Origin: Candidatus Poribacteria bacterium
GTDB lineage: Bacteria > Poribacteria > WGA-4E > WGA-3G
DNA: 64,000 nucleotides
Assembly (NCBI GenBank): GCA_028820845.1
Contig: JAPPII010000004.1
Coordinates: 20,314 to 84,313, forward strand
Reading direction: 5' to 3'
Positions within the stretch are counted from its first letter, which is position 1. The number at the start of each line of letters is the position of its first letter. Below the pieces are notes generated by a model that was not told where the DNA came from, did not search any database, and saw only the letters and a list, made by a program, of their open reading frames with translations. The translations under genes were made by a program, and so were the position numbers. Positions 1 through 64,000 of this stretch are shown here, one piece after another.

Positions 1-2620
1 AGAGCTGCTCCAAGTTAATGAGATTCACCAGTGGGCGTAGGTCTGTTATCGGATTTCGACTCAGGTTAAGTTCTCTGAGGTTCGTGGCAAACTCTAAGCC
101 ACTAATGTTATCGATGCCTTTATCGGAGACCTTTAACTCCTGTAATCGTAGCATTTTTTCTTTCGTAAGCGGTACGTCTGGTAGCAGTCCCATCTCACCG
201 CGCACTGCAATGCGCAACGCAGCGTCTGGCATCCACGCTTCGGCGGGATCGGTTTGTTGGGTCGTCTGTTCGATAACATCGTATTTGAAGTCTGTGAGCT
301 TCAGTTTGGAGAGCGGCGTGAAGTCTGTTATCGGATTTCCCTGTACCCACAAAGTTTCTAAGGCAGTTAACCCCGAAAGTGGATGTACGGCTTCGATGGC
401 GTTATGTCTAATATCCAAGACGCGCAGTTTCGTCAACCCCGCGAGGGGAAGGATATCCGAAATCCCGCTGTTTTCCAGACAGAGATACTCTAAGGCAGTG
501 AGACGCGCTAACTGACGCACGTCTATGAGCGGACTGTTACTCACGTCGAGTTCTCTAAGATTCAATCTGTAGAGTGGACTTAAGTCTATTATCGGATTCC
601 CTTCAATGGATAATATCCGCAGTTTTGTCAATCTCGAAAGCGGTGCTATATCCAAAATGCCGTTTCTTCGTAGAGAGAGAGTCTCTAAGTTTATTAAATT
701 CGTCAACAGATGGAGATCAAGGTTTACCATGGGTGGGGAGACATCTCCGATATGTAAGACTTTAAGTTTCGTTAAGTTTGCGAGCGGTCGTAAGTCTGTT
801 ATTGGATTCTCACTCAGGTACAGTTCTCTGAGATTCGTGGCAAATTCTAAACCTGTGATGTCAAGGATACCTGTGCCTCCCGCATCAAGGTACACCAATC
901 TTAACATCTTCTCTTTTGTCAATGGAACATCTGGTAGGAGTCCGACCTCACCGCGAACGACGGCGCGCAACGCTGGATCTGGCATCCATGCCTCAGAAGG
1001 TTGTGTTTGGACTGCGGGATCCGCGACGGCATCGTATTTTAGATCTATGAGATTCAGTTTGGAGAGGGGATGCAAGTCTTGTATCGGATTCATCTTGATC
1101 CACAATGCTTGCAGATTCATCAAGCCTGTGAGTGGGCTGAAGTCTTTAATATGATTGTCTGTCAGGATGAGATGCTTCAGGCTTTTCAAATTTGCGAGCG
1201 GCGCAACGTTTTGAACGTGGTTGTCAAAAAGGTCTAATTTTTCTAAGTTTATCAGATTTGCAAGCGGACGGAGATCGTCCACATAATTGTCAGCCAAATT
1301 CAGGTAGGTAAGGGCAGTCAGGGAACGCAGTGGAGATATATCAGTTACTTGGTTATTCCAGAGGCTGAGTCCAGTTAGATGGGTCAAGTTCGTGAGGGGT
1401 CTCACGTCTGAGACTTGATTACCACCGACATTGAGATTGATTAGGTCAGTGAGGGCAGCGAGCGGTCTTAAGTCAGTGACATAATTACCCGCATCGCCTA
1501 AATGTAAATCCACTAAATTTTGGGCAAATTCCAAGCCCTTTAAATCCGTAATACCTTTTCCACTCGCATGTAGGCGATGGAGCTCCAGCATTATCTCCTG
1601 CGTTAAAGGGGCGCCTGCCGGAAGTGCCAATTCCTCCCGAACAGCGGCACGCAAGGCGGGATCGGGCATCCAAGGGACGGTATCCGCTGAGTCCACCGAT
1701 GCCCCTGGTGTTGCGGCTGTTTCGGACCCTTGTAATCCGGGACTATTGGTTTCATCGGTCATGAGGGTACGTCCGAATTGATTTTGAAGTGCCGGTTTGG
1801 CGTCGGTGTCAAGGACAATGAGTGTCTCAATAATTTCGATGGTCGGTTCCGATGCTGCCTCGAAACTGTAGGGTCTCTGAAACCGGGCAAGGTATTTGTT
1901 GCTGAGTCCGAGCATCAGCAGCACCAAAATCGCAGCTGCACCGGCTGCGATCCATGGAATGACGGGTTTCGTAGTTGGAGACGGGGTTGACTTCATATTG
2001 ACGGTTTTCTGGGTGATGTTTTCTACGAGGTCAGCAGAAAGTTGGACCCCTCCGAGCGTCTCTTGTATCAAGAGTGTTTCATTTTCTTGTAAACGGCGGC
2101 GTGCGCGCTGCAGACGACTGGTAATCGTATTCACAGAGACCCCAAGGAATCTGCTAATCTCGCGAGTCGTCATTTCACCGAGATAATAGAGCGTCATAAC
2201 AGTCCGTTCGCTCTCTGGGAGTTTATCGAGGAGTTTCTTGACGAGGGCCTGACGATGTTCAGCAGATTCAGCTTCGCGTTGCTCTGATACATAACGGGTG
2301 TATGTGGATTTATCAATTGCTTCCATAGCTGTCTCCAACAACTGGAGTTCGGATTTATGCTTTCGCCGCCAATTGCTGCAGCGTCGACTTGTCATGACAT
2401 AAAGCCATCCAGCAAACTGACGGGGGTCCTTGAGGGTTGAAAGTTTATTGTAGACTTGGAGGAAGGTGTCTTGGGTAATCTCTTCGGCATGGTGAAAGTC
2501 GCCGATCTTCCGCCACGCCAGGGCGTGCACGCTTTTCTGATATTTTCGGACTAAAGCCGTGAAGGCTGCGTCATCGCCCGACAAAATCCTGTGGATCAGT
2601 TGAACATCTTCTTCTATCAT
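1..2620 (-). CDS. ECF (sigma-70 family) RNA polymerase sigma factor domain (about 2003-2620) fused in-frame to one TM helix and a leucine-rich-repeat ectodomain. Partial: the 3' end runs off the window.
   Basis: Minus-strand translation from the ATG at 2620 gives MIEEDVQLIHRILSGDDAAFTALVRKYQKSVHALAWRKIGDFHHAEEITQDTFLQVY...LPESERTVMTLYYLGEMTTREISRFLGVSVNTITSRLQRARRRL, i.e. sigma2 and sigma4 regions. I checked codon by codon from 2620 down to about 1920 and found no stop before MKSTPSPTTKPVIPWIAAGAAAILVLLMLGL, which reads as a TM helix. Downstream are internalin-like LRRs (ITDLKGLEFAQNLVDLHLGDAGNYVTDLRPLAALTDLINLNVGGNQVSDVRPL...). The plus-strand ORFs 18-1154 are antisense artefacts. Confidence 0.6.
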   Translation of the reverse strand, partial: MIEEDVQLIHRILSGDDAAFTALVRKYQKSVHALAWRKIGDFHHAEEITQDTFLQVYNKLSTLKDPRQFAGWLYVMTSRRCSNWRRKHKSELQLLETAMEAIDKSTYTRYVSEQREAESAEHRQALVKKLLDKLPESERTVMTLYYLGEMTTREISRFLGVSVNTITSRLQRARRRLQENETLLIQETLGGVQLSADLVENITQKTVNMKSTPSPTTKPVIPWIAAGAAAILVLLMLGLSNKYLARFQRPYSFEAASEPTIEIIETLIVLDTDAKPALQNQFGRTLMTDETNSPGLQGSETAATPGASVDSADTVPWMPDPALRAAVREELALPAGAPLTQEIMLELHRLHASGKGITDLKGLEFAQNLVDLHLGDAGNYVTDLRPLAALTDLINLNVGGNQVSDVRPLTNLTHLTGLSLWNNQVTDISPLRSLTALTYLNLADNYVDDLRPLANLINLEKLDLFDNHVQNVAPLANLKSLKHLILTDNHIKDFSPLTGLMNLQALWIKMNPIQDLHPLSKLNLIDLKYDAVADPAVQTQPSEAWMPDPALRAVVRGEVGLLPDVPLTKEKMLRLVYLDAGGTGILDITGLEFATNLRELYLSENPITDLRPLANLTKLKVLHIGDVSPPMVNLDLHLLTNLINLETLSLRRNGILDIAPLSRLTKLRILSIEGNPIIDLSPLYRLNLRELDVSNSPLIDVRQLARLTALEYLCLENSGISDILPLAGLTKLRVLDIRHNAIEAVHPLSGLTALETLWVQGNPITDFTPLSKLKLTDFKYDVIEQTTQQTDPAEAWMPDAALRIAVRGEMGLLPDVPLTKEKMLRLQELKVSDKGIDNISGLEFATNLRELNLSRNPITDLRPLVNLINLEQL

Positions 2621-2809
2621 TGTACGCCTCCATGATGAATGGATGGGGTTCGCCTCGTTTCTCGCTGAAGCGAAGTATACTCAGATTCGCAGCAGCCTTG
2701 GGTTAATATACAACGCTTTAACGCGAAAGTCAATTTACGGCAGTGCTGGTGCGATTTTCCAACCGCACCAGCTGGTTAGATATACGCTATGACGCGACGT
2801 AGTATACGC

Positions 2810-5800
2810 CTACTTCAAAATAAGCATCTTTCGCAGGAGCGAGACGTTATCTGCCTGAAATTGGTAGAAATAGATACCGCTTGCGACGCGTTCACCGACT
2901 TCGTTACGACCATTCCAATACGCTGCACGACTCCGCTCTGTGTAATAACCGGCATGCTGATGTCCGAGATTGAGTTGACGGACACGCGTGCCATGCACAT
3001 TGTAGATACTGATTGTCACCTCACTCGCATTCGCCAAGTGATACGGTATCCATGTCTCTGGGTTGAACGGATTCGGATAGTTCGGAAGTAAGGTCGTCTC
3101 TTCAGGTACAAGCAGTGCCAAGAGGCTTTCGAGATAAGCGATCCCTTCTCGGAAGGCAACAGAACCGTCATCTTCAAGTTGTGCCTGGTCTATCCACGCC
3201 TGTACCATCGCAGAATCGAGGTTCTCAATATTGTCCATCACAAGCATGGCAGGGGACGCTGCGCCTGTCGACTCACCAAGATGTTGGGCGACGAGGATGA
3301 GATCCAAAATGGTAATAGTACCGTCGTTTACGTCTGCTTCAGCGTTCGCAGCTGCAGTTTCACCAAACCGCTGCGCGACCCGAATCAGATCCAGAATGCT
3401 GACGCGTCCGTCCTGATTCACATCCCATGCCGGATATTCTCCCACAGTTATAGTGAGGTGAGGCGCGTCCGTAGGTATAACCGTTCCTGTTGCAGAACCA
3501 AACTCAAAATCACTGAGTGTCACTTCGGTTTTCCCACTCGCCTTTGCTGCGAATGTTATTGACAATAACGGACCTGATCCTTTAACCCCGTCTTCAGAGA
3601 TGTGAGCAGCACTGAGTCCGGTAATCTTCCCCAATCTGTTATTGATAGTTCCTTTTTGAAAGAAAGTCGTTCCACCACCGGTCTTCAGGAAGTCGCCTTC
3701 GTTGACTTCAACTGCCTCAAGGGTCGTTGGATCGAATGCGACATCAACCTGCCATCCGGCTAAATCGGCGACGTGTTCTGCATTGAGATCAACCGTAAAC
3801 CTATCGCCAATGAGAACATTTGTTGTGGTTGAAGAGAAGGCAAAATTGCCACCCGGCGGTATCACTGTGTATGCAGTGCCGTCTTCAAATCCGAACAAGC
3901 CCGTCCAACGGTTTTCTTCTGTCTCACTGCTCCCCCTCTCAAAAACAGCAACTAACATAAGGTTTGCGCCCTCTCTGAGCATGACAGGGAAGAATTCTGT
4001 GTAATACGCGTTTCCTCTTGATGTCGGATAGTTGTGAACCAACGCGCCGTTGAGCCAAACTTTAACAGCGTCGCCACTTCCAACAAGCATATTTACCTTC
4101 TGATTTTTCGGAGAACCTATGGTAATCAAACCGTAAGCAACATGACGGGCTGTATCGTCTGTAACTAAGTCTGTAGTTTTCACCACCTCATTTATGTTTC
4201 CGCGTGATGGTGAGATTTTGCCGATTGTCCAGACGTTGTTTCCAAGAGAGGCTCCCTCTTTCACGCCGTTTGTTGCGATGTCCAGTTCTGTTACGGTACC
4301 CTTACTCATCCGTGCCAGAAAATCTATGCCGGATTTAGCAGCATCTATGCTCCACATGCCGGGCGTTGGCGCGATCATCCATAACCACGGCCCCTCTATT
4401 TTCGGGCCCTCTGTTGGGAACCCGGGGTTACCGGCTGTGAATATAGGAATCTTCCCGAATAAGTCTGCTATAGGTGAGAAATCCGATACATTATTGCCTT
4501 CAAGACTTAAGTGTTCCAAGTGACTTAACGACGTGAGGGGCGATACGTCTGATATGCGATTATGCTGAAGCGACAGATCTCTCAAATTTGTTAGGTTTAC
4601 GAGCGGTGAAAGGTCTGATAGGTCTCCCATACTATAAAGTACCAACCTTTTCAAATTTGTTAGATTTGCGAGTGGTGAAAGGTCTGATACCACCCCTGAG
4701 TTGTGGCCCATGTCAAGCCATCTCAAGTTTGTGAGGGCACTCAGCGGGGATATATCATCTATAGCGAGCTCCCAAATTGAAATGCCTTCGAGATGGGCGA
4801 GTTCTGCAAGCGGTGAAAAATCGGATATCATCTTTCCGCTTATCCAAATTTCTTTCAGTGTCTTTAATCTGCCTATGGATCGGGCTAAATCGGATAAATC
4901 GGTTATGAGTTCGCTGCGGAGTTTCAATTGTTCGAGATTTGTCGCCGCCTCCAGTCCTGCGAAATCACGGATGTCATAGTCTCGTGCGCTAAGCGTCCTT
5001 AACGTTGCCATCTCCTCGGCTGTAATTACGGCATTCGGACTCTTGCCAAGTGCTTTCGCAACTGCGGCGCGCAAGTTTGGATCGGAAATATAAACAGATG
5101 CGCCGGGGATGATGTCGGTTTGCGGCGTAACTGGCGTAACGACATTGCTATCAGGAAAACTCAGCGCAGCAACAACGTCACTAAAGTTCGATGTCCATGT
5201 ATCCCGCTTCACCGTACCGGTCTCCAAGACCAGCAACCCTAAACTTTGTAAACTCGCATTCTCACGGATCTTCTGAAGAAATGTCTCCGTTTCTAAACCC
5301 ACACCTGCCGCAGCGTGTGCAGCATCAAGCGGTGCCTGAAATGCCTCGTAGAATCGCTGCGCGGGTTCAATGCCGCCAAATATATCGCCTGCCGCCTCAA
5401 GTGCCTGACGATACCGTTGGGTATCCTCGGATACAAGGCTGTTCATGACAGATTTCGGCACGTAGAGCCGTAAGGCTTGGGCTTTGTTATAGGGTGGGTT
5501 GGCGTTCTGCTGAATAACAGGACGTATCTGGTCTTCAAAGGTTTTCATGCCTTCGGTGTGGCAGCCGATGCACGACAGTCCATTCCGAACGGTCGGATCG
5601 CTCGCAGCCGGATTGGAAACAATACTGATCGGTGCGGCATCCAGTCGGTTCCCACCCCCGTCTGTGAGATAGTATGCTTGTAAACCGTTGGGTAAGTTGA
5701 AGACAACCTCGCCACCATCATAAGTAAAAGATAGCGGATGTGTGAAGATATGCTGCGTTCCGGCACTTCCCGCAAAGTCGTAACTTTTCCAATACGCACC

Positions 5801-6787
5801 ATACCGAGATGTGTGACGTTCCACAACCCGATTATGATTTGAGACCCCCGAATTGTTGAAACCTGCGTGCCAGACGCGTTTTCCCGCAGCGTTCTGGAGA
5901 TTTTCGACGACATTCACCTCAAGCCGCGTTTCCAGCTCCTGAACGGTCGAAGGCAGCCCCAGAATGTCGTGATAGAGGGGTGGCAGTGAAGCAGACGCAA
6001 GGAACCAATCGACATGAACAAATGGCACGTCGCAGTTCATTTTTTGACGTAAAGCCGTCAATTTTTCACGGAGTGTCGTCTCCGTGGGCGCGTTGAACTC
6101 AATACTATACGGATACTCCGCTTCAATCAATGTCCATCGGTTGGCTCCGATCTCCCATTCGTAGTCTCGTAGGTCGATGTAGAAGATTGTCTCTTCTCGG
6201 TCAATGGGTTGTGGTCTGATAACCTCACGTCCCCAAGAAAGGCTGTTCACAAGTTTCGAGAGTGCGCGTTGATAGGCATGCAGTGCCTCGGTCGTTTCAC
6301 CCGCGTTATAAAGATGCGTCATTGTAAAGTAGCGTGCGAAGGTTCGGTCAAACGGTGCGAGTGTGTTGACGTGTCTCTCAATGGTATTCAGCATCTTTTG
6401 CGGTGTAATGAAGGGTCCGCCTGCTTCGGTGGTGCTTCCCCAATCCGGCGCGCCTGCCAGAATCCAACGACGAATGGTATCGGTTGCAGCGGGTGTAAGC
6501 GGGGGTTGTCCAAGCGGCATTCGTTTTTCGGGTCGATTTTCAATGAGACGTTTATAGAGTTCGGAGACGTTCGGTCTTCTCGGAACAACTGCCCCGGTTT
6601 CAATGAGTGTGGTATGCTCAATAATGAGACTCTCGGTGAAGGCACCGTGTTCTCCGTGGCAATTAAGACAGTTCTGTTCAAAAATAGCAGACACTTGTTG
6701 GGCGAGGTTTTCTTGTGCATAAGCACTTCCGAGTCCAAAGGCGATGAGCGTTAGTGTGATTAGAAGAAAAGTTCTTGCTGTTTTCAT
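2810..6787 (-). CDS. Giant secreted multidomain protein (1325 aa). It has a signal peptide, a PSCyt1-type cytochrome-c domain (CxxCH), a DUF1549-like region, an internalin-like LRR block, a LamG-like domain, a cohesin domain, a dockerin type I duplicated segment and a T9SS-type C-terminal sorting domain.
   Basis: Signal peptide MKTARTFLLITLTLIAFGLGSAYAQ. CLNCHGEHG...RMPLGQPPLTPAATDTIRRWILAGAPDW matches the Planctomycete cytochrome-c (PSCyt1) pattern. LRRs: LTNLRWLDMGHNSGVVSDLSPLANLTNLKRLVLYSM...LQHNRISDVSPLTSLSHLEHLSLEGNNVSDFSPI. Cohesin-like: FTVDLNAEHVADLAGWQVDVAFDPTTLEAVEV. Dockerin repeats: DVNQDGRVSILDLIRVAQRFGE and DVNDGTITILDLILVAQHLGE. C-terminal NPFNPETWIPYHL...ISIYNVHGTRVRQL...GIYFYQFQADNVSLLRKMLILK resembles a Por/T9SS tail. 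Confidence 0.8.
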   Translation of the reverse strand: MKTARTFLLITLTLIAFGLGSAYAQENLAQQVSAIFEQNCLNCHGEHGAFTESLIIEHTTLIETGAVVPRRPNVSELYKRLIENRPEKRMPLGQPPLTPAATDTIRRWILAGAPDWGSTTEAGGPFITPQKMLNTIERHVNTLAPFDRTFARYFTMTHLYNAGETTEALHAYQRALSKLVNSLSWGREVIRPQPIDREETIFYIDLRDYEWEIGANRWTLIEAEYPYSIEFNAPTETTLREKLTALRQKMNCDVPFVHVDWFLASASLPPLYHDILGLPSTVQELETRLEVNVVENLQNAAGKRVWHAGFNNSGVSNHNRVVERHTSRYGAYWKSYDFAGSAGTQHIFTHPLSFTYDGGEVVFNLPNGLQAYYLTDGGGNRLDAAPISIVSNPAASDPTVRNGLSCIGCHTEGMKTFEDQIRPVIQQNANPPYNKAQALRLYVPKSVMNSLVSEDTQRYRQALEAAGDIFGGIEPAQRFYEAFQAPLDAAHAAAGVGLETETFLQKIRENASLQSLGLLVLETGTVKRDTWTSNFSDVVAALSFPDSNVVTPVTPQTDIIPGASVYISDPNLRAAVAKALGKSPNAVITAEEMATLRTLSARDYDIRDFAGLEAATNLEQLKLRSELITDLSDLARSIGRLKTLKEIWISGKMISDFSPLAELAHLEGISIWELAIDDISPLSALTNLRWLDMGHNSGVVSDLSPLANLTNLKRLVLYSMGDLSDLSPLVNLTNLRDLSLQHNRISDVSPLTSLSHLEHLSLEGNNVSDFSPIADLFGKIPIFTAGNPGFPTEGPKIEGPWLWMIAPTPGMWSIDAAKSGIDFLARMSKGTVTELDIATNGVKEGASLGNNVWTIGKISPSRGNINEVVKTTDLVTDDTARHVAYGLITIGSPKNQKVNMLVGSGDAVKVWLNGALVHNYPTSRGNAYYTEFFPVMLREGANLMLVAVFERGSSETEENRWTGLFGFEDGTAYTVIPPGGNFAFSSTTTNVLIGDRFTVDLNAEHVADLAGWQVDVAFDPTTLEAVEVNEGDFLKTGGGTTFFQKGTINNRLGKITGLSAAHISEDGVKGSGPLLSITFAAKASGKTEVTLSDFEFGSATGTVIPTDAPHLTITVGEYPAWDVNQDGRVSILDLIRVAQRFGETAAANAEADVNDGTITILDLILVAQHLGESTGAASPAMLVMDNIENLDSAMVQAWIDQAQLEDDGSVAFREGIAYLESLLALLVPEETTLLPNYPNPFNPETWIPYHLANASEVTISIYNVHGTRVRQLNLGHQHAGYYTERSRAAYWNGRNEVGERVASGIYFYQFQADNVSLLRKMLILK

Positions 6788-7325
6788 GGTGTGCGTCCTC
6801 CAGTTTGTGGATAGTATTTTTTGTTTTCCAAAGGTTGCGTGCTACCCCACTCACTGGCGAGGTTTCCTTGAGGAAACACCCAAGCAAAAACACCTCGCCA
6901 ATTGCGGATTTTGCTATAACTTCGTATTAAGACACAATTTTGGGGTAGAAAACGTGCATAAAATGAAAAAAAATGGATTTTTTTTCAAAATGTTCTGTGG
7001 TGAACATGTTTTAGGCGGTTGCCCGCGGCACACGTTTCTGAATGATATGGGGAAGGCATTACGCCTGTTAAGTGGGTTGGAAATTGATCGTGGGGTTGAT
7101 TAGAAATACGTGGGTTTTGACAATGGGACTGTGGCGGACGGCAACCCCCCCTACAGTTTCTTCCGCAAAGGATGGCACAGATTACACGGATTTTGGAGAG
7201 GTGGGAATCAGAGTTTTCTCCTACTGTCGATTCTACAAAGAGATTTTCAGTCGCACGGCTAAGCCTCTAAGAAGTTCTGGTTGCATTTTATACTGCATTC
7301 CCTGATTTCAGAACTGGATGCGGTA

Positions 7326-8879
7326 CTACTCCCGCCACTGCCTTAAAATTCCCTGCAGCTCATCCGCAAGGGGCCGAATGTCACTCTCTCTTTGACCTGC
7401 CTCTAAGCGTGCAACGATCCGGCAGATCTCCGATGCCTCTCTACGTAAACTTTCGGAGAGGCTCTGAAATTTGTTTTTGGCAATCTCTGAAGGCGAATCG
7501 GATGCTGAACTGTATATCGCATCCAATTGGTTCATTAGGTTAGACAAACCTGACCGCGTGTTTCCGAGTCGTCCGATCTCTGCATCTGGGATGTACTTTA
7601 ACCGATCCCACACCCAACTTTCGGGGGCTCCACTACTGGGGAGAAAGAGTATGGACACAGTACTTTTTGCAGCGTCTTGTATTTTAAACGCGATTTCACC
7701 ATTTCTCTGGTCCCCATCAAGAACGAAAACAGTATTTTGAATCTGACCGAATTTTCTTAACGTCTCAGCGGGCATTGGAAACTGACTTGCCCCAGTATCT
7801 CGTCCAATGCGGATTGCTTCCCTATTCATTCCTTCTTTTGCGAGTAAAAAGTCAAATATACCTTCTAAGATACCTTCAGCGATGTCGTCTTCACAGAGCA
7901 GTTTGAGCATCTCGCTGGAACGTCCGTAGAGTGCATTCTGAATTAAGTCCCGATATGCTGGGCGCACAACAACCTCGACTGACGCGTCGTCTCGGTCAAG
8001 AAAAATCCTGCCGTTGAGAGGGACTGAATCAAGAACAACTGGACTGTGAGATGTTACAATAATCTGGAGATCGTTGCGGAGTGCAAGTTGTTGTAGATGC
8101 AACATAAGTAGTTGTTGCACCCAAGGATGCAGTCCGGCTTCTACTTCGTCAATCAAAACGAGTGCCCCATCGAGTTGCGTAATCTCTTTCGACAACCGCA
8201 GGATCGCACGTTCCCCAGCCGCCATGTGTAGTTCTGAATAAGCCGCACCGCCTTCTTGGGCAGCAAAAAGCAAGTTTTTGTTGCCACTGACCAGACTCAC
8301 CACCTCCGAATATCTGAAAGGAAGCATCTGATGGGCAAATTCAATCTGTGATGCAGTTAGAGGTGTTTCTTCCGGCGGTTCGGATTTCAGACGCGACATG
8401 CTGAGAACACCGCGTACCTCAGATGGATTCCTCAGATTGCTCAGAGTTCTGAGATAGACCTGTCGCTCCGGTTGACTGGCGTTTTGACGACCGAAGAAAC
8501 TCCGATTCCAACCCTTGGTACGTCGCCATCGCATGGAGGTCTCGCCTTCAGGAGTCTGGTAATAGAACTCCATCGTGACCGTTTGCTGCATATCTTGATG
8601 TCTGCCAAGTTTAGGGCGATAATCGGGAAAGAGTGTGGATGGAACGAATTCCCTAACCCCCGCACCCGGCACCTTATAAGCGCATGCTGTGGCAAAAAGT
8701 ACCGTTGACTTACCAGTCGTATTTCCACCAGCAATTACACTTACCGGGTAATCAAATGGAACTCTTAAGTTATTGAATCCACGGATACCATCCAAGCGGA
8801 TTGCCGACAAAAAATGCGGTAGATGCGGTTTCTTGCCTTGCAAATTTCTCCCGAGTTCTTCTAAGCGTCTCTCAAGCAC
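7326..8879 (-). CDS. OLD-family (Overcoming Lysogenization Defect) ATP-dependent endonuclease-like protein. It has an N-terminal ABC/AAA_21-type ATPase and a C-terminal TOPRIM-like segment. Candidate stand-alone anti-phage gene.
   Basis: Walker A VIAGGNTTGKSTVLFATA. Walker B and signature region LVLIDEVEAGLHPWVQ...IVTSHSPVVLDS. C-terminal ...DDIAEGILEGIFD... and ...VFVLDGDQRNG... resemble the TOPRIM conserved Glu and DxD motifs. Confidence 0.55.
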   Translation of the reverse strand: MLERRLEELGRNLQGKKPHLPHFLSAIRLDGIRGFNNLRVPFDYPVSVIAGGNTTGKSTVLFATACAYKVPGAGVREFVPSTLFPDYRPKLGRHQDMQQTVTMEFYYQTPEGETSMRWRRTKGWNRSFFGRQNASQPERQVYLRTLSNLRNPSEVRGVLSMSRLKSEPPEETPLTASQIEFAHQMLPFRYSEVVSLVSGNKNLLFAAQEGGAAYSELHMAAGERAILRLSKEITQLDGALVLIDEVEAGLHPWVQQLLMLHLQQLALRNDLQIIVTSHSPVVLDSVPLNGRIFLDRDDASVEVVVRPAYRDLIQNALYGRSSEMLKLLCEDDIAEGILEGIFDFLLAKEGMNREAIRIGRDTGASQFPMPAETLRKFGQIQNTVFVLDGDQRNGEIAFKIQDAAKSTVSILFLPSSGAPESWVWDRLKYIPDAEIGRLGNTRSGLSNLMNQLDAIYSSASDSPSEIAKNKFQSLSESLRREASEICRIVARLEAGQRESDIRPLADELQGILRQWRE

Positions 8880-9140
8880 GAATTACAACCTCCCTATCTC
8901 CTTGCTGTCGCGGTGTACCGATCAAATTAAAGTTTCTATGATGTGACTCCAGCTGCAACTCTGGTTGTCTATAGGTTACAAGATCAATTGTAATTCCTCA
9001 GCAGTAAAGTAACCGCCATTTTTGGCGGGTGGAGTGCCCTACTCAAAACGGTTATAAATATCGTTATCTGGGTTAAGACCGTTAGGCCAGGCTTTGTCGG
9101 AGAAAGGGAGATTGACGACAGCGAATCCGAATAATTTTCG

Positions 9141-10196
9141 CTACCAATCCTCATCGAAGAACGGCGTACTCGGATAACTATAGACGTTACCTTCATAGTT
9201 TTGGAGTTGGATTTCATCGTCATCGAAAGTGACAACAGGGTCTGGCATCAGTGCGATTTTTCCGCCACCACCGGGAGCGTCAATCACGTAATGCGGTACA
9301 CCGAGTCCCGAAATATGGCCACGCAACGCCGAAACAATGTCTAAACCGGTTTGGACGGCTGTTCGGAAGTGATCGGTTCCGACGACAAGATCGGCTTGAT
9401 AGATATAGTAAGGTTTAACTCGGATACGCAACAGTCCTTTCATGAGTTCGACCATCACGGCGGGATCGTCGTTCACGCCTTTGAGGAGGACTGCTTGGTT
9501 ACCGAGCGGTATACCGGCATCGGCTAACATACCACACGCCTTTTCCGTCTCAGGTGTAATCTCGCGTGGGTGATTGAAGTGCGTGTTAATGTAAAAAGGG
9601 TGGGACTGTTTCAAAATCGCACACAACTCAGGCGTAATCCGCTGGGGTAAAGTCACGGGGACGCGTGAGCCAATCCGAATGATTTCCAAGTGTTCAATTG
9701 CCCGCAAGCCGCCGACGATATAGTCGATTTTCTTGTCCGTCAACATGAGCGGATCGCCACCGGAGATGATGACATCACGGATCTCTGGGTGTGCCTGAAT
9801 ATAAGCAAGTCCTCTCTCAACGTTATCTTCAGAGATTGAGTACGGGTCGCCGACTTTCCGTTTACGGGTACAGAAACGGCAGTAAATCGGACACATGTAG
9901 TTCACATAAAAAAGTGCCCGGTCGGGGTAGCGATGAGTGACGTTCGGAACTTCGCTGTCGTCTTCTTCGTGGAGTGGGTCCTCTACGCCTGTGCTAATCA
10001 GTTCCTTTGGATCAGGCACAACCTGTTTCCAGATAGGGTCGCCCGGCTCTTCTATAAGACTGAGATAGTACGGATTAATACGGATCGGAAATTCTTTGTG
10101 AATCCGCCGCATCTCCTCTATGTCAACGTCGAATACGGCGGCGAGTTTTTCGGGGGTGTTAACTGTATCTCTAACGAGACGTTTCCATTCTTCCAT
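9141..10196 (-). CDS. KamA-family radical SAM protein, lysine 2,3-aminomutase-like. At 351 aa it is EpmB/YjeK-sized.
   Basis: CPIYCRFCTRKRKV (CxxxCxxC radical-SAM cluster motif). Overall KamA-like sequence ...HRYPDRALFYVNYMCPIYCRFCTRK...IISGGDPLML. Confidence 0.8.
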   Translation of the reverse strand: MEEWKRLVRDTVNTPEKLAAVFDVDIEEMRRIHKEFPIRINPYYLSLIEEPGDPIWKQVVPDPKELISTGVEDPLHEEDDSEVPNVTHRYPDRALFYVNYMCPIYCRFCTRKRKVGDPYSISEDNVERGLAYIQAHPEIRDVIISGGDPLMLTDKKIDYIVGGLRAIEHLEIIRIGSRVPVTLPQRITPELCAILKQSHPFYINTHFNHPREITPETEKACGMLADAGIPLGNQAVLLKGVNDDPAVMVELMKGLLRIRVKPYYIYQADLVVGTDHFRTAVQTGLDIVSALRGHISGLGVPHYVIDAPGGGGKIALMPDPVVTFDDDEIQLQNYEGNVYSYPSTPFFDEDW

Positions 10197-10258
10197 TTTT
10201 ATTCATGTCCGTCCTTTCTAAATTTGCGTTAACTGATTGCTGATGGATGACACCTATG

Positions 10259-10822
10259 CTATTCTTCTTGATAGTTCTCAATTGACACGCTCTCCATAAC
10301 ATCGCCTTCGCGGAGTACGTCTACGACATCCATGCCCTCAATAACCTTCCCAAATGTAGTGTAACTGCCGTTTAGGTGCGCGTAGCGGGTCGGGTCTGAA
10401 CTGAGACAGATATAAAACTGACTTCCGGCTGAATCGGGATTCTGCGTCCGGGCCATCGCGACGACCCCTTTTTCATGGAGTGGCATCTTCTCGCGAAGAT
10501 CGGAGTCTTGGAATTCGCCACGGATGCTCCATCCGGGGCCGCCTCTGCCTGTCCCTTGTGGATCGCCGCCTTGTATCACGAAACCTGGCACAAACCGGTG
10601 AAAGACCACACCGTTGTAGAAACCGGATTCGATGAGTTTCGCAAAATTTGCGACCGTGGCGGGCGCGGCTTCTGGGTAAAGTTGAATAATAATGTTGCCT
10701 TTTTCGGTTTCAATCGTTACATAGGGTAATTGTTCACCGTTACATGAGATGACTGTCGCTAAGAACGCACTGAATAAGCTAAATCGCATAATCTGAGTGT
10801 GAAAATTTGGGGGTTTCCACAA
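10259..10822 (-). CDS. ppiA: Cyclophilin-type peptidyl-prolyl cis-trans isomerase, secreted or lipoprotein.
   Basis: VVFHRFVPGFVIQGGDPQGTGRGGPGWSIRGEF is a cyclophilin signature. N-terminal hydrophobic segment with a possible lipobox VISC. The true start is probably the internal Met (about 10789). Confidence 0.8.
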   Translation of the reverse strand: MWKPPNFHTQIMRFSLFSAFLATVISCNGEQLPYVTIETEKGNIIIQLYPEAAPATVANFAKLIESGFYNGVVFHRFVPGFVIQGGDPQGTGRGGPGWSIRGEFQDSDLREKMPLHEKGVVAMARTQNPDSAGSQFYICLSSDPTRYAHLNGSYTTFGKVIEGMDVVDVLREGDVMESVSIENYQEE

Positions 10823-11097
10823 AATCCTTTTCTTTTTTTATTACGCTAATTGACACTCTTCGGGAGGTTGTCAGCGTAAATGTTATTTGGGTTTAATAAA
10901 AAATCTCCAACAGTTTCCACGGATGAGAACGTCAGGGTTACTCTCGGAGAAATAAAAGATTCGTATACATTATATCTTCATTTGCACGCCGTGTCAAACA
11001 AAATTTTAAAACGCTTGGAAAGGAAGAGATCGACTTGCCCTTTGTGCGTTGGACATGGTATTCTATATAATATAGGTGGTGATTGCAAGTGCGGAGC

Positions 11098-12189
11098 ATG
11101 TTGATAGAAAATCAAAAGACGCGTGATCTCGTCGCGATTTTGAAATTACTGTCGCCTGGAACGTCTCTGAGAGAAGGCATTGATTATATTATCCAAGGCG
11201 AAATGGGCGGACTTATTGTCGTTGGCGATACGCCGGAAATCTTAGATTTAACGGAGGGCGGTTTCCGAATTAATTGCCAATACACACCGACGCGCCTGTT
11301 TGAATTGTCAAAGATGGATGGTGCCATTATTCTCTCTGAAGATACACAAAGGATAGTGCGTGCCAATGTGACGCTAAGAATCAATCCTGCTATAGCTTCT
11401 CGCGAAACCGGGCTCCGTCACCGCTCAGCCGATAAATTTGCGAAGCAGACGGATCATATCGTCTTGGCTGTGTCGCAGGCAAGGAGCACGCTTACCTTAT
11501 ATCTCAAGGAGCAACGCTATATTTTCCGAGAGCGTCCGATACTGCTTTCGGGTGCGAACCAGACGATGCTGGCACTCACACAGTACGTCAAAGCCAGGCA
11601 GGATGCTGTCGCTGTTCTGAATTGGGCGGAATTAAGCGGGAGTGTTACATTGGCAAATGTCGTCACGGCGATTCAATTGTCTGAACGCGTCCGGCGCGCC
11701 GATCAGGAACTCAATCGCTACAGAATTGAGTTAGGCACTGAAGCAGAATCCTTGCAATACACGCCGGAACTCACATCTGAAATTGAGAGAGGGCTTCTGA
11801 TTATAAAGGACTATTATCATGAGAGCCTGCGTGACGGATCTCAAGCCTTCGAGAAAATTCTAAGATTTGATGCGAATAGCCTCGCCAGTCGAAGCAATAT
11901 CAGTGAGGCTTTAGGCTATCCGCGCGACATTCATAACACGTTCGATATGCTCGAACCACGCGGCTATCGTATGCTGAGCCAAGTGCCTCGAATCCCGTTC
12001 GGTGTTATTGAAAACATCGTTCGCCAGTTCAAGAATTTGAATAACATTTACACCGCCGCTATTGATGAACTCCAAGCGGTTGACGGTGTTGGTGAAACGA
12101 GGGCATCAACCATTAAGGATGCCCTCGCGCAGATGAAAACCACTACTGTCCAACCGCATGCCCTTGCGGCACCTACGTTTGAATGGTGA
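11098..12189 (+). CDS. disA: DNA integrity scanning protein DisA (diadenylate cyclase).
   Basis: DAC domain: LSPGTSLREGIDYIIQGEMGGLIVVGD...DGAIILSED...RANVTLRINP...ETGLRHRSA. C-terminal HhH: LQAVDGVGETRASTIKDAL. The ATG is at 11098; the track's 11083 is a TTG. Confidence 0.85.
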   Translation: MLIENQKTRDLVAILKLLSPGTSLREGIDYIIQGEMGGLIVVGDTPEILDLTEGGFRINCQYTPTRLFELSKMDGAIILSEDTQRIVRANVTLRINPAIASRETGLRHRSADKFAKQTDHIVLAVSQARSTLTLYLKEQRYIFRERPILLSGANQTMLALTQYVKARQDAVAVLNWAELSGSVTLANVVTAIQLSERVRRADQELNRYRIELGTEAESLQYTPELTSEIERGLLIIKDYYHESLRDGSQAFEKILRFDANSLASRSNISEALGYPRDIHNTFDMLEPRGYRMLSQVPRIPFGVIENIVRQFKNLNNIYTAAIDELQAVDGVGETRASTIKDALAQMKTTTVQPHALAAPTFEW

Positions 12190-12262
12190 AGAGAGTTAAT
12201 CTCAAAAGATGCGTTTATCAAAACGATGCTATGTGGACAAAAACTAACAATTAAACCCATTT

Positions 12263-12429
12263 AGGACTTACGCACTCCCCTGGTAGGTGCGGTTTCCAAC
12301 CGCACCGAACCCTGATAGAAAGTGCCTGCACCATTGGTAGGTGCGGTTTCCAACCGCACCGAGCCCTGATAGAAAGTGCCTGCACCATATCAAAATAGGC
12401 GTTCTGACCCCAATTTTGCGTAAGTCCTA
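12263..12429. repeat. MITE-like element bounded by inverted repeats ggacttacgca / tgcgtaagtcc. It contains two tandem 54-bp units, each with a ggtaggtgcggtttccaaccgcacc hairpin (12282-12306 and 12336-12360).
   Basis: Direct reading. The same terminal inverted repeats bound the elements at 15781-15900, 42986-43108, 46161-46273 and 50322-50435. Confidence 0.8.
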
Positions 12430-12463
12430 CTATTGAATAAAAACATTTAAAAGGAGTCCCAAA

Positions 12464-13792
12464 ATGAAACAATTCATCGCTTTATCGCCGAGGGGGAACT
12501 CGGTATTGCGCAGAAATTTGCTCATCGGCTTGCTCCTCGTTTCGTTCGGTTTAGCAGGATGTGGTGGAAAACTTGGGGAAATTGAACCCGCAGCAGTTGA
12601 TACAGCAATAGCGGACGCAGCGGCAGCCGTTGCTGCAGCACGAGAGGCCGACGCGCCATCGCTTGCAGCTGATGCCTTTGCAATCGCCGTGTCTAATCTT
12701 GAAGCCGCGAAAACAGCACTCGCCGAGAAAAAGGGCGACGAAGCACTCCGTCTCGCATACCAAGCGATTAGTGACGCGAGAATCGCACGGAGGGATGCGC
12801 TTAACATTGCCAAAAATGCTGAACTCAATGCAGCGTTACTTCAAAAAGCGACAGGCGCAGACGAACTCCGACAGACACTCAGTGCGAAAGAAAAAAAACT
12901 CGCCGAACTCCGAACAGAGGTTCAGGACCTGCAGCGCAAGCAGGAGAAGCGAAACCAGACGCTTAGCGAACTTGAAGAAAAGAATCGTGAATTAAGAGAT
13001 AAACGGGCAACCTATAGCGCACAAGTCGCCGAGCTCTCCAAAACGTTAGAGGCTATTCAGAAACGCGCCACGCGCGCAGAGACTGAACTCCGTAACTACG
13101 GCAGAGATGTCTTGAACCTTCGTCAGAAACTCGAAGTCGCTGAAAGGATGGCTAAAGAGGAAGGGCATCAGAAGCGAGCCGTTGTCGCTGAGATAAATTC
13201 ACTGAGAAGGGAATTCCGCGAGCAGGCTGCGATCTATACGGAGAAACTCGCAGAGGCAAGTCAGGTGCAGACTGACAAACAGCACGAAGAATATCTAAAA
13301 CAGAAAGCACAAGAGGCGCGCGCCTACGTTGATAGCCAACCTGTCCTTCATCCGCCCAAAACAGGACAGACATCTCTCTCCACAGCACAGATTGCCGCCG
13401 GGAAGGCTGCACTTCGCAATTGGGAAAATACTTGGTATAGCAGAAACTTGGACGCGCATCTATCGTACTATACACCTGGTGTTGTTACCGACAAAGTGGT
13501 CATTCACGAGAGTCAAGAACATCGAAACAAAATCGACTTGCAGCAACTCCAATCTGACCTTCGTGAGATGAACACCTATGGGTGGAGCAAAGTCAAAATG
13601 GACACTCAGGTTGAAGGCGAGAGCATTATCGGTATCAATCGACTGACCCGATTGGTCACACCCGCAGCAGACGAAAACGCTGCTGCCCTCTACAATATCT
13701 GGATTCGCGAAGTCTGGATGCATGAGGTTGGGAACGCTTGGAAAATCCATCACGAAGTCTGGCAAATCTATGAGAACGTGCCAAACTTCTAA
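12464..13792 (+). CDS. Lipoprotein with a long coiled-coil region and a C-terminal NTF2-like (DUF4440/SnoaL-like) domain.
   Basis: Lipobox LVSFGLAGCGG. Heptad-rich Ala/Glu/Lys/Arg middle region. C-terminal AALRNWENTWYSRNLDAHLSYYTPG...WKIHHEVWQIYENVPNF is paralogous to the C-terminus of the next ORF. Confidence 0.6.
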   Translation: MKQFIALSPRGNSVLRRNLLIGLLLVSFGLAGCGGKLGEIEPAAVDTAIADAAAAVAAAREADAPSLAADAFAIAVSNLEAAKTALAEKKGDEALRLAYQAISDARIARRDALNIAKNAELNAALLQKATGADELRQTLSAKEKKLAELRTEVQDLQRKQEKRNQTLSELEEKNRELRDKRATYSAQVAELSKTLEAIQKRATRAETELRNYGRDVLNLRQKLEVAERMAKEEGHQKRAVVAEINSLRREFREQAAIYTEKLAEASQVQTDKQHEEYLKQKAQEARAYVDSQPVLHPPKTGQTSLSTAQIAAGKAALRNWENTWYSRNLDAHLSYYTPGVVTDKVVIHESQEHRNKIDLQQLQSDLREMNTYGWSKVKMDTQVEGESIIGINRLTRLVTPAADENAAALYNIWIREVWMHEVGNAWKIHHEVWQIYENVPNF

Positions 13793-13825
13793 GCACGTCT
13801 CCCAATTAAACACGGAGGGTCAATT

Positions 13826-15232
13826 GTGAAAGACGTACAGAACCAGCAAAACCAGGCGAAGAAACCTAATATACCGCGAAGCCTAATATGGGGTGGGAGT
13901 ATTAGCGGCATTGTTATCGCTTTCGTTGTGCTCTTAGTGGTATTGATGAGTTCCAGTGAAACCCCTACTGCCTTTTTGGCAAAATGGAAGAACGCACTTG
14001 AGTCCGGCAGTGTTAAAAAGTATGACGCGCTCTGGGTGAAGAATTCACGCCAACGTCCTGATACCGGCTATCAGGAGACAGTCGGCCTTCTCAGGGGCGG
14101 CGCGCGGCTGGAGGTTAACCTTGGCGGTGCCACACAAACGTTCCGAGTGCCGCGATATCCCAACCGCTACCGAATTGAGGGAATTCCAGTAACAGCGCAC
14201 CTTTCAGGAGAACCCCAGCAGCAGTTGCGAAATCTTTTTATCGAAAAACAGGGATTTGTTCAACAGCGCTGGAAAATTATTCAAGACGAGATCGTTGGAA
14301 GTGACTTCGTCGCGACACTTCCAGACACGGATCCACCGCAGCAGAATGGAGCACAGCCTAAAAGTCCTGTCTTACCAGTCGTCCTGAGTTGGAAAAGTGC
14401 TTTGGAATCTCAAGATGTGAGGACCTATACCGATCTATGGGACAAGTCTGCTCGCAAAACAAGGGCATCGAGTTTTCGGCGTGCCACTGAACTTCTGTCG
14501 CAGACCCATGTTGTTAATCTCGCAGAAGCGACCTATACGCCTGTCCCGCGTCAGAAAGACCGGCATGTCGTTGACAACATCAGCGTAACTTTACAGGGCG
14601 GTGAGAGTATCATTGAGACGCATGTCCGTACACTTACTATTCAGAAAAAAGGGTTTTTCAGACGTAAATGGAGAATCATTAACGATCAGATCGGTCAGAT
14701 GTCCGACGCTATTGCACTCGCGCCAAACGTGCCGTCGCCCGGGGCGGATACTGTCTCCGGTGAAGCATCTGGGAACCCCTTTGATGGGAACGCACCTATT
14801 GATACGCAGCTCAAGGTGCGGCAGGTTTTGGGGAAGTGGCAGAAGGCTTGGGAAGAGAAGGACCTTAACACCTATATGTCCATCTATTCAGAGAGGTCCC
14901 GGATTACGCGTGTCACTGTCCGCGGTGGAAAAGAAACCTCCGTCCACCTCTCAAAGGGACAGCTCCGAGAGAAGATGAAGCGGTTGAACAGCATATATGC
15001 TGAAATCCAGGTCTCTATCTCTAATTTACAAGTTAACGGAGACCGGGCAGTAGCGGATGTCCAGTTCTTGCAAAAGTTCACCGGTACCCGTGCAAGTGGC
15101 AGCCGACCGGCTTACTCCGATTACGGCACGAAAAAATTGAATCTCATGGTAGATCCGACGGATGGACACTGGCGCATCTACTCAGAGACCTGGAGCCGGT
15201 ATGAGGATGTTCCAGATTTTCCGAAGATGTAG
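13826..15232 (+). CDS. Membrane-anchored protein with three tandem NTF2-like (DUF4440-like) repeats.
   Basis: N-terminal TM segment IWGGSISGIVIAFVVLLVVLM. Three repeats each open with W(K/Q)(N/S/K)ALES..(V/L)..Y..LW.K: FLAKWKNALESGSVKKYDALWVK, VLSWKSALESQDVRTYTDLWDK, VLGKWQKAWEEKDLNTYMSIYSE. The C-terminus ...WRIYSETWSRYEDVPDF mirrors ...WQIYENVPNF of the previous ORF. Confidence 0.55.
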   Translation: MKDVQNQQNQAKKPNIPRSLIWGGSISGIVIAFVVLLVVLMSSSETPTAFLAKWKNALESGSVKKYDALWVKNSRQRPDTGYQETVGLLRGGARLEVNLGGATQTFRVPRYPNRYRIEGIPVTAHLSGEPQQQLRNLFIEKQGFVQQRWKIIQDEIVGSDFVATLPDTDPPQQNGAQPKSPVLPVVLSWKSALESQDVRTYTDLWDKSARKTRASSFRRATELLSQTHVVNLAEATYTPVPRQKDRHVVDNISVTLQGGESIIETHVRTLTIQKKGFFRRKWRIINDQIGQMSDAIALAPNVPSPGADTVSGEASGNPFDGNAPIDTQLKVRQVLGKWQKAWEEKDLNTYMSIYSERSRITRVTVRGGKETSVHLSKGQLREKMKRLNSIYAEIQVSISNLQVNGDRAVADVQFLQKFTGTRASGSRPAYSDYGTKKLNLMVDPTDGHWRIYSETWSRYEDVPDFPKM

Positions 15233-15355
15233 CGGGATAGCGGTCAGCAGTTAGCCGTTGGCAGTCAGTTAAGAGGTGTCTGGTTTATCCCAACCCTCTT
15301 CAACTGACAACTATTCCTCTGACAACCAACAACCCATAACCCATAACCCTGAAAA

Positions 15356-15769
15356 ATGCCCACTGAGTACCGAACCAAGCGAAAAATTGAGTTCGCTGAC
15401 ACCGATATGGCAGGGATTGTCCATTTTACACGATTTTTCGTCTTCATGGAGTCCGCTGAACACGAGTTCCTACGCAGCTTAGGGACAAGTGTCGCAACCG
15501 AATGGAATGGAGACAAAATCGGATGGCCTCGACTCGCCGCTTCGTGTGAGTATCTAAGTCCACTCCGGTTTGAAGATGAGGTTGACATCCGCCTCCGGAT
15601 CTCCAAAAAAGGGACGAAATCGCTCACCTATCAATTTCACTTTACACATCAAGGAAAAGACATCGCACGTGGGGAGATTACCACTGTCTGTTGTGTAACG
15701 AACCCTGGTGAAAAACTACGGGCAATCCCTATCCCCGATTTCATTGCCAATCAGATTTTCTGTTCATGA
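15356..15769 (+). CDS. Hotdog-fold acyl-CoA thioesterase (4HBT/YbgC family).
   Basis: KIEFADTDMAGIVHFTRFFVFMESAEHEFLRSLG is a 4HBT-family signature. Confidence 0.75.
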   Translation: MPTEYRTKRKIEFADTDMAGIVHFTRFFVFMESAEHEFLRSLGTSVATEWNGDKIGWPRLAASCEYLSPLRFEDEVDIRLRISKKGTKSLTYQFHFTHQGKDIARGEITTVCCVTNPGEKLRAIPIPDFIANQIFCS

Positions 15770-15780
15770 AAAAATAATAG

Positions 15781-15900
15781 AACTTACGCATGCTGCTCTT
15801 TTGTAGCACAAACTTCCCAGTTTGTGGCACGAGAACACTGTGTTTTCCGAAAATTCTCATTAAACAGAACGGGCTGCAGTCAAAATTGCGTAAGTCCTGA
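15781..15900. repeat. MITE-like element of the ggacttacgca / tgcgtaagtcc inverted-repeat family, with an internal cacaaact...agtttgtg hairpin.
   Basis: acttacgcatgctgctcttttgtagcacaaacttcccagtttgtg ... gtcaaaattgcgtaagtcctga. Confidence 0.7.
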
Positions 15901-15909
15901 ATAAAAAAC

Positions 15910-16599
15910 ATGAAACAATCGCGTCCTACTACTCCGTTGCTTAAAGTTTCCAATGTCTCCAAAGACTTCGGATCCGTTCAAGTCTTGCGAAATATTTCAT
16001 TTACGCTCACTGACGGGACTTCGGTGGCGATTACCGGCCCATCTGGCTCTGGCAAAAGCACACTGCTACACATTGTCGGAACGTTAGAGGCACCGAGTAG
16101 CGGACGGCTTGAGATTAACAACACGGACCCGTTTCGGCTTTCTGAACCCGAACTCGCCCGCTATCGGAACGCTGTCATCGGATTTGTATTTCAGGATCAT
16201 CATCTGCTCCCGCAGTATTCCGTGCTTGAGAACGTCCTTATTCCGACACTCGTCTCCAAGCGGGCACCTGACCCAACACAACGCGCACACGAACTCCTCA
16301 GACGGATAGGCCTCGCGCACCGCGTGTCGCATCGACCCGCTGAACTTTCCGGGGGTGAACGACAACGCGTCGCTATTGCCCGTGCTCTCATTAATCAACC
16401 CGATATCCTCCTCTGCGATGAACCGACGGGAAACCTCGATACAACAACTTCCGATACCATCGCCGACTTGCTCTTTGAGCTCCACCGTGTAGAGCAGAAG
16501 ATATTGATTGTTGTCACCCACAACCTTGAATTCGCGTCCCGTTTTCAGCAGCACCTGCAACTTGTCGATGGCATTTGCAGCGTCACGCAAAGTGCCTAA
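15910..16599 (+). CDS. ABC transporter ATP-binding protein, LolD/FtsE/MacB family.
   Basis: Walker A GPSGSGKSTLLHIVG. Signature LSGGERQRVAIARAL. Walker B ILLCDEPTGNLD. Confidence 0.9.
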   Translation: MKQSRPTTPLLKVSNVSKDFGSVQVLRNISFTLTDGTSVAITGPSGSGKSTLLHIVGTLEAPSSGRLEINNTDPFRLSEPELARYRNAVIGFVFQDHHLLPQYSVLENVLIPTLVSKRAPDPTQRAHELLRRIGLAHRVSHRPAELSGGERQRVAIARALINQPDILLCDEPTGNLDTTTSDTIADLLFELHRVEQKILIVVTHNLEFASRFQQHLQLVDGICSVTQSA

Positions 16600-19500
16600 C
16601 CCAACAGACGATGCACAGATTTTCTTGGAACGCCCTTAAACACTTCTGGCAGATACACCTCACCGTCGCCCTCTGTACAGCTGTCGCCACCGGTGTGCTT
16701 GCGGGGGCTTTGCTCGTCGGAGATTCTGTCCGTGGAAGTCTCCGCAGCCTCACGACAGAACGGCTCGGTACAATTCAACATGCCCTCCTCGCCGATCACT
16801 TTTTTCAGCCAAATATCTTAGATCGGCAAAACACTGTACCAACGATTTTGTTGAATGGCACGGTTGTTGCGCCACAGGCACAGACCCGTGCATCAAAGGT
16901 TAACGTCATCGGCGTAACAGAAGACTTCTTCACCTTTTGGGTAGGCGATCCCGTGCCGAACCTGAACAAACCCCCTAATCAGCCTTTCAACACGATTGTC
17001 ATCAACGAGGCACTCCAAAGTGAGTTGAAGGTCCAAATCGGCGATATGCTCTTGGTGAACGTCGCGCAAGTTGCTGACATCCATCCCGAATTCTTGCTCG
17101 GTGAACGCGACGCTGCGGAGGCTATCCAGAGCCTCCGATTGGTCATCAGCGATATTGTTCCGACGAAGAACGCCGGTAGGTTCAACCTACGCGCACATCA
17201 AAACCTCCCTTTCAACGCTTTCATCGCGCTTCCAACTTTACAAAAAGCACTCGGACAGGTAGACCAAGTAAATGCCCTCTTCACGGCAGAAACAACCCCT
17301 ATTTCATCTGACCAACTCACGTTGACGCTTGAGGCTCTTGACTTGAACATTCAAATGCATAGAGACCACTTGGATCTCCAAAGTCGGCAGTACCTCCTCA
17401 AACCTGTGTTATCGGAGAGTGCCTTGACGGTTGCAACGGAAAACAGTATCTCGACCCTCCCGACGCTGACCTATCTCGCAAATACAATATCTGCCAACGA
17501 TAGGACGGTTCCATATTCCACAATTGTTGCATTCCCAACGGATGAAGGAGAGTTTTCAGATGACTATCGCGCCAAACCAAATGAAATCGTTCTCAATACG
17601 TGGACAGCGGATGATCTCGGCGTGAAAGTCGGCGATGAAATTAGCATTACATATTATAGTGTCGGGGCGGATGAGACCTATAACACCGAAACAGCATCCT
17701 TTCTTCTGAAGGGGATCGTGCCAATCGAGGGCATCGCTGCCGATAGAGGCATCATTCCTGAGTTCCCGGGTATCCACGACACCGCTGATATGTCTGAATG
17801 GGAATCCCCTTTTCCGATTGATTATACCCTCATCCGCAGCCAAGATGAGACGTATTGGGATGAATACGGACCCACACCGAAAGCGTTTATCTCGCTGGAG
17901 ACGGGCAAGCGACTCTGGCAGAATCGGTTTGGCGATCTTACGACTATTCGCATGAAGGTGCCACAAGGTTCAGACGTGCAGGCAACACGCACGCTTTTTG
18001 AAACCCAGTTCCTCAAAAGGATTCAACCCGAGCAGATCGGATTTCAATTCTTGGCGCTCCAAACAGAAGGACTGCAAGCCGCTACAGGTGCCACGGATTT
18101 CGGGATGCTGTTTAGCAGCCTCAGTATCCTTATTATTCTCGCTGTCGCCTGGCTTGTCGAGCTGTTCTTTCGTATCGGTGTTGAACAACGTTCTCACGAG
18201 ATTGGTATACTACAAGCCGTTGGCTATCCACTCGCTAAAATCCGCCGTCGTTTCTTTTTGGAGGGTGGGAGTGTCGCCGGTATCGGCACGCTTTTGGGAT
18301 GCTTACTCGCCATTGGGTACGCCCAACTGATGCTATTCGGGTTAAAGACGTGGTGGTTGCCTGCTATCGGCACCCCCTTCATCGCATTTCACGCGAGTTT
18401 ATGGAGCCTACTTATCGGGGTATGCGTGACAATGGTCGTCATGCTGAATGCCATCCGTGTTGCCGTCGCGAGGATAGGACGGACTTCGACGGCTACGCTC
18501 CTCGCCGGTGGAGCGGATTTTGATGACGCCGGTGTAAAACCAAAATCTCAAGAAACGAAGACAGCAGGCGGTTTAATATCAAAAATTACCTTTCTGGGGC
18601 TCGGTATCTGGTTCGGTATCATAGCCGGATCCCATCTCTTTGACGATGGATGGTTCGGATTGATTCCTTTGGTTTTGATACTTGCTATTATTTTATTTTC
18701 TATCCGCTATGGACTCCATAAAGCCGAGGGAATCTACGCGCATCTGACCCGTCAGCACATTAATTCAATGTTTTTGTTTTGCTGCATTGGGGTTGTTATC
18801 GGTGTTATCATTGGCTATTTCCCTTTAGTCCAGTGGATTCGAGAGACGGTTTTTTCGTGGTTTGAACATCCGGTTGTTCAATTTCTATTCTCCACACTCT
18901 CTATTCTCGGTGTGGGATGGCTGGCTTTTAGTAGATGGCTCGCCTCCGAGAACGTACCGAAACGGTTCAGCCGGATGCGATTTGCTATCAAAAATGCTGC
19001 GCGGCAGCCCCAACGGAGCAAAGTCTCTGTTACAACCGTCAGCTTGGCGTGCTGTATTATCGTGGCAGTCGGTGCGAATCGGCACGACGCACCCCCAAAA
19101 ACAGAATACGCCTTTGTTGCGGAGTCGGCACTCCCTTTACACCATAGCCTGAATACACCCGACGGGCGGTTTGAACTCGGTTTCTCTGACGCTGCTTCTG
19201 AACTGCTCAGCGCGTCGGAAATCATTCCATTTCGCGTGCTTCCGGGTGAGGACGTGAGTTGTTTAAATCTCTATCAACCTCAGAAACCGCAAATTTTGGG
19301 TGCTTCGGGGGCTATGTTGGTAAAACCGCCGTGGCAGCGATTAGAACTCAGCGATCTCGGAGAAGGGAGAGCACCCGCGATGGGTGACGACAATTCGCTG
19401 CGTTGGATCTTACACCACAATCCTGATGACGATTTTCTTGTCCAAGATGAATTTGGAAAACCGCTGCTTTTGGATATTGAAACGCTTCAGGGGAGTCTCT

Positions 19501-20078
19501 TTCAGAGCCAACTCATTATCTCAGAAGCGAATTTTACAAAGTACTTCCCAAGCCAAAGCGGTTATCAGTTTTTCCTTATCAAAACGCCACCCGAATTGCG
19601 AGAAGAGACGGCACAAGTCTTAGAGAAAACACTCGGTGACTACGGGTTTGACCTGACATCCGCATCGGCGCGATTGGCGAGCTATCGATCGGTTGAGAAT
19701 ACCTATATCTCCACTTTCCAGAGCCTCGGGGGTTTGGGTGTGTTACTCGGTACGTTCGGACTGGCACTGGTGCTGTTTAGAAATATTATCGAACGCCGTG
19801 GTGAACTCGCAACGCTCCGCGCGTTCGGATTCAGCCGACGCCTCCTCTCACGGATGTTATTCCTTGAAAGCTGCTTTCTGCTCACTGTCGGTATGTTCAT
19901 CGGGATTGTCGCAGGACTTGTGGCGATCCTGGCGACGCATGGACACTTTCCCGCTTTCCCGTGGATTTCCCTCACAATTACCTTGCTTTTTATCTTCGGT
20001 TTTGGTATAATTGCAAATGCCGTTGCAGTTACTATAGCACTCCGAAGTCCACTCTTGGCTACCCTTAAATCTGAATAA
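16575..20078 (+). CDS. Large FtsX-like ABC permease with a duplicated FtsX/MacB-type module and a large periplasmic region.
   Basis: Overlaps the ATPase gene by 25 nt. Multiple hydrophobic helices: N-terminal TVALCTAVATGVLAGALLVG, a central block and a C-terminal block GGLGVLLGTFGLALVLF...FLLTVGMFIGIVAGLVAIL. Confidence 0.75.
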   Translation: MQRHAKCLTQQTMHRFSWNALKHFWQIHLTVALCTAVATGVLAGALLVGDSVRGSLRSLTTERLGTIQHALLADHFFQPNILDRQNTVPTILLNGTVVAPQAQTRASKVNVIGVTEDFFTFWVGDPVPNLNKPPNQPFNTIVINEALQSELKVQIGDMLLVNVAQVADIHPEFLLGERDAAEAIQSLRLVISDIVPTKNAGRFNLRAHQNLPFNAFIALPTLQKALGQVDQVNALFTAETTPISSDQLTLTLEALDLNIQMHRDHLDLQSRQYLLKPVLSESALTVATENSISTLPTLTYLANTISANDRTVPYSTIVAFPTDEGEFSDDYRAKPNEIVLNTWTADDLGVKVGDEISITYYSVGADETYNTETASFLLKGIVPIEGIAADRGIIPEFPGIHDTADMSEWESPFPIDYTLIRSQDETYWDEYGPTPKAFISLETGKRLWQNRFGDLTTIRMKVPQGSDVQATRTLFETQFLKRIQPEQIGFQFLALQTEGLQAATGATDFGMLFSSLSILIILAVAWLVELFFRIGVEQRSHEIGILQAVGYPLAKIRRRFFLEGGSVAGIGTLLGCLLAIGYAQLMLFGLKTWWLPAIGTPFIAFHASLWSLLIGVCVTMVVMLNAIRVAVARIGRTSTATLLAGGADFDDAGVKPKSQETKTAGGLISKITFLGLGIWFGIIAGSHLFDDGWFGLIPLVLILAIILFSIRYGLHKAEGIYAHLTRQHINSMFLFCCIGVVIGVIIGYFPLVQWIRETVFSWFEHPVVQFLFSTLSILGVGWLAFSRWLASENVPKRFSRMRFAIKNAARQPQRSKVSVTTVSLACCIIVAVGANRHDAPPKTEYAFVAESALPLHHSLNTPDGRFELGFSDAASELLSASEIIPFRVLPGEDVSCLNLYQPQKPQILGASGAMLVKPPWQRLELSDLGEGRAPAMGDDNSLRWILHHNPDDDFLVQDEFGKPLLLDIETLQGSLFQSQLIISEANFTKYFPSQSGYQFFLIKTPPELREETAQVLEKTLGDYGFDLTSASARLASYRSVENTYISTFQSLGGLGVLLGTFGLALVLFRNIIERRGELATLRAFGFSRRLLSRMLFLESCFLLTVGMFIGIVAGLVAILATHGHFPAFPWISLTITLLFIFGFGIIANAVAVTIALRSPLLATLKSE

Positions 20079-20093
20079 TCACGAAAACACAGT

Positions 20094-20690
20094 ATGTTTG
20101 CGTTGAGAACGACACTTCATGTAGGATATGTGGTGCTGATTGCCTGCTCTCTCCTGATGCAAAGCGGGTGCTCCAGTGATTCTGAGACAGACACGCCGAG
20201 TGCGGTGAATCACACGGAATCGGCGTGGCGTTCTTATGCATCTGGGGACTATGCACAGGCACTGCTCAGTTTTGAGCGCGCCCTGAGTTTCGATGAAACG
20301 CTTGCGGATGCGCATAACGGCATTGGGTGGAGCCATCTCAGTCTATCGCTAAATCCGGTGCTTGCACAGCAGGCGTTCCAAAACGCTGTCCAATTGGACG
20401 CTTCAAATGCTGATGCTTGGGTCGGACTCGCGAACGTGCTCTATCTGCGGAATAAAGATGCCTCTGATTTCAGGGCTGCTATCCGTGCGACTGATAACGC
20501 ACTGCAAGGTGATGCCAAATACCTTTTTCGGCACGATTACCGTTCTAAAGCCGATCTCTATGCGCTGCGGGCATCGTGTTATTACTACCTCAACGAGATT
20601 CAATCTGCAAAGCAGGAAATTAGCAAGGTGCTACAAATTGATGCAACAAATAGGACTGCCATTGTCCTACAGAATTTAATAAAAGAATAG
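20094..20690 (+). CDS. Tetratricopeptide-repeat lipoprotein.
   Basis: Lipobox LLMQSGCSS. Repeated A..AL..F..AL....DA..G.GW TPR-like helices. Confidence 0.6.
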   Translation: MFALRTTLHVGYVVLIACSLLMQSGCSSDSETDTPSAVNHTESAWRSYASGDYAQALLSFERALSFDETLADAHNGIGWSHLSLSLNPVLAQQAFQNAVQLDASNADAWVGLANVLYLRNKDASDFRAAIRATDNALQGDAKYLFRHDYRSKADLYALRASCYYYLNEIQSAKQEISKVLQIDATNRTAIVLQNLIKE

Positions 20691-20925
20691 CGAACCGCGA
20701 ATCGCGAACCGTTTACCGCGAATCGCAAGACACAAACTATGGTAAACCTGAAAAATAAAAAGACACTTTACCCCGCCCCTGGTAGGTGCGGTTTCCAAGA
20801 CAGTGCTGAATGTCTGATTAATTCTAAGGTTTAGCATAAATGAACATTAAGAATTTAAATCGGTAATTCCAATTTTCCCCAAACTCAGTAGTAGTCTGTC
20901 AACCTTCAAATGATGGGGAAACCCC

Positions 20926-20997
20926 GGTTCGTAGTAGTGCGATTTATCGCACGTCAGGAACGGGCAATGAATTGCCCTACTACAAACTGCCTCTTAG
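20926..20997. repeat. 72-nt palindromic element: gttcgtagtag ... ctactacaaac termini with two internal hairpins. The second copy lies in inverse orientation at 25932-26003.
   Basis: ggttcgtagtagtgcgatttatcgcacgtcaggaacgggcaatgaattgccctactacaaac compared with the reverse complement of 25932-26003. Confidence 0.7.
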
Positions 20998-21185
20998 TTT
21001 AGATGTGACAGAACAGTAGGTGCGGTTTGTAACCGCACCGGATATTACCGAAATATTTTCTTAAACTTCATACAGCATACCGCGAACCGTTTACCGCGAA
21101 CCGTAAGACACAAACTAACAGTTTGTGGTACAAAAGACGCGAATAGCGAACCGCGATAAGCGAATAGCGAATAAGGAGAAAAATA

Positions 21186-22078
21186 TGTCTCAAGACGTTA
21201 TCACTTCTACACAGTTAACCAACTTATCACCTGCTCACAGTGGCAAGGTCCGAGACCTCTACGATCTCGGAGATGAACTCCTGATTGTATCCACCGATCG
21301 GATTTCGGCGTTCGATGTCGTTTTACCGAACGGTATTCCTGACAAAGGGAAAGTCTTGACCGGTTTATCCACGTTCTGGTTCAACTACACCGAATCTGTC
21401 GCCGACAATCATCTCATTACAACGGAAGTCGAGGATTATCCCGATGTCTTACAGTCGGATGCAGATCTTTTAAAAGGACGTTCTATGCTCGTCCGCAAAG
21501 CAGAACGCGTTGATGTTGAGTGCGTTGTGCGTGGCTATCTTGCAGGCTCTGGCTGGTCGTCGTATCAGAAAACCGGCGAAATCTGTGGGCAGAAACTGCC
21601 CCCAGGATTACAAGAGTCAGACCGGCTCCCAGAACTCCTTTTCACACCGACAACCAAAGCGGAACAGGGAGAACACGACGAACCAATCTCCATTGAAGAG
21701 ATGCGAAATGAGGTCGGCAGCGACTTGACGGATCGCTTGATTGATGCGAGTTTTGAACTCTTCAGAGCCGCCAGCCAACACGCTGAAAGTGCCGGAATTA
21801 TCCTCTGTGACACCAAGTTTGAGTTTGGGCAGCGCGACGGTAAACTGATTGTTATCGACGAAATTTTCACACCCGACTCCTCCCGTTTCTGGCCCGCCGA
21901 GCTCTACGAACCTGGTAGACCGCAGCAGAGTTTCGATAAACAGTTCGTCAGAGATTACCTTTCCGAGATCGGTTGGAACAAAGAACCGCCTGCCCCAGAA
22001 TTACCGGAGACTGTTATCTCTAAAACAAGCGAAAAATACCGCGAAGCGTATCGTCTCATTGTTGGTGAAGAATTGTAG
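21186..22078 (+). CDS. purC: Phosphoribosylaminoimidazole-succinocarboxamide (SAICAR) synthase.
   Basis: VRDLYDLGDELLIVSTDRISAFDVVLPNGIPDKGKVLTGLSTFWF. The RBS aaggag precedes the ATG at 21186. Confidence 0.9.
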
Positions 22079-22155
22079 GACTTACGCACGCAGCTCTGCT
22101 GTAGCACAAACTTTTAGTTTGTGTATTCTGTAGCACAAACTTTTAGTTTGTGTCC
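22075..22155. repeat. Partial MITE-like element: the left terminal repeat gtaggacttacgcac followed by two tandem gtagcacaaacttttagtttgtgt palindromes.
   Basis: Direct reading. No right-hand tgcgtaagtcc copy. Confidence 0.6.
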
Positions 22156-22169
22156 TGGAGTAACCCGAA

Positions 22170-23357
22170 ATGGCAAGTCCCCTGAACGGTATAAAAGTCT
22201 TGGACCTGACACGAGTGCTCGCCGGTCCTTATGCCACAATGCTTCTCGGCGATCTCGGTGCGGAGGTCATCAAGATTGAACAACCCGGTACAGGGGACGA
22301 ATCTCGCAATTTCGGTCCCTTCAAAAACGGGTTTAGTCTCTACTTCATGAGCGTCAATCGTGGGAAACGGAGCGTGACGCTCAACCTCAAGACCGAACGG
22401 GGACGCGCGATATTCAAACGGTTGTTGAATCAGACCGATATTCTGGTGGAGAATTTCCGTCCCGGAACGATGGAAAAATTGGGTTTGAGTTATGACACGC
22501 TCAAATCTGAGTATCCGTCGCTTATTTATGCAGCGTGTTCCGGTTTTGGGCAGACGGGTCCCTACGCGCAGCAGGGCGCGTATGATATGATTATCCAAGG
22601 GATGGGCGGTATTATCAGTATCACTGGTGAACCCGATAGACCCCCTGTGCGTGTCGGTACCTCTATCAGCGACATTACCGCTGCGCTCTTCACGACAATC
22701 GGTATCCTTTCTGCACTGCACCATCGCAACCAAACGGGTAAGGGACAGTTTGTTGATGTGGCAATGTTAGATAGTCTTGTTGCTGTTTTGGAAAATGCTG
22801 TTGTCCGCTATTTCGCAACGGGTGAGGCACCAAAACCGCTCGGGGCCAGACATCCAGCGATCACACCCTTCGAGGCGTTCGCATCTGCTGACGGACACGT
22901 TATTATTGCCCTTGGAAACGATACCCTTTGGTCAAAGTTCTGTGAGCACGTCGGTAGGCAGGAACTCATCTCGGATAAACGGTTTCGGACGAATGCAGAC
23001 CGAACAGAAAACCACGATCAACTCTTCCCGATCCTTTCGGAGATTATGTCGCAACGCGCAACAGACGATTGGATTGACGCACTCGGCACGATTGGTGTCC
23101 CCTGCGGTCCCATCAATGCGATGGACAAGGTTGTTACCCACCCACAAGTCCAAGCACGGGAGATGATTACACGCGTCGCACACAAAATCACGGGTGAAGT
23201 TGAAGTGCCGGGCGTACCTATTAAACTATCAGAAACCCCCGGCAGCGTGGACGCACCGGCACCGAGTCTCGGCGAACACACGGTTGAGGTCTTGACGGGT
23301 TTGTTGAAAATAGATACGGATGAAATCGAGCAGTTAAGGCAAGATGGGATCATTTAG
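22170..23357 (+). CDS. CaiB/BaiF family (class III) CoA-transferase.
   Basis: IKVLDLTRVLAGPYATMLLGDLGAEVIKIEQPGTGD is a family III CoA-transferase signature. Confidence 0.85.
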   Translation: MASPLNGIKVLDLTRVLAGPYATMLLGDLGAEVIKIEQPGTGDESRNFGPFKNGFSLYFMSVNRGKRSVTLNLKTERGRAIFKRLLNQTDILVENFRPGTMEKLGLSYDTLKSEYPSLIYAACSGFGQTGPYAQQGAYDMIIQGMGGIISITGEPDRPPVRVGTSISDITAALFTTIGILSALHHRNQTGKGQFVDVAMLDSLVAVLENAVVRYFATGEAPKPLGARHPAITPFEAFASADGHVIIALGNDTLWSKFCEHVGRQELISDKRFRTNADRTENHDQLFPILSEIMSQRATDDWIDALGTIGVPCGPINAMDKVVTHPQVQAREMITRVAHKITGEVEVPGVPIKLSETPGSVDAPAPSLGEHTVEVLTGLLKIDTDEIEQLRQDGII

Positions 23358-23587
23358 AACAAACCTTACCGCAAAATAGCGGTCAGCAGTCAGGTCGCTG
23401 CGCTCTCAGCAATCAGTGGATCGTGTGGCAATTTCGTTCGTTATCTTTGCCACAAGCTGCTCTTACTGACGGAAACTGAAACCGACAGTTGATGGGTATT
23501 CCTCTGACTGCTAAGAGTGGAGTGGAGCGTTAGCGGAACGGAACGCCCTGACACCTGACCGCTGACAACTACTTGAAAGGAGTCCAC

Positions 23588-25843
23588 ATGTCGGACGAAA
23601 CCTTGCAAACACTACACGGAACAACCCTTTTGACGCTGGAGGGAGATCTTGCTGCACGGATGGTCGAGACTCTTGACGGGTACGTTACCGACGCGGTAGC
23701 GAGTTCTCCTGAAAAACGCGGGGCTTTATGGAACCGAGATTACAGCTCTCACGATGCATACCTTAAATCCGTTGAACCCAATCGGGAACGGTTTAGAAAA
23801 CAGATTGGCTGCCTCGATGAACGGTTGCCAATTGAGGAACTCAGCTATGTAGCCACTACACGTACATCGGCGCGGATTCTCGAAAGCGAGAAGTACATTG
23901 TATCTCGCGTCCGGTGGCAGGTTTTTGATGCGGTTGACGGAGAAGGGTTGTTGTTAGAACCGACGCAAAATGTCCCGATTACTGGACAGGTTATCGCCCT
24001 ACCGGATGCCGACTGGACACCTGAAATGATCGCTGGAGTGACAGCGGATTTACCACCGAATGCCCAGTTCGCAAGGCGTTTGGCACAAGCGGGGTGTCGC
24101 GTCGTCGTTCCGCTCCTTATTAACCGCGAAGATACCTATTCGGGTAATCCAACCCTCGGTGCAATGACGAATCAACCCCACCGCGAATTCATCTACCGGA
24201 TGGCGTATCAACTCGGTCGGCATATCATCGGGTATGAAGTGCAGAAGGTGTTGTCGTTGGTGGACTGGATGTCGCATGCCGATGTACCGATTGGTGTTAT
24301 CGGTTACGGTGAAGGTGGTCTGATTGCACTCTACAGTGCCGCTGTGGATACACGGATTCAAGCGACGGCTGTCAGCGGCTATTTTCAATCGCGGCAAGCG
24401 GTCTGGCGAGAACCGATCTACAGGAATGTATGGGGATTGTTACACGAGTTTGGTGACGCTGAAATCGCTAGTCTCGTCGCGCCGCGTCCGCTAATTATTG
24501 AAGCGAGCCGTGGACCTGAAATTGCTGGTCCACCACCGCCGCGCTCGGGACGTGGAGGGGGTGCACCCGGACAATTGGTGTCACCGCCGCTCGATGCTGT
24601 AAAGTCGGAATTTGACCGCGCACGCGACTGTTATCAGCAACTCGGTGCTGAAAGTGCGGTCCATCTCATCTCTCCTGAAGACAGATTGCCAGGAGCTCAA
24701 GACACCTTGCGGACGTTCCTCACTGAACTGGGTGCGGAAGGTGTGTCTATTGACAGCTCCCCGCTACTCGCACCATCAGACGTTGACGACTTCGATTATG
24801 CGGCACAGCAGCAGCGGCAGTTTATGCAATTGGTGAATCTGACGCAACGCTTTCTCCGAGAAGCCGCATCGCGACGGCAACAGTTCTTCTGGGAAAAGAC
24901 GGATACCTCGTCGCTTGAAAGTTGGGGAGAGACCTGCCGGGATCCGAAAGTCTATTTCTGGGACGAAGTTATCGGTAGATGTCCGGCTCCCGACGTGCCT
25001 GCCAATCCGAGGACACGACTCATCTATGATGAACCGAACTGGAAAGGGTATGAAGTTGTGCTTGATGTCTGGAAGGACGTTTTTGCCTACGGCATCTTGC
25101 TGCTCCCGAACGACCTGCAACCCGAAGAACAGCGTCCCGTCGTTGTCTGTCAACACGGTTTGGAAGGAAGACCACAGGATACTGCCGATCCGAAAATAGA
25201 GTCCGTTTATTACGCTTACGCCGCAAGTTTGGCAGACAGAGGGTTTATCGCTTATGCCCCGCAGAACCCATACATCGGTCAGGATGCCTTCCGGGTCATC
25301 CAACGCAAAGGGAATCCAATAAAATGGTCGCTCTTTTCACTCATCATTCGCCAACATGAACGGACGCTTGACTGGCTCGCGGCGCAGCCCTTCGTTGATG
25401 CCGATCGGATTGGGTTTTACGGATTATCCTACGGTGGGAAGACGGCGATGCGGGTGCCGGCTGTGCTTGACCGTTACGCCTGCTCCATCTGTTCTGCGGA
25501 TTTCAACGAATGGATCGTGAAAAATGCCACTTTTGACGCTCGTTATAGTTATATGTTCGGCGGCGAGTATGAGATGCCGGAGTTCGATCTGGGAAACACG
25601 TTCAACTACGGCGAGATGGCGGGATTGATTGCGCCGCGTCCGTTCATGGTGGAACGCGGACACGAAGACGGTGTCGCACCTGACGAATGGGTCGCCCACG
25701 AATTCGCTGTTGTTCGACGACTTTATGTCCAACTCGGTATTGCCGATAGAACGGAGATTGAGTTCTTTGACGGCGGGCATCAGATTAACGCTGAAGCCAC
25801 ATTCCGTTTCCTCCATCGCCACCTAAATTGGCCCGAACCGTAG
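23588..25843 (+). CDS. Two-module alpha/beta-hydrolase-fold protein. The N-terminal module lacks the Ser nucleophile; the C-terminal module has GxSxG and His.
   Basis: N-terminal module ...VIGYGEGGLIALYSAAV..., with Glu at the nucleophile position. C-terminal module GFYGLSYGGKTAM plus ...FFDGGHQ.... The RBS aaggag precedes the ATG at 23588. Confidence 0.55.
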   Translation: MSDETLQTLHGTTLLTLEGDLAARMVETLDGYVTDAVASSPEKRGALWNRDYSSHDAYLKSVEPNRERFRKQIGCLDERLPIEELSYVATTRTSARILESEKYIVSRVRWQVFDAVDGEGLLLEPTQNVPITGQVIALPDADWTPEMIAGVTADLPPNAQFARRLAQAGCRVVVPLLINREDTYSGNPTLGAMTNQPHREFIYRMAYQLGRHIIGYEVQKVLSLVDWMSHADVPIGVIGYGEGGLIALYSAAVDTRIQATAVSGYFQSRQAVWREPIYRNVWGLLHEFGDAEIASLVAPRPLIIEASRGPEIAGPPPPRSGRGGGAPGQLVSPPLDAVKSEFDRARDCYQQLGAESAVHLISPEDRLPGAQDTLRTFLTELGAEGVSIDSSPLLAPSDVDDFDYAAQQQRQFMQLVNLTQRFLREAASRRQQFFWEKTDTSSLESWGETCRDPKVYFWDEVIGRCPAPDVPANPRTRLIYDEPNWKGYEVVLDVWKDVFAYGILLLPNDLQPEEQRPVVVCQHGLEGRPQDTADPKIESVYYAYAASLADRGFIAYAPQNPYIGQDAFRVIQRKGNPIKWSLFSLIIRQHERTLDWLAAQPFVDADRIGFYGLSYGGKTAMRVPAVLDRYACSICSADFNEWIVKNATFDARYSYMFGGEYEMPEFDLGNTFNYGEMAGLIAPRPFMVERGHEDGVAPDEWVAHEFAVVRRLYVQLGIADRTEIEFFDGGHQINAEATFRFLHRHLNWPEP

Positions 25844-25868
25844 TTCTATTGTTTACAGTGCCTCCGCC

Positions 25869-25906
25869 TCTTCTTGTAGGAGCGAGCTGTGCTCGCGACT
25901 TGTATG
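25869..25906. repeat. REP-like palindrome tcttcttgtaggagcgagctgtgctcgcgactt. Copies also at 29570-29612 and 63283-63318.
   Basis: Three near-identical copies in intergenic positions. Confidence 0.8.
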
Positions 25907-26049
25907 CTGCTTCGTTTGCTTTCAAATTACGGTTTGTAGTAGGGAAACCATTCATTGCCCGTTGTTGAACTTCGGACGTGCGATGAATCGCACTACTACG
26001 AACCTATCCTAACATTCAGAATGGATGAAACACTACGTATTGCAAAATC

Positions 26050-27102
26050 ATGCTTTATTCTATCATTGTAAGCGCGGGACTGGAAACAATCGCACGCGAG
26101 GAATTAACCGAACGCTTTGGCGACACCGGACACCTGAAAATCCTTGAACGCAGACCCCAACGACTCCTTTTTCAGTATAGGGGCAACCCGCGCGATTTGT
26201 TGTCCCTACGAACAGCAGAGCATCTTTTTTTCGTCCTGAAGCGGACACCGAAAATGACGCGCTCACGGAGTTCTCTGGCGGCATTGAGCGGTTCGCTCAC
26301 ACGCTTCAATTTCAAAGAGATGTCCGAGTGTTGTCGGCAAGTCGGTATCAATGTCCGAAAGCGCACACCGTTTCGGGTGACAAGTCGGTTGTCTGGGAAG
26401 CGCAACTTTCGGAGACTTGACCTTCAGCGCGTCGTGGAACGTGCCTTATTGGATCGCGGATGGTATCTGGCGAAGGGTGGCGCGTCACTGGATATATGGG
26501 CAGAGGTACACGGAGACGACGGTTATATTAGCGTCAAACTCTCATCGAACGAGATGGCACAGCGTCCCTATAAACACGCACATATACCGGCATCGCTCAA
26601 ACCGACGGTAGCATACAGCATGGTGCGGCTTTCACGTCCACATCCGACCGATGTCTTTTTGGACGCTATGTGTGGTGCAGGGACCATTCTATTGGAACGT
26701 GCGTTCATCGGTCGCTACGGTTACCTCATCGGCGGTGATATTTCTACAGAGGCGTTGGATGCCACTGTGGTGAATTTCGGTAGACAACATCAACCGCGTC
26801 AGTTCTTCCGTTGGGATGCGCACACCTTACCCCTACAGCCGAACACGGTCGATAAGATTGTCTGTAACCTTCCATTCGGCGAGACAATCGGGAATATCTC
26901 ACAACTCACAAACCTATACCGCCAGTGTCTTGGAGAGTATGCGCGCGTTCTGAGACCGAGAGGCAGGATGGTGCTGCTCACCTCGCAACGCGAATTGCTT
27001 CAGAGAGCACTCAAACAACAACGTTCCCTCAGGGTTACCCAACAATTAACGGTCGATGTCCGCGGCATGCGCGCATGGATTTATGTTATTCGCTTCACAT
27101 AG
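26050..27102 (+). CDS. THUMP-domain class I SAM-dependent RNA methyltransferase (RlmL/Trm14-like).
   Basis: FLDAMCGAGTILLERA (SAM-binding motif I of the THUMP-MTase family) and VCNLPFGE (a D/NPP(Y/F)-type catalytic motif). Confidence 0.7.
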   Translation: MLYSIIVSAGLETIAREELTERFGDTGHLKILERRPQRLLFQYRGNPRDLLSLRTAEHLFFVLKRTPKMTRSRSSLAALSGSLTRFNFKEMSECCRQVGINVRKRTPFRVTSRLSGKRNFRRLDLQRVVERALLDRGWYLAKGGASLDIWAEVHGDDGYISVKLSSNEMAQRPYKHAHIPASLKPTVAYSMVRLSRPHPTDVFLDAMCGAGTILLERAFIGRYGYLIGGDISTEALDATVVNFGRQHQPRQFFRWDAHTLPLQPNTVDKIVCNLPFGETIGNISQLTNLYRQCLGEYARVLRPRGRMVLLTSQRELLQRALKQQRSLRVTQQLTVDVRGMRAWIYVIRFT

Positions 27103-27173
27103 CGTTGACACGCCACCTTGTATTGTACCACAAACTGTTAGTTTGTGTCTTCTCGCTGTTCATCAGAAAGCAC

Positions 27174-28259
27174 CTAAATCTCAGGCACTCGGACCGCAAC
27201 CTCTTTCCCTGCTGCGTGTGAGCGGAAGATACCGTCCATAATCACATTCGTGAGTAGGACACCCTCTGGGGGTATCGGAGACGGTGCGTCCGCTTTAACG
27301 GCTTCACGGAACGCCGTCATCTGTGCCTCCCAAACATCGACCTCTGGGAATCCTGAGAGTTGGATCGTGGTCATCCCCTCTGGTGGGTTCGGCGCTGCTG
27401 TCAAACCTTCCGATTCAACTAACTTCTTAAGTTCACCGCCGTATTCATCGGCATAGATAGTGGGTCCACCCAAAGAGATACCCATTTCCTTACCGAGACA
27501 GAAACTCGGACCGAGTGAATCCTGATGAATTGCCCAAGAGATCTTGAACACCATCACGCTGCCGTCTTCAAACCGGACCCACGCCACACCGAACTCTTCG
27601 ACATCCATAATACCGCGGAACCTCGGATCTTGCTGCGAAATATAGTCTTCGGTGATAGCCGAGACGCGCACGGGTTTCGGATACCCCATCGCATACAACG
27701 AGTTGTGCATGTTATAGACCCCGATGTCAACGATTGCACCGGCACCCGCAGTCTTTTTATAGATGAACGTACGCCCTGGATTCCCACGCCGTCTGCCTCC
27801 TGAGGATTCGGAATAGTAGATGTCGCCGAGAAAACCTTCATCGATGACCTTCTTGGCGAACTGGAGTCTCGGATTGAACGTGCTGTGGAGACCGATTTGC
27901 AGGATTTTACCGGATGCCTTTGCTGCGCGTGCCATAGCCGTTGCATCGGGGAGTTTGGCTGCCATCGGTTTTTCACAGAAGACGTGTTTACCGGCATTCA
28001 GTGCCGCGACAGTGGGTCGGCGGTGACCTTGGTTGTAAGTACAGACGCTAACTGTATCGATCTCGTCCATCTCAAGCATTTTGTTGTAGCTTGTGAAGAC
28101 GTGTTTTTTCGGGACACCCCACTGTTCGGCGGCTTCGTTTGCCTTGCTTTTGATGATGTCGCAGACGGCAACGATCTCAAAACCCCCGACTTTCATGTAG
28201 GTTCTCTGGTGTGCGCGGGAAATACCACCTGTGCCCACAATACCGACTCGAATCGTCAT
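27174..28259 (-). CDS. Gfo/Idh/MocA family NAD(P)-dependent oxidoreductase, copy 1 of a tandem pair.
   Basis: MTIRVGIVGTGGISRAHQ...VAVCDI... N-terminal Rossmann fold. Largely identical to 28356-29441. Confidence 0.85.
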   Translation of the reverse strand: MTIRVGIVGTGGISRAHQRTYMKVGGFEIVAVCDIIKSKANEAAEQWGVPKKHVFTSYNKMLEMDEIDTVSVCTYNQGHRRPTVAALNAGKHVFCEKPMAAKLPDATAMARAAKASGKILQIGLHSTFNPRLQFAKKVIDEGFLGDIYYSESSGGRRRGNPGRTFIYKKTAGAGAIVDIGVYNMHNSLYAMGYPKPVRVSAITEDYISQQDPRFRGIMDVEEFGVAWVRFEDGSVMVFKISWAIHQDSLGPSFCLGKEMGISLGGPTIYADEYGGELKKLVESEGLTAAPNPPEGMTTIQLSGFPEVDVWEAQMTAFREAVKADAPSPIPPEGVLLTNVIMDGIFRSHAAGKEVAVRVPEI

Positions 28260-28355
28260 ACTATTCTCCCCTCGTAAGTAGAATTAAATGAGGATGGTTC
28301 ATTATTCACAGAATTTTCGTACCGCAAACTGTTAGTTTGCAGGCTGCCAAAAACC

Positions 28356-29441
28356 CTAAATCTCAGGCACTCGGACCGCTACCTCTTTCTGTGCTTTATG
28401 CGATCGGAAGATACCATCCATAATCACATTTGTGAGCAGGACCCCTTCTGGTGGTATTGGCGACGGTGCGTCTGCTTTGACGGCTTCACGGAACGCGATC
28501 ATCTGTGCCGCCCAGTTATCTTCCTCTGGGAATCCTGAGAACCGAATCGTCGTCATTCCTTCCGGCGGGTTCGGTTCCGCTGTCAACCCTTCCGATTCAA
28601 CAAACTTCTTGAGATCCCCGCTGTATGCATCGGCGTAGACAACCGGTCCATCCAACGAGATCCCCGCTTTTTGACCAAGATGGAAGTTGCCGCCGAGAGA
28701 ATCCTGATGCACCGCCCAGGAGATTTTGAACACCAGCACGCCACCATTTTCAAACCGGACCCACGCCACACCGAACTCTTCGACATCCATGATACCGCGG
28801 AATCTCGGATCTTGCTGCGAAATGTAATCCTCGGTGATAGCAGAGACGCGCACGGGTTTCGGATACCCCATCGCATACAGCGATCTGTGCATGTTATAGA
28901 CACCGATATCAACGGTTGCCCCCGCGCCTGCTGTCTTTTTGTAGATGAACGTATGTCCCGGATTCCCACGTCGTCTGCACCCGGCAGATTCGGAGTAGTA
29001 GATGTCGCCGAGCAAGCCTTCATCGATCATCTTCCTTGCGAATTGGAGTCTCGGACTAAACGTCGGGTTGAGACCGATTTGCAGGATTTTGCCGGATGCC
29101 TTTGCTGCGCGGGCCATAGCAGTCGCATCGGGTAGCGTCGCTGCCATCGGTTTTTCACAGAGGACGTGTTTACCGGCGTTCAGTGCAGCGACGGTGGGTC
29201 GACGGTGTCCTTGATTATACGTGCAGACGCTAACTGCATCCAGTGCGTCCATTTCGAGCATTTTATTATAGCTGGAGAAGGCGTGCTTTCTGGGGACACC
29301 CCACTCGTCAGCGGCTTGATTCGCCTTACTTTTGATGATGTCGCAGACAGCAACAATCTCGAAACCCCCGACTTTCGTATAATACTGCTGGTGCGCACGC
29401 GAAATGCCACCCGTACCAATGATACCGACTCGGACTGTCAT
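28356..29441 (-). CDS. Gfo/Idh/MocA family oxidoreductase, copy 2 of the tandem pair.
   Basis: MTVRVGIIGTGGISRAHQQYYTKVGGFEIVAVCDIIKSKAN... Confidence 0.85.
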   Translation of the reverse strand: MTVRVGIIGTGGISRAHQQYYTKVGGFEIVAVCDIIKSKANQAADEWGVPRKHAFSSYNKMLEMDALDAVSVCTYNQGHRRPTVAALNAGKHVLCEKPMAATLPDATAMARAAKASGKILQIGLNPTFSPRLQFARKMIDEGLLGDIYYSESAGCRRRGNPGHTFIYKKTAGAGATVDIGVYNMHRSLYAMGYPKPVRVSAITEDYISQQDPRFRGIMDVEEFGVAWVRFENGGVLVFKISWAVHQDSLGGNFHLGQKAGISLDGPVVYADAYSGDLKKFVESEGLTAEPNPPEGMTTIRFSGFPEEDNWAAQMIAFREAVKADAPSPIPPEGVLLTNVIMDGIFRSHKAQKEVAVRVPEI

Positions 29442-29864
29442 ATTATATCACCCCATGAGCAGAATTGAATTGACATAAGAGTGTAGACGAAACCGGTTTG
29501 CAATGCAAGCGAAAAATAATCCATCATTTGTATACTTTGCAGACGCGCCACTTTCACTTCTAACATGCCGGCTCTTTCTTCCTGTAGGAGCGAGCTGTGC
29601 TCGCGACTTTTTTATCTCCCGATTTAAAAACTAATCTTCACCAAAATTAGTAGGCGAGGTTTCTAACCTCGCCGGTTCTCAGTCCACGATATAAACATTT
29701 CCCATTCATGCTTGCTCATAGTGCCTTGATAATTCTAAAATCTACTGCAACGACCTTCGGAAATTTGACACTTATTTGCATATTGTGATATACTTTGTAT
29801 ACCAACAGCCAAAATCAAACGTTGTATTTTCTATACATATACTTTGCTGGAAGGGACAAAATTT

Positions 29865-31271
29865 ATGACAGAGGCACCGTACAGCATCTTTGATTCACGC
29901 ACTCCTGACGATATCCACCATGAGATTCAAAAGGTTTATCTTGAAAACGCCCGACCATGGGTCATCGGATACAGCGGCGGAAAAGACTCGACGACTGCAC
30001 TTCAACTGATTTGGTATGCCCTTGCTGAATTGCCGCCAGAACAAAGGAAATATCCGGTCTACGTGATTTCATCTGATACATTGGTTGAGACACCGGTGAT
30101 TGTGAGCTACATCACTGGCACCTTAGACCGTATCGAGACGACTGCCCGCGAACAAAAGATGCCGTTTCAGACGGCCCTCGTCCGTCCAAAGACGGAAGAT
30201 ACCTTCTGGGTGAATCTCATCGGCAAAGGTTACCCTGCCCCGTATACACGCTTCCGGTGGTGTACGGACCGAATGAAAATCCAGCCAGCGAATCGGTTCA
30301 TATTGGAAAAAGTTGCTGAACACGGTGAAGTTATAATGGTTCTCGGGGTTCGCAAAGGTGAAAGTGCAACGCGCGATCAAGTCTTAAGTTTGCACCGTAT
30401 GAAAGATTCGCTCCTTTCACGACACACGACGTTACCCAATGCTTTTGTTTATACGCCTGTGGTCGATTTTACCATGGAAGACGTGTGGATGTATCTGTTA
30501 TCCAATCCCTCCCCGTGGGGCGGTGATAATCGACAGTTGGTGACACTCTATCGCAACACGAGCGCGGAAGGTGAGTGTCCTTTGGTGGTTGACGAGACAA
30601 CGCCATCTTGTGGAAACAGCCGCTTTGGATGCTGGACCTGCACTGTTGTAACAAAGGATAAAGCGATGGAAGGCCTAATTGATAGCGGGGAAGATTGGAT
30701 GCTACCCCTGCTTGAATTCCGTGACTTTCTTGCTGAGACCCAAGATCCTGTAAGGAAACCTGAAGTCCGCGAGCATCGTCGACGGAATGGACAAGTTATG
30801 ATCCTCAATAACAAACTTGTCCACGGTCCCTATACGTTGGACTTTTGCAAGGAACTCTTAACAAGACTTCTCACAACCCAGCAACAGGTTCGTAGAGACG
30901 GACCTGACCCAGATATCAAACTCATCACGGACGACGAGCTCGAAGAGATACGCAGGATCTGGCGAACCGAACGCCAAGATTGGGAAGACGCTGTCCCACA
31001 AATCTACACTGAGATTGTTGGAGACCGCGATTGGATCGTTGATAATACCCTCTCCTTTACTGAAAAGGATAAAGATATTTTGGAGGCGATCTGCAATGAA
31101 AACGGAATCCCTGTTACCCTTGTTGCAAAATTATTGGACACAGAGCGACAGATGGATGGAATGAGTCGACGTGCTGGAATACAATCCCGAATTGACGAGA
31201 TATTCCATGAGGATTGGCGTTCAGAAGAAGAAGTCCGGGCCGGTTTAGATAACGGTGATTTCCAACAATGA
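29865..31271 (+). CDS. dndC: DndC-like PAPS-reductase-fold ATP pyrophosphatase (DNA phosphorothioation protein DndC family).
   Basis: PP-loop WVIGYSGGKDSTTALQLIW. DndC-type Cys cluster ...ECPLVVDETTPSCGNSRFGCWTCTVV.... The ATG at 29865 is preceded by ggaaggg. A TTGACA-N18-TATACT promoter candidate lies at about 29776-29806. Confidence 0.8.
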   Translation: MTEAPYSIFDSRTPDDIHHEIQKVYLENARPWVIGYSGGKDSTTALQLIWYALAELPPEQRKYPVYVISSDTLVETPVIVSYITGTLDRIETTAREQKMPFQTALVRPKTEDTFWVNLIGKGYPAPYTRFRWCTDRMKIQPANRFILEKVAEHGEVIMVLGVRKGESATRDQVLSLHRMKDSLLSRHTTLPNAFVYTPVVDFTMEDVWMYLLSNPSPWGGDNRQLVTLYRNTSAEGECPLVVDETTPSCGNSRFGCWTCTVVTKDKAMEGLIDSGEDWMLPLLEFRDFLAETQDPVRKPEVREHRRRNGQVMILNNKLVHGPYTLDFCKELLTRLLTTQQQVRRDGPDPDIKLITDDELEEIRRIWRTERQDWEDAVPQIYTEIVGDRDWIVDNTLSFTEKDKDILEAICNENGIPVTLVAKLLDTERQMDGMSRRAGIQSRIDEIFHEDWRSEEEVRAGLDNGDFQQ

Positions 31272-33295
31272 TTATCCACAAGCTCACTCTTAACAATATT
31301 GGTCTGTTCCGCGGGACACAAACTATTAATCTTACACCGAACGGCAAGGGCCCCATAATCCTTATTGGCGGGATGAACGGGGCTGGTAAAACGACGCTCT
31401 TAGACGCAATTCGTCTTTGTTTGTACGGCAGGCGGTCCCTTGGGAACCGCGTCAGCCACAATGAATATTATGACTATCTCTCTTCATTGATTCATCGCGG
31501 TTCTGATTCAACAATACCTTTGAATCACGCTGCTGTATCACTTGAGTTTGAATATGCACACAGTGGAGAAACGAAACAATACCGTATTGAACGCACATGG
31601 CAACGGTCTGGCTCAAAACACCATAGCGTTAGCGAAGGTTTGACAATCTCCGAAAATAACTGGTTGAATACCGAATTTGACGCGGAACATTGGCAGGATC
31701 GTATTTATGAGTTTATCCCTATTGGGGTCTCCCAATTCTTTTTTTTCGACGGTGAGGACATCCAAAAATTGGCAGACGACTCCAAGCACGACCTATATCT
31801 CGCTGAGTCAACCAAAGCGTTGCTTGGGATAAACTTGGTGGAGCGATTACAATCGGATTTGCGTATCTACGCGAATCGTCTCGTGAAGCGTGATAGCCCT
31901 GAACCGGTCCAGAAAGAAATTGTGGAAGTAGAAGCAGAAATTGCTACGCTTGAGTCTGCACTCAGAGATACATACGTACGTGCAGAAGCTTTGGACATTC
32001 AAAGTGAGAAACTGGAAAACCAGATTGAGAGACAAGAATTGATCATTGCAGCCGAAGGTGGAGGTTATGCAGCGAAGCGAGAAAGCCTGAAAGTACAACA
32101 GGGACAGCTTCTTGCTGATATTGAGGCGTTGGAGACTGATATCCGAGACCTATGCGGTGAACTGTTTCCGTTTGCCTTAGTCCCTGATCTGCTCAAGAAA
32201 CTGGAAGATCGGCTCCTTAAAGAGATTGAATTAGACGAATGGGAAGCAAAGAATCTCGCCTTAGAATCTGTCAACACTGAAGTACTTAAGACCTTGGCAT
32301 CTGCCGCATTTTGGGATAGTGTCTCTTTACCTGAACCACAAATTGAAGCAGTTCGTTCCAAAATCACGCCATTCCTGAAAACCCAACTTGAAAAAACAAA
32401 ACGTGAACAACCAGAGACACTTCGCGGCTTCAAGAAGATCCGGGACCGCTCTCCTTCGGAGTACGGTCACCTATTGGAGTGGATTGATGCCTGCCTTAAT
32501 GAAGTGCCTCAAGAATTTCGTGAGTTGAATGATACATTAGCAAAAGCACAATTAGAACTGCAAAAGGTGGATCAGGACCTTCAGAAAGTCCCAGCCGAAG
32601 AGGTCTTGAAACCACTGATCGAAAAATTGTCCCTGTCAAATCAAGAACTTGGACAACTCCATAAAGAGGAACAAGAGGCAGAACAATCTATCAAATCTTT
32701 AGAGTATCAACTTGAAGTGGCAGAGCGAAAATTGGATAAACTGCGTCACACACAACAATTAGGAGAAGCACACGTCCAACGTCAACAACGCGTAGAAAAC
32801 GTGCAATCGGTGCTTTCTGCTTACACAACACGGTTGACCCAAGCTAAAATCGCTACATTGAGTGAGGCCATTGTACAAGGTTTTAATCAACTTTCACATA
32901 AACCCGATCGGATTAGACGCGTTGAAATTGACCCCCTGACCTTTGCTGTGACGCTCTATGATACCCAGAATCGCGCACTACGAAAAGAGAAGTTATCCGC
33001 GGGTGAGAAACAAATTTACACAACTGCCCTTTTATGGGCATTAGCGAAAACATCAGGTAAGGCATTACCGATGATTCTTGACACCCCGCTTGGACGTTTG
33101 GACAGTAGTCACAGACGACTTCTTATTGAACGTTATTTTCCGTATGCGAGTCATCAAGTTGTTCTGTTGTCAACCGACACCGAGGTCCAGGGATACTTGC
33201 GTTCGCTATTGGATCCCTACATTTCGCGTACTTTCCACTTGGTGTATCAACAAGTTGAAGGGTATACGACAATAAAGGAAGGCTATTTTGGGTAA
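31268..33295 (+). CDS. dndD: DndD-like SMC/ABC-type ATPase (DNA sulfur modification protein DndD family).
   Basis: N-terminus MIIHKLTLNNIGLFRGTQTINLTPNGKGPIILIGGMNGAGKTTLLDAIRLCLYG is the characteristic DndD start with Walker A. Long coiled-coil middle region. C-terminal signature and Walker B ...LSAGEKQIYTTALLWAL...PMILDTPLGRLD. The start overlaps the dndC stop (ATGA). Confidence 0.85.
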   Translation: MIIHKLTLNNIGLFRGTQTINLTPNGKGPIILIGGMNGAGKTTLLDAIRLCLYGRRSLGNRVSHNEYYDYLSSLIHRGSDSTIPLNHAAVSLEFEYAHSGETKQYRIERTWQRSGSKHHSVSEGLTISENNWLNTEFDAEHWQDRIYEFIPIGVSQFFFFDGEDIQKLADDSKHDLYLAESTKALLGINLVERLQSDLRIYANRLVKRDSPEPVQKEIVEVEAEIATLESALRDTYVRAEALDIQSEKLENQIERQELIIAAEGGGYAAKRESLKVQQGQLLADIEALETDIRDLCGELFPFALVPDLLKKLEDRLLKEIELDEWEAKNLALESVNTEVLKTLASAAFWDSVSLPEPQIEAVRSKITPFLKTQLEKTKREQPETLRGFKKIRDRSPSEYGHLLEWIDACLNEVPQEFRELNDTLAKAQLELQKVDQDLQKVPAEEVLKPLIEKLSLSNQELGQLHKEEQEAEQSIKSLEYQLEVAERKLDKLRHTQQLGEAHVQRQQRVENVQSVLSAYTTRLTQAKIATLSEAIVQGFNQLSHKPDRIRRVEIDPLTFAVTLYDTQNRALRKEKLSAGEKQIYTTALLWALAKTSGKALPMILDTPLGRLDSSHRRLLIERYFPYASHQVVLLSTDTEVQGYLRSLLDPYISRTFHLVYQQVEGYTTIKEGYFG

Positions 33296-33588
33296 TACTA
33301 AAATTTGGACAGTTCGTTTTGTTTCAAGTTGTGTTTTCCAATACCTCGGTGTTTTTCAGCAAGTTTTCCTAAAGGTGTAGTTCGCCAAAAAACAGGATTT
33401 CGGGTGAGAATATAAGCAACCCTTGCAGAATGCCACACGCGCATTCTGCATTGATTCCGGGGTGACATGTGTCATAAAATCTGAAGTAGGTGTCAAAAAA
33501 TTTGTGTTCAATTCAACTGCCTCACGGGAATTCTTAAAATTGTCCAAAGTTTAGTAAATCTATACACAAGTAGGGAAACAACATATTA

Positions 33589-34575
33589 ATGAAAAAGATA
33601 CGTAAAAGGACAATAGGATCTGTTAAGTCAGAACTTCTTGCTAAGGCACGAGAGGCAGCTTTATGTGCTATCCAAATTTTCAATTCCCCTCAAATTTTCT
33701 TCAAATCAGAGACTTTTATAGTCCTTATGGTAATAGCATGGACCTATATGCTTCATGCTTACTACAGATCTAAAGGTATCGAATACCGGTATTATAAACA
33801 GAGAGGTAAGAGAAAATCCTTTGAGCGAACTAAACATAAATCTTATAGATATTGGGAACTTGAAACCTGTTTAAGGCGTGATGAGTGCCCAATTGACATT
33901 AACACAACTAATAATCTTCTATTTCTGATAGGGCTCCGTCACGAAATTGAACATCAAATGACTCGTTCACTTGATAACTATCTGAGTGGCCACTATCAAG
34001 CATGTGCTCTGAACTTCAATCACTACATGAAGGAACTCTTTGGAGACAGATATGGCATCGATGATCATTTGGCATTCAGCATCCAGTTTATGAAACATTC
34101 GGAGGAACAAATTCTTGGTTCCAAGCCTGAGCCAAATATTCCAGAGCATCTACAAACTTATATTACTGAATTTAATGCTAGCCTAACCGAGGATCAGCGT
34201 AACAGTGAAAATTATGTAATCCGGCTAGTGTTCCGACCAAAGTTAGTTAATCGCCCGGGGCAAGCAGACAAGGTTATTGACTTTGTTAAGCCTGACTCAG
34301 CAGCTCCTTTTGAAGATAACGGGACATTGTACGTAACAACAAAGGAGATCGAACGTCCTAAACTCCTCCCTTCCGCTGTGGCGGCAAAGGTGCAAGAAGC
34401 AGGTTTTAAAAAGTTCAGGACTCAACCAGAGCATGTCAGGATGTGGAAAGCAGAAGATGCAAAGAATCCCAGCAAAGGATATGGCGTTGAAGTGCAAGGT
34501 CAATGGTATTGGTATGAATCTTGGGTTAAACGCTGTCTTGAATTGTGTAAAGCAGCTGGCGATCTTTACCGTTGA
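33589..34575 (+). CDS. Hypothetical protein with a HEPN-like R-x4-H motif; possible abortive-infection-type effector.
   Basis: LLFLIGLRHEIEHQMT contains RHEIEH (Rx4H) inside a predicted helical region. No other family recognised. AT-rich codon usage typical of the island. Confidence 0.35.
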   Translation: MKKIRKRTIGSVKSELLAKAREAALCAIQIFNSPQIFFKSETFIVLMVIAWTYMLHAYYRSKGIEYRYYKQRGKRKSFERTKHKSYRYWELETCLRRDECPIDINTTNNLLFLIGLRHEIEHQMTRSLDNYLSGHYQACALNFNHYMKELFGDRYGIDDHLAFSIQFMKHSEEQILGSKPEPNIPEHLQTYITEFNASLTEDQRNSENYVIRLVFRPKLVNRPGQADKVIDFVKPDSAAPFEDNGTLYVTTKEIERPKLLPSAVAAKVQEAGFKKFRTQPEHVRMWKAEDAKNPSKGYGVEVQGQWYWYESWVKRCLELCKAAGDLYR

Positions 34576-34616
34576 GAGACCAATCGAGTGTTAAATAATC
34601 CTTAAGCCATTCGTAG

Positions 34617-35573
34617 TTACTTTCTAAAAGCTTCCTCACGATGCCACGCCAAAGCATCTTGAGCCGGGTAAAGTGCGTCGTGTTCAGGCAACAATATAGT
34701 CTTCTCGCTCAGTTGAGTTAGCATCCACTCCGTTGGTCTTCTTTCTGACATGAGTACAGAGACAATAACTTGATAGGTCTCGTTCAAAGAAATTAAGCCT
34801 TTGTCAAAAGCCCAATGGTGCAATTTGCAAAGCGAGATTCCATTCCGCACATCGTCATTTCTTGAAATACGAAATGGAATGATGTGCGCGGCATCAGTCG
34901 CACTTTCCCCATCCATTGTGACAATGCGTAACCGACAAACAGCACAAGTATAATCGTACATTCTCATAATTGCTTGACGAAAGCCCGCAGTACGAATTGG
35001 ATTCTCTCTTTCAATTGGTGCTATCGGTTGCTGGGATGAAAATGTCTGTTCGACCTGTCGGATCAGCAACTGTCTGTACTCTCCAATTTGTTGTTCTTCT
35101 GTAATGAGGCTTTTGATCGCTTGCTCGAATTTAGAGAAATAGGTGTGAATAAGCGTTTGACGGAGAACCTCTCGATCTCGCGGGGTAGTGAGCAAAACAA
35201 AAAGCTCATCATCTAAACTTGCGTATGCAACAACTTCCCGAAGGCGGGATATTGATGTAATTCTACTCCTAACACTCAGGGCTTTTTCGTAACCAGCGTT
35301 TGGATGAAGGTGCCAGAAACCTCTGCCCGTTAGATGAAAAAATGGCAGAGCAATATTAGGTTTTCGATCTGTTACTACCTTCGTCCAATATTTCAGGAAA
35401 GTTTCTGCCAAATCTGGAGACAATAGTACTTTATTTTCCTGAATTTGTCCTTGCTCAATCAGTGCGATAATGACTAACAGAAGAAGCGGTTGGTGGGGTG
35501 CCGCACCATGTGCTCGGTCTATCCGCAAGCTTTTGAATTTTTGGACGTATTTTTGTAGGATAGTATTAGCCAT
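34617..35573 (-). CDS. HNH endonuclease with an about 200-aa N-terminal domain of unknown type (possibly a DNA or modification reader).
   Basis: C-terminal HNH: YDYTCAVCRL...DAAHIIPFRISRNDDVRNGISLCKLHHWAFDKG. Confidence 0.75.
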   Translation of the reverse strand: MANTILQKYVQKFKSLRIDRAHGAAPHQPLLLLVIIALIEQGQIQENKVLLSPDLAETFLKYWTKVVTDRKPNIALPFFHLTGRGFWHLHPNAGYEKALSVRSRITSISRLREVVAYASLDDELFVLLTTPRDREVLRQTLIHTYFSKFEQAIKSLITEEQQIGEYRQLLIRQVEQTFSSQQPIAPIERENPIRTAGFRQAIMRMYDYTCAVCRLRIVTMDGESATDAAHIIPFRISRNDDVRNGISLCKLHHWAFDKGLISLNETYQVIVSVLMSERRPTEWMLTQLSEKTILLPEHDALYPAQDALAWHREEAFRK

Positions 35574-35782
35574 CTTTTTACTGATACTGTGTTAAGTAAG
35601 ACTGGCAATTTTCTGGTGTCGGGTGTGAGACCGCAACCTATTTTTCACTAATACTGTGTAGCTTAAACACGGGGTATAAAAGTCTTTGACAAGATCTGCT
35701 CCATCGGAACGATATTCGTATTTTAACGAGATTTCTTTGAGTGATATAAAAGTTTTTCCAAAAAGTTAACTGTTTTCTAACA

Positions 35783-35845
35783 CCACAATTTTAACATATT
35801 TTGTAAAAAAATTCAAAATTTTCCTGACCGCTATCAAAGTCTACT
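35783..35845 (-). promoter_or_regulatory. Promoter/operator copy A, upstream of the HNH gene. Reverse strand reads TTGAAT-N17-TTAAAAT.
   Basis: About 55 bp nearly identical to 37738-37800: cacaattttaacatattttgtaaaaaaattcaaaattttcctgacc against cggcaattctaacatatttcgtgaaaaaatgtcaaaattttcctaac. Confidence 0.6.
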
Positions 35846-35956
35846 AATCCTGAAAATCCTGATTCAGATGATTAACGCCTCCCATTGTAAATGCAGAGTA
35901 GCAATTCTGTTGGCTACACGCCTCTATCATGAAATTAGAATCAATAAAGCCGTAAC

Positions 35957-37219
35957 TTACAAGACTCTTTTCGGTAATTGAACCTGGTTCGTCTCTTGTT
36001 CTAATGCCTTAGCATAATCCTCGCGTAATTTATTTACATCCCCCGAAAATTGATTCAGCATATAGAATAACAAATTTTTAGCGAGCGTCTTACCTTTTAT
36101 GATCATCTTTTTTTTTGTAGGGTGCCAGATGATACCATTATAGGGGACTTGGGTCAGGTCTGTAGGTAATTTTGAAAGCATCTTGAAACATTCAGGGAGT
36201 GGATACTTCTCTGCAAGTACCGCGATGACTTCTGTTAATATCTTGAGACCTATAGGACGAAAAAGGACGCTGCCTCCGTCTGAATGTCTATATTTCTTAA
36301 CAACTGTTGAATTGTCAGATGTATTAGCAAATTCCTGCAAGGGTAAAAAACTATTTGTAAGGCGTTTAAAGTAATCACAAGCATTGTCGTAATGCTGATT
36401 GAGAATCTCATCTGATTGGCGTATTTTCGTGAGTTCATCTTTTTTCTCTTTAAGTGTCTTTCTTTTTGAGAGGACGTATACTTTGGTAAAGAGTATGTCT
36501 AACAGATCGTAAAGATTCCCAATCGTCGTGAGACAGGTCTGATTACTTTTTGGGATACTATCGGGCACATTGTTTAAAATTCGTGGGTCCATAAACATCG
36601 GATTTCCCGCAACCAACCGTCGGACAATAATAGCTATCGTATCGTTCTCATCAAGAGCGATAATTTCTCCTTTTGAAACCCGGACAGCATTTTTATTTAA
36701 AGTCGTGAAAAGCCTCCGGCTCCTTTCCACTCCTTCTATATCCGTTCTGTGCGCGATGAAAATAATAGACAATTCCTCTTCGCCCAATTGTGGGTTCTCT
36801 GTTACAGCTGCTTTAATTCCTATGAGGCGGTGTTGCCCATCTAATGTGAATAGTTTTTCTTCTCCGTTCAGACTTAGAATTCCGATCCCCGCGACTACAT
36901 CTTCTGGAATCTCTTCAGGATCCAATTGGTTGTTGCTCTTGATATGGGTAATATCATACCAGCTGGGGTCGCCTTCATAGGCTGCGACAATCAGCGAATT
37001 AAAAAAACGTTGTTCCTGTTTTAAGAGATAATCTCTTATCTCGTTCCCTCGTTTTCTTTTTATCTCTCGTTGTACCATCTCGCTCAAGGTTTTGCTTTGG
37101 TAAATTTCCTCAGCAATTTTAACCCTTTCAGCGATGTCTTTAAGTTTCATGAGGGTAGGGTAATAGACCCAATCACCCACTATGCCTCTTAGCGACGGAA
37201 GATATAATTTTTCCATCAT
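35957..37219 (-). CDS. dndB: DGQHR-domain protein (DndB family).
   Basis: ...KLFTLDGQHRLIGIKAAV... contains the DGQHR motif. The N-terminus MMEKLYLPSLRGIVGDWVYYPTLMKL is typical of DndB-like proteins. Confidence 0.75.
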   Translation of the reverse strand: MMEKLYLPSLRGIVGDWVYYPTLMKLKDIAERVKIAEEIYQSKTLSEMVQREIKRKRGNEIRDYLLKQEQRFFNSLIVAAYEGDPSWYDITHIKSNNQLDPEEIPEDVVAGIGILSLNGEEKLFTLDGQHRLIGIKAAVTENPQLGEEELSIIFIAHRTDIEGVERSRRLFTTLNKNAVRVSKGEIIALDENDTIAIIVRRLVAGNPMFMDPRILNNVPDSIPKSNQTCLTTIGNLYDLLDILFTKVYVLSKRKTLKEKKDELTKIRQSDEILNQHYDNACDYFKRLTNSFLPLQEFANTSDNSTVVKKYRHSDGGSVLFRPIGLKILTEVIAVLAEKYPLPECFKMLSKLPTDLTQVPYNGIIWHPTKKKMIIKGKTLAKNLLFYMLNQFSGDVNKLREDYAKALEQETNQVQLPKRVL

Positions 37220-37716
37220 TTTAGTCCTTTGATTATGTCTCGTACTTCCGCTGAATATCCTCGTTCAACGAAAGGTGGTGTGAAGGTATCTAATAGCATG
37301 CGCTCTAGCTGTTTTAAATCCATCTCGGTTGGATCTACTTCGACGTAATAAAAATACAGATAGTTTTCCCATGTATTTAGCATAAGGTGAATACGTCTTC
37401 TTTTGGGATGCTGTTTGTAATAGAGATAATCTCTAAATCTTTTTTGTAAGTCCCGCTCGCTCTCATGTCCTGTTTGTCCGAGGTATACTAAATAACCATG
37501 CGCTGGAAAATTACCAATTCTGGGTTCAATGAAAAAAGCGTAAATTCCCTTCTCAGTAGGGATCTTATTCGCGTTGTTTCTTTCAAACTTTACGCATTGC
37601 CAATCTAATGCAATCCGTGGGGCAGTGTAGGTATCCCACTGTTCTTTCCAAAGAAAAAAGGATCTTTGATAAATACTTACATCTTTTTGCTGATCAATTG
37701 GATCTTGGTATACCAT
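37216..37716 (-). CDS. Small GIY-YIG-like nuclease domain protein, translationally coupled to the DGQHR gene by a 4-nt overlap.
   Basis: EKGIYAFFIEP...HGYLVYLGQTGHESERDLQKRFRDYLYY parallels GIY...YVGKAKDLKKRLSSY of GIY-YIG nucleases. The GIY-to-YxG spacing is longer than usual. Confidence 0.45.
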   Translation of the reverse strand: MVYQDPIDQQKDVSIYQRSFFLWKEQWDTYTAPRIALDWQCVKFERNNANKIPTEKGIYAFFIEPRIGNFPAHGYLVYLGQTGHESERDLQKRFRDYLYYKQHPKRRRIHLMLNTWENYLYFYYVEVDPTEMDLKQLERMLLDTFTPPFVERGYSAEVRDIIKGLK

Positions 37717-37737
37717 AACGTCTCCTAAAGCGGTTTA

Positions 37738-37800
37738 CACGGCAATTCTAACATATTTCGTGAAAAAATGTCAAAATTTTCCTAACACTACCAAAATCCG
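37738..37800 (-). promoter_or_regulatory. Promoter/operator copy B, upstream of the GIY-YIG/DGQHR operon. Reverse strand reads TTGACA-N17-TTAGAAT.
   Basis: Same 55-bp element as 35783-35845. Confidence 0.6.
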
Positions 37801-37922
37801 CGTCATCCGTGCAATCCGCGTTATCCGAGATTTGCGGCGTACTCGCCCAAAAGCGACGTGCATTCAGACGAAAAAAAATCCTAATTCCGACAGACAACCC
37901 ATAACTTATAACCCATTTTTAC

Positions 37923-37951
37923 TTGACATCCGTTAGCAAAAAGAGTATAAT
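37923..37951 (+). promoter_or_regulatory. Perfect consensus sigma70-type promoter TTGACA-N17-TATAAT with no ORF within about 500 bp (orphan).
   Basis: acTTGACAtccgttagcaaaaagagTATAATat. Confidence 0.6.
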
Positions 37952-38321
37952 ATATCATTAAGATTTCCAAAGAGGTGAATAGCGTATCAAACTATAGCCG
38001 ACAGCCAATTGCCAACAGCCAACAGCCACAAAAAAATGTTACACTTTTGGCAAAATTGCGTTTTTTCGCATAACAGAAAATCGAAAGTAAAACGTCTACG
38101 AACCCCGACACCCACTGGGTTCTCTTACGGTATAGGCAACACACCAAATGTACACCGGTGTAACATTAGTGTAACATTTTTAACGCAAATTGCTGAAAAA
38201 TATACCGTTAAGTTAAAACCGTATTCACGCCCGTATGATCCTGTGAATCCTTGAATCCTGTCCATCCGCATTCTGACAATCCGCTGCCAAAATATTTAAA
38301 CACCCCTCCAAAATTTTATAT

Positions 38322-38350
38322 TTGACAAATTTCTGGGAAAAATGTAAAAT
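38322..38350 (+). promoter_or_regulatory. Promoter TTGACA-N17-TAAAAT for the secreted paralogue pair.
   Basis: tTTGACAaatttctgggaaaaatgTAAAATat, 125 nt upstream of the ATG at 38475. Confidence 0.6.
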
Positions 38351-38474
38351 ATACAACAATAAGGCAGGAAACGATTGTAACTTTGCAACAAAAGCGTGTT
38401 AACATCGTTTTGTATAATAGGTGATTGCGCATCGCAATGCGGATTTTTTACACTAACCGATAGGAGATTCTCAC

Positions 38475-39305
38475 ATGAGACTATTTATGACTGTTGCTGG
38501 CGTACTATGCGCTGCAACCCTTGCGCTTCTGGCACCCACAGCCGATGCTGCAAATAAAGTAGATGTGTTCATCTACACGGACACAGTGCAGTGGATCGGT
38601 CAAGCCGCAGCAGTAGAAGAAGCCGAAATACTGGCGGACCTACTTGACGGACAAGACGGAATCGGCGAACTCATCCTTCACGGGCCAGCAAAAACTGTTG
38701 AAGCCTGGACAAAAGACCATACCGTGGACAATGGACACCATCTCATTGTCATGTTCGGTGATGTACCCGTCGAAATTTACGACGTCGGGAAAGATGCCAA
38801 AAAAGAAACCGTCGCCGAGGAGTTCCTTGATGCAGGTAACACCTTCTCGAACAGTGCCGACTACTTTTTCTGGGGACAGGGCGGCAGAAATGAAGAAGCC
38901 GGTATCAAGAATATGATGGATATCCCCAATATGGTGCAGTGGGATGATAATACGGCTATGGAGGTTACCAAAGAGGGGAAAGAACTTACACCCACACTTG
39001 ATGACTACGCGACAGACCGACCCTTCCACGTTGATAAACTTGATGGTGATTGGGTTTTAGAAATCGCATTCGCTTCGGATACTGGAGACCAAAAAGCCGA
39101 CCGCTGTGACCCTTGTATCGTCCACAATACGAAAACGAATGGACGACTCATTCAGGTCTACCAAACCGCTAACCAAGATGACCCGAAAGGCGAAGTTATC
39201 GCCGAAATTATTCTCAACTACTACCTTGAGACTGTCGGCGCCCTTGACGTTGACCCTCAAGATAAACTTCCCGCTTTATGGGGAGATATGAAAAGAAGGA
39301 GATAA
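38475..39305 (+). CDS. Secreted hypothetical protein, paralogue A.
   Basis: Signal peptide MRLFMTVAGVLCAATLALLAPTADA. Shares GRNEEAGIKNMMDI, DRPFHVDKLDGDWVLE and VYQTANQDDPKGEVIAEII blocks with the next ORF. Confidence 0.6.
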   Translation: MRLFMTVAGVLCAATLALLAPTADAANKVDVFIYTDTVQWIGQAAAVEEAEILADLLDGQDGIGELILHGPAKTVEAWTKDHTVDNGHHLIVMFGDVPVEIYDVGKDAKKETVAEEFLDAGNTFSNSADYFFWGQGGRNEEAGIKNMMDIPNMVQWDDNTAMEVTKEGKELTPTLDDYATDRPFHVDKLDGDWVLEIAFASDTGDQKADRCDPCIVHNTKTNGRLIQVYQTANQDDPKGEVIAEIILNYYLETVGALDVDPQDKLPALWGDMKRRR

Positions 39306-39311
39306 CATTTA

Positions 39312-40115
39312 ATGCGAAATATTTTTCTGTCACTCACGCTTATTGCTTTACTGGCACTGCCGCTAACGCCGGTCTTTGCTGCCGGTGAAGTCGCTATCTA
39401 CACAGGTGTCACGCAGTGGATCGGTAAAGCACCCGCCGACGAACAGGCAGAAATCTGTGTCGATATGCTCAACGATGCTGGTATCTCTAACACATGGTAC
39501 GATGCCGAGGCAGATACGGATGCCTTGGCGGATTGGATGGAGAGTGTCACCGGTGATGGTGGACTGGATATCTGTGTCCTCTATGGTGATTTTCCACCAA
39601 GCCTCTACCCAGAAGGTAATACACAAACGGATGGCTCCATTGCCGAAACGTTCATCGAAACCACCGATGGCGATGTGTTCATCAATCACGCCGATTACAT
39701 GTTCTGGGGACTCGCTGGCAGGAACGAAGAAGGCGGGCTAAAGAATATGATGGATATCGACGGGATCACCATGTGGGACGATAACACCGACATGGTTGTC
39801 ACCTCTGAAGGTGCCGCTATCTCTCCTACGCTCACTGATTTCCAATCTGACCGTCCCTTCCACGTCGATGAATTGGAAGGCAATTGGGAAGTCGAAGTTT
39901 CCCTCGCACAGAACGATGACGGCACTCGTGCCGATCCGATTATCGTGCGCGATGGAAACCTTGGTCGACTGATTCCAGTGATACAGACAGCAAACGGCGA
40001 TGAACCGAAAGGCGCAGTTGCCGCTGAAATTATCACCTGGCTCATGGCCACAACGCCGGTCGAACCTGCTGACAAGCTTTCCACAACGTGGGGTGCTTTG
40101 AAAGCAGTCCGATAA
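39312..40115 (+). CDS. Secreted hypothetical protein, paralogue B (tandem duplicate of 38475-39305).
   Basis: Signal peptide MRNIFLSLTLIALLALPLTPVFA. Shares GRNEEGGLKNMMDI, DRPFHVDELEGNWEVE and VIQTANGDEPKGAVAAEII. Confidence 0.6.
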   Translation: MRNIFLSLTLIALLALPLTPVFAAGEVAIYTGVTQWIGKAPADEQAEICVDMLNDAGISNTWYDAEADTDALADWMESVTGDGGLDICVLYGDFPPSLYPEGNTQTDGSIAETFIETTDGDVFINHADYMFWGLAGRNEEGGLKNMMDIDGITMWDDNTDMVVTSEGAAISPTLTDFQSDRPFHVDELEGNWEVEVSLAQNDDGTRADPIIVRDGNLGRLIPVIQTANGDEPKGAVAAEIITWLMATTPVEPADKLSTTWGALKAVR

Positions 40116-40262
40116 GCATGATTTCCAATCTTGATATGCTGTTTATAGGCGCGCTTTATAAGCGCGCCTATCAATAAAAACGCTTGTAGGGGCAGGTCTT
40201 GGGTCTGCCCGCTGTTAATTGAACCGCCCAACCCTATAGAAATACCCACCTATAAATTAGAG

Positions 40263-41135
40263 ATGAGATTTAGAACGTCCAACATCTTGTTTACACTCTC
40301 GCTGCTTTTGTTGTTGATACCAGCTTGTCACGATCCAATAGAGTCCCCTCTCGTTGGCACCCTTCCTATTGAAACCATCACGACACCTAAAGACAATGCC
40401 GTCATGGTTTATGTCCCTGCTGGCGAGTTCCTCATGGGCACCAGTGATGCAGAGATTGAACACTACAAAGAAATCTTTCCGCTCCGTGACACTGCCCGAT
40501 ATGACAATGAACGTCCGCAGCGTACCGTCTATCTTGATGCCTTCTACATCGACAAGTTTGAGGTGACAAACCGACAATACAAACAGTTTCTCAGCGAAAC
40601 GGATTATGAACCAGAACACTATCTTGATCGCCTTCCGTATAATGCTCCCGACCTTCCTGCCGTTGTCTTGAAATGGGAAGATGCCGTCGCGTATACGGTG
40701 TGGGCAGGCAAGCGGTTGCCTACCGAGGCGGAGTGGGAGAAAGCCGCACGCGGCACAGATGGACGCACCTGGCCCTGGGGCAATGTGTTTGACGATACAA
40801 AACTCAGTGGTAACGATGGCAGAGGACACAGAGATGGTTATAAAGAAACCGCACCTGTCGGACAGTTCCCGCAAGGCGCGAGTCCCTACGGCGCACACGA
40901 TATGGCGGGCAATCTCTGGGAATGGGTCTCGGATTGGTACGATCCAAACTATTACCGCACCAACCCTCCGAATGTCAATCCACAAGGCCCCGAAACCGGC
41001 GATGGTCACGTTCTAAAAGGTGGTGGTTGGGCGGAAAATTTGGATTTCACCCGATGCGCCAGCCGACTCGGTGGAGAGCCTGGCTCCCTCTTACGCGGGT
41101 TTCGGTGCGTAATGGATGCACCCTTTGGAGAATAG
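40263..41135 (+). CDS. Formylglycine-generating-enzyme family protein (SUMF1/EgtB/PvdO fold), lipoprotein.
   Basis: Lipobox LLLLIPACHD. ...RVIRGGSW-type core (HVLKGGGWAEN) and GNLWEWVSDWYDPNYY, typical of the FGE-sulfatase domain. Confidence 0.8.
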   Translation: MRFRTSNILFTLSLLLLLIPACHDPIESPLVGTLPIETITTPKDNAVMVYVPAGEFLMGTSDAEIEHYKEIFPLRDTARYDNERPQRTVYLDAFYIDKFEVTNRQYKQFLSETDYEPEHYLDRLPYNAPDLPAVVLKWEDAVAYTVWAGKRLPTEAEWEKAARGTDGRTWPWGNVFDDTKLSGNDGRGHRDGYKETAPVGQFPQGASPYGAHDMAGNLWEWVSDWYDPNYYRTNPPNVNPQGPETGDGHVLKGGGWAENLDFTRCASRLGGEPGSLLRGFRCVMDAPFGE

Positions 41136-41152
41136 CATTCTCAAACACGCAC

Positions 41153-41181
41153 TTGACAATCCTCTCGTAAATGCGTATAAT
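41153..41181 (+). promoter_or_regulatory. Perfect consensus promoter TTGACA-N17-TATAAT.
   Basis: cTTGACAatcctctcgtaaatgcgTATAATag, upstream of the TTG start at 41206. Confidence 0.6.
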
Positions 41182-41205
41182 AGATAAGCGTGGGAGGGTT
41201 GGCTA

Positions 41206-41679
41206 TTGAAACGGATTGTCACGCACGCAGACCCAGACCTTGACGCGATTGTGAGTGCTTGGATTGCCCAAGATTTTCTCTTTCAGGCACACGCATCAGA
41301 GGTCTTGTTTGTGAACCGAAAAGTGCCAGAAAAACTCATGCAGCATGCCGATTGCTTGGTGGATGTTGGGAACGTCTATTGTCCTGAAAACTATCGGTTT
41401 GATCACAAACCCCCCGCATTTGAGAACAGAAATAGCACGTGTGCGGCGCGGCTCATCTATGAGTATCTGTTAGGTACCGATGTTGCTGTCAAACACCTTG
41501 CGCATTTGGTAGAGATAACTTATCAAGGCGATACACACCGGAATTCAGAAGCACTCAAACAGAGTCGGATTGATGGACCGCATGCGAAATTAAAGCAGTT
41601 AAAAACAGAATATGAGGACACAGCAGCGGTCTATCAACAGATGGTTCTTTGGCTAAGGAGTTATACAAAAGACTTATGA
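41206..41679 (+). CDS. Small hypothetical protein with a DHH-motif-I-like N-terminus.
   Basis: IVTHADPDLDAIVSAWIA resembles DHH phosphoesterase motif I. Too short for a complete DHH/DHHA1 enzyme. Confidence 0.3.
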   Translation: MKRIVTHADPDLDAIVSAWIAQDFLFQAHASEVLFVNRKVPEKLMQHADCLVDVGNVYCPENYRFDHKPPAFENRNSTCAARLIYEYLLGTDVAVKHLAHLVEITYQGDTHRNSEALKQSRIDGPHAKLKQLKTEYEDTAAVYQQMVLWLRSYTKDL

Positions 41680-42983
41680 AGAAATTTAGATGTTTACTCG
41701 TCGTCCTGTTTGTCATCGCAGGATTCGCTGGCGCAGATGAATGGCATCAATGGCGTGGCGAAAATCGCGAAGGCGTTTGGATGGAAACGGGGATTATTGA
41801 AGCGTTTGAAGGTTCAGAGATTCCAATCCGGTGGCGTGTACCTATCAGTAGCGGTTATAGCGGACCAACTGTCGCCGATGGACGTGTCTACGTCACCGAT
41901 AAACTGATGAAACCGAAGCAGGTTGAACGCGTACACTGCTTTGACTGGGAAACGGGAGAGAAGCTCTGGTCTTACACCTACGATTGCGTCTATAAAATCG
42001 ACTACGCCGCTGGACCCCGCGCAACTGTGACTGTGCATGGCGGACTTGCCTACGCCTTGGGTGCAATGGGACATCTCCACTGTTTTGACGCTACCACAGG
42101 TGAAGTCATCTGGAAAAAGGATCTCAATACCGAATACAATATTGAGATGCCTATCTGGGGGATCGCAAGCGCACCGCTGGTGGAAGGTGAACATCTCATC
42201 GTTCAAATCGGAGGTACACCGGAGGCGTGTATTGTTGCCTTTGACCGAAAAACCGGGGAAGAAAAATGGAGAGCCGTGGACGATACCGCCTCTTATTCGG
42301 CACCCATTATCATTACACACGCCGGTCAACGGGTTTTAATCTCTTGGACAGGGAATAACATTGCTGCGCTCGACCCAGAAACCGGAACAGTCCATTGGCT
42401 CTATTCATTTCCTTCTACCCGTTGGGAGATCGGCATTGCAACCCCAATTTTCTATGAGAATGAATTGTTTTTCACAAACTTCTATGAAGGTTCGCTGCTC
42501 CTGAAATTGGCACCAGATAGTTTAGATGTCGAACTCGCATGGCACCGAACGGGTAAAGATGAGCGGAATACAGAGGCGATTCAGACGACGATGTCAACCC
42601 CGGTTCGGGTTGGTCATTATATTTACGGTGTAGATAGCTACGGTGAATTCCGTTGTATTGATGCCCGAAATGGCGATCGGATTTGGGAAGACCTCTCCGC
42701 CGTGCCGACAGCACGCTGGAGCACTATCCATTCTGTCAAACATCCCGCAGCGTCAGAAAACAGAGTCTGGATGTTCAACGAACGCGGCGAACTGCTCATC
42801 ACAGACCTCACGCCTGAAGGATTGAATATCGTCAGTCGTGCTAAACTGATTGAACCGACGCGGGATCAACTGAACCGCAGAGGCGGCGTTACATGGGCAC
42901 ACCCCGCTTATGCCTATAAACACGTCTTCGCACGGAACGACGAAGAACTTATTTGTGCAAACTTAGCAAAAACCAAAAAATAG
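41676..42983 (+). CDS. PQQ-like beta-propeller repeat protein (BamB-like fold), secreted.
   Basis: Signal peptide MKKFRCLLVVLFVIAGFAGA. ADEWHQWRGENREGVW opening motif. Repeated ...DG.VY.....G.L.A.D..TG...W blades. Confidence 0.75.
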   Translation: MKKFRCLLVVLFVIAGFAGADEWHQWRGENREGVWMETGIIEAFEGSEIPIRWRVPISSGYSGPTVADGRVYVTDKLMKPKQVERVHCFDWETGEKLWSYTYDCVYKIDYAAGPRATVTVHGGLAYALGAMGHLHCFDATTGEVIWKKDLNTEYNIEMPIWGIASAPLVEGEHLIVQIGGTPEACIVAFDRKTGEEKWRAVDDTASYSAPIIITHAGQRVLISWTGNNIAALDPETGTVHWLYSFPSTRWEIGIATPIFYENELFFTNFYEGSLLLKLAPDSLDVELAWHRTGKDERNTEAIQTTMSTPVRVGHYIYGVDSYGEFRCIDARNGDRIWEDLSAVPTARWSTIHSVKHPAASENRVWMFNERGELLITDLTPEGLNIVSRAKLIEPTRDQLNRRGGVTWAHPAYAYKHVFARNDEELICANLAKTKK

Positions 42984-42985
42984 TT

Positions 42986-43108
42986 GGGATTTACGCAGAG
43001 TTCTCTTTTGTAGCATAACCTGTTAGGTTGTGCCATCCAAATGTCTCTATTCGTCCAGAAATCTCTATCTCACAAAATGCTGGACAGTCAAAATTGCGTA
43101 AGTCCTGA
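42986..43108. repeat. MITE-like element (gggatttacgca ... tgcgtaagtcctga).
   Basis: Terminal inverted repeats as in the other copies. The internal portion is related to the 15781-15900 copy. Confidence 0.7.
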
Positions 43109-43135
43109 TAGTATAAAAACCACGGAGGCAAAATA

Positions 43136-46129
43136 TTGGAAACCAGTCGGATGCCGGACGTAAAATTACATCCCGGCGAACAACTGCACGGCTTTGAGGT
43201 AAAAGCCGTCACGCCAATTGAGGAATTACGAGCAGTAACGATTGAATTGGCACATCAACACAGTGGCGCACGCCTGCTACATATCTATACGAACGACACT
43301 GAAAATCTTTTCTCCATTAATTTCCCGACCCCGCCATCGGATGATACCGGGGTCCCGCATATCCTTGAGCATGCCGTCTTGGCAGGATCACACAAATTTC
43401 CGGTGAAAGAGCCGTTCTTTGAAATGATTAAAATGAGCATGGCGACCTTTATCAACGCCATGACAAGTTCCGATTTCACCTGTTATCCGGTATCGAGCAA
43501 CGTGAAAAAAGATCTCTTCAACTTGGCGGAAGTCTACTTTGACGCGGTCTTCCATCCATTACTGACTGAAAACACCTTCAAGCGCGAAGGACATCATCTC
43601 GCACCCGTTGATCCTGATGATCCGATAGGCGATTTAAAAATAACAGGCATCGTCTATAACGAGATGAAAGGCGCATTCTCGGACCCAGAAGCCTGTTTAT
43701 ACCGTTCTGTGATGAGACGACTCCTCCCGGATACGCTTTACGCCAATGAATCCGGCGGTGATCCAGATGCCATTCCCGATCTGACCTACACGCAGCTGAA
43801 GGGATTTCACGAAACCTATTATCATCCAAGCAACGGCTATTTCGTTCTTTACGGCGATATTCCAACGAGCGACTATCTCACCTTCCTTGCCGATAGGTTA
43901 GATAATATCCCGAAGAATGCAGCAAGTACGGTGCTACGTCCACTACGTCCAGAGGTCACACACCAACCGAGATGGGACGCGCCACGGACAGCAACGGATA
44001 CCTATCCTGTTGGTGCTGATGAACCGCTCACGGAAAAAACGTATCTAATGCTCAGTTGGCTCATCGGAGACGCGACCAATCCGGAAGAGGCGGTTCTTGG
44101 TCGTATTATGAGCCTCATTCTGCTCGGTAACGAAGCCGCACCGCTCCGTAAAGCGATTATTGATGCCAAACTCGGTGCGGACATTGTTTTCTCCGGCGCA
44201 AGTTCTATCGGACCAGAAGCCACTTTTTACCTCGCACTCAAAGGGAGTGAAGCCGATCGCCTTGAAGCCTTTAGTCAATTGGTCGTTGATACCCTAACAG
44301 AGATTGTTGATTCAGAGATTGATAGCGAAAAAGTTGAAGCAGCATTCCAGCAAGCGACTTACCACTACCAAGAAGTCGCCTCGATGTTCCCGCTCCGCAT
44401 GCTCTACCGAGTCATTGAGGGATGGATATATGAGAAGGATTCGGACACCTTCCTGAAGATGGGTCAAACGCTTGATACGGTTCGTCAGCAGTGGCAAGAG
44501 AATCCATCAATTTTCAATGAATTTATCCGAGAGAGGCTTATCGAAAACCCCCACCGTCTCGCCAGTATACTATCGCCAGATCGGGACATGCAGGGAAAGA
44601 TTGAGGCTGAACTCGCAGAACGGATGAAAGAAACACGCGCACAACTGACAGATGAACAAGTCCAGCAAATCGCTGCGGATGCCGCGGAACTGGAGCGTCT
44701 CAATGGTGTTCCCAATTCACCGGAAGCGTTGGCAGGGCTGCCGCAGCTTCAGGTCAGTGATCTCCCTGAAAAACCGAGACATATTCCGACGACGGTTGAA
44801 AGTATCGGCGGACAGGAGCTGCTACGCAACGATGTTTTTGCCAACGGTGTTAACTACCTCGTGTTGAACTTCGATTTGCAAGGATTACCGGAACATCTCT
44901 GGACGTATTTTCCCAGATACGCAGATGCGATTAGCAAACTCGGTGCTGCCGATATGAATTACGAAGAGATGGCACAACGAACATCAGCCGTCACTGGCGG
45001 GATTGGATGCTCACCCTGGTTTTCTACGCACGCACGGGATGCGGATCGGGCCTTGCGAGGTCTATCCTTTCATCTCAAAGCACTTGATAATAAAATAGAT
45101 GCTGCGCTCGATGTTCTGCATGACCTGCTATTTGCTGTGAACCCACGCGATACGGAGCGCCTTCGGGATGTCCTGCTCCAAGCCGTTGCGGAATATCGCA
45201 CGGAGATGATTCACGACGGTTCAAGTACGGCGATTCATCACGCTTCACGGGGGCTTTCATCAAATGCACATCTCGCGGAATTAATCTATGGGCTGCCACA
45301 ACTCCGCAACAGCGAAACCCTTCTCAACGGATTCGACGAACTTAATGCCGACCTTATGGGTCATATAGAAGGGATACGCGATTTCTTGCTGACGCGTGGA
45401 CGGGTAACCGCCAGTTTCACGGGTTCGGATACCGCTTTTGAAACCACGCGGACGAAACTCGGGGTGTGGCTTGACGCGATGGGAGATGAACCGGTGACCT
45501 CGCAACCCATTGCGTTTCAGCAGTTTGAGATACCCCCAAGAGAGGGATTAGCGGGTCCCATTCAGATTGCGCACTGTGCACACGTAATGCCAGCGCCGCA
45601 CTATTCACATCCGGATTCAACGCTCTTGACGATCGGGGCGCATCTCATTCGACTCGATTACATACTCAGTGAAATCCGTTTTAAAGGCAATGCTTACGGT
45701 GCAAGGTTCACCTATAGTCCTTATGATGCCGTGCTGTGTCAGTCCTCGTTCCGTGATCCGCATGTTGCACGGACGATCAACGTCTTTGAACAGACTGTTG
45801 ACTACGTTAAACAGATAGAATGGACACAGACGGACATAGACCGAGCAATCATTGCTACGGCGAAGGATGGTGAGAAACCGATTCGTCCAAGTCAAGCCGC
45901 AAGCAGTGCGCTGAGTCAACATCTCGTTGGGCAGACGCGCGAGATGCGAGAGGAACGCTACGCGCAACTCCGCCGTGCAACGCCGACTGAGGTCAAACGG
46001 GCACTCCTTCAGCTCTTAGAAGAAAACCGAGATAAAGCGGCGGTGTGTGCCGTTTCCAGTCGTGAGAAACTGGAAGCCGCAAACGCTGAATTGGCACAAC
46101 CGCTTGTTATTGAAGACATTTTAACCTAA
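43136..46129 (+). CDS. M16-family zinc metallopeptidase (pitrilysin/PreP-like, about 1000 aa).
   Basis: Inverted zinc motif HILEHAVLAGSHKFP (HxxEH). Four M16 half-domains can be inferred from the length. The start is TTG at 43136 or ATG at 43151. Confidence 0.85.
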   Translation: METSRMPDVKLHPGEQLHGFEVKAVTPIEELRAVTIELAHQHSGARLLHIYTNDTENLFSINFPTPPSDDTGVPHILEHAVLAGSHKFPVKEPFFEMIKMSMATFINAMTSSDFTCYPVSSNVKKDLFNLAEVYFDAVFHPLLTENTFKREGHHLAPVDPDDPIGDLKITGIVYNEMKGAFSDPEACLYRSVMRRLLPDTLYANESGGDPDAIPDLTYTQLKGFHETYYHPSNGYFVLYGDIPTSDYLTFLADRLDNIPKNAASTVLRPLRPEVTHQPRWDAPRTATDTYPVGADEPLTEKTYLMLSWLIGDATNPEEAVLGRIMSLILLGNEAAPLRKAIIDAKLGADIVFSGASSIGPEATFYLALKGSEADRLEAFSQLVVDTLTEIVDSEIDSEKVEAAFQQATYHYQEVASMFPLRMLYRVIEGWIYEKDSDTFLKMGQTLDTVRQQWQENPSIFNEFIRERLIENPHRLASILSPDRDMQGKIEAELAERMKETRAQLTDEQVQQIAADAAELERLNGVPNSPEALAGLPQLQVSDLPEKPRHIPTTVESIGGQELLRNDVFANGVNYLVLNFDLQGLPEHLWTYFPRYADAISKLGAADMNYEEMAQRTSAVTGGIGCSPWFSTHARDADRALRGLSFHLKALDNKIDAALDVLHDLLFAVNPRDTERLRDVLLQAVAEYRTEMIHDGSSTAIHHASRGLSSNAHLAELIYGLPQLRNSETLLNGFDELNADLMGHIEGIRDFLLTRGRVTASFTGSDTAFETTRTKLGVWLDAMGDEPVTSQPIAFQQFEIPPREGLAGPIQIAHCAHVMPAPHYSHPDSTLLTIGAHLIRLDYILSEIRFKGNAYGARFTYSPYDAVLCQSSFRDPHVARTINVFEQTVDYVKQIEWTQTDIDRAIIATAKDGEKPIRPSQAASSALSQHLVGQTREMREERYAQLRRATPTEVKRALLQLLEENRDKAAVCAVSSREKLEAANAELAQPLVIEDILT

Positions 46130-46160
46130 ATCATAAGGCAGTCGGCAGACTGATAATTGT

Positions 46161-46273
46161 AGGACTTACGCACCCCACTGGTAGGGTTTTTGCTTGGGTG
46201 TTTCTTCACGGTTTCCAAACGCACCGAATCTTGTGAAAATAGGCAAAATTCAGTCATTTTGCGTAAGTCCTGA
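46161..46273. repeat. MITE-like element (aggacttacgcac ... ttttgcgtaagtcctga).
   Basis: Its interior is related to 63340-63410. Confidence 0.7.
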
Positions 46274-46289
46274 ATTGATAAGGAGGATG

Positions 46290-47627
46290 AAAATTAAAAT
46301 GGTAAAAAGAATTGCACTCTTGACGATCTGTATCTTTGCTTTAGCGGCGATTGCGTTGATAGCGTCACAACCTGACGGTTTTGAGAAAAATTGGCATCAC
46401 TGGCGCGGTCCGTATGCTACGGGGGTCGCAGTAGATGCGAATCCGCCCATCACGTGGAGTGAGACCGAAAATGTGCGTTGGAAAATCGCTGTTCCGGGCG
46501 TAGGGCATGCCACACCAATCATCTGGGGAGACAAAATCTTCGTCCAAACGGCTGTTGAAGGTACAAAAGCAGAATCTGAAGACGACGACAATCCATTCGG
46601 CGGTTTCTTTGGCGGAAGGGATGACGGTCCGATATATAAATTTACCCTTCTCGCTATTAGTCGGAGTGATGGCAGCGTGCTTTGGCAGAAGACGCTTCGA
46701 GCAATAGTGCCTCATGAGGGAACACATCGAGATGCAACCTACGCTTCAAATTCGCCGGTCACCGATGGTGAATTCGTCTACGCCTACTTCGGTTCACGTG
46801 GGCTTTATTGTGTGGATATGGACGGCAACGTGAAATGGGAAAAAGACGTTGGTATGATGTATAAAAGCAATACCTTTGGTGAAGGCAGTTCCCCAGTTCT
46901 CTACGACAACACGCTCGTTATCGTGCAGGACCATGAGCGTGATTCCTTCATTACTGCGTTCGACAAGCGGACCGGGGATGTCTTGTGGAAAACCGATCGC
47001 AACGAAAGAACGACGTGGTTCTCTCCGATTGTTGCTGAACACGATGGGAAACCACAGGTGATTACGACTGGCACAAATCGTGTCCGTGGTTACGATCTCG
47101 CAACGGGTAAACTGTTGTGGGAAGGCGACGGCTTAACTCGCAATGCTATTCCTTCACCGGTTGCTGCAGGTGAATTCGTTTACCTCATGAGTGGTTTCCG
47201 AGGCAATGTCTTGCAGGCAGTTTCCCTCGCCTCTGCAGCGGGAGATATTAACGACTCGGATGCTATCGCATGGGAATTTAATCGCGATACACCCTATGTG
47301 CCATCACCCCTCCTCTCTGACGGTATACTTTACTTCCTGAAAAGCAATGACGGTATCCTGTCCGCTTTCAATACCGAAACCGGAGAGGCACATTATGGAC
47401 CGGTACGGCTCAAAGGTGTTTCTGGCGTTTATGCCTCTATTGTTGGCGCGGCGGATCGTCTTTACGTTGCTGGACGGAATGGGGTCGTGAACGTTGTTCA
47501 ACAGGGTCCCGAATTTAAAATCTTGGCAGAAAATACTTTGGACGATAGTTTCAACGCATCGCCAGCGATTGTAGGGAACGAGTTATACCTCCGCGGTGGG
47601 AAGTATCTCTATTGTATCGCGGAGTAA
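46290..47627 (+). CDS. PQQ-like beta-propeller repeat protein, paralogue of 41676-42983.
   Basis: RBS aaggagg, then MKIKMVKRIALLTICIFALAAIALIAS signal peptide. NWHHWRGPYATGVA opening motif. Confidence 0.75.
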   Translation, partial: KIKMVKRIALLTICIFALAAIALIASQPDGFEKNWHHWRGPYATGVAVDANPPITWSETENVRWKIAVPGVGHATPIIWGDKIFVQTAVEGTKAESEDDDNPFGGFFGGRDDGPIYKFTLLAISRSDGSVLWQKTLRAIVPHEGTHRDATYASNSPVTDGEFVYAYFGSRGLYCVDMDGNVKWEKDVGMMYKSNTFGEGSSPVLYDNTLVIVQDHERDSFITAFDKRTGDVLWKTDRNERTTWFSPIVAEHDGKPQVITTGTNRVRGYDLATGKLLWEGDGLTRNAIPSPVAAGEFVYLMSGFRGNVLQAVSLASAAGDINDSDAIAWEFNRDTPYVPSPLLSDGILYFLKSNDGILSAFNTETGEAHYGPVRLKGVSGVYASIVGAADRLYVAGRNGVVNVVQQGPEFKILAENTLDDSFNASPAIVGNELYLRGGKYLYCIAE

Positions 47628-47712
47628 GTAGCAATTAGCAGTCAGCAGTCAGCAAATCAACGGTATGAATGCCTTATGGCATTCCCCGGGATTGCTGACC
47701 GCTGACCGCTAT

Positions 47713-48459
47713 CTAATATGTCGCTCTTCCACCACTCACATCATAACACTGACCCGTCACAAAACTCGCCTCATCCGAAGCCAAGAAATTCACGACCGCC
47801 GCAACTTCTTCCGGTTGCCCAACGCGCCCCAACGGAATCTTACCCACCATATAATCAATCGTTGACTGCGCCATACCTTCCAAAATCGGTGTTTGAATGA
47901 CAGCGGGAGAGACGGCATTCACACGGATATTATAATCCGTTACCTCTTTAGCGAGTGCCTTTGTTAGGGTGATAACCCCTCCCTTAGATACCGAATACGG
48001 AATCAACGTCGGATTGCCCTCTTTTCCAGCAATTGAGGCGATATTCACAATTCTGCCGTAATTCTGCGCAATCATCGGACGGATAACCGCTTTACAACAT
48101 AGAAAAACGCCTGTGAGATTTACGCCTATCACGGCATCCCAATCCGCCTCTTCTAAGTCGGTAAGTGGGAGTGTACGTCCCGCGATGCCGGCATTGTTAA
48201 CAAGGATATCAACGCGACCGAGCGTGGAAATAACCTTCTCAACGGCGGCGTTAACGTCAGCGGACTGTGAGACATCGGCTTGAAGGGGTAGCGACCTGCG
48301 TCCGATGCCCTCAATTTCCTGTGCCACCGCTGCTGCTGCATCCATATTCAAATCCATGATAGCGACATCCGCGCCAACGTTGGCGAGTCTGACGGCTATG
48401 GCTTTTCCGATACCTTGTCCAGCACCTGTTACGATAGCGATTTTATTGTCTAAATTCAT
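47713..48459 (-). CDS. SDR-family oxidoreductase (FabG-like).
   Basis: KIAIVTGAGQGIGKAIA glycine-rich NAD(P)-binding motif. YSVSKGG catalytic Y-x3-K. Confidence 0.85.
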   Translation of the reverse strand: MNLDNKIAIVTGAGQGIGKAIAVRLANVGADVAIMDLNMDAAAAVAQEIEGIGRRSLPLQADVSQSADVNAAVEKVISTLGRVDILVNNAGIAGRTLPLTDLEEADWDAVIGVNLTGVFLCCKAVIRPMIAQNYGRIVNIASIAGKEGNPTLIPYSVSKGGVITLTKALAKEVTDYNIRVNAVSPAVIQTPILEGMAQSTIDYMVGKIPLGRVGQPEEVAAVVNFLASDEASFVTGQCYDVSGGRATY

Positions 48460-48462
48460 ATG

Positions 48463-49041
48463 CTAATTCTCACTTGCCAAGTGCAAGCTTTCTCTCCTCT
48501 CTTCCAAAAATGTGTCTAATTCAATTCCAAATGCGTCTGCTATCCGATTGACATAACAGAAAAATCCGACAACCTCCACAATAGCGAAAAGTGCCTCGTC
48601 CGTCAACCCATAACTGCGGAGATGTTCCAAATCTGCCAGTGTGACAGCAGACGCTGATTTTGTTACCTTAACAGCGAATTCAAGAATCGCTTTCGTGGTA
48701 TCGTCAATATCGGCAGTTCGGAAATCCTTCGTAAAAGCTGCAATCTGTTCGTCTGTGAGTTGAACCCGCAACTCATCTGCGTGTGCAACGATTCAGTAGT
48801 GGCATTCATTCACTTTCGAGACGACAGTCGCGATCATCTCCCGTTGCATCCGAGTCAAGGGGCAATCCTCATCGTGCATCACTGCTTTGTAAAGTTCGAC
48901 AAAGGCGCGCATGCTTTTCGGGCGCGCACTAAAAAGCCTGACGATGTTGTAAAGTTCACCCGCCCGCGCGATAGCAGCGTCGTATTCCTCTTTCACGATA
49001 CCCGTTGCATCGGTCTCGTCTACAGTCTGAATCCATGCCAT
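48463..49041 (-). CDS. AhpD/carboxymuconolactone-decarboxylase-family peroxidase-related protein with an in-frame UGA at 48793-48795. Predicted selenocysteine in a CxxUxxxH motif.
   Basis: Minus-strand reading is ...VVSKVNECHY-[TGA]-IVAHADELRVQLTDEQIAAF..., continuous in one frame (both parts have phase 48793 mod 3 = 48769 mod 3). The stop falls exactly at the second Cys of the AhpD CxxCxxxH active-site motif. The ORF track splits the gene into 48793-49041 and 48463-48771. Confidence 0.65.
48754..48776 (-). promoter_or_regulatory. SECIS-like hairpin 3' of the in-frame UGA.
   Basis: The mRNA reads UGA AUC GUU GCA CAC GCA GA-UGAGUUG-CGGGUU-CAACUCA. It forms a 7-bp stem with a 6-nt loop containing GGUU, and the stem starts about 18 nt after the UGA. 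Confidence 0.5.
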
Positions 49042-49044
49042 GTG

Positions 49045-50274
49045 TTACTCTCCAATGACAACCCCATATTCCCCGACAACCGCACCTTTATGCCCTGTCT
49101 GGTAGTGCAAGTGCCGTTCACCGATAATGGGTTGTGTGCTTTGGACTTCAACGGTGCCACGAACTTTTCCCATTGCCCCCTCATCTAAATCCACACAACA
49201 GAGGGGCTTAATCTGGCGATGCACCTGCCGACGAATATCACCGTTTTTATTCCGAACGATAATATTGACGAAGGCATCTGCTTCCCCTACATTGAGGAAT
49301 CGGAACCAGTCCCTAGCACCCGCTGCGACTTCAGGGAAGAAAAGTCGGATACCCACATGTCCACCCTCTGCGGATGCACCCGGTAGGTCGATAATAGCCG
49401 TTCCGCTTTGCATGTGCCGTTCTGCGACAACGGGTTGATCGCTACGGACCTCTACGGAAGATTTCACTTTAATGTCATCCATATCCGGTGTCCAGCACTC
49501 AAAAGGTCCCAAGGGGCTATGTCTTTTCGTCCATGTTGCTTGTGCGTTATCGTCCTTACGCGCAATCATGGTTACCTCAGCAGGTTCCCTGCCGACGTTG
49601 ACAATCACGACCCAGTCTTCCCATGCGGGTCCGACCTCAGGAAAATAGAGCGTGCGAGGCGCATCAGCGATCACTTGCCCGAATTGCCCAACGGATGTTT
49701 TCCCACCTTGGTAGTGGAGATGACGTTCTGCCACAATCGGTTGCGAACTCTGCATCTCAACCGTGCCGGTGACGTTCCCCATAACGCCTTCGTTGAGATC
49801 CCAACAGCAGAAAGGTTTGATGACGTGGTGGCGTTGCCGAAGCACCCTACCGTTTCTGTTTCGGACGGTAATGTTGACGTGTGCGTCCGCTTCACCGACG
49901 TTTAGGACCCGAAACCAATCGTGTGCGCCTGATACCAATTCTGGAAAGAAAAGTCGCTGTCCGACTGTCTCGTATTCTGGGGCTGCACCGATAAAGTCGA
50001 GAACGTTTGTGCCCCTGTGCATGTGCCGTTCGGCGACAATCGGTTGATCCGCACTGAACTGCATTGAGGAGTTTTCCTTTATCGCCTCAACGTTTGGTGT
50101 CCAGCACTCGAAGGGTTGTATCGTTTTCTCTTCTGACCATGTGGGTTGTCCGTTACGGGCATGTCTGGCTATCGCTGTTACGCGCGTCGGTTCCGTGCCG
50201 ACGTTCGTTACCTGAACCCAGTCTTGCCACTGGGGACCGACTTCTGGGAAATAAAGCGTTGTTGCACCTGCCAT
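49045..50274 (-). CDS. Hypothetical cytoplasmic protein built from four tandem repeats of about 100 aa (A-B-A-B).
   Basis: Each repeat starts L(Y/F)FPE(V/L)...(D/Q)W(V/F)(Q/R)V.NVG.E.. and ends ...QP(I/V)(V/I)(A/G)ERH(M/L)H. A-type: LYFPEVGPQWQDWVQVTNVGTEP... B-type: LFFPELVSGAHDWFRVLNVGEADAHVNI...PFCCWDLNEG... Confidence 0.55.
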   Translation of the reverse strand: MAGATTLYFPEVGPQWQDWVQVTNVGTEPTRVTAIARHARNGQPTWSEEKTIQPFECWTPNVEAIKENSSMQFSADQPIVAERHMHRGTNVLDFIGAAPEYETVGQRLFFPELVSGAHDWFRVLNVGEADAHVNITVRNRNGRVLRQRHHVIKPFCCWDLNEGVMGNVTGTVEMQSSQPIVAERHLHYQGGKTSVGQFGQVIADAPRTLYFPEVGPAWEDWVVIVNVGREPAEVTMIARKDDNAQATWTKRHSPLGPFECWTPDMDDIKVKSSVEVRSDQPVVAERHMQSGTAIIDLPGASAEGGHVGIRLFFPEVAAGARDWFRFLNVGEADAFVNIIVRNKNGDIRRQVHRQIKPLCCVDLDEGAMGKVRGTVEVQSTQPIIGERHLHYQTGHKGAVVGEYGVVIGE

Positions 50275-50321
50275 TCGTTCCTCCTATCTATTCATTGTGC
50301 CTATTTAATTTTTTTAATCCT

Positions 50322-50435
50322 ATAGGACTTACACACTCCATTGGTAGGTGCGGTTTCCAACCGCACCTACCCCTGATAGCAAGTGTCTTCATCATATCAA
50401 GATGGACGTTCTGACGCAATTTTGCGTAAGTCCTA
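50322..50435. repeat. MITE-like element (taggacttacacac ... ttttgcgtaagtcctat) containing a ggtaggtgcggtttccaaccgcacc hairpin (50343-50367).
   Basis: Direct reading. Confidence 0.75.
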
Positions 50436-50665
50436 TTCTATCTATTACTAAGATGTATAAAATTTTGACGCGTAATTCTGACCAATAACCAACAACCATA
50501 AAACTGACAACTATCTCTATTTTAACTTGCATATATATCTATTTTCCACTACAATTTCGGTCAACGTCATTTGGTGTGAGAAATTCGTCCACTCTGCAAG
50601 GACTTACGACTCTACCCGCTAAATGACCTTCACAATCCCTACACACATCTTGAGGAGAAGTTTTA

Positions 50666-50953
50666 ATGGCAGCGAAAAAACTCTCGGACGCTGAAATTCA
50701 GGAAAACCTCGAACAACTCAGCGGTTGGACCATGGAAGACGGTAAATTACACAAGGAATTCCAGTTTGATACTTTTGTTACTGCGTTCGGATTTATGGCA
50801 CAACTTGCCCTAATTGCTGAATCAATGAATCATCACCCAGAATGGTTCAATGTCTATAACCGCGTGACAATTGATTTGACGACCCACGATGCAGGCGGCA
50901 TCAGCGAATTGGACTTCCAGTGGGCAAAACACGCAGATTCGATTAGTGACTAA
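50666..50953 (+). CDS. phhB: Pterin-4a-carbinolamine dehydratase (PCD/DCoH).
   Basis: [61 protein letters not shown]. Confidence 0.85.
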
Positions 50954-50989
50954 TCTGATGAACAGTACATGTCCAGATAGGAGAGGCGT

Positions 50990-51937
50990 ATGGAAAAAAT
51001 AAAAGTCTTAATTGGCAGTCGGCAGGCACCGGAAATTGAGGCGATGTTATCAGACGTTCCAGAGAACGTGGAAGTGAGTTTCCTCCCGCATGGAGACCCG
51101 TTGCGCGCACATATCGCCGGTGTCGAGATTTTATTTGGGCACATCGGTGAAGACGCAATGTCTGAAGCAAACGCATTGCGTTGGGCACACCAACCACATG
51201 CCGGCGTTGAGGGATTCATGTACCCGAGCTTCAAAGCGAGCGATGTTGTCCTCACAAATTGTCGGGGCTTATACGGCACACAGATCGCCGAACACGCCTT
51301 CGCGCTCCTTTTATCCCTTACCCGACACATTCCAATACAGTTGGAATTTATGAAGACAAAACATTGGGAGCGCACACAATGTATTGAACTCGCGGGGATG
51401 ACGATGGGCATCCTTGGACTCGGTGGTATCGGAAGGGCAATCGCTGCACGTGCGCGCGCATTTGAATTTGAGGTCGTCGCTGCGGATGTTGAATCAATTG
51501 ACAAACCCGATACTGTTTCGGAACTCTATAATTTGGACGGATTGATGCCGTTTCTGGCGCAGTCGAACATCGTTATGGTCTGTTGTCCGAGCACACCTGA
51601 AACGCATAAACTCCTATCACACGCACAGTTCAGTCAGATGCCAGACAGTAGTTACGTCGTGAATGTGAGTCGCGGCAAGGTTATTGACGAAGAGGCGTTG
51701 GTAGCTGCGCTTCGGAGTGGGAAGTTAGCAGGGGCAGGGTTAGACGTGACCTACACGGAACCGTGTCCACCAGAGAGTCCATTGTGGGAACAGGAGAACG
51801 TAATTTTAACTTCGCACAGTGCCGGTGCTTCACAGCACATTCGGAGACGCGCCATGCAACTCTTTATCGACAACCTACATCGCTATGTTGCAAGTGAACC
51901 GTTGGTTAACGTTGTTGATAAGACGAAGGGCTACTAA
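50990..51937 (+). CDS. D-isomer-specific 2-hydroxyacid dehydrogenase family protein.
   Basis: NAD-binding GILGLGGIGRAIAARARAFEFEV. Catalytic-region pattern ...VNVSRG...D...L. Confidence 0.8.
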   Translation: MEKIKVLIGSRQAPEIEAMLSDVPENVEVSFLPHGDPLRAHIAGVEILFGHIGEDAMSEANALRWAHQPHAGVEGFMYPSFKASDVVLTNCRGLYGTQIAEHAFALLLSLTRHIPIQLEFMKTKHWERTQCIELAGMTMGILGLGGIGRAIAARARAFEFEVVAADVESIDKPDTVSELYNLDGLMPFLAQSNIVMVCCPSTPETHKLLSHAQFSQMPDSSYVVNVSRGKVIDEEALVAALRSGKLAGAGLDVTYTEPCPPESPLWEQENVILTSHSAGASQHIRRRAMQLFIDNLHRYVASEPLVNVVDKTKGY

Positions 51938-51962
51938 ATCGTAACACAGAAATGGAGAAAAA

Positions 51963-53036
51963 ATGAGCCAGAAAACATATCGCGCCGCCGCTATCGGGCA
52001 TACCGGAGCAGGCAACTTTGGACACGCGCTTCATACCCCATATAGAGGTATAGACAACGCTGAGTTTATCGCTGTCGCTGATCCGGACGAGGCTGGCAGA
52101 GAAAAAGCCGCAGCAGAGGCAGGTGCGGTCCGCAGCTACGCTGATTATCGGGATATGCTTGAGAAAGAAGACCTTGATATTGTAAGCGTCTGTCCGCGCT
52201 GGACGACTGAGCATGTGGACATGGTGACTGCGTGTATTGAGGCAGGATGCCACGTTTACTCTGAAAAACCGATGACGGCAACACTCGCCGATGGCGATCT
52301 AATTGTTAAAACGGCGAAAGCACACGGCAAGAAGGTTGCAGTCGCACATCAGGCGGTCTATCTCCCCGCAACCCATGCAATTAAGAAGATGCTCAACGAC
52401 GGAAAGATCGGCACTGTCCAAGCCATTCATGCCAGTGGTAAGCAGGACCATCGCGGTGGTGGGGAGGATATGATCGTCCTTGGGACCCACCTATTTAATA
52501 TGATGCGCTTCTTCGTCGGTGATGTCGCATGGATGCAGGGACACGTTACCAACAACGGCAAAGAGGTCGCTTATGGTGACGACCACAAGCCGACGGAACC
52601 TGTTGGACCCGTTGCTGGCGATTGTATCAACAGTTACTTCTCTTTCAAAAGTGGTGTCTGTGGTTTCTTTGAATCCCGGAGAGATCAGGCGGGTTCTGGT
52701 CGATACGGTATGGAGATCGTCGGCAGCGACGGTATTTTCTCGCTCCGCGGTGATGTCGCAAATCGACTTATGGTCTACCCCTATCCCGTCCTTGTCCCTG
52801 CAAGTCCAGATCAAGCGTGGGAAGCCATCGACTTAGACGACACACCTTTCTCCAGTGGTAATGATCTTGCTATTCGCGATCTCATTGATGCGATTGAGAA
52901 CGACCGAAAACCAATTTCCGCTGCTGAAGACGCGGTCGCTGCACTCGAGATGATTCTCGGTGCTTATGAGTCCCAACTCTCTGGCGGACGCGTCTCCTTC
53001 CCAATTGCAAACCGCGCGCATCCGCTGAGCAGATAA
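51963..53036 (+). CDS. Gfo/Idh/MocA family oxidoreductase.
   Basis: YRAAAIGHTGAGNFGHALHTPYRGIDNAEFIAVADPDEAGR... N-terminal Rossmann fold. Confidence 0.8.
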   Translation: MSQKTYRAAAIGHTGAGNFGHALHTPYRGIDNAEFIAVADPDEAGREKAAAEAGAVRSYADYRDMLEKEDLDIVSVCPRWTTEHVDMVTACIEAGCHVYSEKPMTATLADGDLIVKTAKAHGKKVAVAHQAVYLPATHAIKKMLNDGKIGTVQAIHASGKQDHRGGGEDMIVLGTHLFNMMRFFVGDVAWMQGHVTNNGKEVAYGDDHKPTEPVGPVAGDCINSYFSFKSGVCGFFESRRDQAGSGRYGMEIVGSDGIFSLRGDVANRLMVYPYPVLVPASPDQAWEAIDLDDTPFSSGNDLAIRDLIDAIENDRKPISAAEDAVAALEMILGAYESQLSGGRVSFPIANRAHPLSR

Positions 53037-53085
53037 TTCCGAAACTATTATATGTTTGGCGAGGTCTCTGTGCCTCGCCACCTTC

Positions 53086-53802
53086 CTATGCCGGTATGAT
53101 TTTCCGCACACCGTTTTCATAGCGGATCTCATAATCGGTATCCGGCACCTCCATCGCACGGACAGCGAGCTCACCAAACGTGACGAGCGGTTCGGAGAGC
53201 AGTAGCAATTCATCAAGCGATTCGGACGGTGTCTTTTCTGTTGTATCCAACACAATCTTGCGTCCTTTTTGCGCAAATAACGACCTATCAATCTCCTCTT
53301 GAAAGAGGCGTTTGAGCTCTGGAATATCGGCTTTTTTGATAATCTGATATTCGTGCGGGTCTGTCTCCATCCGTTCTACGATCGCCTCATCGCTGGCATC
53401 AACGTGAATCATAACGACATCCGGCAACCGCGCTTCAATGACCTGTGTTTCGTATCCACGCTGGGCATTAATATGGTACTTTGAGTAATACGTACTGTCT
53501 GGGTCATCTCCATAGAACGAGGAGTAGACGAGTTCCTCGATATGCCAACCTGCAATCATCGTATTCGGATAGTTTTTGATGACTTCAACGTGGTATTGGA
53601 GTTGCATCCGCTGCATCCGCTCCTTCACATCGTCGGGGAAATTCACGTACGCCGCTCTTGATTCTGGGCTGAGGGTTGAATCGGGGATAGTGAAGTGATC
53701 ATCGACGTGAACCATCAATTTCCGGTGCCGATAGTAGTTCGTCAACAGGTCTACCAGCGTCGATTTTCCAGCATATTCGATACCGACAAAAATACATCTC
53801 AT
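53086..53802 (-). CDS. P-loop NTPase (AAA_28/NadR-kinase-like).
   Basis: MRCIFVGIEYAGKSTLVDLL Walker A. The track ORF extends to 53889, but the likely start is the Met at 53802. Confidence 0.5.
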   Translation of the reverse strand: MRCIFVGIEYAGKSTLVDLLTNYYRHRKLMVHVDDHFTIPDSTLSPESRAAYVNFPDDVKERMQRMQLQYHVEVIKNYPNTMIAGWHIEELVYSSFYGDDPDSTYYSKYHINAQRGYETQVIEARLPDVVMIHVDASDEAIVERMETDPHEYQIIKKADIPELKRLFQEEIDRSLFAQKGRKIVLDTTEKTPSESLDELLLLSEPLVTFGELAVRAMEVPDTDYEIRYENGVRKIIPA

Positions 53803-53922
53803 AAGAAAGACCTCGCTATTGAATTGGTGTGAATGAACAACGTTCCACAGTGTGTCCTTATATCTATCACGAAAATGGAAAAAAGTCAAACACCTAATTC
53901 CTGTTTCCTATTTCTGATGTCC

Positions 53923-53951
53923 TTGACAATGGGGCATTTACGATGTATAAT
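53923..53951 (+). promoter_or_regulatory. Perfect consensus promoter TTGACA-N17-TATAAT, 57 nt upstream of the dus gene.
   Basis: cTTGACAatggggcatttacgatgTATAATaa. Confidence 0.6.
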
Positions 53952-54007
53952 AACTTTATCCAAAATTGAACATAACGAAATTATCTTAATCCAAAAATAT
54001 TCACTAA

Positions 54008-55045
54008 ATGTTAACAATCGGCAACCTCCACATTTCAGATTTCCCACTACTGCTCGCTCCAATGGAAGATGTGAGCGATCCACCTTTTCGCGCCGTCTGC
54101 AAGGATAACGGTGCGGATCTCATGTACACCGAATTCATCTCCTCCGAAGCACTCATCCGCGATGCCGCGCCGAGCGTTGCCAAATTGGACATCTTTGAAG
54201 CAGAAAGACCCATCGGTATCCAAATTTTTGGTCACGACATCGAAGCCATGCGCGCTTCTGTCGAAATCACCGAACGCGTTCAACCCGATATTATCGACAT
54301 CAACTATGGCTGCCCCGTCAAAAAGGTTACGTGTAAAGGCGCGGGTGCCGGTATCCTGCAGGACATCCCTAAAATGGTGAAGATGACCGCCGAGATGGTA
54401 AAAGCCACGAAACTCCCTGTCACCGTCAAAACCCGACTCGGTTGGGACGATAAAACGAAGTACATCGTCGAAGTCGCTGAACGCCTACAAGATGTCGGTA
54501 TTCGAGCCATCGCGATTCACGGCAGAACCCGTCGGCAGATGTATAAGGGCAGTGCCGACTGGACACTCATCGGTCGGATTAAGGATAACCCGCGCATGAA
54601 GATTCCGGTGTTTGGCAACGGTGATGTTGATAGTCCACAGAAAGCAGCGCAGATGCGCCAACAATACGGCGTTGACGGTATTATGATTGGACGCGCCGCC
54701 ATCGGTTACCCTTGGATTTTTAACGAGATAAAACACTATTTCGCGACGGATGAATTGCTCCCACCGCCCTCCATAGATGAGCGGATCGCCGTCTTTAGAA
54801 GACATCTCGATTTCTCTATTAAGTGGAAGGGCTTAAAACTCGGTCTCATTGAGATGCGTCGGCACTACAGCAATTATTTCAAGGGCATTCCCTACGTCAA
54901 ACCTTTTCGCAACCGCCTCGTTACATCTGATAGCTACGACGATGTTTTAGGGATTGTAGAGGAACTCCGTACGCACGCCTTAACATCGGTTCTATCTCTG
55001 GTAGGAAACCATCCAAGTGCCGATACCCTACCAAAAAATGCTTGA
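54008..55045 (+). CDS. dusB: tRNA-dihydrouridine synthase (DusB-like).
   Basis: LLAPMEDVSDPPFRAVCKDNGADLMYTEFISSEAL...INYGCPVKKV... Confidence 0.85.
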   Translation: MLTIGNLHISDFPLLLAPMEDVSDPPFRAVCKDNGADLMYTEFISSEALIRDAAPSVAKLDIFEAERPIGIQIFGHDIEAMRASVEITERVQPDIIDINYGCPVKKVTCKGAGAGILQDIPKMVKMTAEMVKATKLPVTVKTRLGWDDKTKYIVEVAERLQDVGIRAIAIHGRTRRQMYKGSADWTLIGRIKDNPRMKIPVFGNGDVDSPQKAAQMRQQYGVDGIMIGRAAIGYPWIFNEIKHYFATDELLPPPSIDERIAVFRRHLDFSIKWKGLKLGLIEMRRHYSNYFKGIPYVKPFRNRLVTSDSYDDVLGIVEELRTHALTSVLSLVGNHPSADTLPKNA

Positions 55046-55109
55046 CGTGAAAGCCAAATAATTTTATCATACCTCTCAGAAAACACATCTCGGCAATAAA
55101 GGACGGACA

Positions 55110-55934
55110 ATGGATAAAATACCCTTTATGAAACTCAGTGGTGCGGGTAACGACTTCGTGATTATCAATAATTTTGCGGAGATTGTGGATAGCACCGATA
55201 CAAATTTTGTGACGAAACTCTGTCAACGCCGCATGTCAGTCGGTGCTGACGGCGTGCTTCTCGTTGAAAAAGCGGACGACGTTGACTTTCGTATGCGCTA
55301 CTTCAATGCTGATGGCGGCGAGGTAGAGACTTGTGGAAACGGCGCACGCTGCATTTCCAAATTTGCCTACCTAAACGGTCTCGCGTCCGAACAGATGCGA
55401 TTCCTGACGAATGCTGGAATTTATGAATCTGAAATCGTCGGTGAGAACGTTAAAGTGCGTATGAGCGATCCAACGGATATCCGACTCAATGTCCCGCTGC
55501 AATTGGATGATGGAGTGCACACCGTGGGCTTCGCAAACAGTGGCGTGCCGCACGTCGTTTTCTTTGTGGAGGACTTAGAGGACACGGATGTTTTCGATCT
55601 CGGTCAACAGACGCGGTATCACGATGATTTCAAACCGGCTGGGACGAACGCCAACTTTATCCGAGTCCAATCCTCTGCGTTAATTGATATTCGGACGTAT
55701 GAACGCGGTGTTGAGGATGAAACACTCGCTTGTGGGACTGGCTCGATTGCGTCGACGATTGTCGCTGCGACGTTAGGCAAGGTGGAATCGCCAGTTGATG
55801 TAAAAACAGCGAGTGGTGCGGTTTTGAAAATCCATTTTGACGTGGAAAACGGAGAAGCTCGGAACGTCTATCTTGAAGGCGATGCCCGCGTGATCTACGT
55901 GGGTGAACTCACAACGGACGCGTGGAATTATTAA
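55110..55934 (+). CDS. dapF: Diaminopimelate epimerase.
   Basis: FMKLSGAGNDFVIINN...CGNGARC...CGTGSIAS (two active-site Cys motifs). Confidence 0.9.
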   Translation: MDKIPFMKLSGAGNDFVIINNFAEIVDSTDTNFVTKLCQRRMSVGADGVLLVEKADDVDFRMRYFNADGGEVETCGNGARCISKFAYLNGLASEQMRFLTNAGIYESEIVGENVKVRMSDPTDIRLNVPLQLDDGVHTVGFANSGVPHVVFFVEDLEDTDVFDLGQQTRYHDDFKPAGTNANFIRVQSSALIDIRTYERGVEDETLACGTGSIASTIVAATLGKVESPVDVKTASGAVLKIHFDVENGEARNVYLEGDARVIYVGELTTDAWNY

Positions 55935-56018
55935 AAGTAGCAGGCACACGCCGTTTGCCATAAGCATCGTAGCAGGCACACGCCGTTGTGCCGTAAGCAT
56001 CAAGGAGGGTTTACTTAC

Positions 56019-56894
56019 ATGTTTCAAGGCTCGTATGTTGCACTGGTCACACCCTTTAAGGACGATGAATCGCTTGACGAGGCGAAACTCAAGGAACTGA
56101 TTCAATTTCAGCTTGACGGCGGCACACACGGCATCGTCCCGTGTGGCACAACAGGTGAATCCCCTGCGCTGTCTGAGGCTGAACACGATAGGGTCATAGA
56201 AATTACAGTTGAGACGGTGAATGGGCAAGTACCTGTCATCGCCGGGACGGGTTCCAACTCAACGACGCGCACCCTACGCGCAACGCAGCACGCCAAAGCC
56301 GCTGGTGCGGACGCTGCGCTAATTGTCACGCCCTATTACAACAAACCTACCCAAGATGGGCTGTATGCCCACTACATGAAGATTGCCGATACAGTGGACA
56401 TCCCGATCGTCGTTTATAACGTTCCGGGGCGTTGCGGTACGGACATCCTTTCACCGACGATTGCGCGGCTCGCTGAACATCCGAATATCGTCGCCCTCAA
56501 AGAGGCGACCGGTGAACTCAAGCGCGCCAGTGAAGTCGTCGACTTATGTCCCGATGATTTCGTTGTGCTCTCCGGTGATGATGTGAACACGCTGCCAATC
56601 ATGGCTGTCGGCGGTAAAGGCGTTATCTCTGTCGTCGCAAACGTCGCACCGGCAGACGTTGCTGAGATGTGCAATGCTTTCCATGCAGGCAATCTCGATC
56701 TCGCCCGTAAACTCCACTATAAGACGTTATCTTTGGCGGTGGATCTCTTTATTGAAACGAATCCCATTCCCGCAAAAACCGCCCTCCAACTGATGGGCAA
56801 ACTCAACGGAAAATTGCGGTTGCCACTCGCACCGATGACCGCTGCGAATCTTGAATCCTTACGGAAGACGATTAAGGAAGCAGGATTGATTTAA
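56019..56894 (+). CDS. dapA: 4-hydroxy-tetrahydrodipicolinate synthase.
   Basis: MFQGSYVALVTPF...GIVPCGTTGESPALS...VIAGTGSNST...YYNKPTQDGLY. The RBS aggagggt precedes the ATG at 56019. Confidence 0.9.
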   Translation: MFQGSYVALVTPFKDDESLDEAKLKELIQFQLDGGTHGIVPCGTTGESPALSEAEHDRVIEITVETVNGQVPVIAGTGSNSTTRTLRATQHAKAAGADAALIVTPYYNKPTQDGLYAHYMKIADTVDIPIVVYNVPGRCGTDILSPTIARLAEHPNIVALKEATGELKRASEVVDLCPDDFVVLSGDDVNTLPIMAVGGKGVISVVANVAPADVAEMCNAFHAGNLDLARKLHYKTLSLAVDLFIETNPIPAKTALQLMGKLNGKLRLPLAPMTAANLESLRKTIKEAGLI

Positions 56895-56906
56895 TGAAAA
56901 AAGTAG

Positions 56907-56935
56907 AAGGTGCGGTTGCTGACCGCACCTTTTTC
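56907..56935 (+). terminator. Rho-independent terminator after dapA.
   Basis: aaggtgcggttgctgaccgcaccttttt: GC-rich stem plus a T-run, 13 nt after the dapA stop. Confidence 0.7.
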
Positions 56936-56978
56936 ATTCTGCTCTTCTTATAGCCTTGCAAGGGAAGCTCAAAAGCTC

Positions 56979-57500
56979 ATGAACCTATCTGCCCTAAAGG
57001 TGTCTTCATTGTTGAGTATTGGGGCTGTAGCGTATTTATTGGCTTTCTTCACGCATAGCACTTTAAGGGAATGGCAACTCATATTGGCGGTGGTTATGGG
57101 AGTAGTGATCGTTATTGTCATTCCCGTTCTATACTTACAAAATACACATATAAGCAACAATAGACCCTTACGACTCAGCGAGTCCATTTATGCTTTCATT
57201 TTTGCTGGACTGGCTACCACTCCTGTATTAGCAACTTGGATCAAGGGGACAGCGGACGCGTATCTGCTACTTGTTCTGGTGGCGATGACGACTGTTATTA
57301 TACCTATTTTGTATGTAGAAAATACACGTTTAACTCGTGTAAATAGCTACGAAGAATCCGATATCCGTCTTTACCTTAAAGGACTTATTTTTGCCGGATT
57401 TTCTATTGGCGTTGGACTCATAGGTTGGGGTAGTGGAACAATGAGTACGGTTATTGTGAAAGCAATACCTCAATTTCCCGAATTGCTTCTGGTTAAATAA
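56979..57500 (+). CDS. Hypothetical integral membrane protein.
   Basis: Five or six hydrophobic helices (LLSIGAVAYLLAFF, LILAVVMGVVIVIVIPVLYL, ...). The start is chosen after the terminator hairpin. Confidence 0.4.
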   Translation: MNLSALKVSSLLSIGAVAYLLAFFTHSTLREWQLILAVVMGVVIVIVIPVLYLQNTHISNNRPLRLSESIYAFIFAGLATTPVLATWIKGTADAYLLLVLVAMTTVIIPILYVENTRLTRVNSYEESDIRLYLKGLIFAGFSIGVGLIGWGSGTMSTVIVKAIPQFPELLLVK

Positions 57501-57769
57501 AACTGATACAAATAGCGTGTTTAACCCCTTGCATTCCAGAGGCGTTCTATGTGTCTAAATAAGTGGCAACTTGGGTTATGATAGAACTTATAATGGGGAG
57601 GTTCGATGACCTTCTTACCTTTCTATACATTGTTTTTGGAGGAGTGCTTATAGGATTTATCCTCATAATATGGCTGGCTTTATGGATATACAAGCACTTC
57701 AGGTGAAAACATTGTGAAGGAAACTTTATTCGATTTCTTCAGTAGATTTTGCAATCGGTTTTGCGTCCG

Positions 57770-59083
57770 CTAAAATCCGTCCGGTAACAACCGATGCACC
57801 GCGTCAATTACCAACTGCTCAACACCCGGCGCAAAACGGGTCGGCGGACCGAAGTAGAGCATGGCACCCCCACCTTCATAACCGCCTTCTGCTAACACCC
57901 GCTCAGACGGAATATACCCCGGAAATGCGTTCGCGTACGCACCGACCCAGAGCCGTTTGGCGTCCAACTCACGCTTCAGACGGAGTGAGTAATCGACGAC
58001 CACCTCACTTGCCAGGAAAACAACGGCAAGTTCGTTGCCAAATCGCCACGCCTGCACAGGATAGGAGAGTTCCGTTTGTATCGCCTCTCCGCGCTGCAAG
58101 CGTTCAAGGTGCTTTTGTGCGTGATAGGCATCGTGACCACCCGCTGCAACGCGTGCCTCCCACTCTTCACGGGTCGGTAGCGTGTCAAACGGCAGATTGA
58201 CCCTCTCAAACGCACCGATCGGGACACTGGAGATCGGTTTTGCGTCTCTTGTTAGCATCCGTTGGATTTCTTCTGAAAGTGCCTCTCCATGGGCTTTCGC
58301 ATACGCCAAACGCGTGCTGAAAACCTCTTCTTCGCCATCAGGCATCGGCATCATCCGCGATTCAGGATTCGCATCAGCACCGCAGCCGATTGTGATGAGG
58401 GCAGTTACACCGGGAAGTGCGCTTTGGATATCCTCTTGGGCAAATCCTGCCCAGTCGCCACAGATGTGGTTGTCTGTACCCGCCAACGTCGTGCAGTGAC
58501 ACGCATAACTTGCCCACACAGCGCGCAACGTCCCATCTTCACCTTTGACTTGCAGGCACGGCAACGAATGATCTACCGGTCCCCCTTCGGTTCGCCGATT
58601 CTTTGCGAAACCGAGTTCTCCGATGCTCCACGTCAACTGTGACGGCTCGCGATTTGCGAGTGCTTCCAGTGCAACGGCTTCCATCCAGTCGGTGAGTTGA
58701 CGGGTATACCGATCAATCTTCTCCTGATGCGCTGGCGGTATATCCGTACTGAACAGAAACGGTGCTGCATTGGTTAAACACGGCGCGCTGTGTGTATGTG
58801 AAAAACAGGCGACGAAATGCGCACGGGAAATCCCTGTCTTTTCTTTCATTCGGCGCGACACTTCCTCAGTGAGTTCGTCCGGTAAACCGCAATTTTCGAC
58901 TGCAACCAAGACAACGGGATCCTCAGTATCGTCCCCAATAGCGAGTGCCTTTGCCCATATCGGCTGAATGATGCCGTCGGATTCTTCGCGACGGCTGCCA
59001 TAACCACTCAGTCGAATCGGATAATCTGGCGTAATGTCCACTTCGGCAACGCCAATCTGAATAACGTTATTTTTAGCTGTCAT
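57770..59083 (-). CDS. Neutral/alkaline ceramidase-like protein (N-terminal domain family).
   Basis: IQIGVAEVDITPDYPIRLSGYGSRREES...GIIQPIWAKALAIGDD resembles the neutral ceramidase N-terminal pattern. Confidence 0.5.
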   Translation of the reverse strand: MTAKNNVIQIGVAEVDITPDYPIRLSGYGSRREESDGIIQPIWAKALAIGDDTEDPVVLVAVENCGLPDELTEEVSRRMKEKTGISRAHFVACFSHTHSAPCLTNAAPFLFSTDIPPAHQEKIDRYTRQLTDWMEAVALEALANREPSQLTWSIGELGFAKNRRTEGGPVDHSLPCLQVKGEDGTLRAVWASYACHCTTLAGTDNHICGDWAGFAQEDIQSALPGVTALITIGCGADANPESRMMPMPDGEEEVFSTRLAYAKAHGEALSEEIQRMLTRDAKPISSVPIGAFERVNLPFDTLPTREEWEARVAAGGHDAYHAQKHLERLQRGEAIQTELSYPVQAWRFGNELAVVFLASEVVVDYSLRLKRELDAKRLWVGAYANAFPGYIPSERVLAEGGYEGGGAMLYFGPPTRFAPGVEQLVIDAVHRLLPDGF

Positions 59084-59129
59084 ACGGCTTAACTCCTTGA
59101 ATGAGATAGGGTTTACGCGGTAAAAAACT

Positions 59130-59154
59130 GGTAGGTGCGGTTTCTAACCGCACC
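59130..59154. repeat. REP-like hairpin ggtaggtgcggtttcYaaccgcacc, representative copy. Others at 12282-12306, 12336-12360, 21016-21039, 50343-50367 and a partial copy at 20780-20800.
   Basis: At least six copies in 64 kb. Several are followed by ggaYattaccgaa. Confidence 0.8.
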
Positions 59155-59191
59155 GGACATTACGAATCTATTTTTTGCTCTGCATCTTGAA

Positions 59192-60346
59192 TTAGAGTCG
59201 TAAGGTGAATGCCAATAGGTGTCGGTTTGATGTGTAGGTGAAACTTCCCAACCCGAACGTGTATTCCAAATAAGTAGTACCGAGCCTTAACCCCGCACCA
59301 ACTGAAAAGTATAGCGTTGCGTTTTCACGTCCTGCCCCGGCTCGGAGTGCTGTTGTTATTAGATATCCACTGCTCCACGTTTTGTGTAATTCAGTCCCAA
59401 CGGCGAAACCGAGTCCGCTCTGTCCCGTATCCCGCCAAATATCTGCCCCCACTGCAATCCATTTCAGAGGTTCATAGGAGATCCCTATACCAAATCGAAA
59501 CGGCAGAGGTTCTACTAAATCTGCCCGTAGAAGGTTTTCAAAGAGGATACCTACCTGTAGCGGTGGGTTTACATGATGCGCATCGAGCCATACCTCGCGT
59601 TGCAACCCAATATCTAATTCTAATCGGTTGGCTGTCCTGTCATAAGTCGGTTGCTGTTCGTGAACAATATCCCGAACTCTATCTCCGAATTGTAGTTCTT
59701 CCGTAATTGCCGCTATCAGTTGCTCCGGCGCATGCACATCTACGTCGGGACCGTGCCGTGCTGCGAGGTTCAAGGTGGACACAACCGCCCCGGTTTTCAC
59801 GTCCTGTGCGATCCACTTTAATCGGACCCCTATGACCGATCCGGCGACTTTGCGGCTAAGTCCTACCACCCAATTATCTTCACGGAACAATGAGTAATCT
59901 GTGATGAGATCGGTTTCAGCGGAAAACCGACGGGCGTTCGTATTGTATTCAGCACGAGTCGCAGAGAGCGTAAAATTCGCGTAATTGGTGGATTTAGCGT
60001 TGTATCCGGCACTGAACCCCCATTCGTTGAAGGCATGTGAGTAGTAGATTGACGGATATAAATCTGTATTGACTTCAGCGGCGAACTGGTTTCTACCGTG
60101 TTTCGGCAGTTCTGTCCAGTGAAGATTCTCAGCGGCGATGCCGAACGCAAAATTGTGGTGTTTAACCGATACAAGCGATGCCGGATTCCCAAATACACCC
60201 GCGTCATCTGCAGATGTTGCGATACGGGTGCCACCCATACCAGCAATACGGAGCATCTCATTTGCCTCGCTGGCGGTGGGTATAACCGCCACTAAAAGAC
60301 AAAGTGTTGAAATACGCATAAAATGTCGGGCGCTAAAAAACTTCAA
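59192..60346 (-). CDS. Predicted outer-membrane beta-barrel protein.
   Basis: Signal peptide MKFFSARHFMRISTLCLLVAVIPTASEA. Alternating amphipathic beta-strand pattern. Aromatic-rich C-terminus. Confidence 0.45.
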   Translation of the reverse strand: MKFFSARHFMRISTLCLLVAVIPTASEANEMLRIAGMGGTRIATSADDAGVFGNPASLVSVKHHNFAFGIAAENLHWTELPKHGRNQFAAEVNTDLYPSIYYSHAFNEWGFSAGYNAKSTNYANFTLSATRAEYNTNARRFSAETDLITDYSLFREDNWVVGLSRKVAGSVIGVRLKWIAQDVKTGAVVSTLNLAARHGPDVDVHAPEQLIAAITEELQFGDRVRDIVHEQQPTYDRTANRLELDIGLQREVWLDAHHVNPPLQVGILFENLLRADLVEPLPFRFGIGISYEPLKWIAVGADIWRDTGQSGLGFAVGTELHKTWSSGYLITTALRAGAGRENATLYFSVGAGLRLGTTYLEYTFGLGSFTYTSNRHLLAFTLRL

Positions 60347-60377
60347 TATTCGCTATCCGCTAATCGCTATCTGCTAT

Positions 60378-61307
60378 TTAATCGTTAAAAAATTCCACAC
60401 GCATCACGTCAGCGAAAATGTCCTCTAACGTATGTTTCACCTCACGCAGCTGGCGGAGTTGGACCCCGGTATCGTAAGCGAGTTTGAAGAAGATTTGTGT
60501 ATCCGTCTGTTCTCCGTTTTCGGATGTAACGTGAAGGCGTTTGTCGGGTCGCAATTCAATCTGGTAATTATGACGTTCCAGAGCGTCAATATAAGCATCG
60601 GTGTCGCCTACGATTTTCAAGTCGTATGCTCGTCCTTTCTCCCTTCTAAGTGCGTCTATCTGTGCATGCGCAGCAACACTTCCGTGTGAAAGTGCGATAA
60701 TCTCCTCACATGCGGACTCTACATCGGGAAGCAAGTGCGAGGATAAAATTACATTGATATTTTTATCGGTTGCGATGTCTTTAACGAGTTCAAGCATTTC
60801 CTCTCTACCATTGGTATCCATGCCGTTTGTCGGTTCGTCGAGCAGTAGCAACTTTGGATCGTGTATCAATGCTTGGGCTAATTTCACGCGCTGTTTCATT
60901 CCAACGGAGTATTCACCCACGATGCGGTAGCGTTCTTCGTCTAACCCAACGTAGTAGAGGACTTCGTGTGCCCGTTGCAGGGCATCCCGTCTCGGCATCC
61001 CACAGAGTTCACCAGCGTAGGCAACGAGTTGGACAGCAGTCATTCCCGGAATTAAACATTCGTCTTCTGGCATATATCCGACCTGTCTGCGTATTTCCAG
61101 CGGTTGTCTCTCTACGTCCATTCCAAATACCGCTGCACTGCCTTGGTTGGGTTTGACGAAACCGAGTAGCGTTTTAAGCAACGTGCTTTTTCCGGCACCA
61201 TTGGGTCCGAGTAAGCCGACAGCACCGCCTTGCACCTCCAACGAGAGGTTATCTAACGCCGCAGTCGTGCCAAAAAAGAGTGATACATTCTTGATTTCAA
61301 TTAGCAT
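60378..61307 (-). CDS. ABC transporter ATP-binding protein (ABC-2 type).
   Basis: VGLLGPNGAGKSTLLKTLLG. Signature region ...YSVGMKQRVKLAQAL...LLLLDEPTNGMD. Confidence 0.85.
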   Translation of the reverse strand: MLIEIKNVSLFFGTTAALDNLSLEVQGGAVGLLGPNGAGKSTLLKTLLGFVKPNQGSAAVFGMDVERQPLEIRRQVGYMPEDECLIPGMTAVQLVAYAGELCGMPRRDALQRAHEVLYYVGLDEERYRIVGEYSVGMKQRVKLAQALIHDPKLLLLDEPTNGMDTNGREEMLELVKDIATDKNINVILSSHLLPDVESACEEIIALSHGSVAAHAQIDALRREKGRAYDLKIVGDTDAYIDALERHNYQIELRPDKRLHVTSENGEQTDTQIFFKLAYDTGVQLRQLREVKHTLEDIFADVMRVEFFND

Positions 61308-62410
61308 TCTTTAAAAATCCGTTTCACGCGGGACCCTATCTGCGTCAATATCTCATAAGAGATCGTTCCTGCGCGGTGAGCGATTTCATCAACCGTAATT
61401 TCAGCATTTTCCTGTTTACCAATCAGTACCACTTCATCACCGACGGATACGTTAGCTGCATCGCTGAGCTGCACCACGCTCACGTCCATACAGACCCTTC
61501 CGATGATTGGACACCGCACACCACCGATGAGTACCTCACCGACCCCAGAAAGCCCACGCGGATAGCCGTCGCCATAGCCTACCTGTACCATCGCGATACG
61601 GGTCTGGTGTGGTGCTTTGTGGGTCAATCCGTAGCTAATGCCTTCCCCTTCTGAAACAGAACCTACCCATCCAACCCGTGTTTTCCAGGTGAGGGCTGAT
61701 TCTAACGCAATTGGTTTTTCGGATGCAGGATAGATGCCGTATAAACTCAAACCCGGACGGATGGCATCGAAATGCGATGCTGCAACCGCAAGTGTTGCTG
61801 CGCTGTTCGCTGCATGAACCATCTTTACACGATTGCTTACAAGCACCGATGAAAAACGTTTTAGTTGGACAGCGACAAAACTTTTATCCGTCTCATCTGC
61901 AGTCGCAAGGTGTGTAAACAGCCCTTCAATCTCAAGTTGCTCCAGTGTTTCGAGTTTCTTTAGAAACTGCTTCGCCTCCGTCCAACGAACACCGCTCCGA
62001 TTCATGCCTGTATTGATATTAACGTGAATCTTTAGGTTTCTCGGCGCAACTTCGTTTAATCGACTCGCGAACTCCCAATCCGCTACCGTTGGTGTCAATT
62101 CGTGTTCAACGATTTGCGTCGCTTCCTCAGTCAGAGAACTAAAGAGGATAAGAACAGGTTTGTGGATCCCTGTCTGACGGAGCCTAATTCCTTCTTCAGC
62201 TGTTGCGACTGCGAACATATCAGTGACTGTGGACAACGTTTCTGCGACGCGGATCATCCCGTGTCCATAAGCATCTGCTTTTATAACGGCGATGAGTTGT
62301 TTGCCAGCATAAGCCTTGATTGCTTCAGCGTTTCGCCGAATTGCCCCCAGATTGATTTCTGTGTGTGTTCGGAAATAATGCATGTTGTCTTTTGGTTCCC
62401 GTTGCGCCAA
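61301..62410 (-). CDS. alr: Alanine racemase.
   Basis: LIAVIKADAYGHGMIRVAE is the PLP-binding Lys motif. Confidence 0.85.
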   Translation of the reverse strand: MAQREPKDNMHYFRTHTEINLGAIRRNAEAIKAYAGKQLIAVIKADAYGHGMIRVAETLSTVTDMFAVATAEEGIRLRQTGIHKPVLILFSSLTEEATQIVEHELTPTVADWEFASRLNEVAPRNLKIHVNINTGMNRSGVRWTEAKQFLKKLETLEQLEIEGLFTHLATADETDKSFVAVQLKRFSSVLVSNRVKMVHAANSAATLAVAASHFDAIRPGLSLYGIYPASEKPIALESALTWKTRVGWVGSVSEGEGISYGLTHKAPHQTRIAMVQVGYGDGYPRGLSGVGEVLIGGVRCPIIGRVCMDVSVVQLSDAANVSVGDEVVLIGKQENAEITVDEIAHRAGTISYEILTQIGSRVKRIFKEC

Positions 62411-62483
62411 TAGAGGAATTATATCACAGTCTGTCCAAATTTCCTAATTGTTTCGCAGACTGTACCGGTAGGACTACCGGTTT

Positions 62484-63275
62484 TCATGATCCTCCGTTCT
62501 GACTACTGGAGGCGGTGTTGCCTTGAAACCACAGAAAAAGCAGGATAAACACGATTGAGTTTGCCAACAACATCGTTGAGATAGCGTTAATCTCTGGGGT
62601 GATGCCGAACTTCAGCATGGAATAGATATGGACGGACAGGGTTGTGTAGCCAACGCCAGCAGTAAAGAAGGTGATGACAAAATCATCTATGGAGAGCGTG
62701 AAGGCGAGCAGCGCACCGCCGATAATTCCAGGGGCAATAAGAGGGAGCGTTATCCGCCAAAACGTCTGCCACTCGTTGGCGCCCAGATCGCGCGCTGCCT
62801 CTTCCAGTGTGTGATCATAGCCTTGTAAGCGGGCCCGGACGACAACGGTGACGTACGCGATGTTGAAAACGCCGTGCGCGATAATTACAGTGAGCAGACC
62901 GAGAGGGATGCGGACTTGCACATAGAAGGTCAATAGCGCGATCGCCAGCACAATGTCGGGGATGATGATCGGAAGATAGAGGCATCGTTCAAGGGCAGTT
63001 CGGAAACGAAACCGATGCCTCTCTATAGCAAGTGCCGCTGTTGTACCGATAACAGTTGCGATACAGGTAGCAATACCCGCAACAATCAAACTGTTTCGAC
63101 AAGCTCGCCATAATGCCGCATTTTCAAACAGCTTCGCATACCAACCCAAGGTAAACCCTTGCCAGACAGAAATCTGTTCACCGCTGTTGAACGAGAACAC
63201 GACAACTGCTAATATCGGAACGTAGAGGAACAGATAGACCAGACCTATATTGCATTCAAGAATCTTTTTCATCAT
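62484..63275 (-). CDS. potC: ABC transporter permease (PotC-like, spermidine/putrescine type).
   Basis: EAARDLGANEWQTFWRITLPLIAPG EAA-loop motif. Confidence 0.75.
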   Translation of the reverse strand: MMKKILECNIGLVYLFLYVPILAVVVFSFNSGEQISVWQGFTLGWYAKLFENAALWRACRNSLIVAGIATCIATVIGTTAALAIERHRFRFRTALERCLYLPIIIPDIVLAIALLTFYVQVRIPLGLLTVIIAHGVFNIAYVTVVVRARLQGYDHTLEEAARDLGANEWQTFWRITLPLIAPGIIGGALLAFTLSIDDFVITFFTAGVGYTTLSVHIYSMLKFGITPEINAISTMLLANSIVFILLFLWFQGNTASSSQNGGS

Positions 63276-63441
63276 CGTCTATTTTTGTAGGAGCGAGCTC
63301 CTGCTCGCGACTTTCACTACGACTCACACTTTTCAATCGAATCGGTAAGGTTTTCGCTTGGGTATTTCTGCGGATTTCTTCACGGTTTGGAACCGCACTC
63401 AACATTACCGAATTTATTTTTTTCACACAGTTAGAACGGTA

Positions 63442-64000
63442 TTAATTAGTTTCAGGCTCGTTCTGCTGTAAAGAGCGAAAGTATAGTATCGTACCAACAA
63501 GTACGATGCCCATCAGCATAAATGAAAGCGCGGAGCCAAAGGGCCAATCCCGTGCTGTTTTAAATTGTCTCTCAATCACATTCCCAATGTAGCTCACTTT
63601 CCCACCACCGAGCAAATCTGGGGTTAGGAACGCACCGACCGTCGGAATAAAAACCAGCATCGATCCCGCGAGAATACCGGGCAGACTCAACGGAACAGTT
63701 ATATGCCAAAACGCATGCCGTGGCGATGCCCCTAAATCTTGTGCCGCTTCTAACAGCGACATATCTAATTGCTCCAGTGCCGCATACAACGGGAGTATCA
63801 TGAACGGAAGGTAACCGTAGACGAGTCCTATCTGCACCGCTAACGGCGTATTCAGTAGTTCTAACGGTGTCCAATTAGGAAAAACAGCCCCAAAGAGGCT
63901 GTTCATAAGTCCTTCTGTGCGTAGAATCAATATCCATGCGTAGGTACGGATAAGGAAGTTCGTCCAGAACGGAACAACAACGAGGAGTAATAAAATGTTG
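63442..64000 (-). CDS. potB: ABC transporter permease (PotB-like). Partial: the N-terminus lies beyond the window.
   Basis: EAAQDLGASPRHAFWHITVPLSLPGILAG. Confidence 0.7.
   Translation of the reverse strand, partial: NILLLLVVVPFWTNFLIRTYAWILILRTEGLMNSLFGAVFPNWTPLELLNTPLAVQIGLVYGYLPFMILPLYAALEQLDMSLLEAAQDLGASPRHAFWHITVPLSLPGILAGSMLVFIPTVGAFLTPDLLGGGKVSYIGNVIERQFKTARDWPFGSALSFMLMGIVLVGTILYFRSLQQNEPETN

Follow-up and report, generated by a model that had tools for sequence, protein, structure and literature searches.

ECF sigma factors joined to membrane or repeat-containing parts are already known, as the first-pass annotation of this DNA had pointed out; they include IutY, the groups ECF48, ECF52, and ECF53, and the WD40-type ECF57 (PMC8999054; PMC8567305). 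IutY of Pseudomonas putida is an ECF243 sigma/anti-sigma hybrid whose membrane-bound form is inactive and undergoes cleavage by Prc and RseP; no other such fusion has been shown experimentally to be activated by regulated proteolysis (PMC8999054). As a rule, ECFs with one extension type fall in one group (PMC7826278). Here, we analyze a gene at the left edge of the window, by which we mean the whole 64,000-nucleotide stretch of DNA from a sponge symbiont of the Poribacteria, and conclude that it is almost certainly a genuine membrane-anchored ECF sigma factor belonging to a sigma-TM-juxtamembrane paralogue family, one that has been seen so far only in Poribacteria.

The gene is a minus-strand open reading frame (ORF) that runs stop-free from an ATG at 2620 past the left edge, giving at least 873 codons (translation 2620..1). 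This translation agrees with the initial claim that sigma, TM, and LRR parts lie in a single ORF with no stop between them, and contains the strings quoted for it, with NMKSTPSPTTKPVIPWIAAGAAAILVLLMLG coming after ...TSRLQRARRRLQENETLLIQ... in the same frame. The gene had also been placed rightly next to, and on the same strand as, its LRR neighbour; the description needs correcting in that the strand is the minus strand and the gene is incomplete in the window. Since the orthologues are 966 aa long, about 90 C-terminal residues of the window protein should lie beyond base 1. The parts of the gene are as follows.

1..2620, minus strand: membrane-anchored ECF sigma-LRR fusion ORF, 3' end outside the window (Pfam, TIGR02937, dN/dS).
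2354..2554, minus strand: sigma2 (aa 23-89), PF04542; column identity about 0.9 among about 90 paralogues; AF2 pLDDT 80-90.
2090..2242, minus strand: sigma4 (aa 127-177), PF08281; recognition helix N164, T167, Q171, corresponding to promoter type TGCACG.
1958..2089, minus strand: cytoplasmic linker from sigma4 to the membrane (aa 178-221); two short predicted helices, no Cys or His, no known anti-sigma domain.
1889..1957, minus strand: single TM helix (aa 222-244); P222 and W223 invariant, G227 and G238 nearly so.
1766..1888, minus strand: extracytoplasmic juxtamembrane segment (aa 245-285, YLARFQRPYSFEAASEPTIEII...), common to all ectodomain classes.
1676..1765, minus strand: poorly conserved spacer (aa 286-315) at the junction of module and ectodomain; conservation below 0.5 past aa 300.
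956..1675, minus strand: LRR module 1 (aa 316-555), opening with the cap motif WMPDPALRAAVR.
224..955, minus strand: LRR module 2 (aa 556-799), cap motif WMPDPALRAVVR.
2..223, minus strand: LRR module 3 (aa 800-873), truncated by the window edge, cap motif WMPDAALRIAVR.

The sigma and LRR domains that had been read from the letters were recovered by Pfam, as PF04542 Sigma70_r2 (aa 23-89, 45.3 bits against a cutoff of 24), PF08281 Sigma70_r4_2 (aa 127-177, 57.4 bits against 25.7), and LRR_4 in nine stretches starting at about aa 320; Sigma70_ECF was matched as well, and in NCBIfam TIGR02937 sigma70-ECF scored 100.4 bits against a cutoff of 42.9. Sigma70_r1 and Sigma70_r3 were absent from the Pfam matches to the window protein, and the connector between sigma2 and sigma4 is 37 aa. 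With sigma2 and sigma4 above their thresholds and neither sigma1 nor sigma3, the protein is an ECF (group IV) sigma-70 factor by its domains. The nearest solved sigma structure is SigW, in an alignment confined to aa 9-179, and the solved structures related to the sigma part also include CnrH (4cxf). The proposed TM helix corresponds to one hydrophobic segment at about aa 220-245, found at the same place in the paralogues, and the predicted topology would leave sigma2-sigma4 in the cytoplasm and the three LRR modules outside the cytoplasmic membrane. An AF2 model of aa 1-300 has confident sigma domains (pTM 0.37 for the whole) and no confident structure over aa 247-300. Ser, Thr, Pro, and Gly are abundant, judged by eye, in the spacer at aa 286-315. 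The three LRR modules are of the internalin-like repeat type, which is all they have in common with the class 1 internalins of Listeria (InlA/InlH), whose full-length NCBIfam cutoffs are not reached (internalin_A, 217.9 bits against 1600; InlH, 206 against 1050).

About 90 fusion ORFs of this kind occur in 80 Poribacteria loci from many independent assemblies, each with one TM at aa 220-242; the family's genomic copies number roughly 335 in all. They share a module of about 290 aa, made up of sigma2, sigma4, the 40-aa linker, a TM segment starting with P-W, and the juxtamembrane motif YLxRFQxPYSFEAxSEPT (column identity 0.75-0.91; Q248, P250, Y251, F253, P259, and T260 invariant). The window protein is 57-82% identical to at least 120 members over 83-100% of its first 330 aa and bears every invariant residue of the family alignment A1; it is a member of this unnamed family, which we define here. 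An exhaustive phmmer search of 1.84 billion proteins found the linker-TM-juxtamembrane module in 236 cluster representatives, nearly always at positions of about 180-300 and almost never unfused. Behind the module stand at least six ectodomain types, including LRR, LRR+GHL15, M16-like, BNR/sortilin, and Kelch; an LRR version, which had at first been called unusual, is the commonest in the family (39 of 85 complete copies). The M16-like ectodomain has a secreted paralogue to which it is 60-75% identical. None of these 85 copies has a WD40 ectodomain, and WD40 proteins are instead separate members of the predicted regulon. A stand-alone 196-aa member and a TM-less one exist (L020_2438 and L046_2102), stand-alone copies being rare (1 in about 94 ORFs of the loci examined). 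A “headless” sigma-TM-juxtamembrane protein of about 300 aa is a complete ORF (L039_6784); thus, the module can stand alone. Database matches of similar length sit on Mb-scale contigs. In the literature searched, Poribacteria and ECF sigma factors were combined nowhere and no ECF fusion with an LRR ectodomain was documented. This large family is apparently undescribed, though an existing ECF group number may already cover it.

The family loci share a bipartite motif, ATGCAcGTTTT...AAAATnnGTCTTTAA (in short form, ATGCA...GTCTTTAA), which lies upstream of a gene or operon and whose halves are ATGCACGTTTT at -35 and AAAATnnGTCTTTAA at -10; it gave 112 matches in family loci and 0 in shuffled loci. 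Nearly all matches (111 of 113) run in the direction of the sigma genes, 41 of them directly upstream of sigma fusions, and 77 of 91 fusions have a motif at most 5 kb upstream. The motif precedes neighbouring exported-protein genes as well as the family sigma genes: 60 of the 61 other motif-driven ORFs start with a hydrophobic segment, and WD40, PD40, LamG, Kelch, M16-like, and ABC-2 proteins are among them. Positions 164, 167, and 171 of the sigma4 helix show the highest column entropy of the domain, and from the residues there the -35 hexamer can be predicted for every one of the 35 direct promoters and for most of the neighbour ones; the window protein's helix type, NTTSQ, agrees with its TGCACG promoter, and the E/R/H and S/H/Y types correspond to TGTAAC and TGCGAA promoters. 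The classes behind this co-variation resemble clades and number only about five, so part of it could stem from gene and promoter having been inherited together. From these sequence patterns, the fusion's sigma probably reads the motif. Counted by eye, the spacing between -35 and -10 seems longer than in textbook ECF promoters.

For the window gene, the family promoter is found at the level of the operon and not directly before the sigma gene. Even with the threshold lowered to 16 bits, the whole 64-kb window gives no match other than that at 6962-6925, which is also why we rejected the motif as a general Poribacteria promoter. The features upstream of the sigma gene are as follows.

2705..2733, minus strand: housekeeping-type promoter-like site TTGACT-17-TATATT, about 85 nt 5' of the sigma ATG; 10/12 consensus matches.
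2745..2772, minus strand: 12-bp intergenic stem-loop, 3' of the 1325-aa gene; region MFE -25.6 kcal/mol, z = -3.18.
2810..6787, minus strand: co-directional upstream gene, 1325 aa, with Sec-type signal peptide, PSCyt1/cytochrome-c-like motif, LRRs, cohesin, dockerin, and T9SS C-terminal sorting domain.
6925..6962, minus strand: family bipartite motif TTTATGCACGTTTTCTACCCCAAAATTGTGTCTTAATA with a T-tract before it; ends 137 nt 5' of the 1325-aa gene's ATG.

The giant secreted LRR protein that the first-pass annotation had placed directly upstream on the same strand is indeed there (6787..2810, with signal peptide and LRRs). It had been read as one half of a ligand/receptor-like pair, and of this reading the functional link stands: the family-specific motif lies upstream of the pair, homologues of the 1325-aa protein occur near sigma fusions in about 20 of the 80 loci, and a second locus (L010) has a like layout, motif-1331aa-678aa-sigma with gaps of 81-85 bp, and an orthologue of the 1325-aa protein that is 84% identical to it. 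On these grounds, a functional link between the sigma gene and the upstream exported LRR protein is supported. The ligand/receptor part is unsupported, since the two sets of LRRs, in neighbour and in sensor, show only a generic likeness (rank 6 of 38, with 40% over 225 aa). A search for an exact match to the 1325-aa protein found no record. Since the window's only motif lies upstream of the exported gene that precedes the sigma gene, its placement suggests an autoregulated unit of these two genes. Their co-transcription is uncertain, because a strong hairpin and a sigma70-like site lie between them and no motif precedes the sigma gene itself. Lacking a U-tract, the stem-loop at 2745..2772 may act as a partial terminator or stabilise the transcript, and terminator prediction made no call there; the TTGACT-17-TATATT site, a consensus match found once against 1.0 expected in shuffles and thus weak alone, may supply basal expression. 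No leader RNA was matched by Rfam in 1..7400.

A further part of the initial description was that sigma, anti-sigma, and receptor are joined in one chain. The anti-sigma part has no detectable counterpart in the protein: Pfam detected no anti-sigma domain in aa 178-315 or in the whole protein, and the linker at aa 178-221 is only about 40 aa long. Since it contains neither Cys nor His, it has no ZAS motif. AF2 gives it two low-confidence helices (182-189 and 196-210, pLDDT 53-69), and its column identity in the paralogue alignment is 0.62-0.73. The FecR family was absent from the Pfam and NCBIfam matches to the whole protein and to aa 178-315, and zf-HC2 had no Pfam match; the only conserved Cys is the nearly invariant C81 in sigma2, sigma4 having none. 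The same Pfam searches, of the whole protein and of aa 178-315, revealed no recognisable protease site, and a word-indexed search with aa 178-315 returned just 12 short, fragment-like proteins.

Starting from the observed architecture, family membership, selection, promoter association, and helix/-35 co-variation, we propose a mechanism for this locus. The sigma most likely recognises a promoter with ATGCACGTTTT at -35 and AAAATnnGTCTTTAA at -10. From such a promoter, at 6962, the gene of the 1325-aa exported protein and then the sigma-LRR gene would be co-transcribed, giving positive autoregulation. Membrane tethering would hold the sigma unavailable until the LRR ectodomain senses a putative signal, upon which the conserved juxtamembrane/TM region would be cleaved, at site 1 and then by an intramembrane site-2 protease, as modelled on IutY; the freed sigma2-sigma4 would bind RNA polymerase. 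Release by regulated proteolysis is the mechanism we favour, tentatively and with somewhat less than even confidence. It would fit the invariant or near-invariant Pro and Gly of the TM helix and a 45-aa juxtamembrane segment conserved whatever the ectodomain. Taken as a whole, the explanation by a single-pass ECF sigma, its family, promoter reading, autoregulation, and proteolytic release is one towards which we lean slightly.

Other explanations bear on the gene itself and on what reads the motif. It is extremely improbable that a lost stop or a frameshift joined a sigma gene to a TM-LRR gene, or that the ORF yields two products through M209, a codon at 1996..1994 and hence within the interval 1990-2010 that the first-pass annotation had marked for checking. 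A single-base error would be compatible with the window alone, and the ATG of M209 does lie just before the TM helix; however, many independent assemblies, complete chromosomes included, contain the same fusion with the same junction (about 90 ORFs), the gene's orthologues are intact 966-aa ORFs on complete Poribacteria chromosomes, and the module is almost never unfused. Purifying selection continues in frame across the sigma/TM junction: dN/dS is 0.07-0.34 over all parts, being 0.07-0.13 in the sigma part (the strongest selection within the protein), 0.22-0.34 in the linker-TM-juxtamembrane part, and 0.19-0.26 in the LRR part. The sigma-TM-LRR gene is therefore genuine and intact, and not an artefact. 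An independent start at M209 was rejected because the Met is not conserved (the family consensus is I/K); nor is the sigma part closed by a separate stop codon, and inspection by eye showed nothing like a Shine-Dalgarno sequence upstream of M209. Another sigma, for example one of the stand-alone 196-aa type, might instead read the motif, with the fusions simply belonging to the regulon or serving as decoys to titrate RNA polymerase or partner proteins. A soluble 196-aa member and a TM-less fusion do exist, and the association of motif and fusions is correlative. We nevertheless consider this very unlikely, since the -35 variants follow the adjacent fusion's own helix residues in all 35 direct cases, stand-alone copies are as rare as 1 in about 94 ORFs, and the fusions' sigma domains are under the strongest purifying selection of the protein (dN/dS 0.07).

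How the tethered sigma would be switched on also admits readings other than proteolytic release. The sigma might act uncleaved in the manner of ToxR or CadC, with an LRR ligand shifting its conformation or oligomerisation and the sigma, still bound to the membrane, recruiting RNA polymerase to nearby DNA. The short, conserved linker, the lack of a detectable protease site or anti-sigma domain, the complete headless ORFs of about 300 aa (L039_6784), and the local regulons in adjoining genes would all suit such a scheme. We think it unlikely: a permanently tethered active form is not described in the ECF literature searched, IutY, the only experimentally characterised membrane-bound fusion, is activated by proteolysis (PMC8999054), and steric constraints would seem to make promoter escape difficult when only 40 residues separate the sigma from its membrane anchor. 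The linker itself could alternatively be a minimal anti-sigma acting in cis, docking between sigma2 and sigma4 in a CnrY-like manner until a TM-borne signal lifts the autoinhibition, with or without proteolysis. CnrY is a short class II anti-sigma peptide that docks between sigma2 and sigma4, and CnrH (4cxf) is a solved relative of the sigma part. Conservation of the linker (0.62-0.73), its predicted helices at 182-189 and 196-210, and an order of inhibitory segment, TM, and ectodomain like that of single-pass anti-sigmas also speak for this reading. It is nonetheless doubtful, given a linker pLDDT of only 53-69 and no sequence similarity of the linker to any anti-sigma family in Pfam. Proteolytic release stays our preferred, if tentative, reading.

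The genomes of sponge symbionts are typified by eukaryote-like repeat proteins (LRR, WD40, Kelch, and others), and to our knowledge essentially nothing is known of how the expression of these proteins is controlled. The present results suggest that a family of regulators is dedicated to this task, one whose promoter, specificity residues, and local regulons can be predicted; judged from its motif, the family apparently activates adjacent genes that encode exported “eukaryote-like” proteins. More speculatively, Poribacteria may have evolved a modular one-component ECF system in which a shared module was recombined with ectodomains paralogous to exported “eukaryote-like” proteins (LRR, Kelch, M16-like, BNR). 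Paralogues would then have diverged in three helix residues and their cognate -35, giving insulated local circuits for exported repeat proteins, possibly cued by host, matrix, or exported proteins, and the window gene would be the LRR-sensing controller of a T9SS-exported LRR/cohesin/dockerin protein. Although Poribacteria are uncultured, the predicted promoter, specificity residues, and regulons are testable in heterologous hosts. For the ECF field, the family offers a natural series of near-identical sigma cores with exchanged extracytoplasmic sensors, and a few helix/-35 specificity pairs that could serve as orthogonal parts. A membrane-tethered sigma with no recognisable anti-sigma domain also raises the question of how its off-state is kept and how it is switched on.

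Among the described systems, IutY resembles the window protein in that a single chain carries an ECF sigma at its N-terminus, one TM helix, and a C-terminal sensor part outside the cytoplasm. IutY, however, has a FecR-type anti-sigma/periplasmic domain, a TonB-dependent receptor partner, and a role in iron signalling, whereas the window protein has no FecR, and no TonB-dependent receptor is found among the annotated genes around the sigma/1325-aa pair. Unlike IutY, it also has a linker of 40 aa and belongs to a massively paralogous family with LRR or other repeat ectodomains. ECF48, ECF52, and ECF53 of Actinobacteria (e.g., SCO4117) likewise have 1-2 C-terminal TM helices and an extracytoplasmic region, in their case a proline-rich spacer plus a binding domain, with activation by proteolysis proposed; the window protein, with one TM segment followed by more than 600 aa, has a TM and extension of this kind. 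The zinc-finger ZAS-like domain (HxxxCxxC) that these groups carry between sigma4 and the TM is absent from it, and phylum and ectodomains differ. ECF57 of Planctomycetes also combines long C-terminal repeat extensions with many young paralogues in one lineage (PMC8999054; PMC8567305), but its repeats are WD40-like, and its conserved cysteines, one in sigma2 and one in sigma4, have been proposed to connect these two domains, whereas the window protein has C81 as its only conserved Cys. SigW/RsiW and RpoE/RseA follow the logic proposed for the window protein, with extracytoplasmic input, single TM, membrane-held sigma, and autoregulation from an ECF-type promoter; unlike in these pairs, the window sigma is covalently joined to its sensor and has no detectable anti-sigma domain. 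Finally, in the Poribacteria family, sensors have been swapped between paralogues whose sigma cores are still 60-80% identical, which runs contrary to the rule that one extension type corresponds to one ECF group (PMC7826278).

Translation of the minus strand gives 873 stop-free codons (2620 to 1) for the sigma fusion, whose 3' end is truncated because the ORF continues past the window's left edge. Pfam assigns Sigma70_r2, Sigma70_r4_2, Sigma70_ECF and nine LRR_4 stretches, and the protein scores 100 bits with TIGR02937, the NCBIfam model for the ECF superfamily (cutoff 42.9); NCBIfam's subfamily and equivalog models all stay below their cutoffs. The LRR part consists of three modules, each starting with a WMPDxALRxxVR cap. 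The first-pass annotation, which had placed sigma factor, transmembrane (TM) helix and LRRs in one ORF, is correct in this observation. The main features are:

aa 23-89, sigma fusion: Sigma70_r2 (Pfam)
aa 127-177, sigma fusion: Sigma70_r4_2 (Pfam)
40 aa between sigma4 and TM, sigma fusion: linker
about aa 222-244, sigma fusion: single hydrophobic helix (TM)
6787 to 2810 (-): 1325-aa protein with signal peptide, PSCyt1-like haem motif, LRRs, cohesin, dockerin and T9SS sorting domain

Searching with aa 1-330 brought up hundreds of relatives, and all organism-named matches were Candidatus Poribacteria. A genome scan gave 335 relatives, the best 80 loci of which lie in Poribacteria MAGs or in one "uncultured bacterium" MAG, complete chromosomes being among them. 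In L001 the orthologous ORF is intact, at 966 aa, and its architecture is the same; in nearly all of about 94 ORFs from the loci, a single hydrophobic segment at aa 220-242 precedes 200-800 more residues. Comparison with four orthologues gives dN/dS values of 0.07-0.13 for sigma, 0.22-0.34 for the linker-TM-juxtamembrane module and 0.19-0.26 for the LRR part; every part is maintained in a single frame. Since M209 (codon 1996 to 1994), the methionine pointed out earlier, is unconserved in the family, a conserved independent start there for a separate TM-LRR protein is ruled out. The fusion is real, and we are virtually certain of the protein's identity as a genuine, membrane-anchored ECF sigma belonging to this family.

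Column identities among about 90 paralogues are about 0.9 in sigma2 and sigma4, about 0.7 in linker and TM, 0.75-0.91 in the extracytoplasmic juxtamembrane segment (YLARFQKPYSFEAQSEPTIEII...) and below 0.5 beyond about aa 300. P222 and W223 are invariant at the start of the TM helix, as are Q248, P250, Y251, F253, P259 and T260 outside the membrane. The ectodomains downstream of a spacer fall into mutually unrelated classes: LRR+GHL15-like (29 copies), M16-inactive-like (21), BNR/sortilin propeller (20), multi-LRR, the class of the window protein (9), and Kelch (3), besides unknown folds. With 29 and 9 LRR-bearing copies, the earlier view that an LRR version is unusual finds no support. The linker-TM-juxtamembrane module has no Pfam match and only 236 cluster representatives in 1.84 billion proteins; it lies at about 180-300 of its targets almost without exception, and is therefore fused behind a sigma. 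In the AF2 model of the window protein, the sigma domains are confident, two short linker helices (pLDDT 53-69) precede the TM helix, and aa 247-300 are without confident structure. The nearest sigma among solved structures is SigW, with an alignment ending at aa 179. The anti-sigma proposed in the same chain is not borne out: no such domain is detectable in the fusion, FecR and RskA give no match, and the linker contains no Cys or His and hence no ZAS motif. "Headless" sigma-TM-juxtamembrane variants of about 300 aa end after the spacer (e.g., L039:6784-7698, 304 aa), and ~300-aa database matches resembling them sit on Mb-scale contigs. In L046:2102-4909 (935 aa) sigma is joined directly to a BNR-like propeller without a TM helix, and L020:2438-3028 (196 aa) is a stand-alone soluble sigma; P0010, P0011, P0014 and P0039 are further entries among such natural architectural variants.

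A bipartite element with the consensus AtTATGCACgtTTTccncnccaAAATTgcGTCTTTAa, preceded by a T-tract, recurs upstream of the paralogues. A two-block PWM gave 112 matches in 1.45 Mb of loci versus 0 in dinucleotide shuffles. Including the window copy, 111 of 113 matches are co-directional with sigma genes and 41 of the 113 lie directly upstream of fusions; 77 of 91 fusions have a match on their own strand within 5 kb upstream. Within sigma4, the three highest-entropy columns, 164, 167 and 171, share one face of the recognition helix, given their i, i+3, i+7 spacing, and are flanked by invariant R169, R172, A173 and R176. Residues 164, 165, 167, 168 and 171 together predict the -35 hexamer in 35 of 35 direct promoters.

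Helix types (residues 164/165/167/168/171), -35 hexamers and agreeing direct promoters
(N/H)TTS(Q/H/K): TGCACG, 14/14
KT(G/S)S(R/H/S/T): TGCAG(T/G/A), 11/11
SAHNY: TGCGAA, 5/5
ETRTH: TGTAAC, 4/4
NTASQ: TGCACA, 1/1

Promoters of neighbouring non-sigma genes are mostly of the adjacent fusion's type: TGCACA or TGCAAG in 19 of 21 beside KTHSH fusions, and TGCACG in 27 of 30 beside (N/H)TTS(Q/K) fusions. This is the signature expected were each paralogue to recognize its own promoter variant, with the caveat that the classes correspond to clades and offer about five independent contrasts, so that part of the signal comes from shared ancestry. From this co-variation, the sigma fusion probably reads the motif.

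Other motif-driven ORFs start with a hydrophobic signal or anchor segment in 60 of 61 cases. Their products include WD40 propellers, PD40/TolB-like, LamG lectin-like, Kelch and M16-like proteins and ABC-2 permeases, together with homologues of the window's 1325-aa protein. For the M16-like class, the motif-driven gene directly upstream of the fusion (about 7.6-8.6 kb in each locus, the fusion being at 10001; at 184 in L073) encodes a secreted protein that, over about 410 aa, shares 57-74% identity with the same-locus ectodomain and up to 75% with those of other loci (L018, L024, L026, L038, L049, L052, L053, L061, L068 and L073). Sensor and co-regulated exported neighbour are therefore paralogues in this class, the sensor being the tethered one. 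For the M16 class in general, identity between the upstream secreted protein and the fusion's ectodomain is given as 60-75%; in the Kelch class (L063), the corresponding figure is about 36%. Upstream of BNR-class fusions, L071:3118-9900 and L074:2943-9900 each carry three tandem ABC-2-type membrane-protein paralogues (474-528 aa; the ABC-2 assignment has Pfam confirmation for a similar L066 protein), with a TGCAAG-type motif copy before each.

In the 64-kb window, the sole motif match, even at a relaxed threshold of 16 bits, lies at 6962-6925 (-), which leaves 137 nt between its end and the start codon (ATG) of the downstream 1325-aa gene. It is of the TGCACG type, with which the window's NTTSQ helix pairs. 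The 189-bp region upstream of the sigma gene contains no motif, and has a housekeeping-like site, TTGACT-17-TATATT. In L010, where the 1325-aa protein has an orthologue of 84% identity, the order is motif, 1331 aa, 678 aa and sigma fusion, with gaps of 81-85 bp and no separate motif ahead of the sigma gene; homologues occur near fusions in about 20 of 80 loci. From the single motif of matching type and the L010 layout, we read 6962 to 1 as one autoregulated unit, in which the two window genes would be co-transcribed. Between them, at 2745-2772 (-), lies a very stable 12-bp stem-loop (z = -3.2) without a U-tract, which could determine how much exported protein is expressed relative to sensor, or shield the upstream transcript at its 3' end; possibly, attenuation at this hairpin is combined with basal sigma expression from the internal site. 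A leader at 2624-2650 (-), CCATCCATTCATCATGGAGG, has a conserved form, (A)AATCCATTCAT(C/T)A(T/C)GGAG, directly upstream of the start codon in many paralogues, including L001-L009; being much longer than a Shine-Dalgarno sequence, it may control translation or simply reflect recent common ancestry. Overall, the first-pass interpretation keeps its fusion and its link to the same-strand neighbour, now with a TGCACG-type motif ahead of the pair; its anti-sigma domain, its unusual LRR and its ligand/receptor pairing of the two proteins are all unsupported or unproven.

The remainder of the window holds ordinary housekeeping genes. Two tandem 361-aa paralogues at 27174-28259 and 28356-29441 (-), with near-identical termini (MT(I/V)RVGI(V/I)GTGGISRAHQ...), look like a recent duplication of an oxidoreductase-like gene. 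Adjacent ORFs at 38475-39305 and 39312-40115 (+) encode paralogues of 276 and 267 aa that have start and end motifs in common, and each begins with a hydrophobic stretch resembling a signal peptide. The gene immediately upstream of the promoter motif (7326-8879, -) encodes an AAA_15/AAA_21 (OLD/AbiEii-like) ATPase, and within 29844-37219 a 675-aa protein with a P-loop-like N-terminus (GGMNGAGKTT; 31268-33295) is flanked by uncharacterised ORFs; the ATPase and the 29844-37219 genes may be defence-related.

The chain thus joins a functional-looking ECF sigma covalently to one TM helix and an extracytoplasmic array of LRRs. It has no N-terminal signal sequence, and a hand count on the family consensus gives the TM helix a net flanking charge of about +2 at its N-terminal and -1 at its C-terminal side; both points fit an N-in topology. 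We propose that tethering would hold sigma away from RNA polymerase or DNA, that a signal at the LRR ectodomain would license cleavage in the conserved juxtamembrane/TM region, and that the released sigma would activate TGCACG-type promoters, its own operon included. Such proteolytic release has a precedent in IutY, which is freed by Prc and RseP (PMC8999054), and by this analogy we tentatively favour it, at slightly less than even odds. That sigma instead works while membrane-bound seems unlikely; inhibition in cis by the linker, compatible with either proteolytic release or tethered activity, seems quite improbable.

Membrane-bound or extension-bearing ECFs are established: IutY, ECF48/52/53 and ECF57 with its WD40 repeats, and 19 ECF groups have C-terminal extensions (PMC7826278, PMC8999054, PMC8567305). 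We found no paper linking Poribacteria with ECF sigma factors. Unlike IutY, the present family has no FecR domain; unlike ECF48/52/53, it has no ZAS motif; and unlike ECF57, it has neither the WD40 extension nor the two cysteines. It thus lacks defining features of every specific group compared here. The main gain is at the family level, in modular sensors with a predicted promoter and specificity code, and the predicted regulon would comprise exported eukaryote-like proteins of sponge symbionts. Because one sigma core carries many ectodomains, the family departs from the rule of one extension type per ECF group (PMC7826278).

Follow-up and report, generated by a model that had tools for sequence, protein, structure and literature searches.

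Does an island with dndC and dndD, no dndE, an HNH endonuclease and a nuclease-coupled DndB-like gene represent a designed form of the Dnd machinery, or the remains of a replaced one? The question was raised by the window (the whole stretch of DNA analysed, 64 kb in length), where the first-pass annotation had proposed an undescribed variant lacking DndE. The evidence set out below points, probably though by no means certainly, to an island caught halfway through changing from a writer to a reader of DNA phosphorothioation (PT), in which an enzyme cutting sulfur-marked DNA would have taken over from half of the mark-writing machinery; a conserved, unnamed nuclease pair was also found to accompany PT systems in several bacterial phyla.

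Table 1. Features of the island (window coordinates; empty cell, no strand or basis given)
Feature	Position	Strand	Basis or remark
Two REP-like hairpin elements	29577-29609 and 29650-29693		island left edge
Promoter-like site 5' of dndC, TTGACA-18-TATACT with TG	29765..29794	+	consensus scan 11/12, pattern match only
dndC, PAPS-reductase-type sulfurtransferase	29865..31271	+	TIGR03183
dndD, ABC/SMC-like ATPase	31268..33295	+	TIGR03185
Inserted 2.4-kb cassette, DUF3644 and SBD-HNH	33296..35663		blastn homology break
DUF3644 protein, HEPN-fold predicted RNase, PADLOC candidate PDC-S19	33589..34575	+	
SBD-HNH, predicted PT-dependent type IV restriction endonuclease	34617..35573	-	SBD match and HNH_2
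pbeA fossil, first 28 codons, start ATG -> ATA	35664..35747	-	tblastn with L016 PbeA
Promoter repeat copy 2, pbeA-type, hexamers 35816-35788	35780..35841	-	215 nt 5' of HNH gene
DGQHR (ParB/DndB-superfamily) protein	35957..37219	-	TIGR03187, Pfam DndB
Small stand-alone GIY-YIG nuclease	37216..37716	-	ATGA overlap with DGQHR gene, translationally coupled
Promoter repeat copy 1, hexamers 37774-37745	37737..37798	-	directly 5' of GIY-YIG/DGQHR operon

dndC and dndD and their absent partners

Profile searches (HMM) upheld every domain call of the first pass, and its dndCD operon (29865-33295) was recovered at equivalog level: dndC – TIGR03183 578 bits (cutoff 290), PADLOC DndC 668 bits, ORF intact, SGGKDS P-loop and Cys cluster both present; dndD – TIGR03185 531 bits (cutoff 246), full length (protein 1-674 aligned to profile positions 1-650 of 650); overlap of the two genes, 4 bp. 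The window was searched by tblastn with five DndE sequences and other proteins; DndE, DndA, a DndB equivalog, PbeC and dnd_assoc_4 were all missing within 64 kb, in agreement with the annotated lack of dndA, dndB and dndE, and no IscS was found in the same 64 kb (the dndE/iscS search covered 64 kb of the 195-kb scaffold). DndD and DndE form a co-evolving operonic pair that makes up the writer's obligatory core (PMC10853773). Among assessable related loci carrying dndD, dndE was present in 11 of 11, each time directly 3' of dndD and usually with a Pbe module.

No sign of decay was seen in either gene of the window, and every motif was kept; dN/dS was ~0.04-0.05 for dndC and ~0.10 for dndD (dS per branch ~0.5, saturated, in this rate comparison). 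The window branch of dndC showed no acceleration, the DndC amino-acid branch length (from pairwise dN) being 0.022 against 0.021 and 0.033 in intact systems. The orphan dndC genes of two related loci, L010 and L011, were likewise intact and under comparable constraint. With dndC and dndD intact and dN/dS low, either the loss of dndE was very recent or the genes retain some role.

Replacement downstream of dndD

In blastn alignments with the Dnd-state loci L012, L016 and L070, homology broke off precisely at the stop codon of dndD, to resume only at the pbeA fossil and its promoter; between these points ~5 kb (pbeA from codon 29 onward, pbeB, pbeC, pbeD and dndE) had been swapped for the 2.4-kb cassette, whose HNH and DUF3644 unit is common to L017 as one 2.0-kb block (74% identity). 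The fossil, the translation of which was compared with those of relatives, matched residues 1-28 of L016 PbeA (24/28 identical, E = 2e-10, tblastn); a second pbeA fossil lies directly ahead of the HNH gene in L004. By these alignments, the breakpoints are marked by the pbeA fossil behind its pbeA-type promoter on one side and the dndD stop codon on the other. An ancestral layout of promoter – GIY-YIG – DGQHR – promoter – pbeA-pbeB-pbeC-pbeD, convergent with dndC-dndD-dndE, is the one we infer; it is kept in L003 and L070 (relatives' genes: PbeA 825 bits, PbeC 426-595 bits, PADLOC; dndE called by TIGR03184). The comparison shows a single replacement, by which pbeA (codon 29 on) through dndE was removed and SBD-HNH and DUF3644/HEPN were brought in. 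At L010 and L011 dndC only, plus a dndD stub of 40-85 nt, adjoins the HNH gene, with differing deletion junctions; these loci seem to show the same process further advanced.

Since all 11 relatives with DndD have DndE, a pbeA fossil remains and homology ends at the dndD stop, the missing dndE is the scar of a cassette replacement and not a design feature; on these grounds a designed, undescribed DndE-less DndC/DndD variant is not supported. Compared with DndCDE(A)-PbeABCD (Xiong 2019, PMC6459918; re-annotated as a CxC ABC-ATPase system, PMC10853773), the window has the equivalog-level dndC and dndD and keeps the pbeA promoter and first 28 pbeA codons, and its same-site relatives carry the full set (pbeA with HKD and SF2 helicase, pbeC, dnd_assoc_4, dndE). 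Unlike that system, it is without dndE, pbeA (fossil excepted), pbeB, pbeC, pbeD and a cysteine desulfurase; lacking the defining ATPase-DndE pair, it is best read as a remnant.

The incoming genes

SBD-HNH nuclease: residues 6-156 matched the sulfur-binding domain SBDHga (PDB 8h0l, E = 2.5e-20); of five cavity residues (taken for SBDHga from PMC10602919) four were identical (H, L, P, H), with K -> Q at the fifth; HNH_2 domain, 49.5 bits, as expected from the HNH call of the first pass; precomputed Pfam match, PF26340 DNA-SBD_ScoMcrA; NF045808, full-length alignment, 135 bits, under the cutoff of 180. Because the N-terminus of the nuclease is a sulfur-binding domain, the gene product is a predicted PT-dependent type IV enzyme, and the earlier suggestion of modification-sensing restriction suits this gene. 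The arrangement of N-terminal SBD and C-terminal HNH_2 is that of ScoMcrA, SprMcrA, EcoWI and SBDHga (PMC6224610, PMC7461809, PMC10602919), and an SRA domain is lacking, as it is from SprMcrA and EcoWI; the window enzyme differs from the typical family in adjoining dndC/dndD and in its score below the NCBIfam cutoff. Such genes are rare beside dnd genes (under 3.6% of predicted enzymes) and are not expected where an active dnd cluster with matching specificity is adjacent; in the few cases of coexistence the dnd cluster may be mutated (PMC7461809).

DUF3644 protein: the HEPN-like ORF noted after dndD matched PDC-S19/DUF3644 (HEPN superfamily) over its full length (466 bits), with HEPN fold and Rx4H motif and no sequence-level difference from that family, for which a defence role is predicted only.

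Writer and reader states of related loci

The sample consisted of 26 assessable close loci: SBD-HNH without dndE, 15; dndE without SBD-HNH, 11; both, 0; neither, 0 (Fisher p = 1.3e-7 without phylogenetic correction, a value that ignores shared ancestry). Of the 15 HNH-state loci, only one contains dndD, and 12 lack dnd genes altogether; dndC and dndD together stand beside SBD-HNH in the window alone, and an intact dndC adjoins it in three loci (window, L010, L011). The GIY-YIG/DGQHR pair is kept in both states. In two Dehalococcoidia genomes SBD-HNH shares an operon with PDC-M33, a putative PAPS-reductase modification system, and lies downstream of it, and SBD-SRA-HNH genes occur within Dnd loci of 698 taxa (PMC10853773); elsewhere, then, a reader and a writer are found together. 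The presence of HNH, URI/GIY-YIG and HEPN genes around Dnd loci has been covered by an earlier survey (PMC10853773).

It is unlikely that the writer of the window still works, with DndE (and IscS) supplied from elsewhere in the genome and SBD-HNH reading another PT context, or only foreign-type double-strand PT, as a complementary defence. Intact dndC and dndD under strong purifying selection would suit such an arrangement, as would a breakpoint that spares the dndD stop codon exactly; SBD-HNH does share a genome with some PT writer, since RHO2_bin_17 holds both an HNH-state locus (L008) and an Ssp locus (L031), and differing specificity is listed among the causes of rare coexistences (PMC7461809). 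Against it stand the invariable position of dndE after dndD in the 11 relatives, the lack of DndE, DndA and IscS within 64 kb, and the sequence promiscuity of SBDHga, the closest solved SBD (PMC10602919); supply of DndE in trans would moreover be unusual, given the co-evolving operonic pair (PMC10853773).

GIY-YIG/DGQHR pair and promoter repeat

The annotated coupling of GIY-YIG to DGQHR was borne out (ATGA overlap, domains as called), and the pair is the invariant core of this locus family. DGQHR protein: TIGR03187 114 bits (cutoff 58.9); Pfam DndB 117 bits; D127, G128, Q129, H130 and R131 invariant; 63-82% identical over ~30 related loci, nearly all Poribacteria. Across ~500 clusters (50% identity), coupling of the GIY-YIG gene to DGQHR is strict, with no change in the catalytic residues of the nuclease. 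The proposed tie of the module to Dnd genes is seen in several phyla, in neighbourhoods with Dnd/Pbe, SspBCD or PDC-M33; no published name for the pair was found. It adjoins dndBCD in L075, comes after PDC-M33ABC in Dehalococcoidia, and in distant loci directly follows sspB-sspC-sspD (SspC 1268 bits, SspD 451 bits); several Poribacteria genomes have a second GIY-YIG/DGQHR locus, with SspBCD. In characterised Ssp systems, SspE sits directly after sspB-sspC-sspD.

Like DndB (TIGR03233) and the Dnd-associated paralogues (TIGR04172), the protein has a DGQHR domain, a Pfam DndB match and dnd linkage; unlike them, it scores far under the cutoffs (73.7 vs 328 and 31.7 vs 450, respectively), always stands behind a GIY-YIG gene and has linkage to Ssp and PDC-M33 systems as well. 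The first-pass reading of a rewired, displaced DndB was abandoned, because canonical DndB co-occurs with the pair in L047 and L075. SspE is regarded as the ParB-superfamily counterpart of DndB (PMC10853773). By analogy the pair probably works like a split SspE: in SspE and GmrSD a ParB-like DUF262 NTPase is fused to a DUF1524 HNH nuclease, and the pair likewise joins a ParB-superfamily DGQ(H/Q)R domain to a nuclease. It consists, however, of two separate translationally coupled proteins, with a nuclease of GIY-YIG and not HNH/DUF1524 type and a ParB domain of the DndB/DGQHR family (PF14072) instead of DUF262, and SspE models gave no sequence match to it; the likeness is a functional analogy, not membership.

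The duplicated promoter noted earlier is a 62-nt direct repeat, the copies being 74% identical, with TTGAAT-17-TAAAAT and TTGACA-18-TAGAAT. Copy 2 aligned closest to the L003 promoter 5' of pbeA, including the common GTTAGAAAAYAGTTAA tail; the copy 1 motif is also kept 5' of the GIY-YIG gene in L069 and L003. This motif, found ahead of the pair's operon and likewise ahead of pbeA (in the window, of HNH), would fit a pair that is no effector at all: a DndB-like transcriptional regulator of toxic neighbours with a selfish or homing-type GIY-YIG, in an island of independent defence genes. Persistence of the pair through writer and reader states agrees with this, as does the role of DndB as a dnd operon repressor modulated by ATP (cited in PMC10853773). 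The reading is nevertheless quite improbable in view of the strict coupling and invariant catalytic residues, the coexistence with canonical DndB and the effector position after sspD.

Proposed history and mechanism

On the favoured reading, a switch from writing to reading PT, DndC and DndD would no longer make Dnd-type PT once DndE was gone, with no cysteine desulfurase nearby, and loss of the writer would let the cell tolerate SBD-HNH. The N-terminal cavity of this enzyme would bind the sulfur of PT-DNA and its HNH domain would cut; it would therefore restrict PT-marked DNA entering from phages or plasmids, a plausible role in sponge microbiomes given how common PT systems are there. The HEPN protein may serve as an independent RNase-type abortive-infection backup. 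The GIY-YIG/DGQHR operon would be the old resident of the site, probably of split SspE or GmrSD type, its ParB-like NTPase sensing DNA or PT status and licensing the partner nuclease for nicking of foreign DNA. The operon may also autoregulate via the promoter motif that it has in common with pbeA and HNH.

That DndE-less DndC/DndD and DGQHR/GIY-YIG/HNH form one integrated system, as the first pass had it (for example a write-then-cut or suicide circuit, the writer marking invading or damaged DNA and SBD-HNH then cutting the marked DNA), is very improbable: intact dndC beside SBD-HNH in three loci with unrelaxed constraint and, in L010 and L011, differing junctions, a slot after GIY-YIG/DGQHR that holds a PT-related gene in all 26 loci, and two Dehalococcoidia operons (PDC-M33ABC – GIY-YIG – DGQHR – SBD-HNH, one strand) speak for it, but PT writing without DndE has no known mechanism, the pbeA fossil shows accidental replacement to be the origin, and the combination is not conserved, as the dnd gene counts of the HNH-state loci show.

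Setting and edges of the island

The island occupies a conserved hotspot for defence genes in a Candidatus Poribacteria (sponge symbiont) genome, and its first description mostly matched the sequence: GC is 0.37-0.45 over ~29.5-38.5 kb against 0.51-0.53 in the flanks, hence AT-rich as stated, with two Gfo/Idh/MocA genes on the left and two paralogous putative secreted genes and an FGE-sulfatase gene on the right. Bounding by REP/MITE copies holds for the left edge only, neither left-edge hairpin family having a copy at the right edge; the hairpin at 29577-29609 is 97% identical to 25869-25901, and that at 29650-29693 belongs to the GTAGGTGCGGTTTCYAACCGCACC family (further copies at 12283, 12337, 21016 and 59131). 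The orphan consensus promoters are present, yet in modest excess: 25 promoter-like sites by consensus scan vs 16.5 +/- 4.1 expected from shuffled sequence.

Genes of the island

The AT-rich defence region at about 29.5–38.5 kb of the window (the island) was confirmed as AT-richer than its surroundings, with a GC of 0.37–0.45 against about 0.52 in the flanks. Every island gene falls in a known superfamily, and earlier surveys have covered Dnd neighbourhoods with HNH, URI and HEPN nucleases.

Features of the island and its borders (window positions; scores in bits)
Feature	Position	Strand	Evidence or description
Gfo/Idh/MocA oxidoreductase tandem duplicate	27174-28259 + 28356-29441	-	83% identical over first 300 nt
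REP-like hairpin GTAGGTGCGGTTTCYAACCGCACC	12283, 12337, 20765, 21016, 29650, 50338, 59131, 63376		dispersed family
REP-like hairpin TGTAGGAGCGAGCTGTGCTCGCGACTT	25869, 29577		second family
dndC	29865-31271	+	TIGR03183, 578 vs cutoff 290
dndD	31268-33295	+	TIGR03185, 531 vs cutoff 246, full length; overlaps dndC by 4 bp
Inserted segment	33296-35663		2.4 kb
DUF3644 protein	33589-34575	+	DUF3644, 197; PADLOC PDC-S19
SBD-HNH protein	34617-35573	-	HNH_2 (PF13391), 49.5 vs cutoff 21
pbeA fossil	35747-35664	-	encodes ISLKEISLKYEYRSDGADLVKDFYTPCL
DGQHR protein	35957-37219	-	TIGR03187, 114 vs cutoff 58.9
GIY-YIG protein, 166 aa	37216-37716	-	Pfam PF01541, 19.6, under gathering score 22.6; ATGA overlap with DGQHR start
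Non-coding stretch	37717-38474		760 bp
Sigma-70 site	37923-37951	+	12/12 consensus, TTGACA-17-TATAAT
Sigma-70 site	38322-38350		11/12

dndC and dndD: The operon proposed in the first-pass annotation is genuine; both genes are full length with every motif present. dN/dS was 0.04–0.05 for dndC and about 0.10 for dndD, and the amino-acid branch lengths equalled those of intact systems, with no acceleration; dS was at least 1 (saturated) for nearly all pairs, so that recent loss of dndE and continued function look alike in these values and the dN/dS test for relaxed selection has no dating power. Exact-sequence lookup of the 468-aa DndC returned no record; the same ORF was called on locus L001.

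Absent writer genes: The reported lack of dndE, dndA and dndB held throughout the 64-kb window. Five DndE queries (E ≤ 10) gave zero matches and no ORF follows dndD; in relatives dndE lies directly 3' of dndD (6-bp gap in L070 and L016). No DndA, IscS or other cysteine desulfurase, no DndB equivalog, PbeC, dnd_assoc_4, SspB, SspC, SspD or PDC-M33C, and no remnant of DndE, PbeC or dnd_assoc_4 was found in the window. The locus does not belong to the Pbe/CxC ABC-ATPase systems: PbeA (HKD + SF2 helicase) is reduced to a 28-codon fossil, and PbeC (the ATPase) and PbeD (the DndE cognate) are lacking.

SBD-HNH protein: The HNH endonuclease noted under a promoter copy was borne out and is of a narrower type than had been seen, with a predicted sulfur-binding domain (SBD) at its N-terminus. 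Residues 6–156 match the sulfur-binding domain SBDHga (PDB 8h0l; E = 2.5e-20); of the residues H, K, L, P, H that line the hydrophobic sulfur cavity in SBDHga (PMC10602919), four of the five are identical (H, L, P, H), K being replaced by Q. The AAH...RNG...LHH motifs (catalytic His/Asn/His) of the C-terminal HNH nuclease were seen in the translation. NF045808, with which NCBIfam models restriction endonucleases that bind phosphorothioated DNA, gave 135 bits, below its cutoff of 180, with alignment over 5–284 of 284 profile positions; the Dehalococcoidia homologues L026 and L035 stood above this cutoff (251–257 bits). The gene is in tandem duplicate in L004, L007, L009 and L073; that of L072 (11289-12010), broken into two short ORFs, is a probable pseudogene, and about 390 bp are rearranged inside that of L069 (11274-12638).

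DUF3644 protein: The HEPN-like ORF annotated after dndD has the four-helix HEPN fold and the conserved Rx4-6H motif; it is identical to an NCBI entry from Candidatus Poribacteria. Two weak domain calls of the island were resolved by structure prediction.

Replacement scar

DNA homology of the window to the Dnd-state loci L012, L016 and L070 stops at the dndD stop codon. The promoter duplication described earlier is a real 62-nt repeat, two copies of which (74% identity) stand in the island, and the second copy aligns best with the pbeA promoter of L003. Immediately 3' of this copy, ISLKEISLKYEYRSDGADLVKDFYTPCL is encoded; over the first 28 residues of PbeA it agrees at 24 (E = 2e-10), with the start codon now ATA. 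Together, the end of homology, the pbeA promoter and the pbeA fossil point to an ancestor with the layout kept in L003 and L070, presumably pair (GIY-YIG and DGQHR genes) – promoter – pbeA-pbeB-pbeC-pbeD, convergent with dndE-dndD-dndC. The alignments show a single replacement, in which about 5 kb (pbeA codon 29 through dndE) went out and 2.4 kb came in. The SBD-HNH and DUF3644 part of the insert is common to L017 as one block, and in L004 an independent pbeA fossil (residues 12–38) lies directly before the HNH gene of that locus.

Since the fossil lies behind the second promoter copy, the duplicate promoter that now stands before the HNH gene is the orphaned promoter of pbeA. To judge by the replacement scar and the pbeA fossil, the island's non-canonical Dnd genes are best taken as a remnant and not a new design. 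What had been observed at first pass was confirmed, and its interpretation as an undescribed Dnd variant was supported in part only.

Writer or reader at the Poribacteria slot

Relatives of the DGQHR protein were found at 45 genome loci, mostly from Poribacteria (sponge symbionts), the remainder from Latescibacterota, Dehalococcoidia, Gallionella and one alphaproteobacterium; fetched loci were searched with tblastn and their ORFs were clustered. In the metagenome scan, 20 of 21 matches were distant (37–46% identity), informative on Ssp linkage and not on close intermediates. The Poribacteria pair occupies the same slot as in the window, with secreted paralogues and an FGE-sulfatase on one side and Gfo/Idh/MocA on the other, in agreement with the flanks first described.

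Two states of the slot were seen. State A (writer) has convergent dndC-dndD-dndE (DndE = TIGR03184, 92 bits), usually with pbeA (PADLOC 825 bits), pbeC (426–595 bits) and dnd_assoc_4, the Dnd-Pbe arrangement re-annotated in PMC10853773. State B (reader) lacks dndD and dndE and has instead a single SBD-HNH gene, or two of them, on the strand of the pair. Of the 26 close loci in which both could be assessed, SBD-HNH without dndE was found in 15 and dndE without SBD-HNH in 11; both together or neither occurred in none (0/26 each; p = 1.3e-7 by Fisher's test, uncorrected for phylogeny). Writer and reader thus exclude each other at this slot. SBD-HNH occurs together with dndD in the window only; L010 and L011 have SBD-HNH and dndC, with dndD reduced to a stub of 40–85 nt.

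At the latter two loci the orphan dndC (L010, 12346-13749; L011, 13628-15166) is intact and adjoins SBD-HNH, and the deletion junctions differ. Alternative cargo between DGQHR and dndE was seen in L012 (11364-15351), L071 (12977-17443; accompanied by a DDE transposase), L046 and L025, and comprises genes for an SNF2 helicase, a ParB_N protein, a ParB-HTH protein and a metallo-beta-lactamase/beta-CASP-like exonuclease. In the Dehalococcoidia loci L026 (4894-12230) and L035, a one-strand operon runs PDC-M33A-B-C, GIY-YIG, DGQHR, SBD-HNH, the last a bona fide one (251–257 bits); PDC-M33C, a subunit of this putative PAPS-reductase modification system, combines DUF6339 with an SspD-like PAPS-reductase domain. 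A putative sulfur-modification writer and a phosphorothioate (PT) reader stand together here, contrary to the Poribacteria exclusivity.

The locus is a natural experiment on the mutual exclusion of PT writer and PT-dependent nuclease at one chromosomal site, and includes an intermediate with a pbeA fossil and a precisely excised dndE. Three features are out of the ordinary: the switch from writer to reader, recorded down to its breakpoints; the Poribacteria slot, with its strictly alternative contents; and the GIY-YIG/DGQHR module, still unnamed, that is found with Dnd, Ssp, PDC-M33 and SBD-HNH. Rare dnd/SBD-HNH neighbours were predicted in PMC7461809 to include mutated dnd clusters; such a situation was foreseen there and not documented at breakpoint resolution.

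GIY-YIG/DGQHR pair

The pair is the invariant core of the related loci, and in 57 of 68 the GIY-YIG gene stands directly 5' of its DGQHR partner. The coupling of the two genes seen at first pass was upheld. The small nuclease has the GIY-YIG alpha/beta fold with Tyr, Tyr, Arg and Glu conserved, several of its homologues have a precomputed PF01541 match, and the DGQHR motif (D127-R131) is invariant. The partner is not a relocated DndB, as 'DndB-like' might suggest; the DndB equivalog TIGR03233 gave 73.7 bits (cutoff 328), and a true DndB (507 bits) stands alongside the pair in L047. None of the PADLOC v2 models represents the GIY-YIG protein, and its partner has a weak DndB match only. No description of the pair was found in literature on DGQHR, DndB or SspBCD together with GIY-YIG; URI/GIY-YIG nucleases are known at the edges of Dnd loci (PMC10853773).

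Among more distant loci, sspB (338 bits), sspC (1268 bits) and sspD (451 bits) come immediately before the pair, which there has the slot of SspE in characterised Ssp systems; further members adjoin dndBCD or dndE. By analogy, the pair probably acts as a split SspE or GmrSD, in which a ParB-like NTPase would govern the nuclease. The likeness is confined to position and domain logic: neither pair protein gave a Pfam or PADLOC match to the SspE/GmrSD signature (DUF262 fused to a DUF1524 nuclease). The DGQHR family profile gave nothing significant against PDB sequences. Assignment as SspG/SspH of SspFGH was rejected, no DGQHR or GIY-YIG domain being described for these; SspF has a Walker A motif and SspH is FtsK-like (PMC8092258).

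The small-nuclease family comprises 497 clusters at 50% identity (E ≤ 1e-10). The compact two-gene module, of about 500 clusters, travels with three PAPS-reductase-based DNA-modification systems and SBD-HNH. As about 84% of sspBCD clusters are without a known restriction partner (PMC8092258), the pair offers a concrete candidate partner for part of these.

Two diverged pair copies (about 38–40% identical) were found in several Poribacteria genomes, typically one at a Dnd/HNH hotspot and the other beside SspBCD: OZ244821.1 (L003 + L038), CBDBFT01 (L019 + L043), OY764073.1 (L040 + L046), JAPPIG01 (L008 + L031) and JAAXHL01 (L018 + L042). JAPPIG01 carries both locus types, so that a single genome has SBD-HNH as well as an Ssp writer. 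A protein of about 818 aa (cluster c8), which matches HATPase_c_3 (GHKL ATPase) weakly, recurs beside Ssp-type pair loci (L031, L033, L036-L038, L040, L044, L056, L058, L060, L061, L064); it gave no PADLOC or NCBIfam match and may be a third component of these loci.

Proposed mechanism and alternatives

Loss of DndE would leave the Dnd writer inactive, the DndD-DndE pair being described as the indispensable DNA-scanning core (PMC10853773), and an inactive writer would permit the cell to carry a PT-dependent nuclease; the predicted SBD-HNH enzyme would then restrict incoming PT-marked DNA, the DUF3644/HEPN protein would serve as an independent abortive-infection-type RNase, and the pair would probably work like split SspE or GmrSD. 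Some findings fit this model poorly: dndC and dndD are intact, with dN/dS and branch lengths as in intact systems, and the orphan dndC of L010 and L011 is as constrained (dN/dS about 0.05), which is at odds with an inactive writer, and writer-like and reader genes share one operon in two Dehalococcoidia genomes, which is at odds with exclusivity. They would suit DndE supplied in trans, from elsewhere in the genome, together with a nuclease of different specificity, an explanation that we consider unlikely. Less probable still is an integrated write-then-cut circuit, in which dndC/dndD would go on writing PT without DndE, perhaps untargeted or aimed at invading or replicating DNA, and SBD-HNH and the pair would read the mark and cut; it draws on the same operons and on purifying selection on the intact dndC/dndD. 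If DndE-free writing were true, the island would form an immunity circuit complete in itself, of write-then-cut or suicide type, and the pair would be a general PT-sensing effector common to Dnd, Ssp and PDC-M33 writers. That dndC (and dndD) persist intact after the loss of dndE prompts one to ask whether DndC has some role that does not require DndE.

Source and edges of the island

The exact DGQHR protein was found on a 194,880-bp metagenome scaffold (ENA ERZ23495530, ROBB21-1 scaffold_89); the 9-kb island gave no match to E. coli genomes, and an enterobacterial source was rejected on that ground. No Rfam family was found in 25–42 kb and no tRNA in the window. The claim of a REP/MITE-bounded island stood for the left edge, where REP-like hairpins occur, and failed for the right edge, where no copy of these families was found. 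The GTAGGTGCGGTTTCYAACCGCACC hairpin is sometimes within longer 86-nt units (12277-12416, 50338-50423).

The perfect sigma-70 site lies inside the non-coding stretch, 524 nt 5' of the next same-strand gene, with no ORF after it and no Rfam match; the 11/12 site is better placed for driving the secreted-protein gene. Genes for a PIN-domain protein and for a protein of about 602 aa without Pfam match (clusters c19 + c35/c36) lie between defence cargo and Gfo/Idh/MocA in L009, L013, L016, L023, L069, L072 and L073; they are absent from the window, which has REP-like elements there instead. The Gfo/Idh/MocA duplicate is kept as a pair across the Poribacteria loci and forms the left border of the hotspot.

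Follow-up and report, generated by a model that had tools for sequence, protein, structure and literature searches.

A gene encoding a predicted phosphorothioate (PT)-reading endonuclease was identified in a dnd locus of a Candidatus Poribacteria bacterium, within a 64-kb stretch of DNA referred to here as the window. Judged from its sequence, the product of the gene (positions 34617-35573) is a protein of the ScoMcrA/SprMcrA/EcoWI kind, in which a sulfur-binding domain (SBD) is followed by an HNH nuclease (SBD-HNH protein). The most likely reading is that of a type IV nuclease whose targets would be foreign DNA with PT, the host itself no longer writing this mark. As a member of a family described in 2018, the protein is unremarkable, and its annotation is incomplete. 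Its locus provides a natural experiment in which, in one lineage and at one site, some strains contain a PT writer with its restriction partner and others contain a PT reader with dndE overwritten.

Domains and relatives of the SBD-HNH protein

The gene and the two domains of its product are located as follows.

34617..35573, minus strand: SBD-HNH endonuclease gene, an ATG-start open reading frame of 318 aa
35106..35558, minus strand: sulfur-binding domain, residues 6-156 (PDB 8H0L match, PF26340 on homologues, Foldseek)
34782..34946, minus strand: HNH (beta-beta-alpha-metal) nuclease domain, residues 210-264 (Pfam PF13391, HNH_2, E 3.9e-13)

The open reading frame and the HNH nuclease domain named in the original prediction were both confirmed, the latter as Pfam HNH_2. 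The 318-aa protein is 100% identical to MDE0423384.1 (NCBI), which is called only "HNH endonuclease [Candidatus Poribacteria bacterium]" in the Poribacteria MAG. No similar DNA was found in E. coli genomes. The NCBIfam model NF045808 (PT-DNA_restrict, phosphorothioated DNA-binding restriction endonuclease) aligns with the protein over the whole length (residues 11-317 of the protein with model positions 5-284 of 284) at a score of 135 bits, below the cut-off of 180 bits. NF045808 is a narrow model of the "exception" type, so the protein is best regarded as a distant member and not as lying outside the family.

The catalytic and zinc residues of the HNH domain (C210, C213, H230, N244, C249 and H252/H253) occupy invariant columns in alignments A1 and A2. 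Profile searches also matched the HNH domains of TagI (6GHS, 1.6e-7) and 6YEX (9e-7). In the Pfam search of the protein, HNH_2 alone was found, with no DUF262 and no DUF1524.

Residues 1-200 had been described as unassigned, which is fair for the local Pfam-A copy, where they gave no match. Pfam PF26340 (DNA-SBD_ScoMcrA) is recorded on homologues with 94%, 77% and 74% identity, and both PF26340 and PF13391 are recorded on homologues. The N-terminal domain matched PDB 8H0L (SBDHga) with an E-value of 2.5e-20 as a single sequence and 8.4e-29 with a profile. A full-length AlphaFold2 model built from 31 close homologues was unusable (pLDDT 49); the model of the N-terminal domain, built from 79 sequences, reached a moderate pLDDT of 69. 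A Foldseek search with the latter model returned only SBDs, as the top four matches, including 8H0L (E 2.5e-8), 7CCD and 7CC9, and the unrelated fold that had been named beforehand as the contrary outcome did not appear. By sequence, profile and predicted fold the N-terminal domain is an SBD, in agreement with its predicted function as a ScoMcrA-like sulfur reader.

The sulfur-cavity residues of the SBD are H27, Q28, L76, P77 and H80. Four of these five are kept from SBDHga, whose cavity residues were taken from PMC10602919; H25, L75, P76 and H79 of SBDHga correspond to H27, L76, P77 and H80, respectively. The cavity pattern tested consists of H and K/R on helix A2 and [Y/L]-P-x-x-[A/H] on helix A4, and the K/R position is occupied by Q28 here. 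In ScoMcrA, the equivalent substitution R117Q weakened PT binding, and abolition was not reported (PMC6224610). Q is found at position 28 in 15 of 120 close homologues, with no link to a dnd neighbourhood. Linkage to dnd was seen for 17 of 45 loci with the cavity dipeptide HK, 4 of 14 with HQ and 3 of 10 with NK. The K-to-Q change was considered as an adaptation to living beside dnd and rejected, since these variants do not track the dnd neighbourhood. All three variants persist in many species, often as tandem paralogues, which looks like diversification and not decay.

Q28 bears on the possibility that the HNH nuclease has weakened or lacks PT specificity. The protein might be a relic, or its SBD might have been reduced to a winged helix that binds DNA in general, and its proximity to dnd would then be of no functional consequence. 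The loss of a positively charged sulfur-contacting residue, together with the effect of R117Q in ScoMcrA, points in this direction, as does Bsp48385I, a dnd-linked SBD-HNH enzyme with low activity that is not modification-dependent (Lutz et al., PMC7461809). The NCBIfam score under the cut-off is also consistent with it, as is a copy in the same 90% cluster that is split into parts of 116 and 166 aa. However, the open reading frame is intact, with dN/dS values of 0.10-0.19 in most pairs, conservation extends to all catalytic residues and to the four cavity residues apart from Q28, and the persistence of the HQ, HK and NK variants argues against decay. This reading of the protein is considered improbable.

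ScoMcrA, SprMcrA and EcoWI are type IV, modification-dependent restriction enzymes, and restriction of dnd+ plasmids is documented for the characterised SBD-HNH enzymes (PMC6224610, PMC7461809). The founder, ScoMcrA, has the architecture SBD-SRA-HNH, whereas the SprMcrA/EcoWI type has two domains. The window protein resembles the latter type in its N-terminal SBD, C-terminal HNH_2 and length of about 300 aa, and has the H, P and hydrophobic wall of its sulfur cavity. It differs from ScoMcrA and SprMcrA in several respects. The similarity to their SBDs is low (an in-register alignment with the ScoMcrA SBD, 5ZMO, at E 0.37, and about 19-20% identity to 7CCD/7CC9 in the fold alignment), Q stands at the sulfur-contacting position where the ScoMcrA/SprMcrA type has K/R, and the gene is located inside a degraded dnd/pbe locus and not in a genome known to lack dnd.

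The closest solved SBD is that of Hga from Hahella ganghwensis (SBDHga, 8H0L), with about 35% identity over 150 residues and the L-P-x-x-H cavity helix in common. The nuclease of Hga is of the PD-(D/E)XK type, whereas that of the window protein is HNH, and K26 and R18 of Hga are replaced by Q28 and A21, respectively. SspE and DndI (DUF262 NTPase + DUF1524 HNH) are similar to the window protein in that a PT reader is fused to an HNH-superfamily nuclease and encoded beside PT-writer genes (PMC9646914, PMC11662687). Their reader fold is unrelated, being a ParB-like DUF262 with a DGQQR NTPase motif that the window protein does not contain. SspE and DndI are switched by NTP hydrolysis and need host PT-modification, and neither feature is present in the window protein.

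Replacement of dndE and the pbe genes

The genes and elements of the locus around the nuclease gene are the following.

29844..31271, plus strand: dndC, intact; longest open reading frame 475 aa, true start perhaps further downstream
31268..33295, plus strand: dndD, intact, 675 aa (TIGR03185, 531 bits against a cut-off of 246)
33296..33588, no strand assigned: junction after the dndD stop codon
33589..34575, plus strand: DUF3644/PDC-S19 gene, a PADLOC candidate defence gene, 328 aa (PF12358 E 3.5e-58, PADLOC E 1.5e-140)
35664..35747, minus strand: pbeA stub comprising the first 28 codons, with the start codon ATG changed to ATA (tblastn and direct reading of the sequence)
35788..35828, minus strand: promoter-like element, TTGAAT, 17 nt, TAAAAT, with an upstream TG; putative promoter by sequence

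The dndC gene passes the TIGR03183 equivalog (578 bits against 290) and NF005316 (649 against 536) cut-offs, and a Poribacteria DndD in NCBI has 100% identity to the dndD product. The nuclease gene had been placed next to dndCD. This stands for the neighbourhood, in which dndC and dndD pass their equivalog cut-offs, but not for direct adjacency, because the DUF3644/PDC-S19 gene lies between dndD and the SBD-HNH gene. These two genes converge, and the DUF3644 gene is cargo of the same inserted segment as the SBD-HNH gene.

A complete Dnd writer module encodes DndA/IscS, DndC, DndD and DndE; in the window, dndC and dndD are intact and dndE is not downstream of dndD. Searches for dndE in the window, which covers 64 kb of a 195-kb contig, were negative; they comprised Pfam on small open reading frames, an HMM, permissive searches, and tblastn with first three and later six DndE proteins. 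Permissive blastn and tblastn of the junction gave no remnant of dndE after dndD. A second round of the dndE HMM was contaminated by long fusion open reading frames and was not relied on. The gene dndA was also not found in the window, and the search for PbeC there gave nothing beyond a weak cross-match to dndD.

In related Poribacteria, the same site contains dndC-dndD-dndE facing restriction genes of the pbeA-pbeC type. Comparison of the DNA downstream of dndD in 15 loci showed that dndE starts 7 bp after dndD in these sister loci. The facing module encodes a 576-584-aa protein, a PF27807 protein, a PbeC-type ATPase, a 56-aa protein and PbeA. The pbeA product is an HKD helicase belonging to the PT-dependent restriction module, and its score on the PADLOC PbeA model is 801 bits. 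The pbeA stub of the window shows 86% and 82% identity to the pbeA products of sister loci L092 and L179, respectively (tblastn, E 4e-10). The genes dndE and pbeC, pbeA beyond codon 28, and the genes for the small protein, the PF27807 protein and the 576-584-aa protein are gone from the window. As aligned with the sister loci, a 2.4-kb segment with the SBD-HNH and DUF3644 genes has overwritten pbeA starting with codon 29, all of dndE and what lay between them. Other SBD-HNH loci keep 5' stubs of dndE of about 9 to 73 codons, and at least six different breakpoints were recognized. The ancestral locus content corresponds to the dndCDE(A)-pbeABCD PT defence (Xiong et al. 2019, PMC6459918) and to the CxC-ABC ATPase systems (PMC10853773). 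Compared with the dndCDE-pbe system, the window keeps dndC, dndD and the pbeA stub, and the rest is replaced by the SBD-HNH and DUF3644 genes.

The element at 35788..35828 is a second copy of a conserved promoter-like element found upstream of the GIY-YIG-like and DGQHR gene pair described below, and it is also present upstream of pbeA in L179. The former pbeA promoter may now drive transcription of the nuclease gene.

In Salmonella, phosphorothioation is lost when dndE is deleted (PMC9521924). With no dndE at the locus or elsewhere in the 64-kb window, the host has probably lost the ability to place PT in its own DNA. According to the original prediction, the nuclease and dndCD could share a locus without paradox only if the dnd genes were inactive. 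To judge from the sister loci, dndE is missing and has been replaced along with the pbeA-pbeC-type genes, and the clash is largely gone because the nuclease cassette stands in place of dndE and the partner restriction genes. This gives direct genomic support to the possibility, raised by Lutz et al. (2020), that SBD-HNH genes beside dnd lie beside disabled writers. The annotation of such loci calls for caution, and a dndCD pair beside an "HNH endonuclease" should not be counted as a working Dnd defence system.

Distribution of predicted PT readers and of PT writers

None of nine related loci with an intact dndE contains an SBD-HNH gene, and none of 13 loci with dndCD and an SBD-HNH gene contains an intact dndE (Fisher test, about 2e-6, which ignores shared ancestry and the choice of loci). 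No examined Poribacteria locus has both types, and both configurations were found in one sponge sample, ERZ24894577. A first metagenome scan with a single DndD sequence found nothing, and a second scan with a DndD alignment as the query returned mostly distant DndD loci. No chromosome larger than 1 Mb was common to the SBD-HNH and DndE lists among the matches listed (90% clusters), and this was not counted as evidence.

The exclusion is relevant to a different role, in which the SBD-HNH protein would be the restriction arm of an active Dnd system and the host would write PT with dndE in trans or without dndE. The SBD would then keep the nuclease parked or silent at PT sites of the host, and cleavage would fall on invader DNA lacking the modification, in a manner similar to the self-protection of SspE and DndI (PMC9646914, PMC11662687). 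Beyond this precedent, Aravind and colleagues proposed a restriction role for dnd-linked wHTH(SBD)+SAD+HNH proteins (PMC10853773), and the intact dndC and dndD of the window are in line with it. In 24-28 of 80 species-level loci from at least five phyla, the homologue has DndC, DndD or DndE no more than 10 kb away. Same-strand adjacency to dnd was observed in L043, L093 and cyanobacterial and Chlorohelix loci with complete dndCDE, and 9 of 80 DndD-anchored metagenome loci have an SBD-HNH-like gene and an intact dndE. Outside Poribacteria, homologues with 36-50% identity adjoin complete dndCDE clusters, so the family is not universally incompatible with a writer. An active Dnd system is nevertheless unlikely at the Poribacteria locus, where the exclusion between the nuclease and dndE is perfect and dndE has been physically overwritten by the cassette. 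The protein also has no DUF262 NTPase switch of the kind found in SspE and DndI, and every characterised SBD-HNH enzyme cuts PT-DNA instead of sparing it.

The cargo regions of L017 and L022 are 95-99% identical while their dndCD genes are only 83-91% identical, which indicates that the cassette spreads by recombination. The dN/dS values of dndC and dndD are low (0.03-0.27). These values were rejected as decisive proof that dndCD is still needed, as the L017/L022 mosaic points to a recent arrival of the cassette, and because of this mosaic they may not reflect selection after the loss of dndE.

Most SBD-HNH loci have kept dndC and dndD intact despite the loss of dndE at many independent breakpoints. 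This would be expected if dndC-dndD and the SBD-HNH protein formed a new, dndE-independent PT system. For example, dndCD could phosphorothioate invader DNA, or all DNA once infection occurs, and so mark it for cutting by the nuclease (mark-and-cut or abortive infection). Such a system, if real, would be a previously undescribed PT-based system in many Poribacteria. It is very unlikely, as it has no precedent and dndE was needed in every system tested. Furthermore, L012, L015 and L019 have the nuclease at the same site without dndCD, dndD is split in L018, and the intact dndCD can be explained by recent, recombination-driven replacement by the cassette.

In the preferred reading, that of a type IV nuclease in a host no longer writing PT, the N-terminal SBD would recognize PT in duplex DNA by means of a small hydrophobic cavity made up of H27, L76, P77 and H80, with Q28 taking the place of the K or R present in most relatives. 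A helical linker of about 50 residues would connect the SBD to the zinc-bound HNH nuclease, which would cut nearby. The locus would formerly have contained dndCDE and pbeA-pbeC-type genes, with the cassette replacing the dndE of the writer and the restriction genes. Without PT in the host, the nuclease would treat PT as a foreign mark, and its targets may include phage or plasmid DNA from PT-writing sister strains in the same sponge. The distribution suggests that related strains flip between PT as "self" and PT as "foreign". Such a flip, if true, would shape phage and gene flow in sponge symbiont populations.

The GIY-YIG-like and DGQHR genes

Another two genes and a promoter-like element lie beyond the pbeA stub.

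35957..37219, minus strand: DGQHR-domain, DndB-like (ParB superfamily) protein, 420 aa (TIGR03187, 114 bits against 59)
37216..37716, minus strand: small GIY-YIG-like protein, 166 aa (weak Pfam GIY-YIG match, E 1.2e-3, below the cut-off)
37745..37786, minus strand: conserved promoter-like element upstream of the gene pair, TTGACA, 18 nt, TAGAAT

The two genes overlap by 4 nt, and the DndB equivalog score of the DGQHR protein is below the cut-off. No Rfam families or tRNAs were found in the window. The pair was considered as nuclease-specific partners and rejected, as both genes are also found in the dndE-intact loci L090 and L092, where the DGQHR orthologues show 77-80% identity. The GIY-YIG-like gene is kept alongside the DGQHR gene in L001, L012, L015, L090 and L092, and the DGQHR gene belongs to the ancestral Dnd locus.

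The nuclease gene and its domains

The predicted minus-strand ORF 34617-35573 was confirmed as a gene with an ATG start that encodes a protein of 318 aa. The protein is MDE0423384.1 in NCBI, where its sole annotation is 'HNH endonuclease'. The window belongs to a Candidatus Poribacteria MAG, and its DndD has a 100% identical entry in NCBI. An HNH_2 domain was detected at residues 210-264 of the nuclease (Pfam, E 3.9e-13), and residues 1-200 had no match in the local Pfam copy.

Features of the window around the nuclease gene
27174-28259 and 28356-29441: GFO_IDH_MocA oxidoreductase pair, 361 aa each, first 300 nt 83% identical
29844-31271, plus strand: dndC, above the NCBIfam equivalog cut-off
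31268-33295, plus strand: dndD, above the NCBIfam equivalog cut-off
33296-35663: replacing segment (2.4 kb) that bears the DUF3644 and nuclease genes
33589-34575, plus strand: DUF3644 gene (Pfam), PADLOC candidate defence gene PDC-S19
35664-35747, minus strand: pbeA stub (first 28 codons), between the DGQHR gene and the nuclease gene
35788-35828: promoter-like element, copy 2, before the pbeA stub
35957-37219, minus strand: DGQHR/DndB-like gene, on the far side of the nuclease gene
37216-37716, minus strand: small GIY-YIG-like gene, on the far side of the nuclease gene
37745-37786: promoter-like element, copy 1, before the GIY-like gene
38475-39305 and 39312-40115: genes of the 276/267-aa protein pair, a tandem duplication

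The N-terminal domain had been suggested to be a ScoMcrA-like sulfur reader, and it was identified as a sulfur-binding domain (SBD) by PDB sequence and profile matches and by Foldseek. Residues 6-156 match SBDHga (PDB 8H0L, E 2.5e-20 in a sequence search of PDB), the SBD of Hahella ganghwensis Hga crystallised on phosphorothioate (PT) DNA. A profile from seven family members matched 8H0L with E 8.4e-29 and placed the ScoMcrA SBD (5ZMO) in register, but with an E of only 0.37. For the C-terminal part of the nuclease, the profile found the HNH domains of TagI and 6YEX. Close homologues carry the precomputed Pfam assignments PF26340 (DNA-SBD_ScoMcrA) and PF13391. The alignment to NCBIfam NF045808 ('phosphorothioated DNA-binding restriction endonuclease') runs end to end and scores 135 bits, below the cut-off of 180. 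The full-length AF2 model was unusable (pLDDT 49). With the N-domain model (pLDDT 69), SBDs were the only meaningful Foldseek matches in PDB (best 8H0L, E 2.5e-8, TM 0.57-0.63; also the SprMcrA SBD, 7CCD and 7CC9), and the unrelated fold that was to refute the original prediction did not arise. Judged by sequence, the nuclease is a distant new member of the known SBD-HNH family.

The sulfur cavity of SBDHga consists of H25, K26, L75, P76 and H79 (PMC10602919). The aligned residues are H27, Q28, L76, P77 and H80 in the nuclease and H116, R117, Y164, P165 and A168 in ScoMcrA, and the sole cavity change in the nuclease is K/R to Q at position 28. The substitution R117Q lowered binding by ScoMcrA (PMC6224610); by analogy, Q28 may weaken sulfur binding. 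Among the 120 close homologues listed, the cavity dipeptide is HK in 69, NK in 28 and HQ in 15, and no association between dipeptide variant and dnd neighbourhood was found across 80 species-level loci. The HNH and zinc residues C210, C213, H230, N244, C249 and H253 are invariant in the homologue alignments.

The Poribacteria dnd site

All Poribacteria dnd loci compared occupy one chromosomal site, which lies between two paralogous 267/276-aa genes and the GFO_IDH_MocA gene pair. Both tandem pairs flank the island of the window and are conserved in other Poribacteria, where they border the variable site; the 276/267-aa proteins have no Pfam, NCBIfam or PADLOC match. The G+C content is 0.39-0.42 over 32-38 kb of the window versus about 0.49 in the flanks.

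The intact state was defined from homologous loci (L numbers) anchored on DndD or DndE. Intact loci contain dndC-dndD-dndE, with the dndE start 7 bp past dndD, and a facing module that encodes a 576-584-aa protein, a PF27807 protein, a CxC-type ABC ATPase, a 56-aa protein and an HKD/DEAD helicase. PADLOC assigns the helicase to PbeA (801 bits) and the ATPase to PbeC (446 bits), with no match for the small protein or the PF27807 protein. By these scores, the intact state represents PT-based defence of the dndCDE-pbeABCD type.

The SBD-HNH gene is present in none of the nine dndE-intact loci (L090, L092, L094, L174-L179), and an intact dndE in none of the 13 loci with dndCD and SBD-HNH (the window, L001, L005, L016-L018, L020, L022, L036-L038, L091 and L093). 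The Fisher p for this 13-to-9 split is about 2e-6 at face value, ignoring shared ancestry and the choice of loci. The rule holds in all five DndD-anchored loci (L090-L094), which were chosen on neither dndE nor SBD-HNH.

A search with Poribacteria DndE detected dndE 5' stubs of about 9, 12, 14, 19, 21, 35 or 73 codons, or none, in the SBD-HNH loci. The breakpoints differ, and the cargo after them varies (ZorE-like HNH, SMODS and SLATT, DUF3644, or SBD-HNH itself). In the window, no dndE remnant was found past dndD, and the pbeA stub is 86% identical to pbeA of L092 (E 4e-10), with a start codon that is now ATA; the stretch from pbeA codon 29 to the end of dndE has therefore given way to the 2.4-kb segment, in which the DUF3644 gene separates dndD from the nuclease gene and is convergent with the latter. 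The conserved promoter-like element (about 50 nt) lies upstream of the GIY-DGQHR pair in several loci and of pbeA in L179, and the nuclease probably uses the putative old pbeA promoter. The DGQHR and GIY-like genes were rejected as partners of the nuclease and are regarded as ancestral Dnd-locus genes, because L090 and L092, in which dndE is intact, contain both as well.

The cargo of L017 and L022 (two SBD-HNH paralogues, ZorE-like HNH, dndE stub) is 95-99% identical, whereas their dndD and dndC are only 83-91% identical; homologous recombination has therefore carried the cassette into diverged Dnd loci. Sample ERZ24894577 contains both configurations (L001 and L179). The nuclease occurs at the same site without any dndCD in L012, L015 and L019, and dndD is split in L018.

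Several further observations were made at this site. A second HNH protein (about 268 aa, with weak PADLOC ZorE matches) directly follows the dndE stub in L001 (12249-13058), L017 (13566-14378) and L022 (12241-13044) and is absent from the window. SMODS and SLATT cargo lies between dndD and SBD-HNH in L005 (11037-12513) and L091 (12465-15234, with an additional SLFN/AlbA_2 gene), and similarly in L016, L018 and L037. The slot acts as a hot spot for defence genes. In the dndE-intact L178 (6731-9994), an IS element (rve/HTH_Tnp_1 genes) splits dndD, and pbeA is in fragments too; a writer-type locus can therefore decay as well. A 125-nt intergenic sequence (window 20889-21011) is 82% identical to L001 12069-12192, a stretch of the island flanked by the DUF3644 gene and the second HNH gene; it may represent a small repeat or mobile element.

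Phosphorothioate as self or foreign: a proposed switch

Deletion of dndE in Salmonella abolishes phosphorothioation, from 3973 modified sites to one (PMC9521924), and characterised SBD-HNH enzymes cleave PT-DNA and restrict dnd+ plasmids (PMC6224610, PMC7461809). The simplest reading of the locus comparison is that the strain switched from PT as self (writer and Pbe-type restriction) to PT as foreign (type IV SBD-HNH), and loss of dndE would be what makes the nuclease tolerable to the host. The paradox of a sulfur reader beside dndCD, raised in the original prediction, dissolves if dnd is inactive, as homology and comparative genomics suggest: dndE was not found at the locus or in the window, which covers 64 kb of the genome, and a copy in trans, outside these 64 kb, is possible. 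The interpretation of the nuclease is supported at the same level. The intact dndC and dndD with low dN/dS count against a switch, although this ratio is weakened as a sign of kept function by the recombination mosaic; the possibly weaker sulfur binding through Q28 is a second point against it.

A possible alternative, by analogy with SspE/DndI, is that SBD-HNH proteins cooperate with active Dnd in cyanobacteria, Chloroflexota and several metagenome loci, where relatives at 36-50% identity adjoin complete dndCDE clusters (cf. PMC9646914, PMC11662687). In SspE/DndI, however, the switch is driven by a DUF262 NTPase, and the window nuclease has no DUF262 by Pfam. The swap at the locus level and the exclusion of dndE are more interesting than the protein; they fit existing expectations and overturn none.

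Family distribution and dnd linkage

The nuclease family comprises 894 matches, mostly from Poribacteria at 68-94% identity. A neighbourhood scan with one genome per species gave 80 loci from Poribacteria, Nitrospirae, Pyrinomonadaceae, Cyanobacteria, Binatia and Chloroflexota. DndC, DndD or DndE lies within 10 kb in 24 of the 80 (28 with weak matches included), which far exceeds the linkage of <3.6% given by Lutz et al. for SBD-HNH enzymes generally (PMC7461809). Linkage to dnd was also found on plasmids of Candidatus Chlorohelix and Picosynechococcus. Aravind and colleagues described wHTH/SBD HNH proteins from the Dnd loci of 698 taxa and suggested that they act as restriction partners (PMC10853773).

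In cyanobacteria, a short ORF (140-210 aa), which has a match to the window nuclease and is presumably SBD-only, lies directly upstream of the SBD-HNH gene in L046 (9971-11434), L047 (9412-10972), L054 (9401-10942), L061 (9780-11367), L066 (3235-4823) and L068 (3087-4620), with an entire dndC-dndD-dndE set and another, distant DndD-like ATPase nearby. The product of the short ORF could act as a partner or an immunity-like factor, allowing a reader and a writer to occur together. In Nitrospirae and Pyrinomonadaceae, the SBD-HNH gene is just downstream of a DndC-like gene on the same strand (L041 6670-10203, L042 1763-5802, L043 8607-13705), and in L041 and L042 a longer ORF whose N-terminus is DndE-like comes next. 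DndD was not detected in these three loci, which may represent a different Dnd-like operon layout.

Poribacteria SBD-HNH genes outside the dnd site have a cysteine desulfurase gene 0.4-4.2 kb away (L002 14356-15576, L003 12674-13891, L010, L013, L014, L021, L039). The enzyme is 50-51% identical to an archaeal DndA, is followed by a ParA/Mrp-like ATPase in L002 and L003, and probably belongs to housekeeping Fe-S assembly. Two tandem SBD-HNH paralogues are present in L012 (10001-12030), L015 (9672-11608), L017 (10001-12105), L019 (2027-4130), L022 (9995-12111) and L026 (3221-5167). The tandem Poribacteria paralogues are about 52-62% identical to the window nuclease, with dipeptides HK, YK, HQ and NK and differing L1 loops, which looks like diversification of specificity. 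The homologues P0363 (116 aa) and P0364 (166 aa), from one 90,163-bp ENA contig, form a split copy in the 90% cluster of the window nuclease; the allele of that other genome is frameshifted or truncated.
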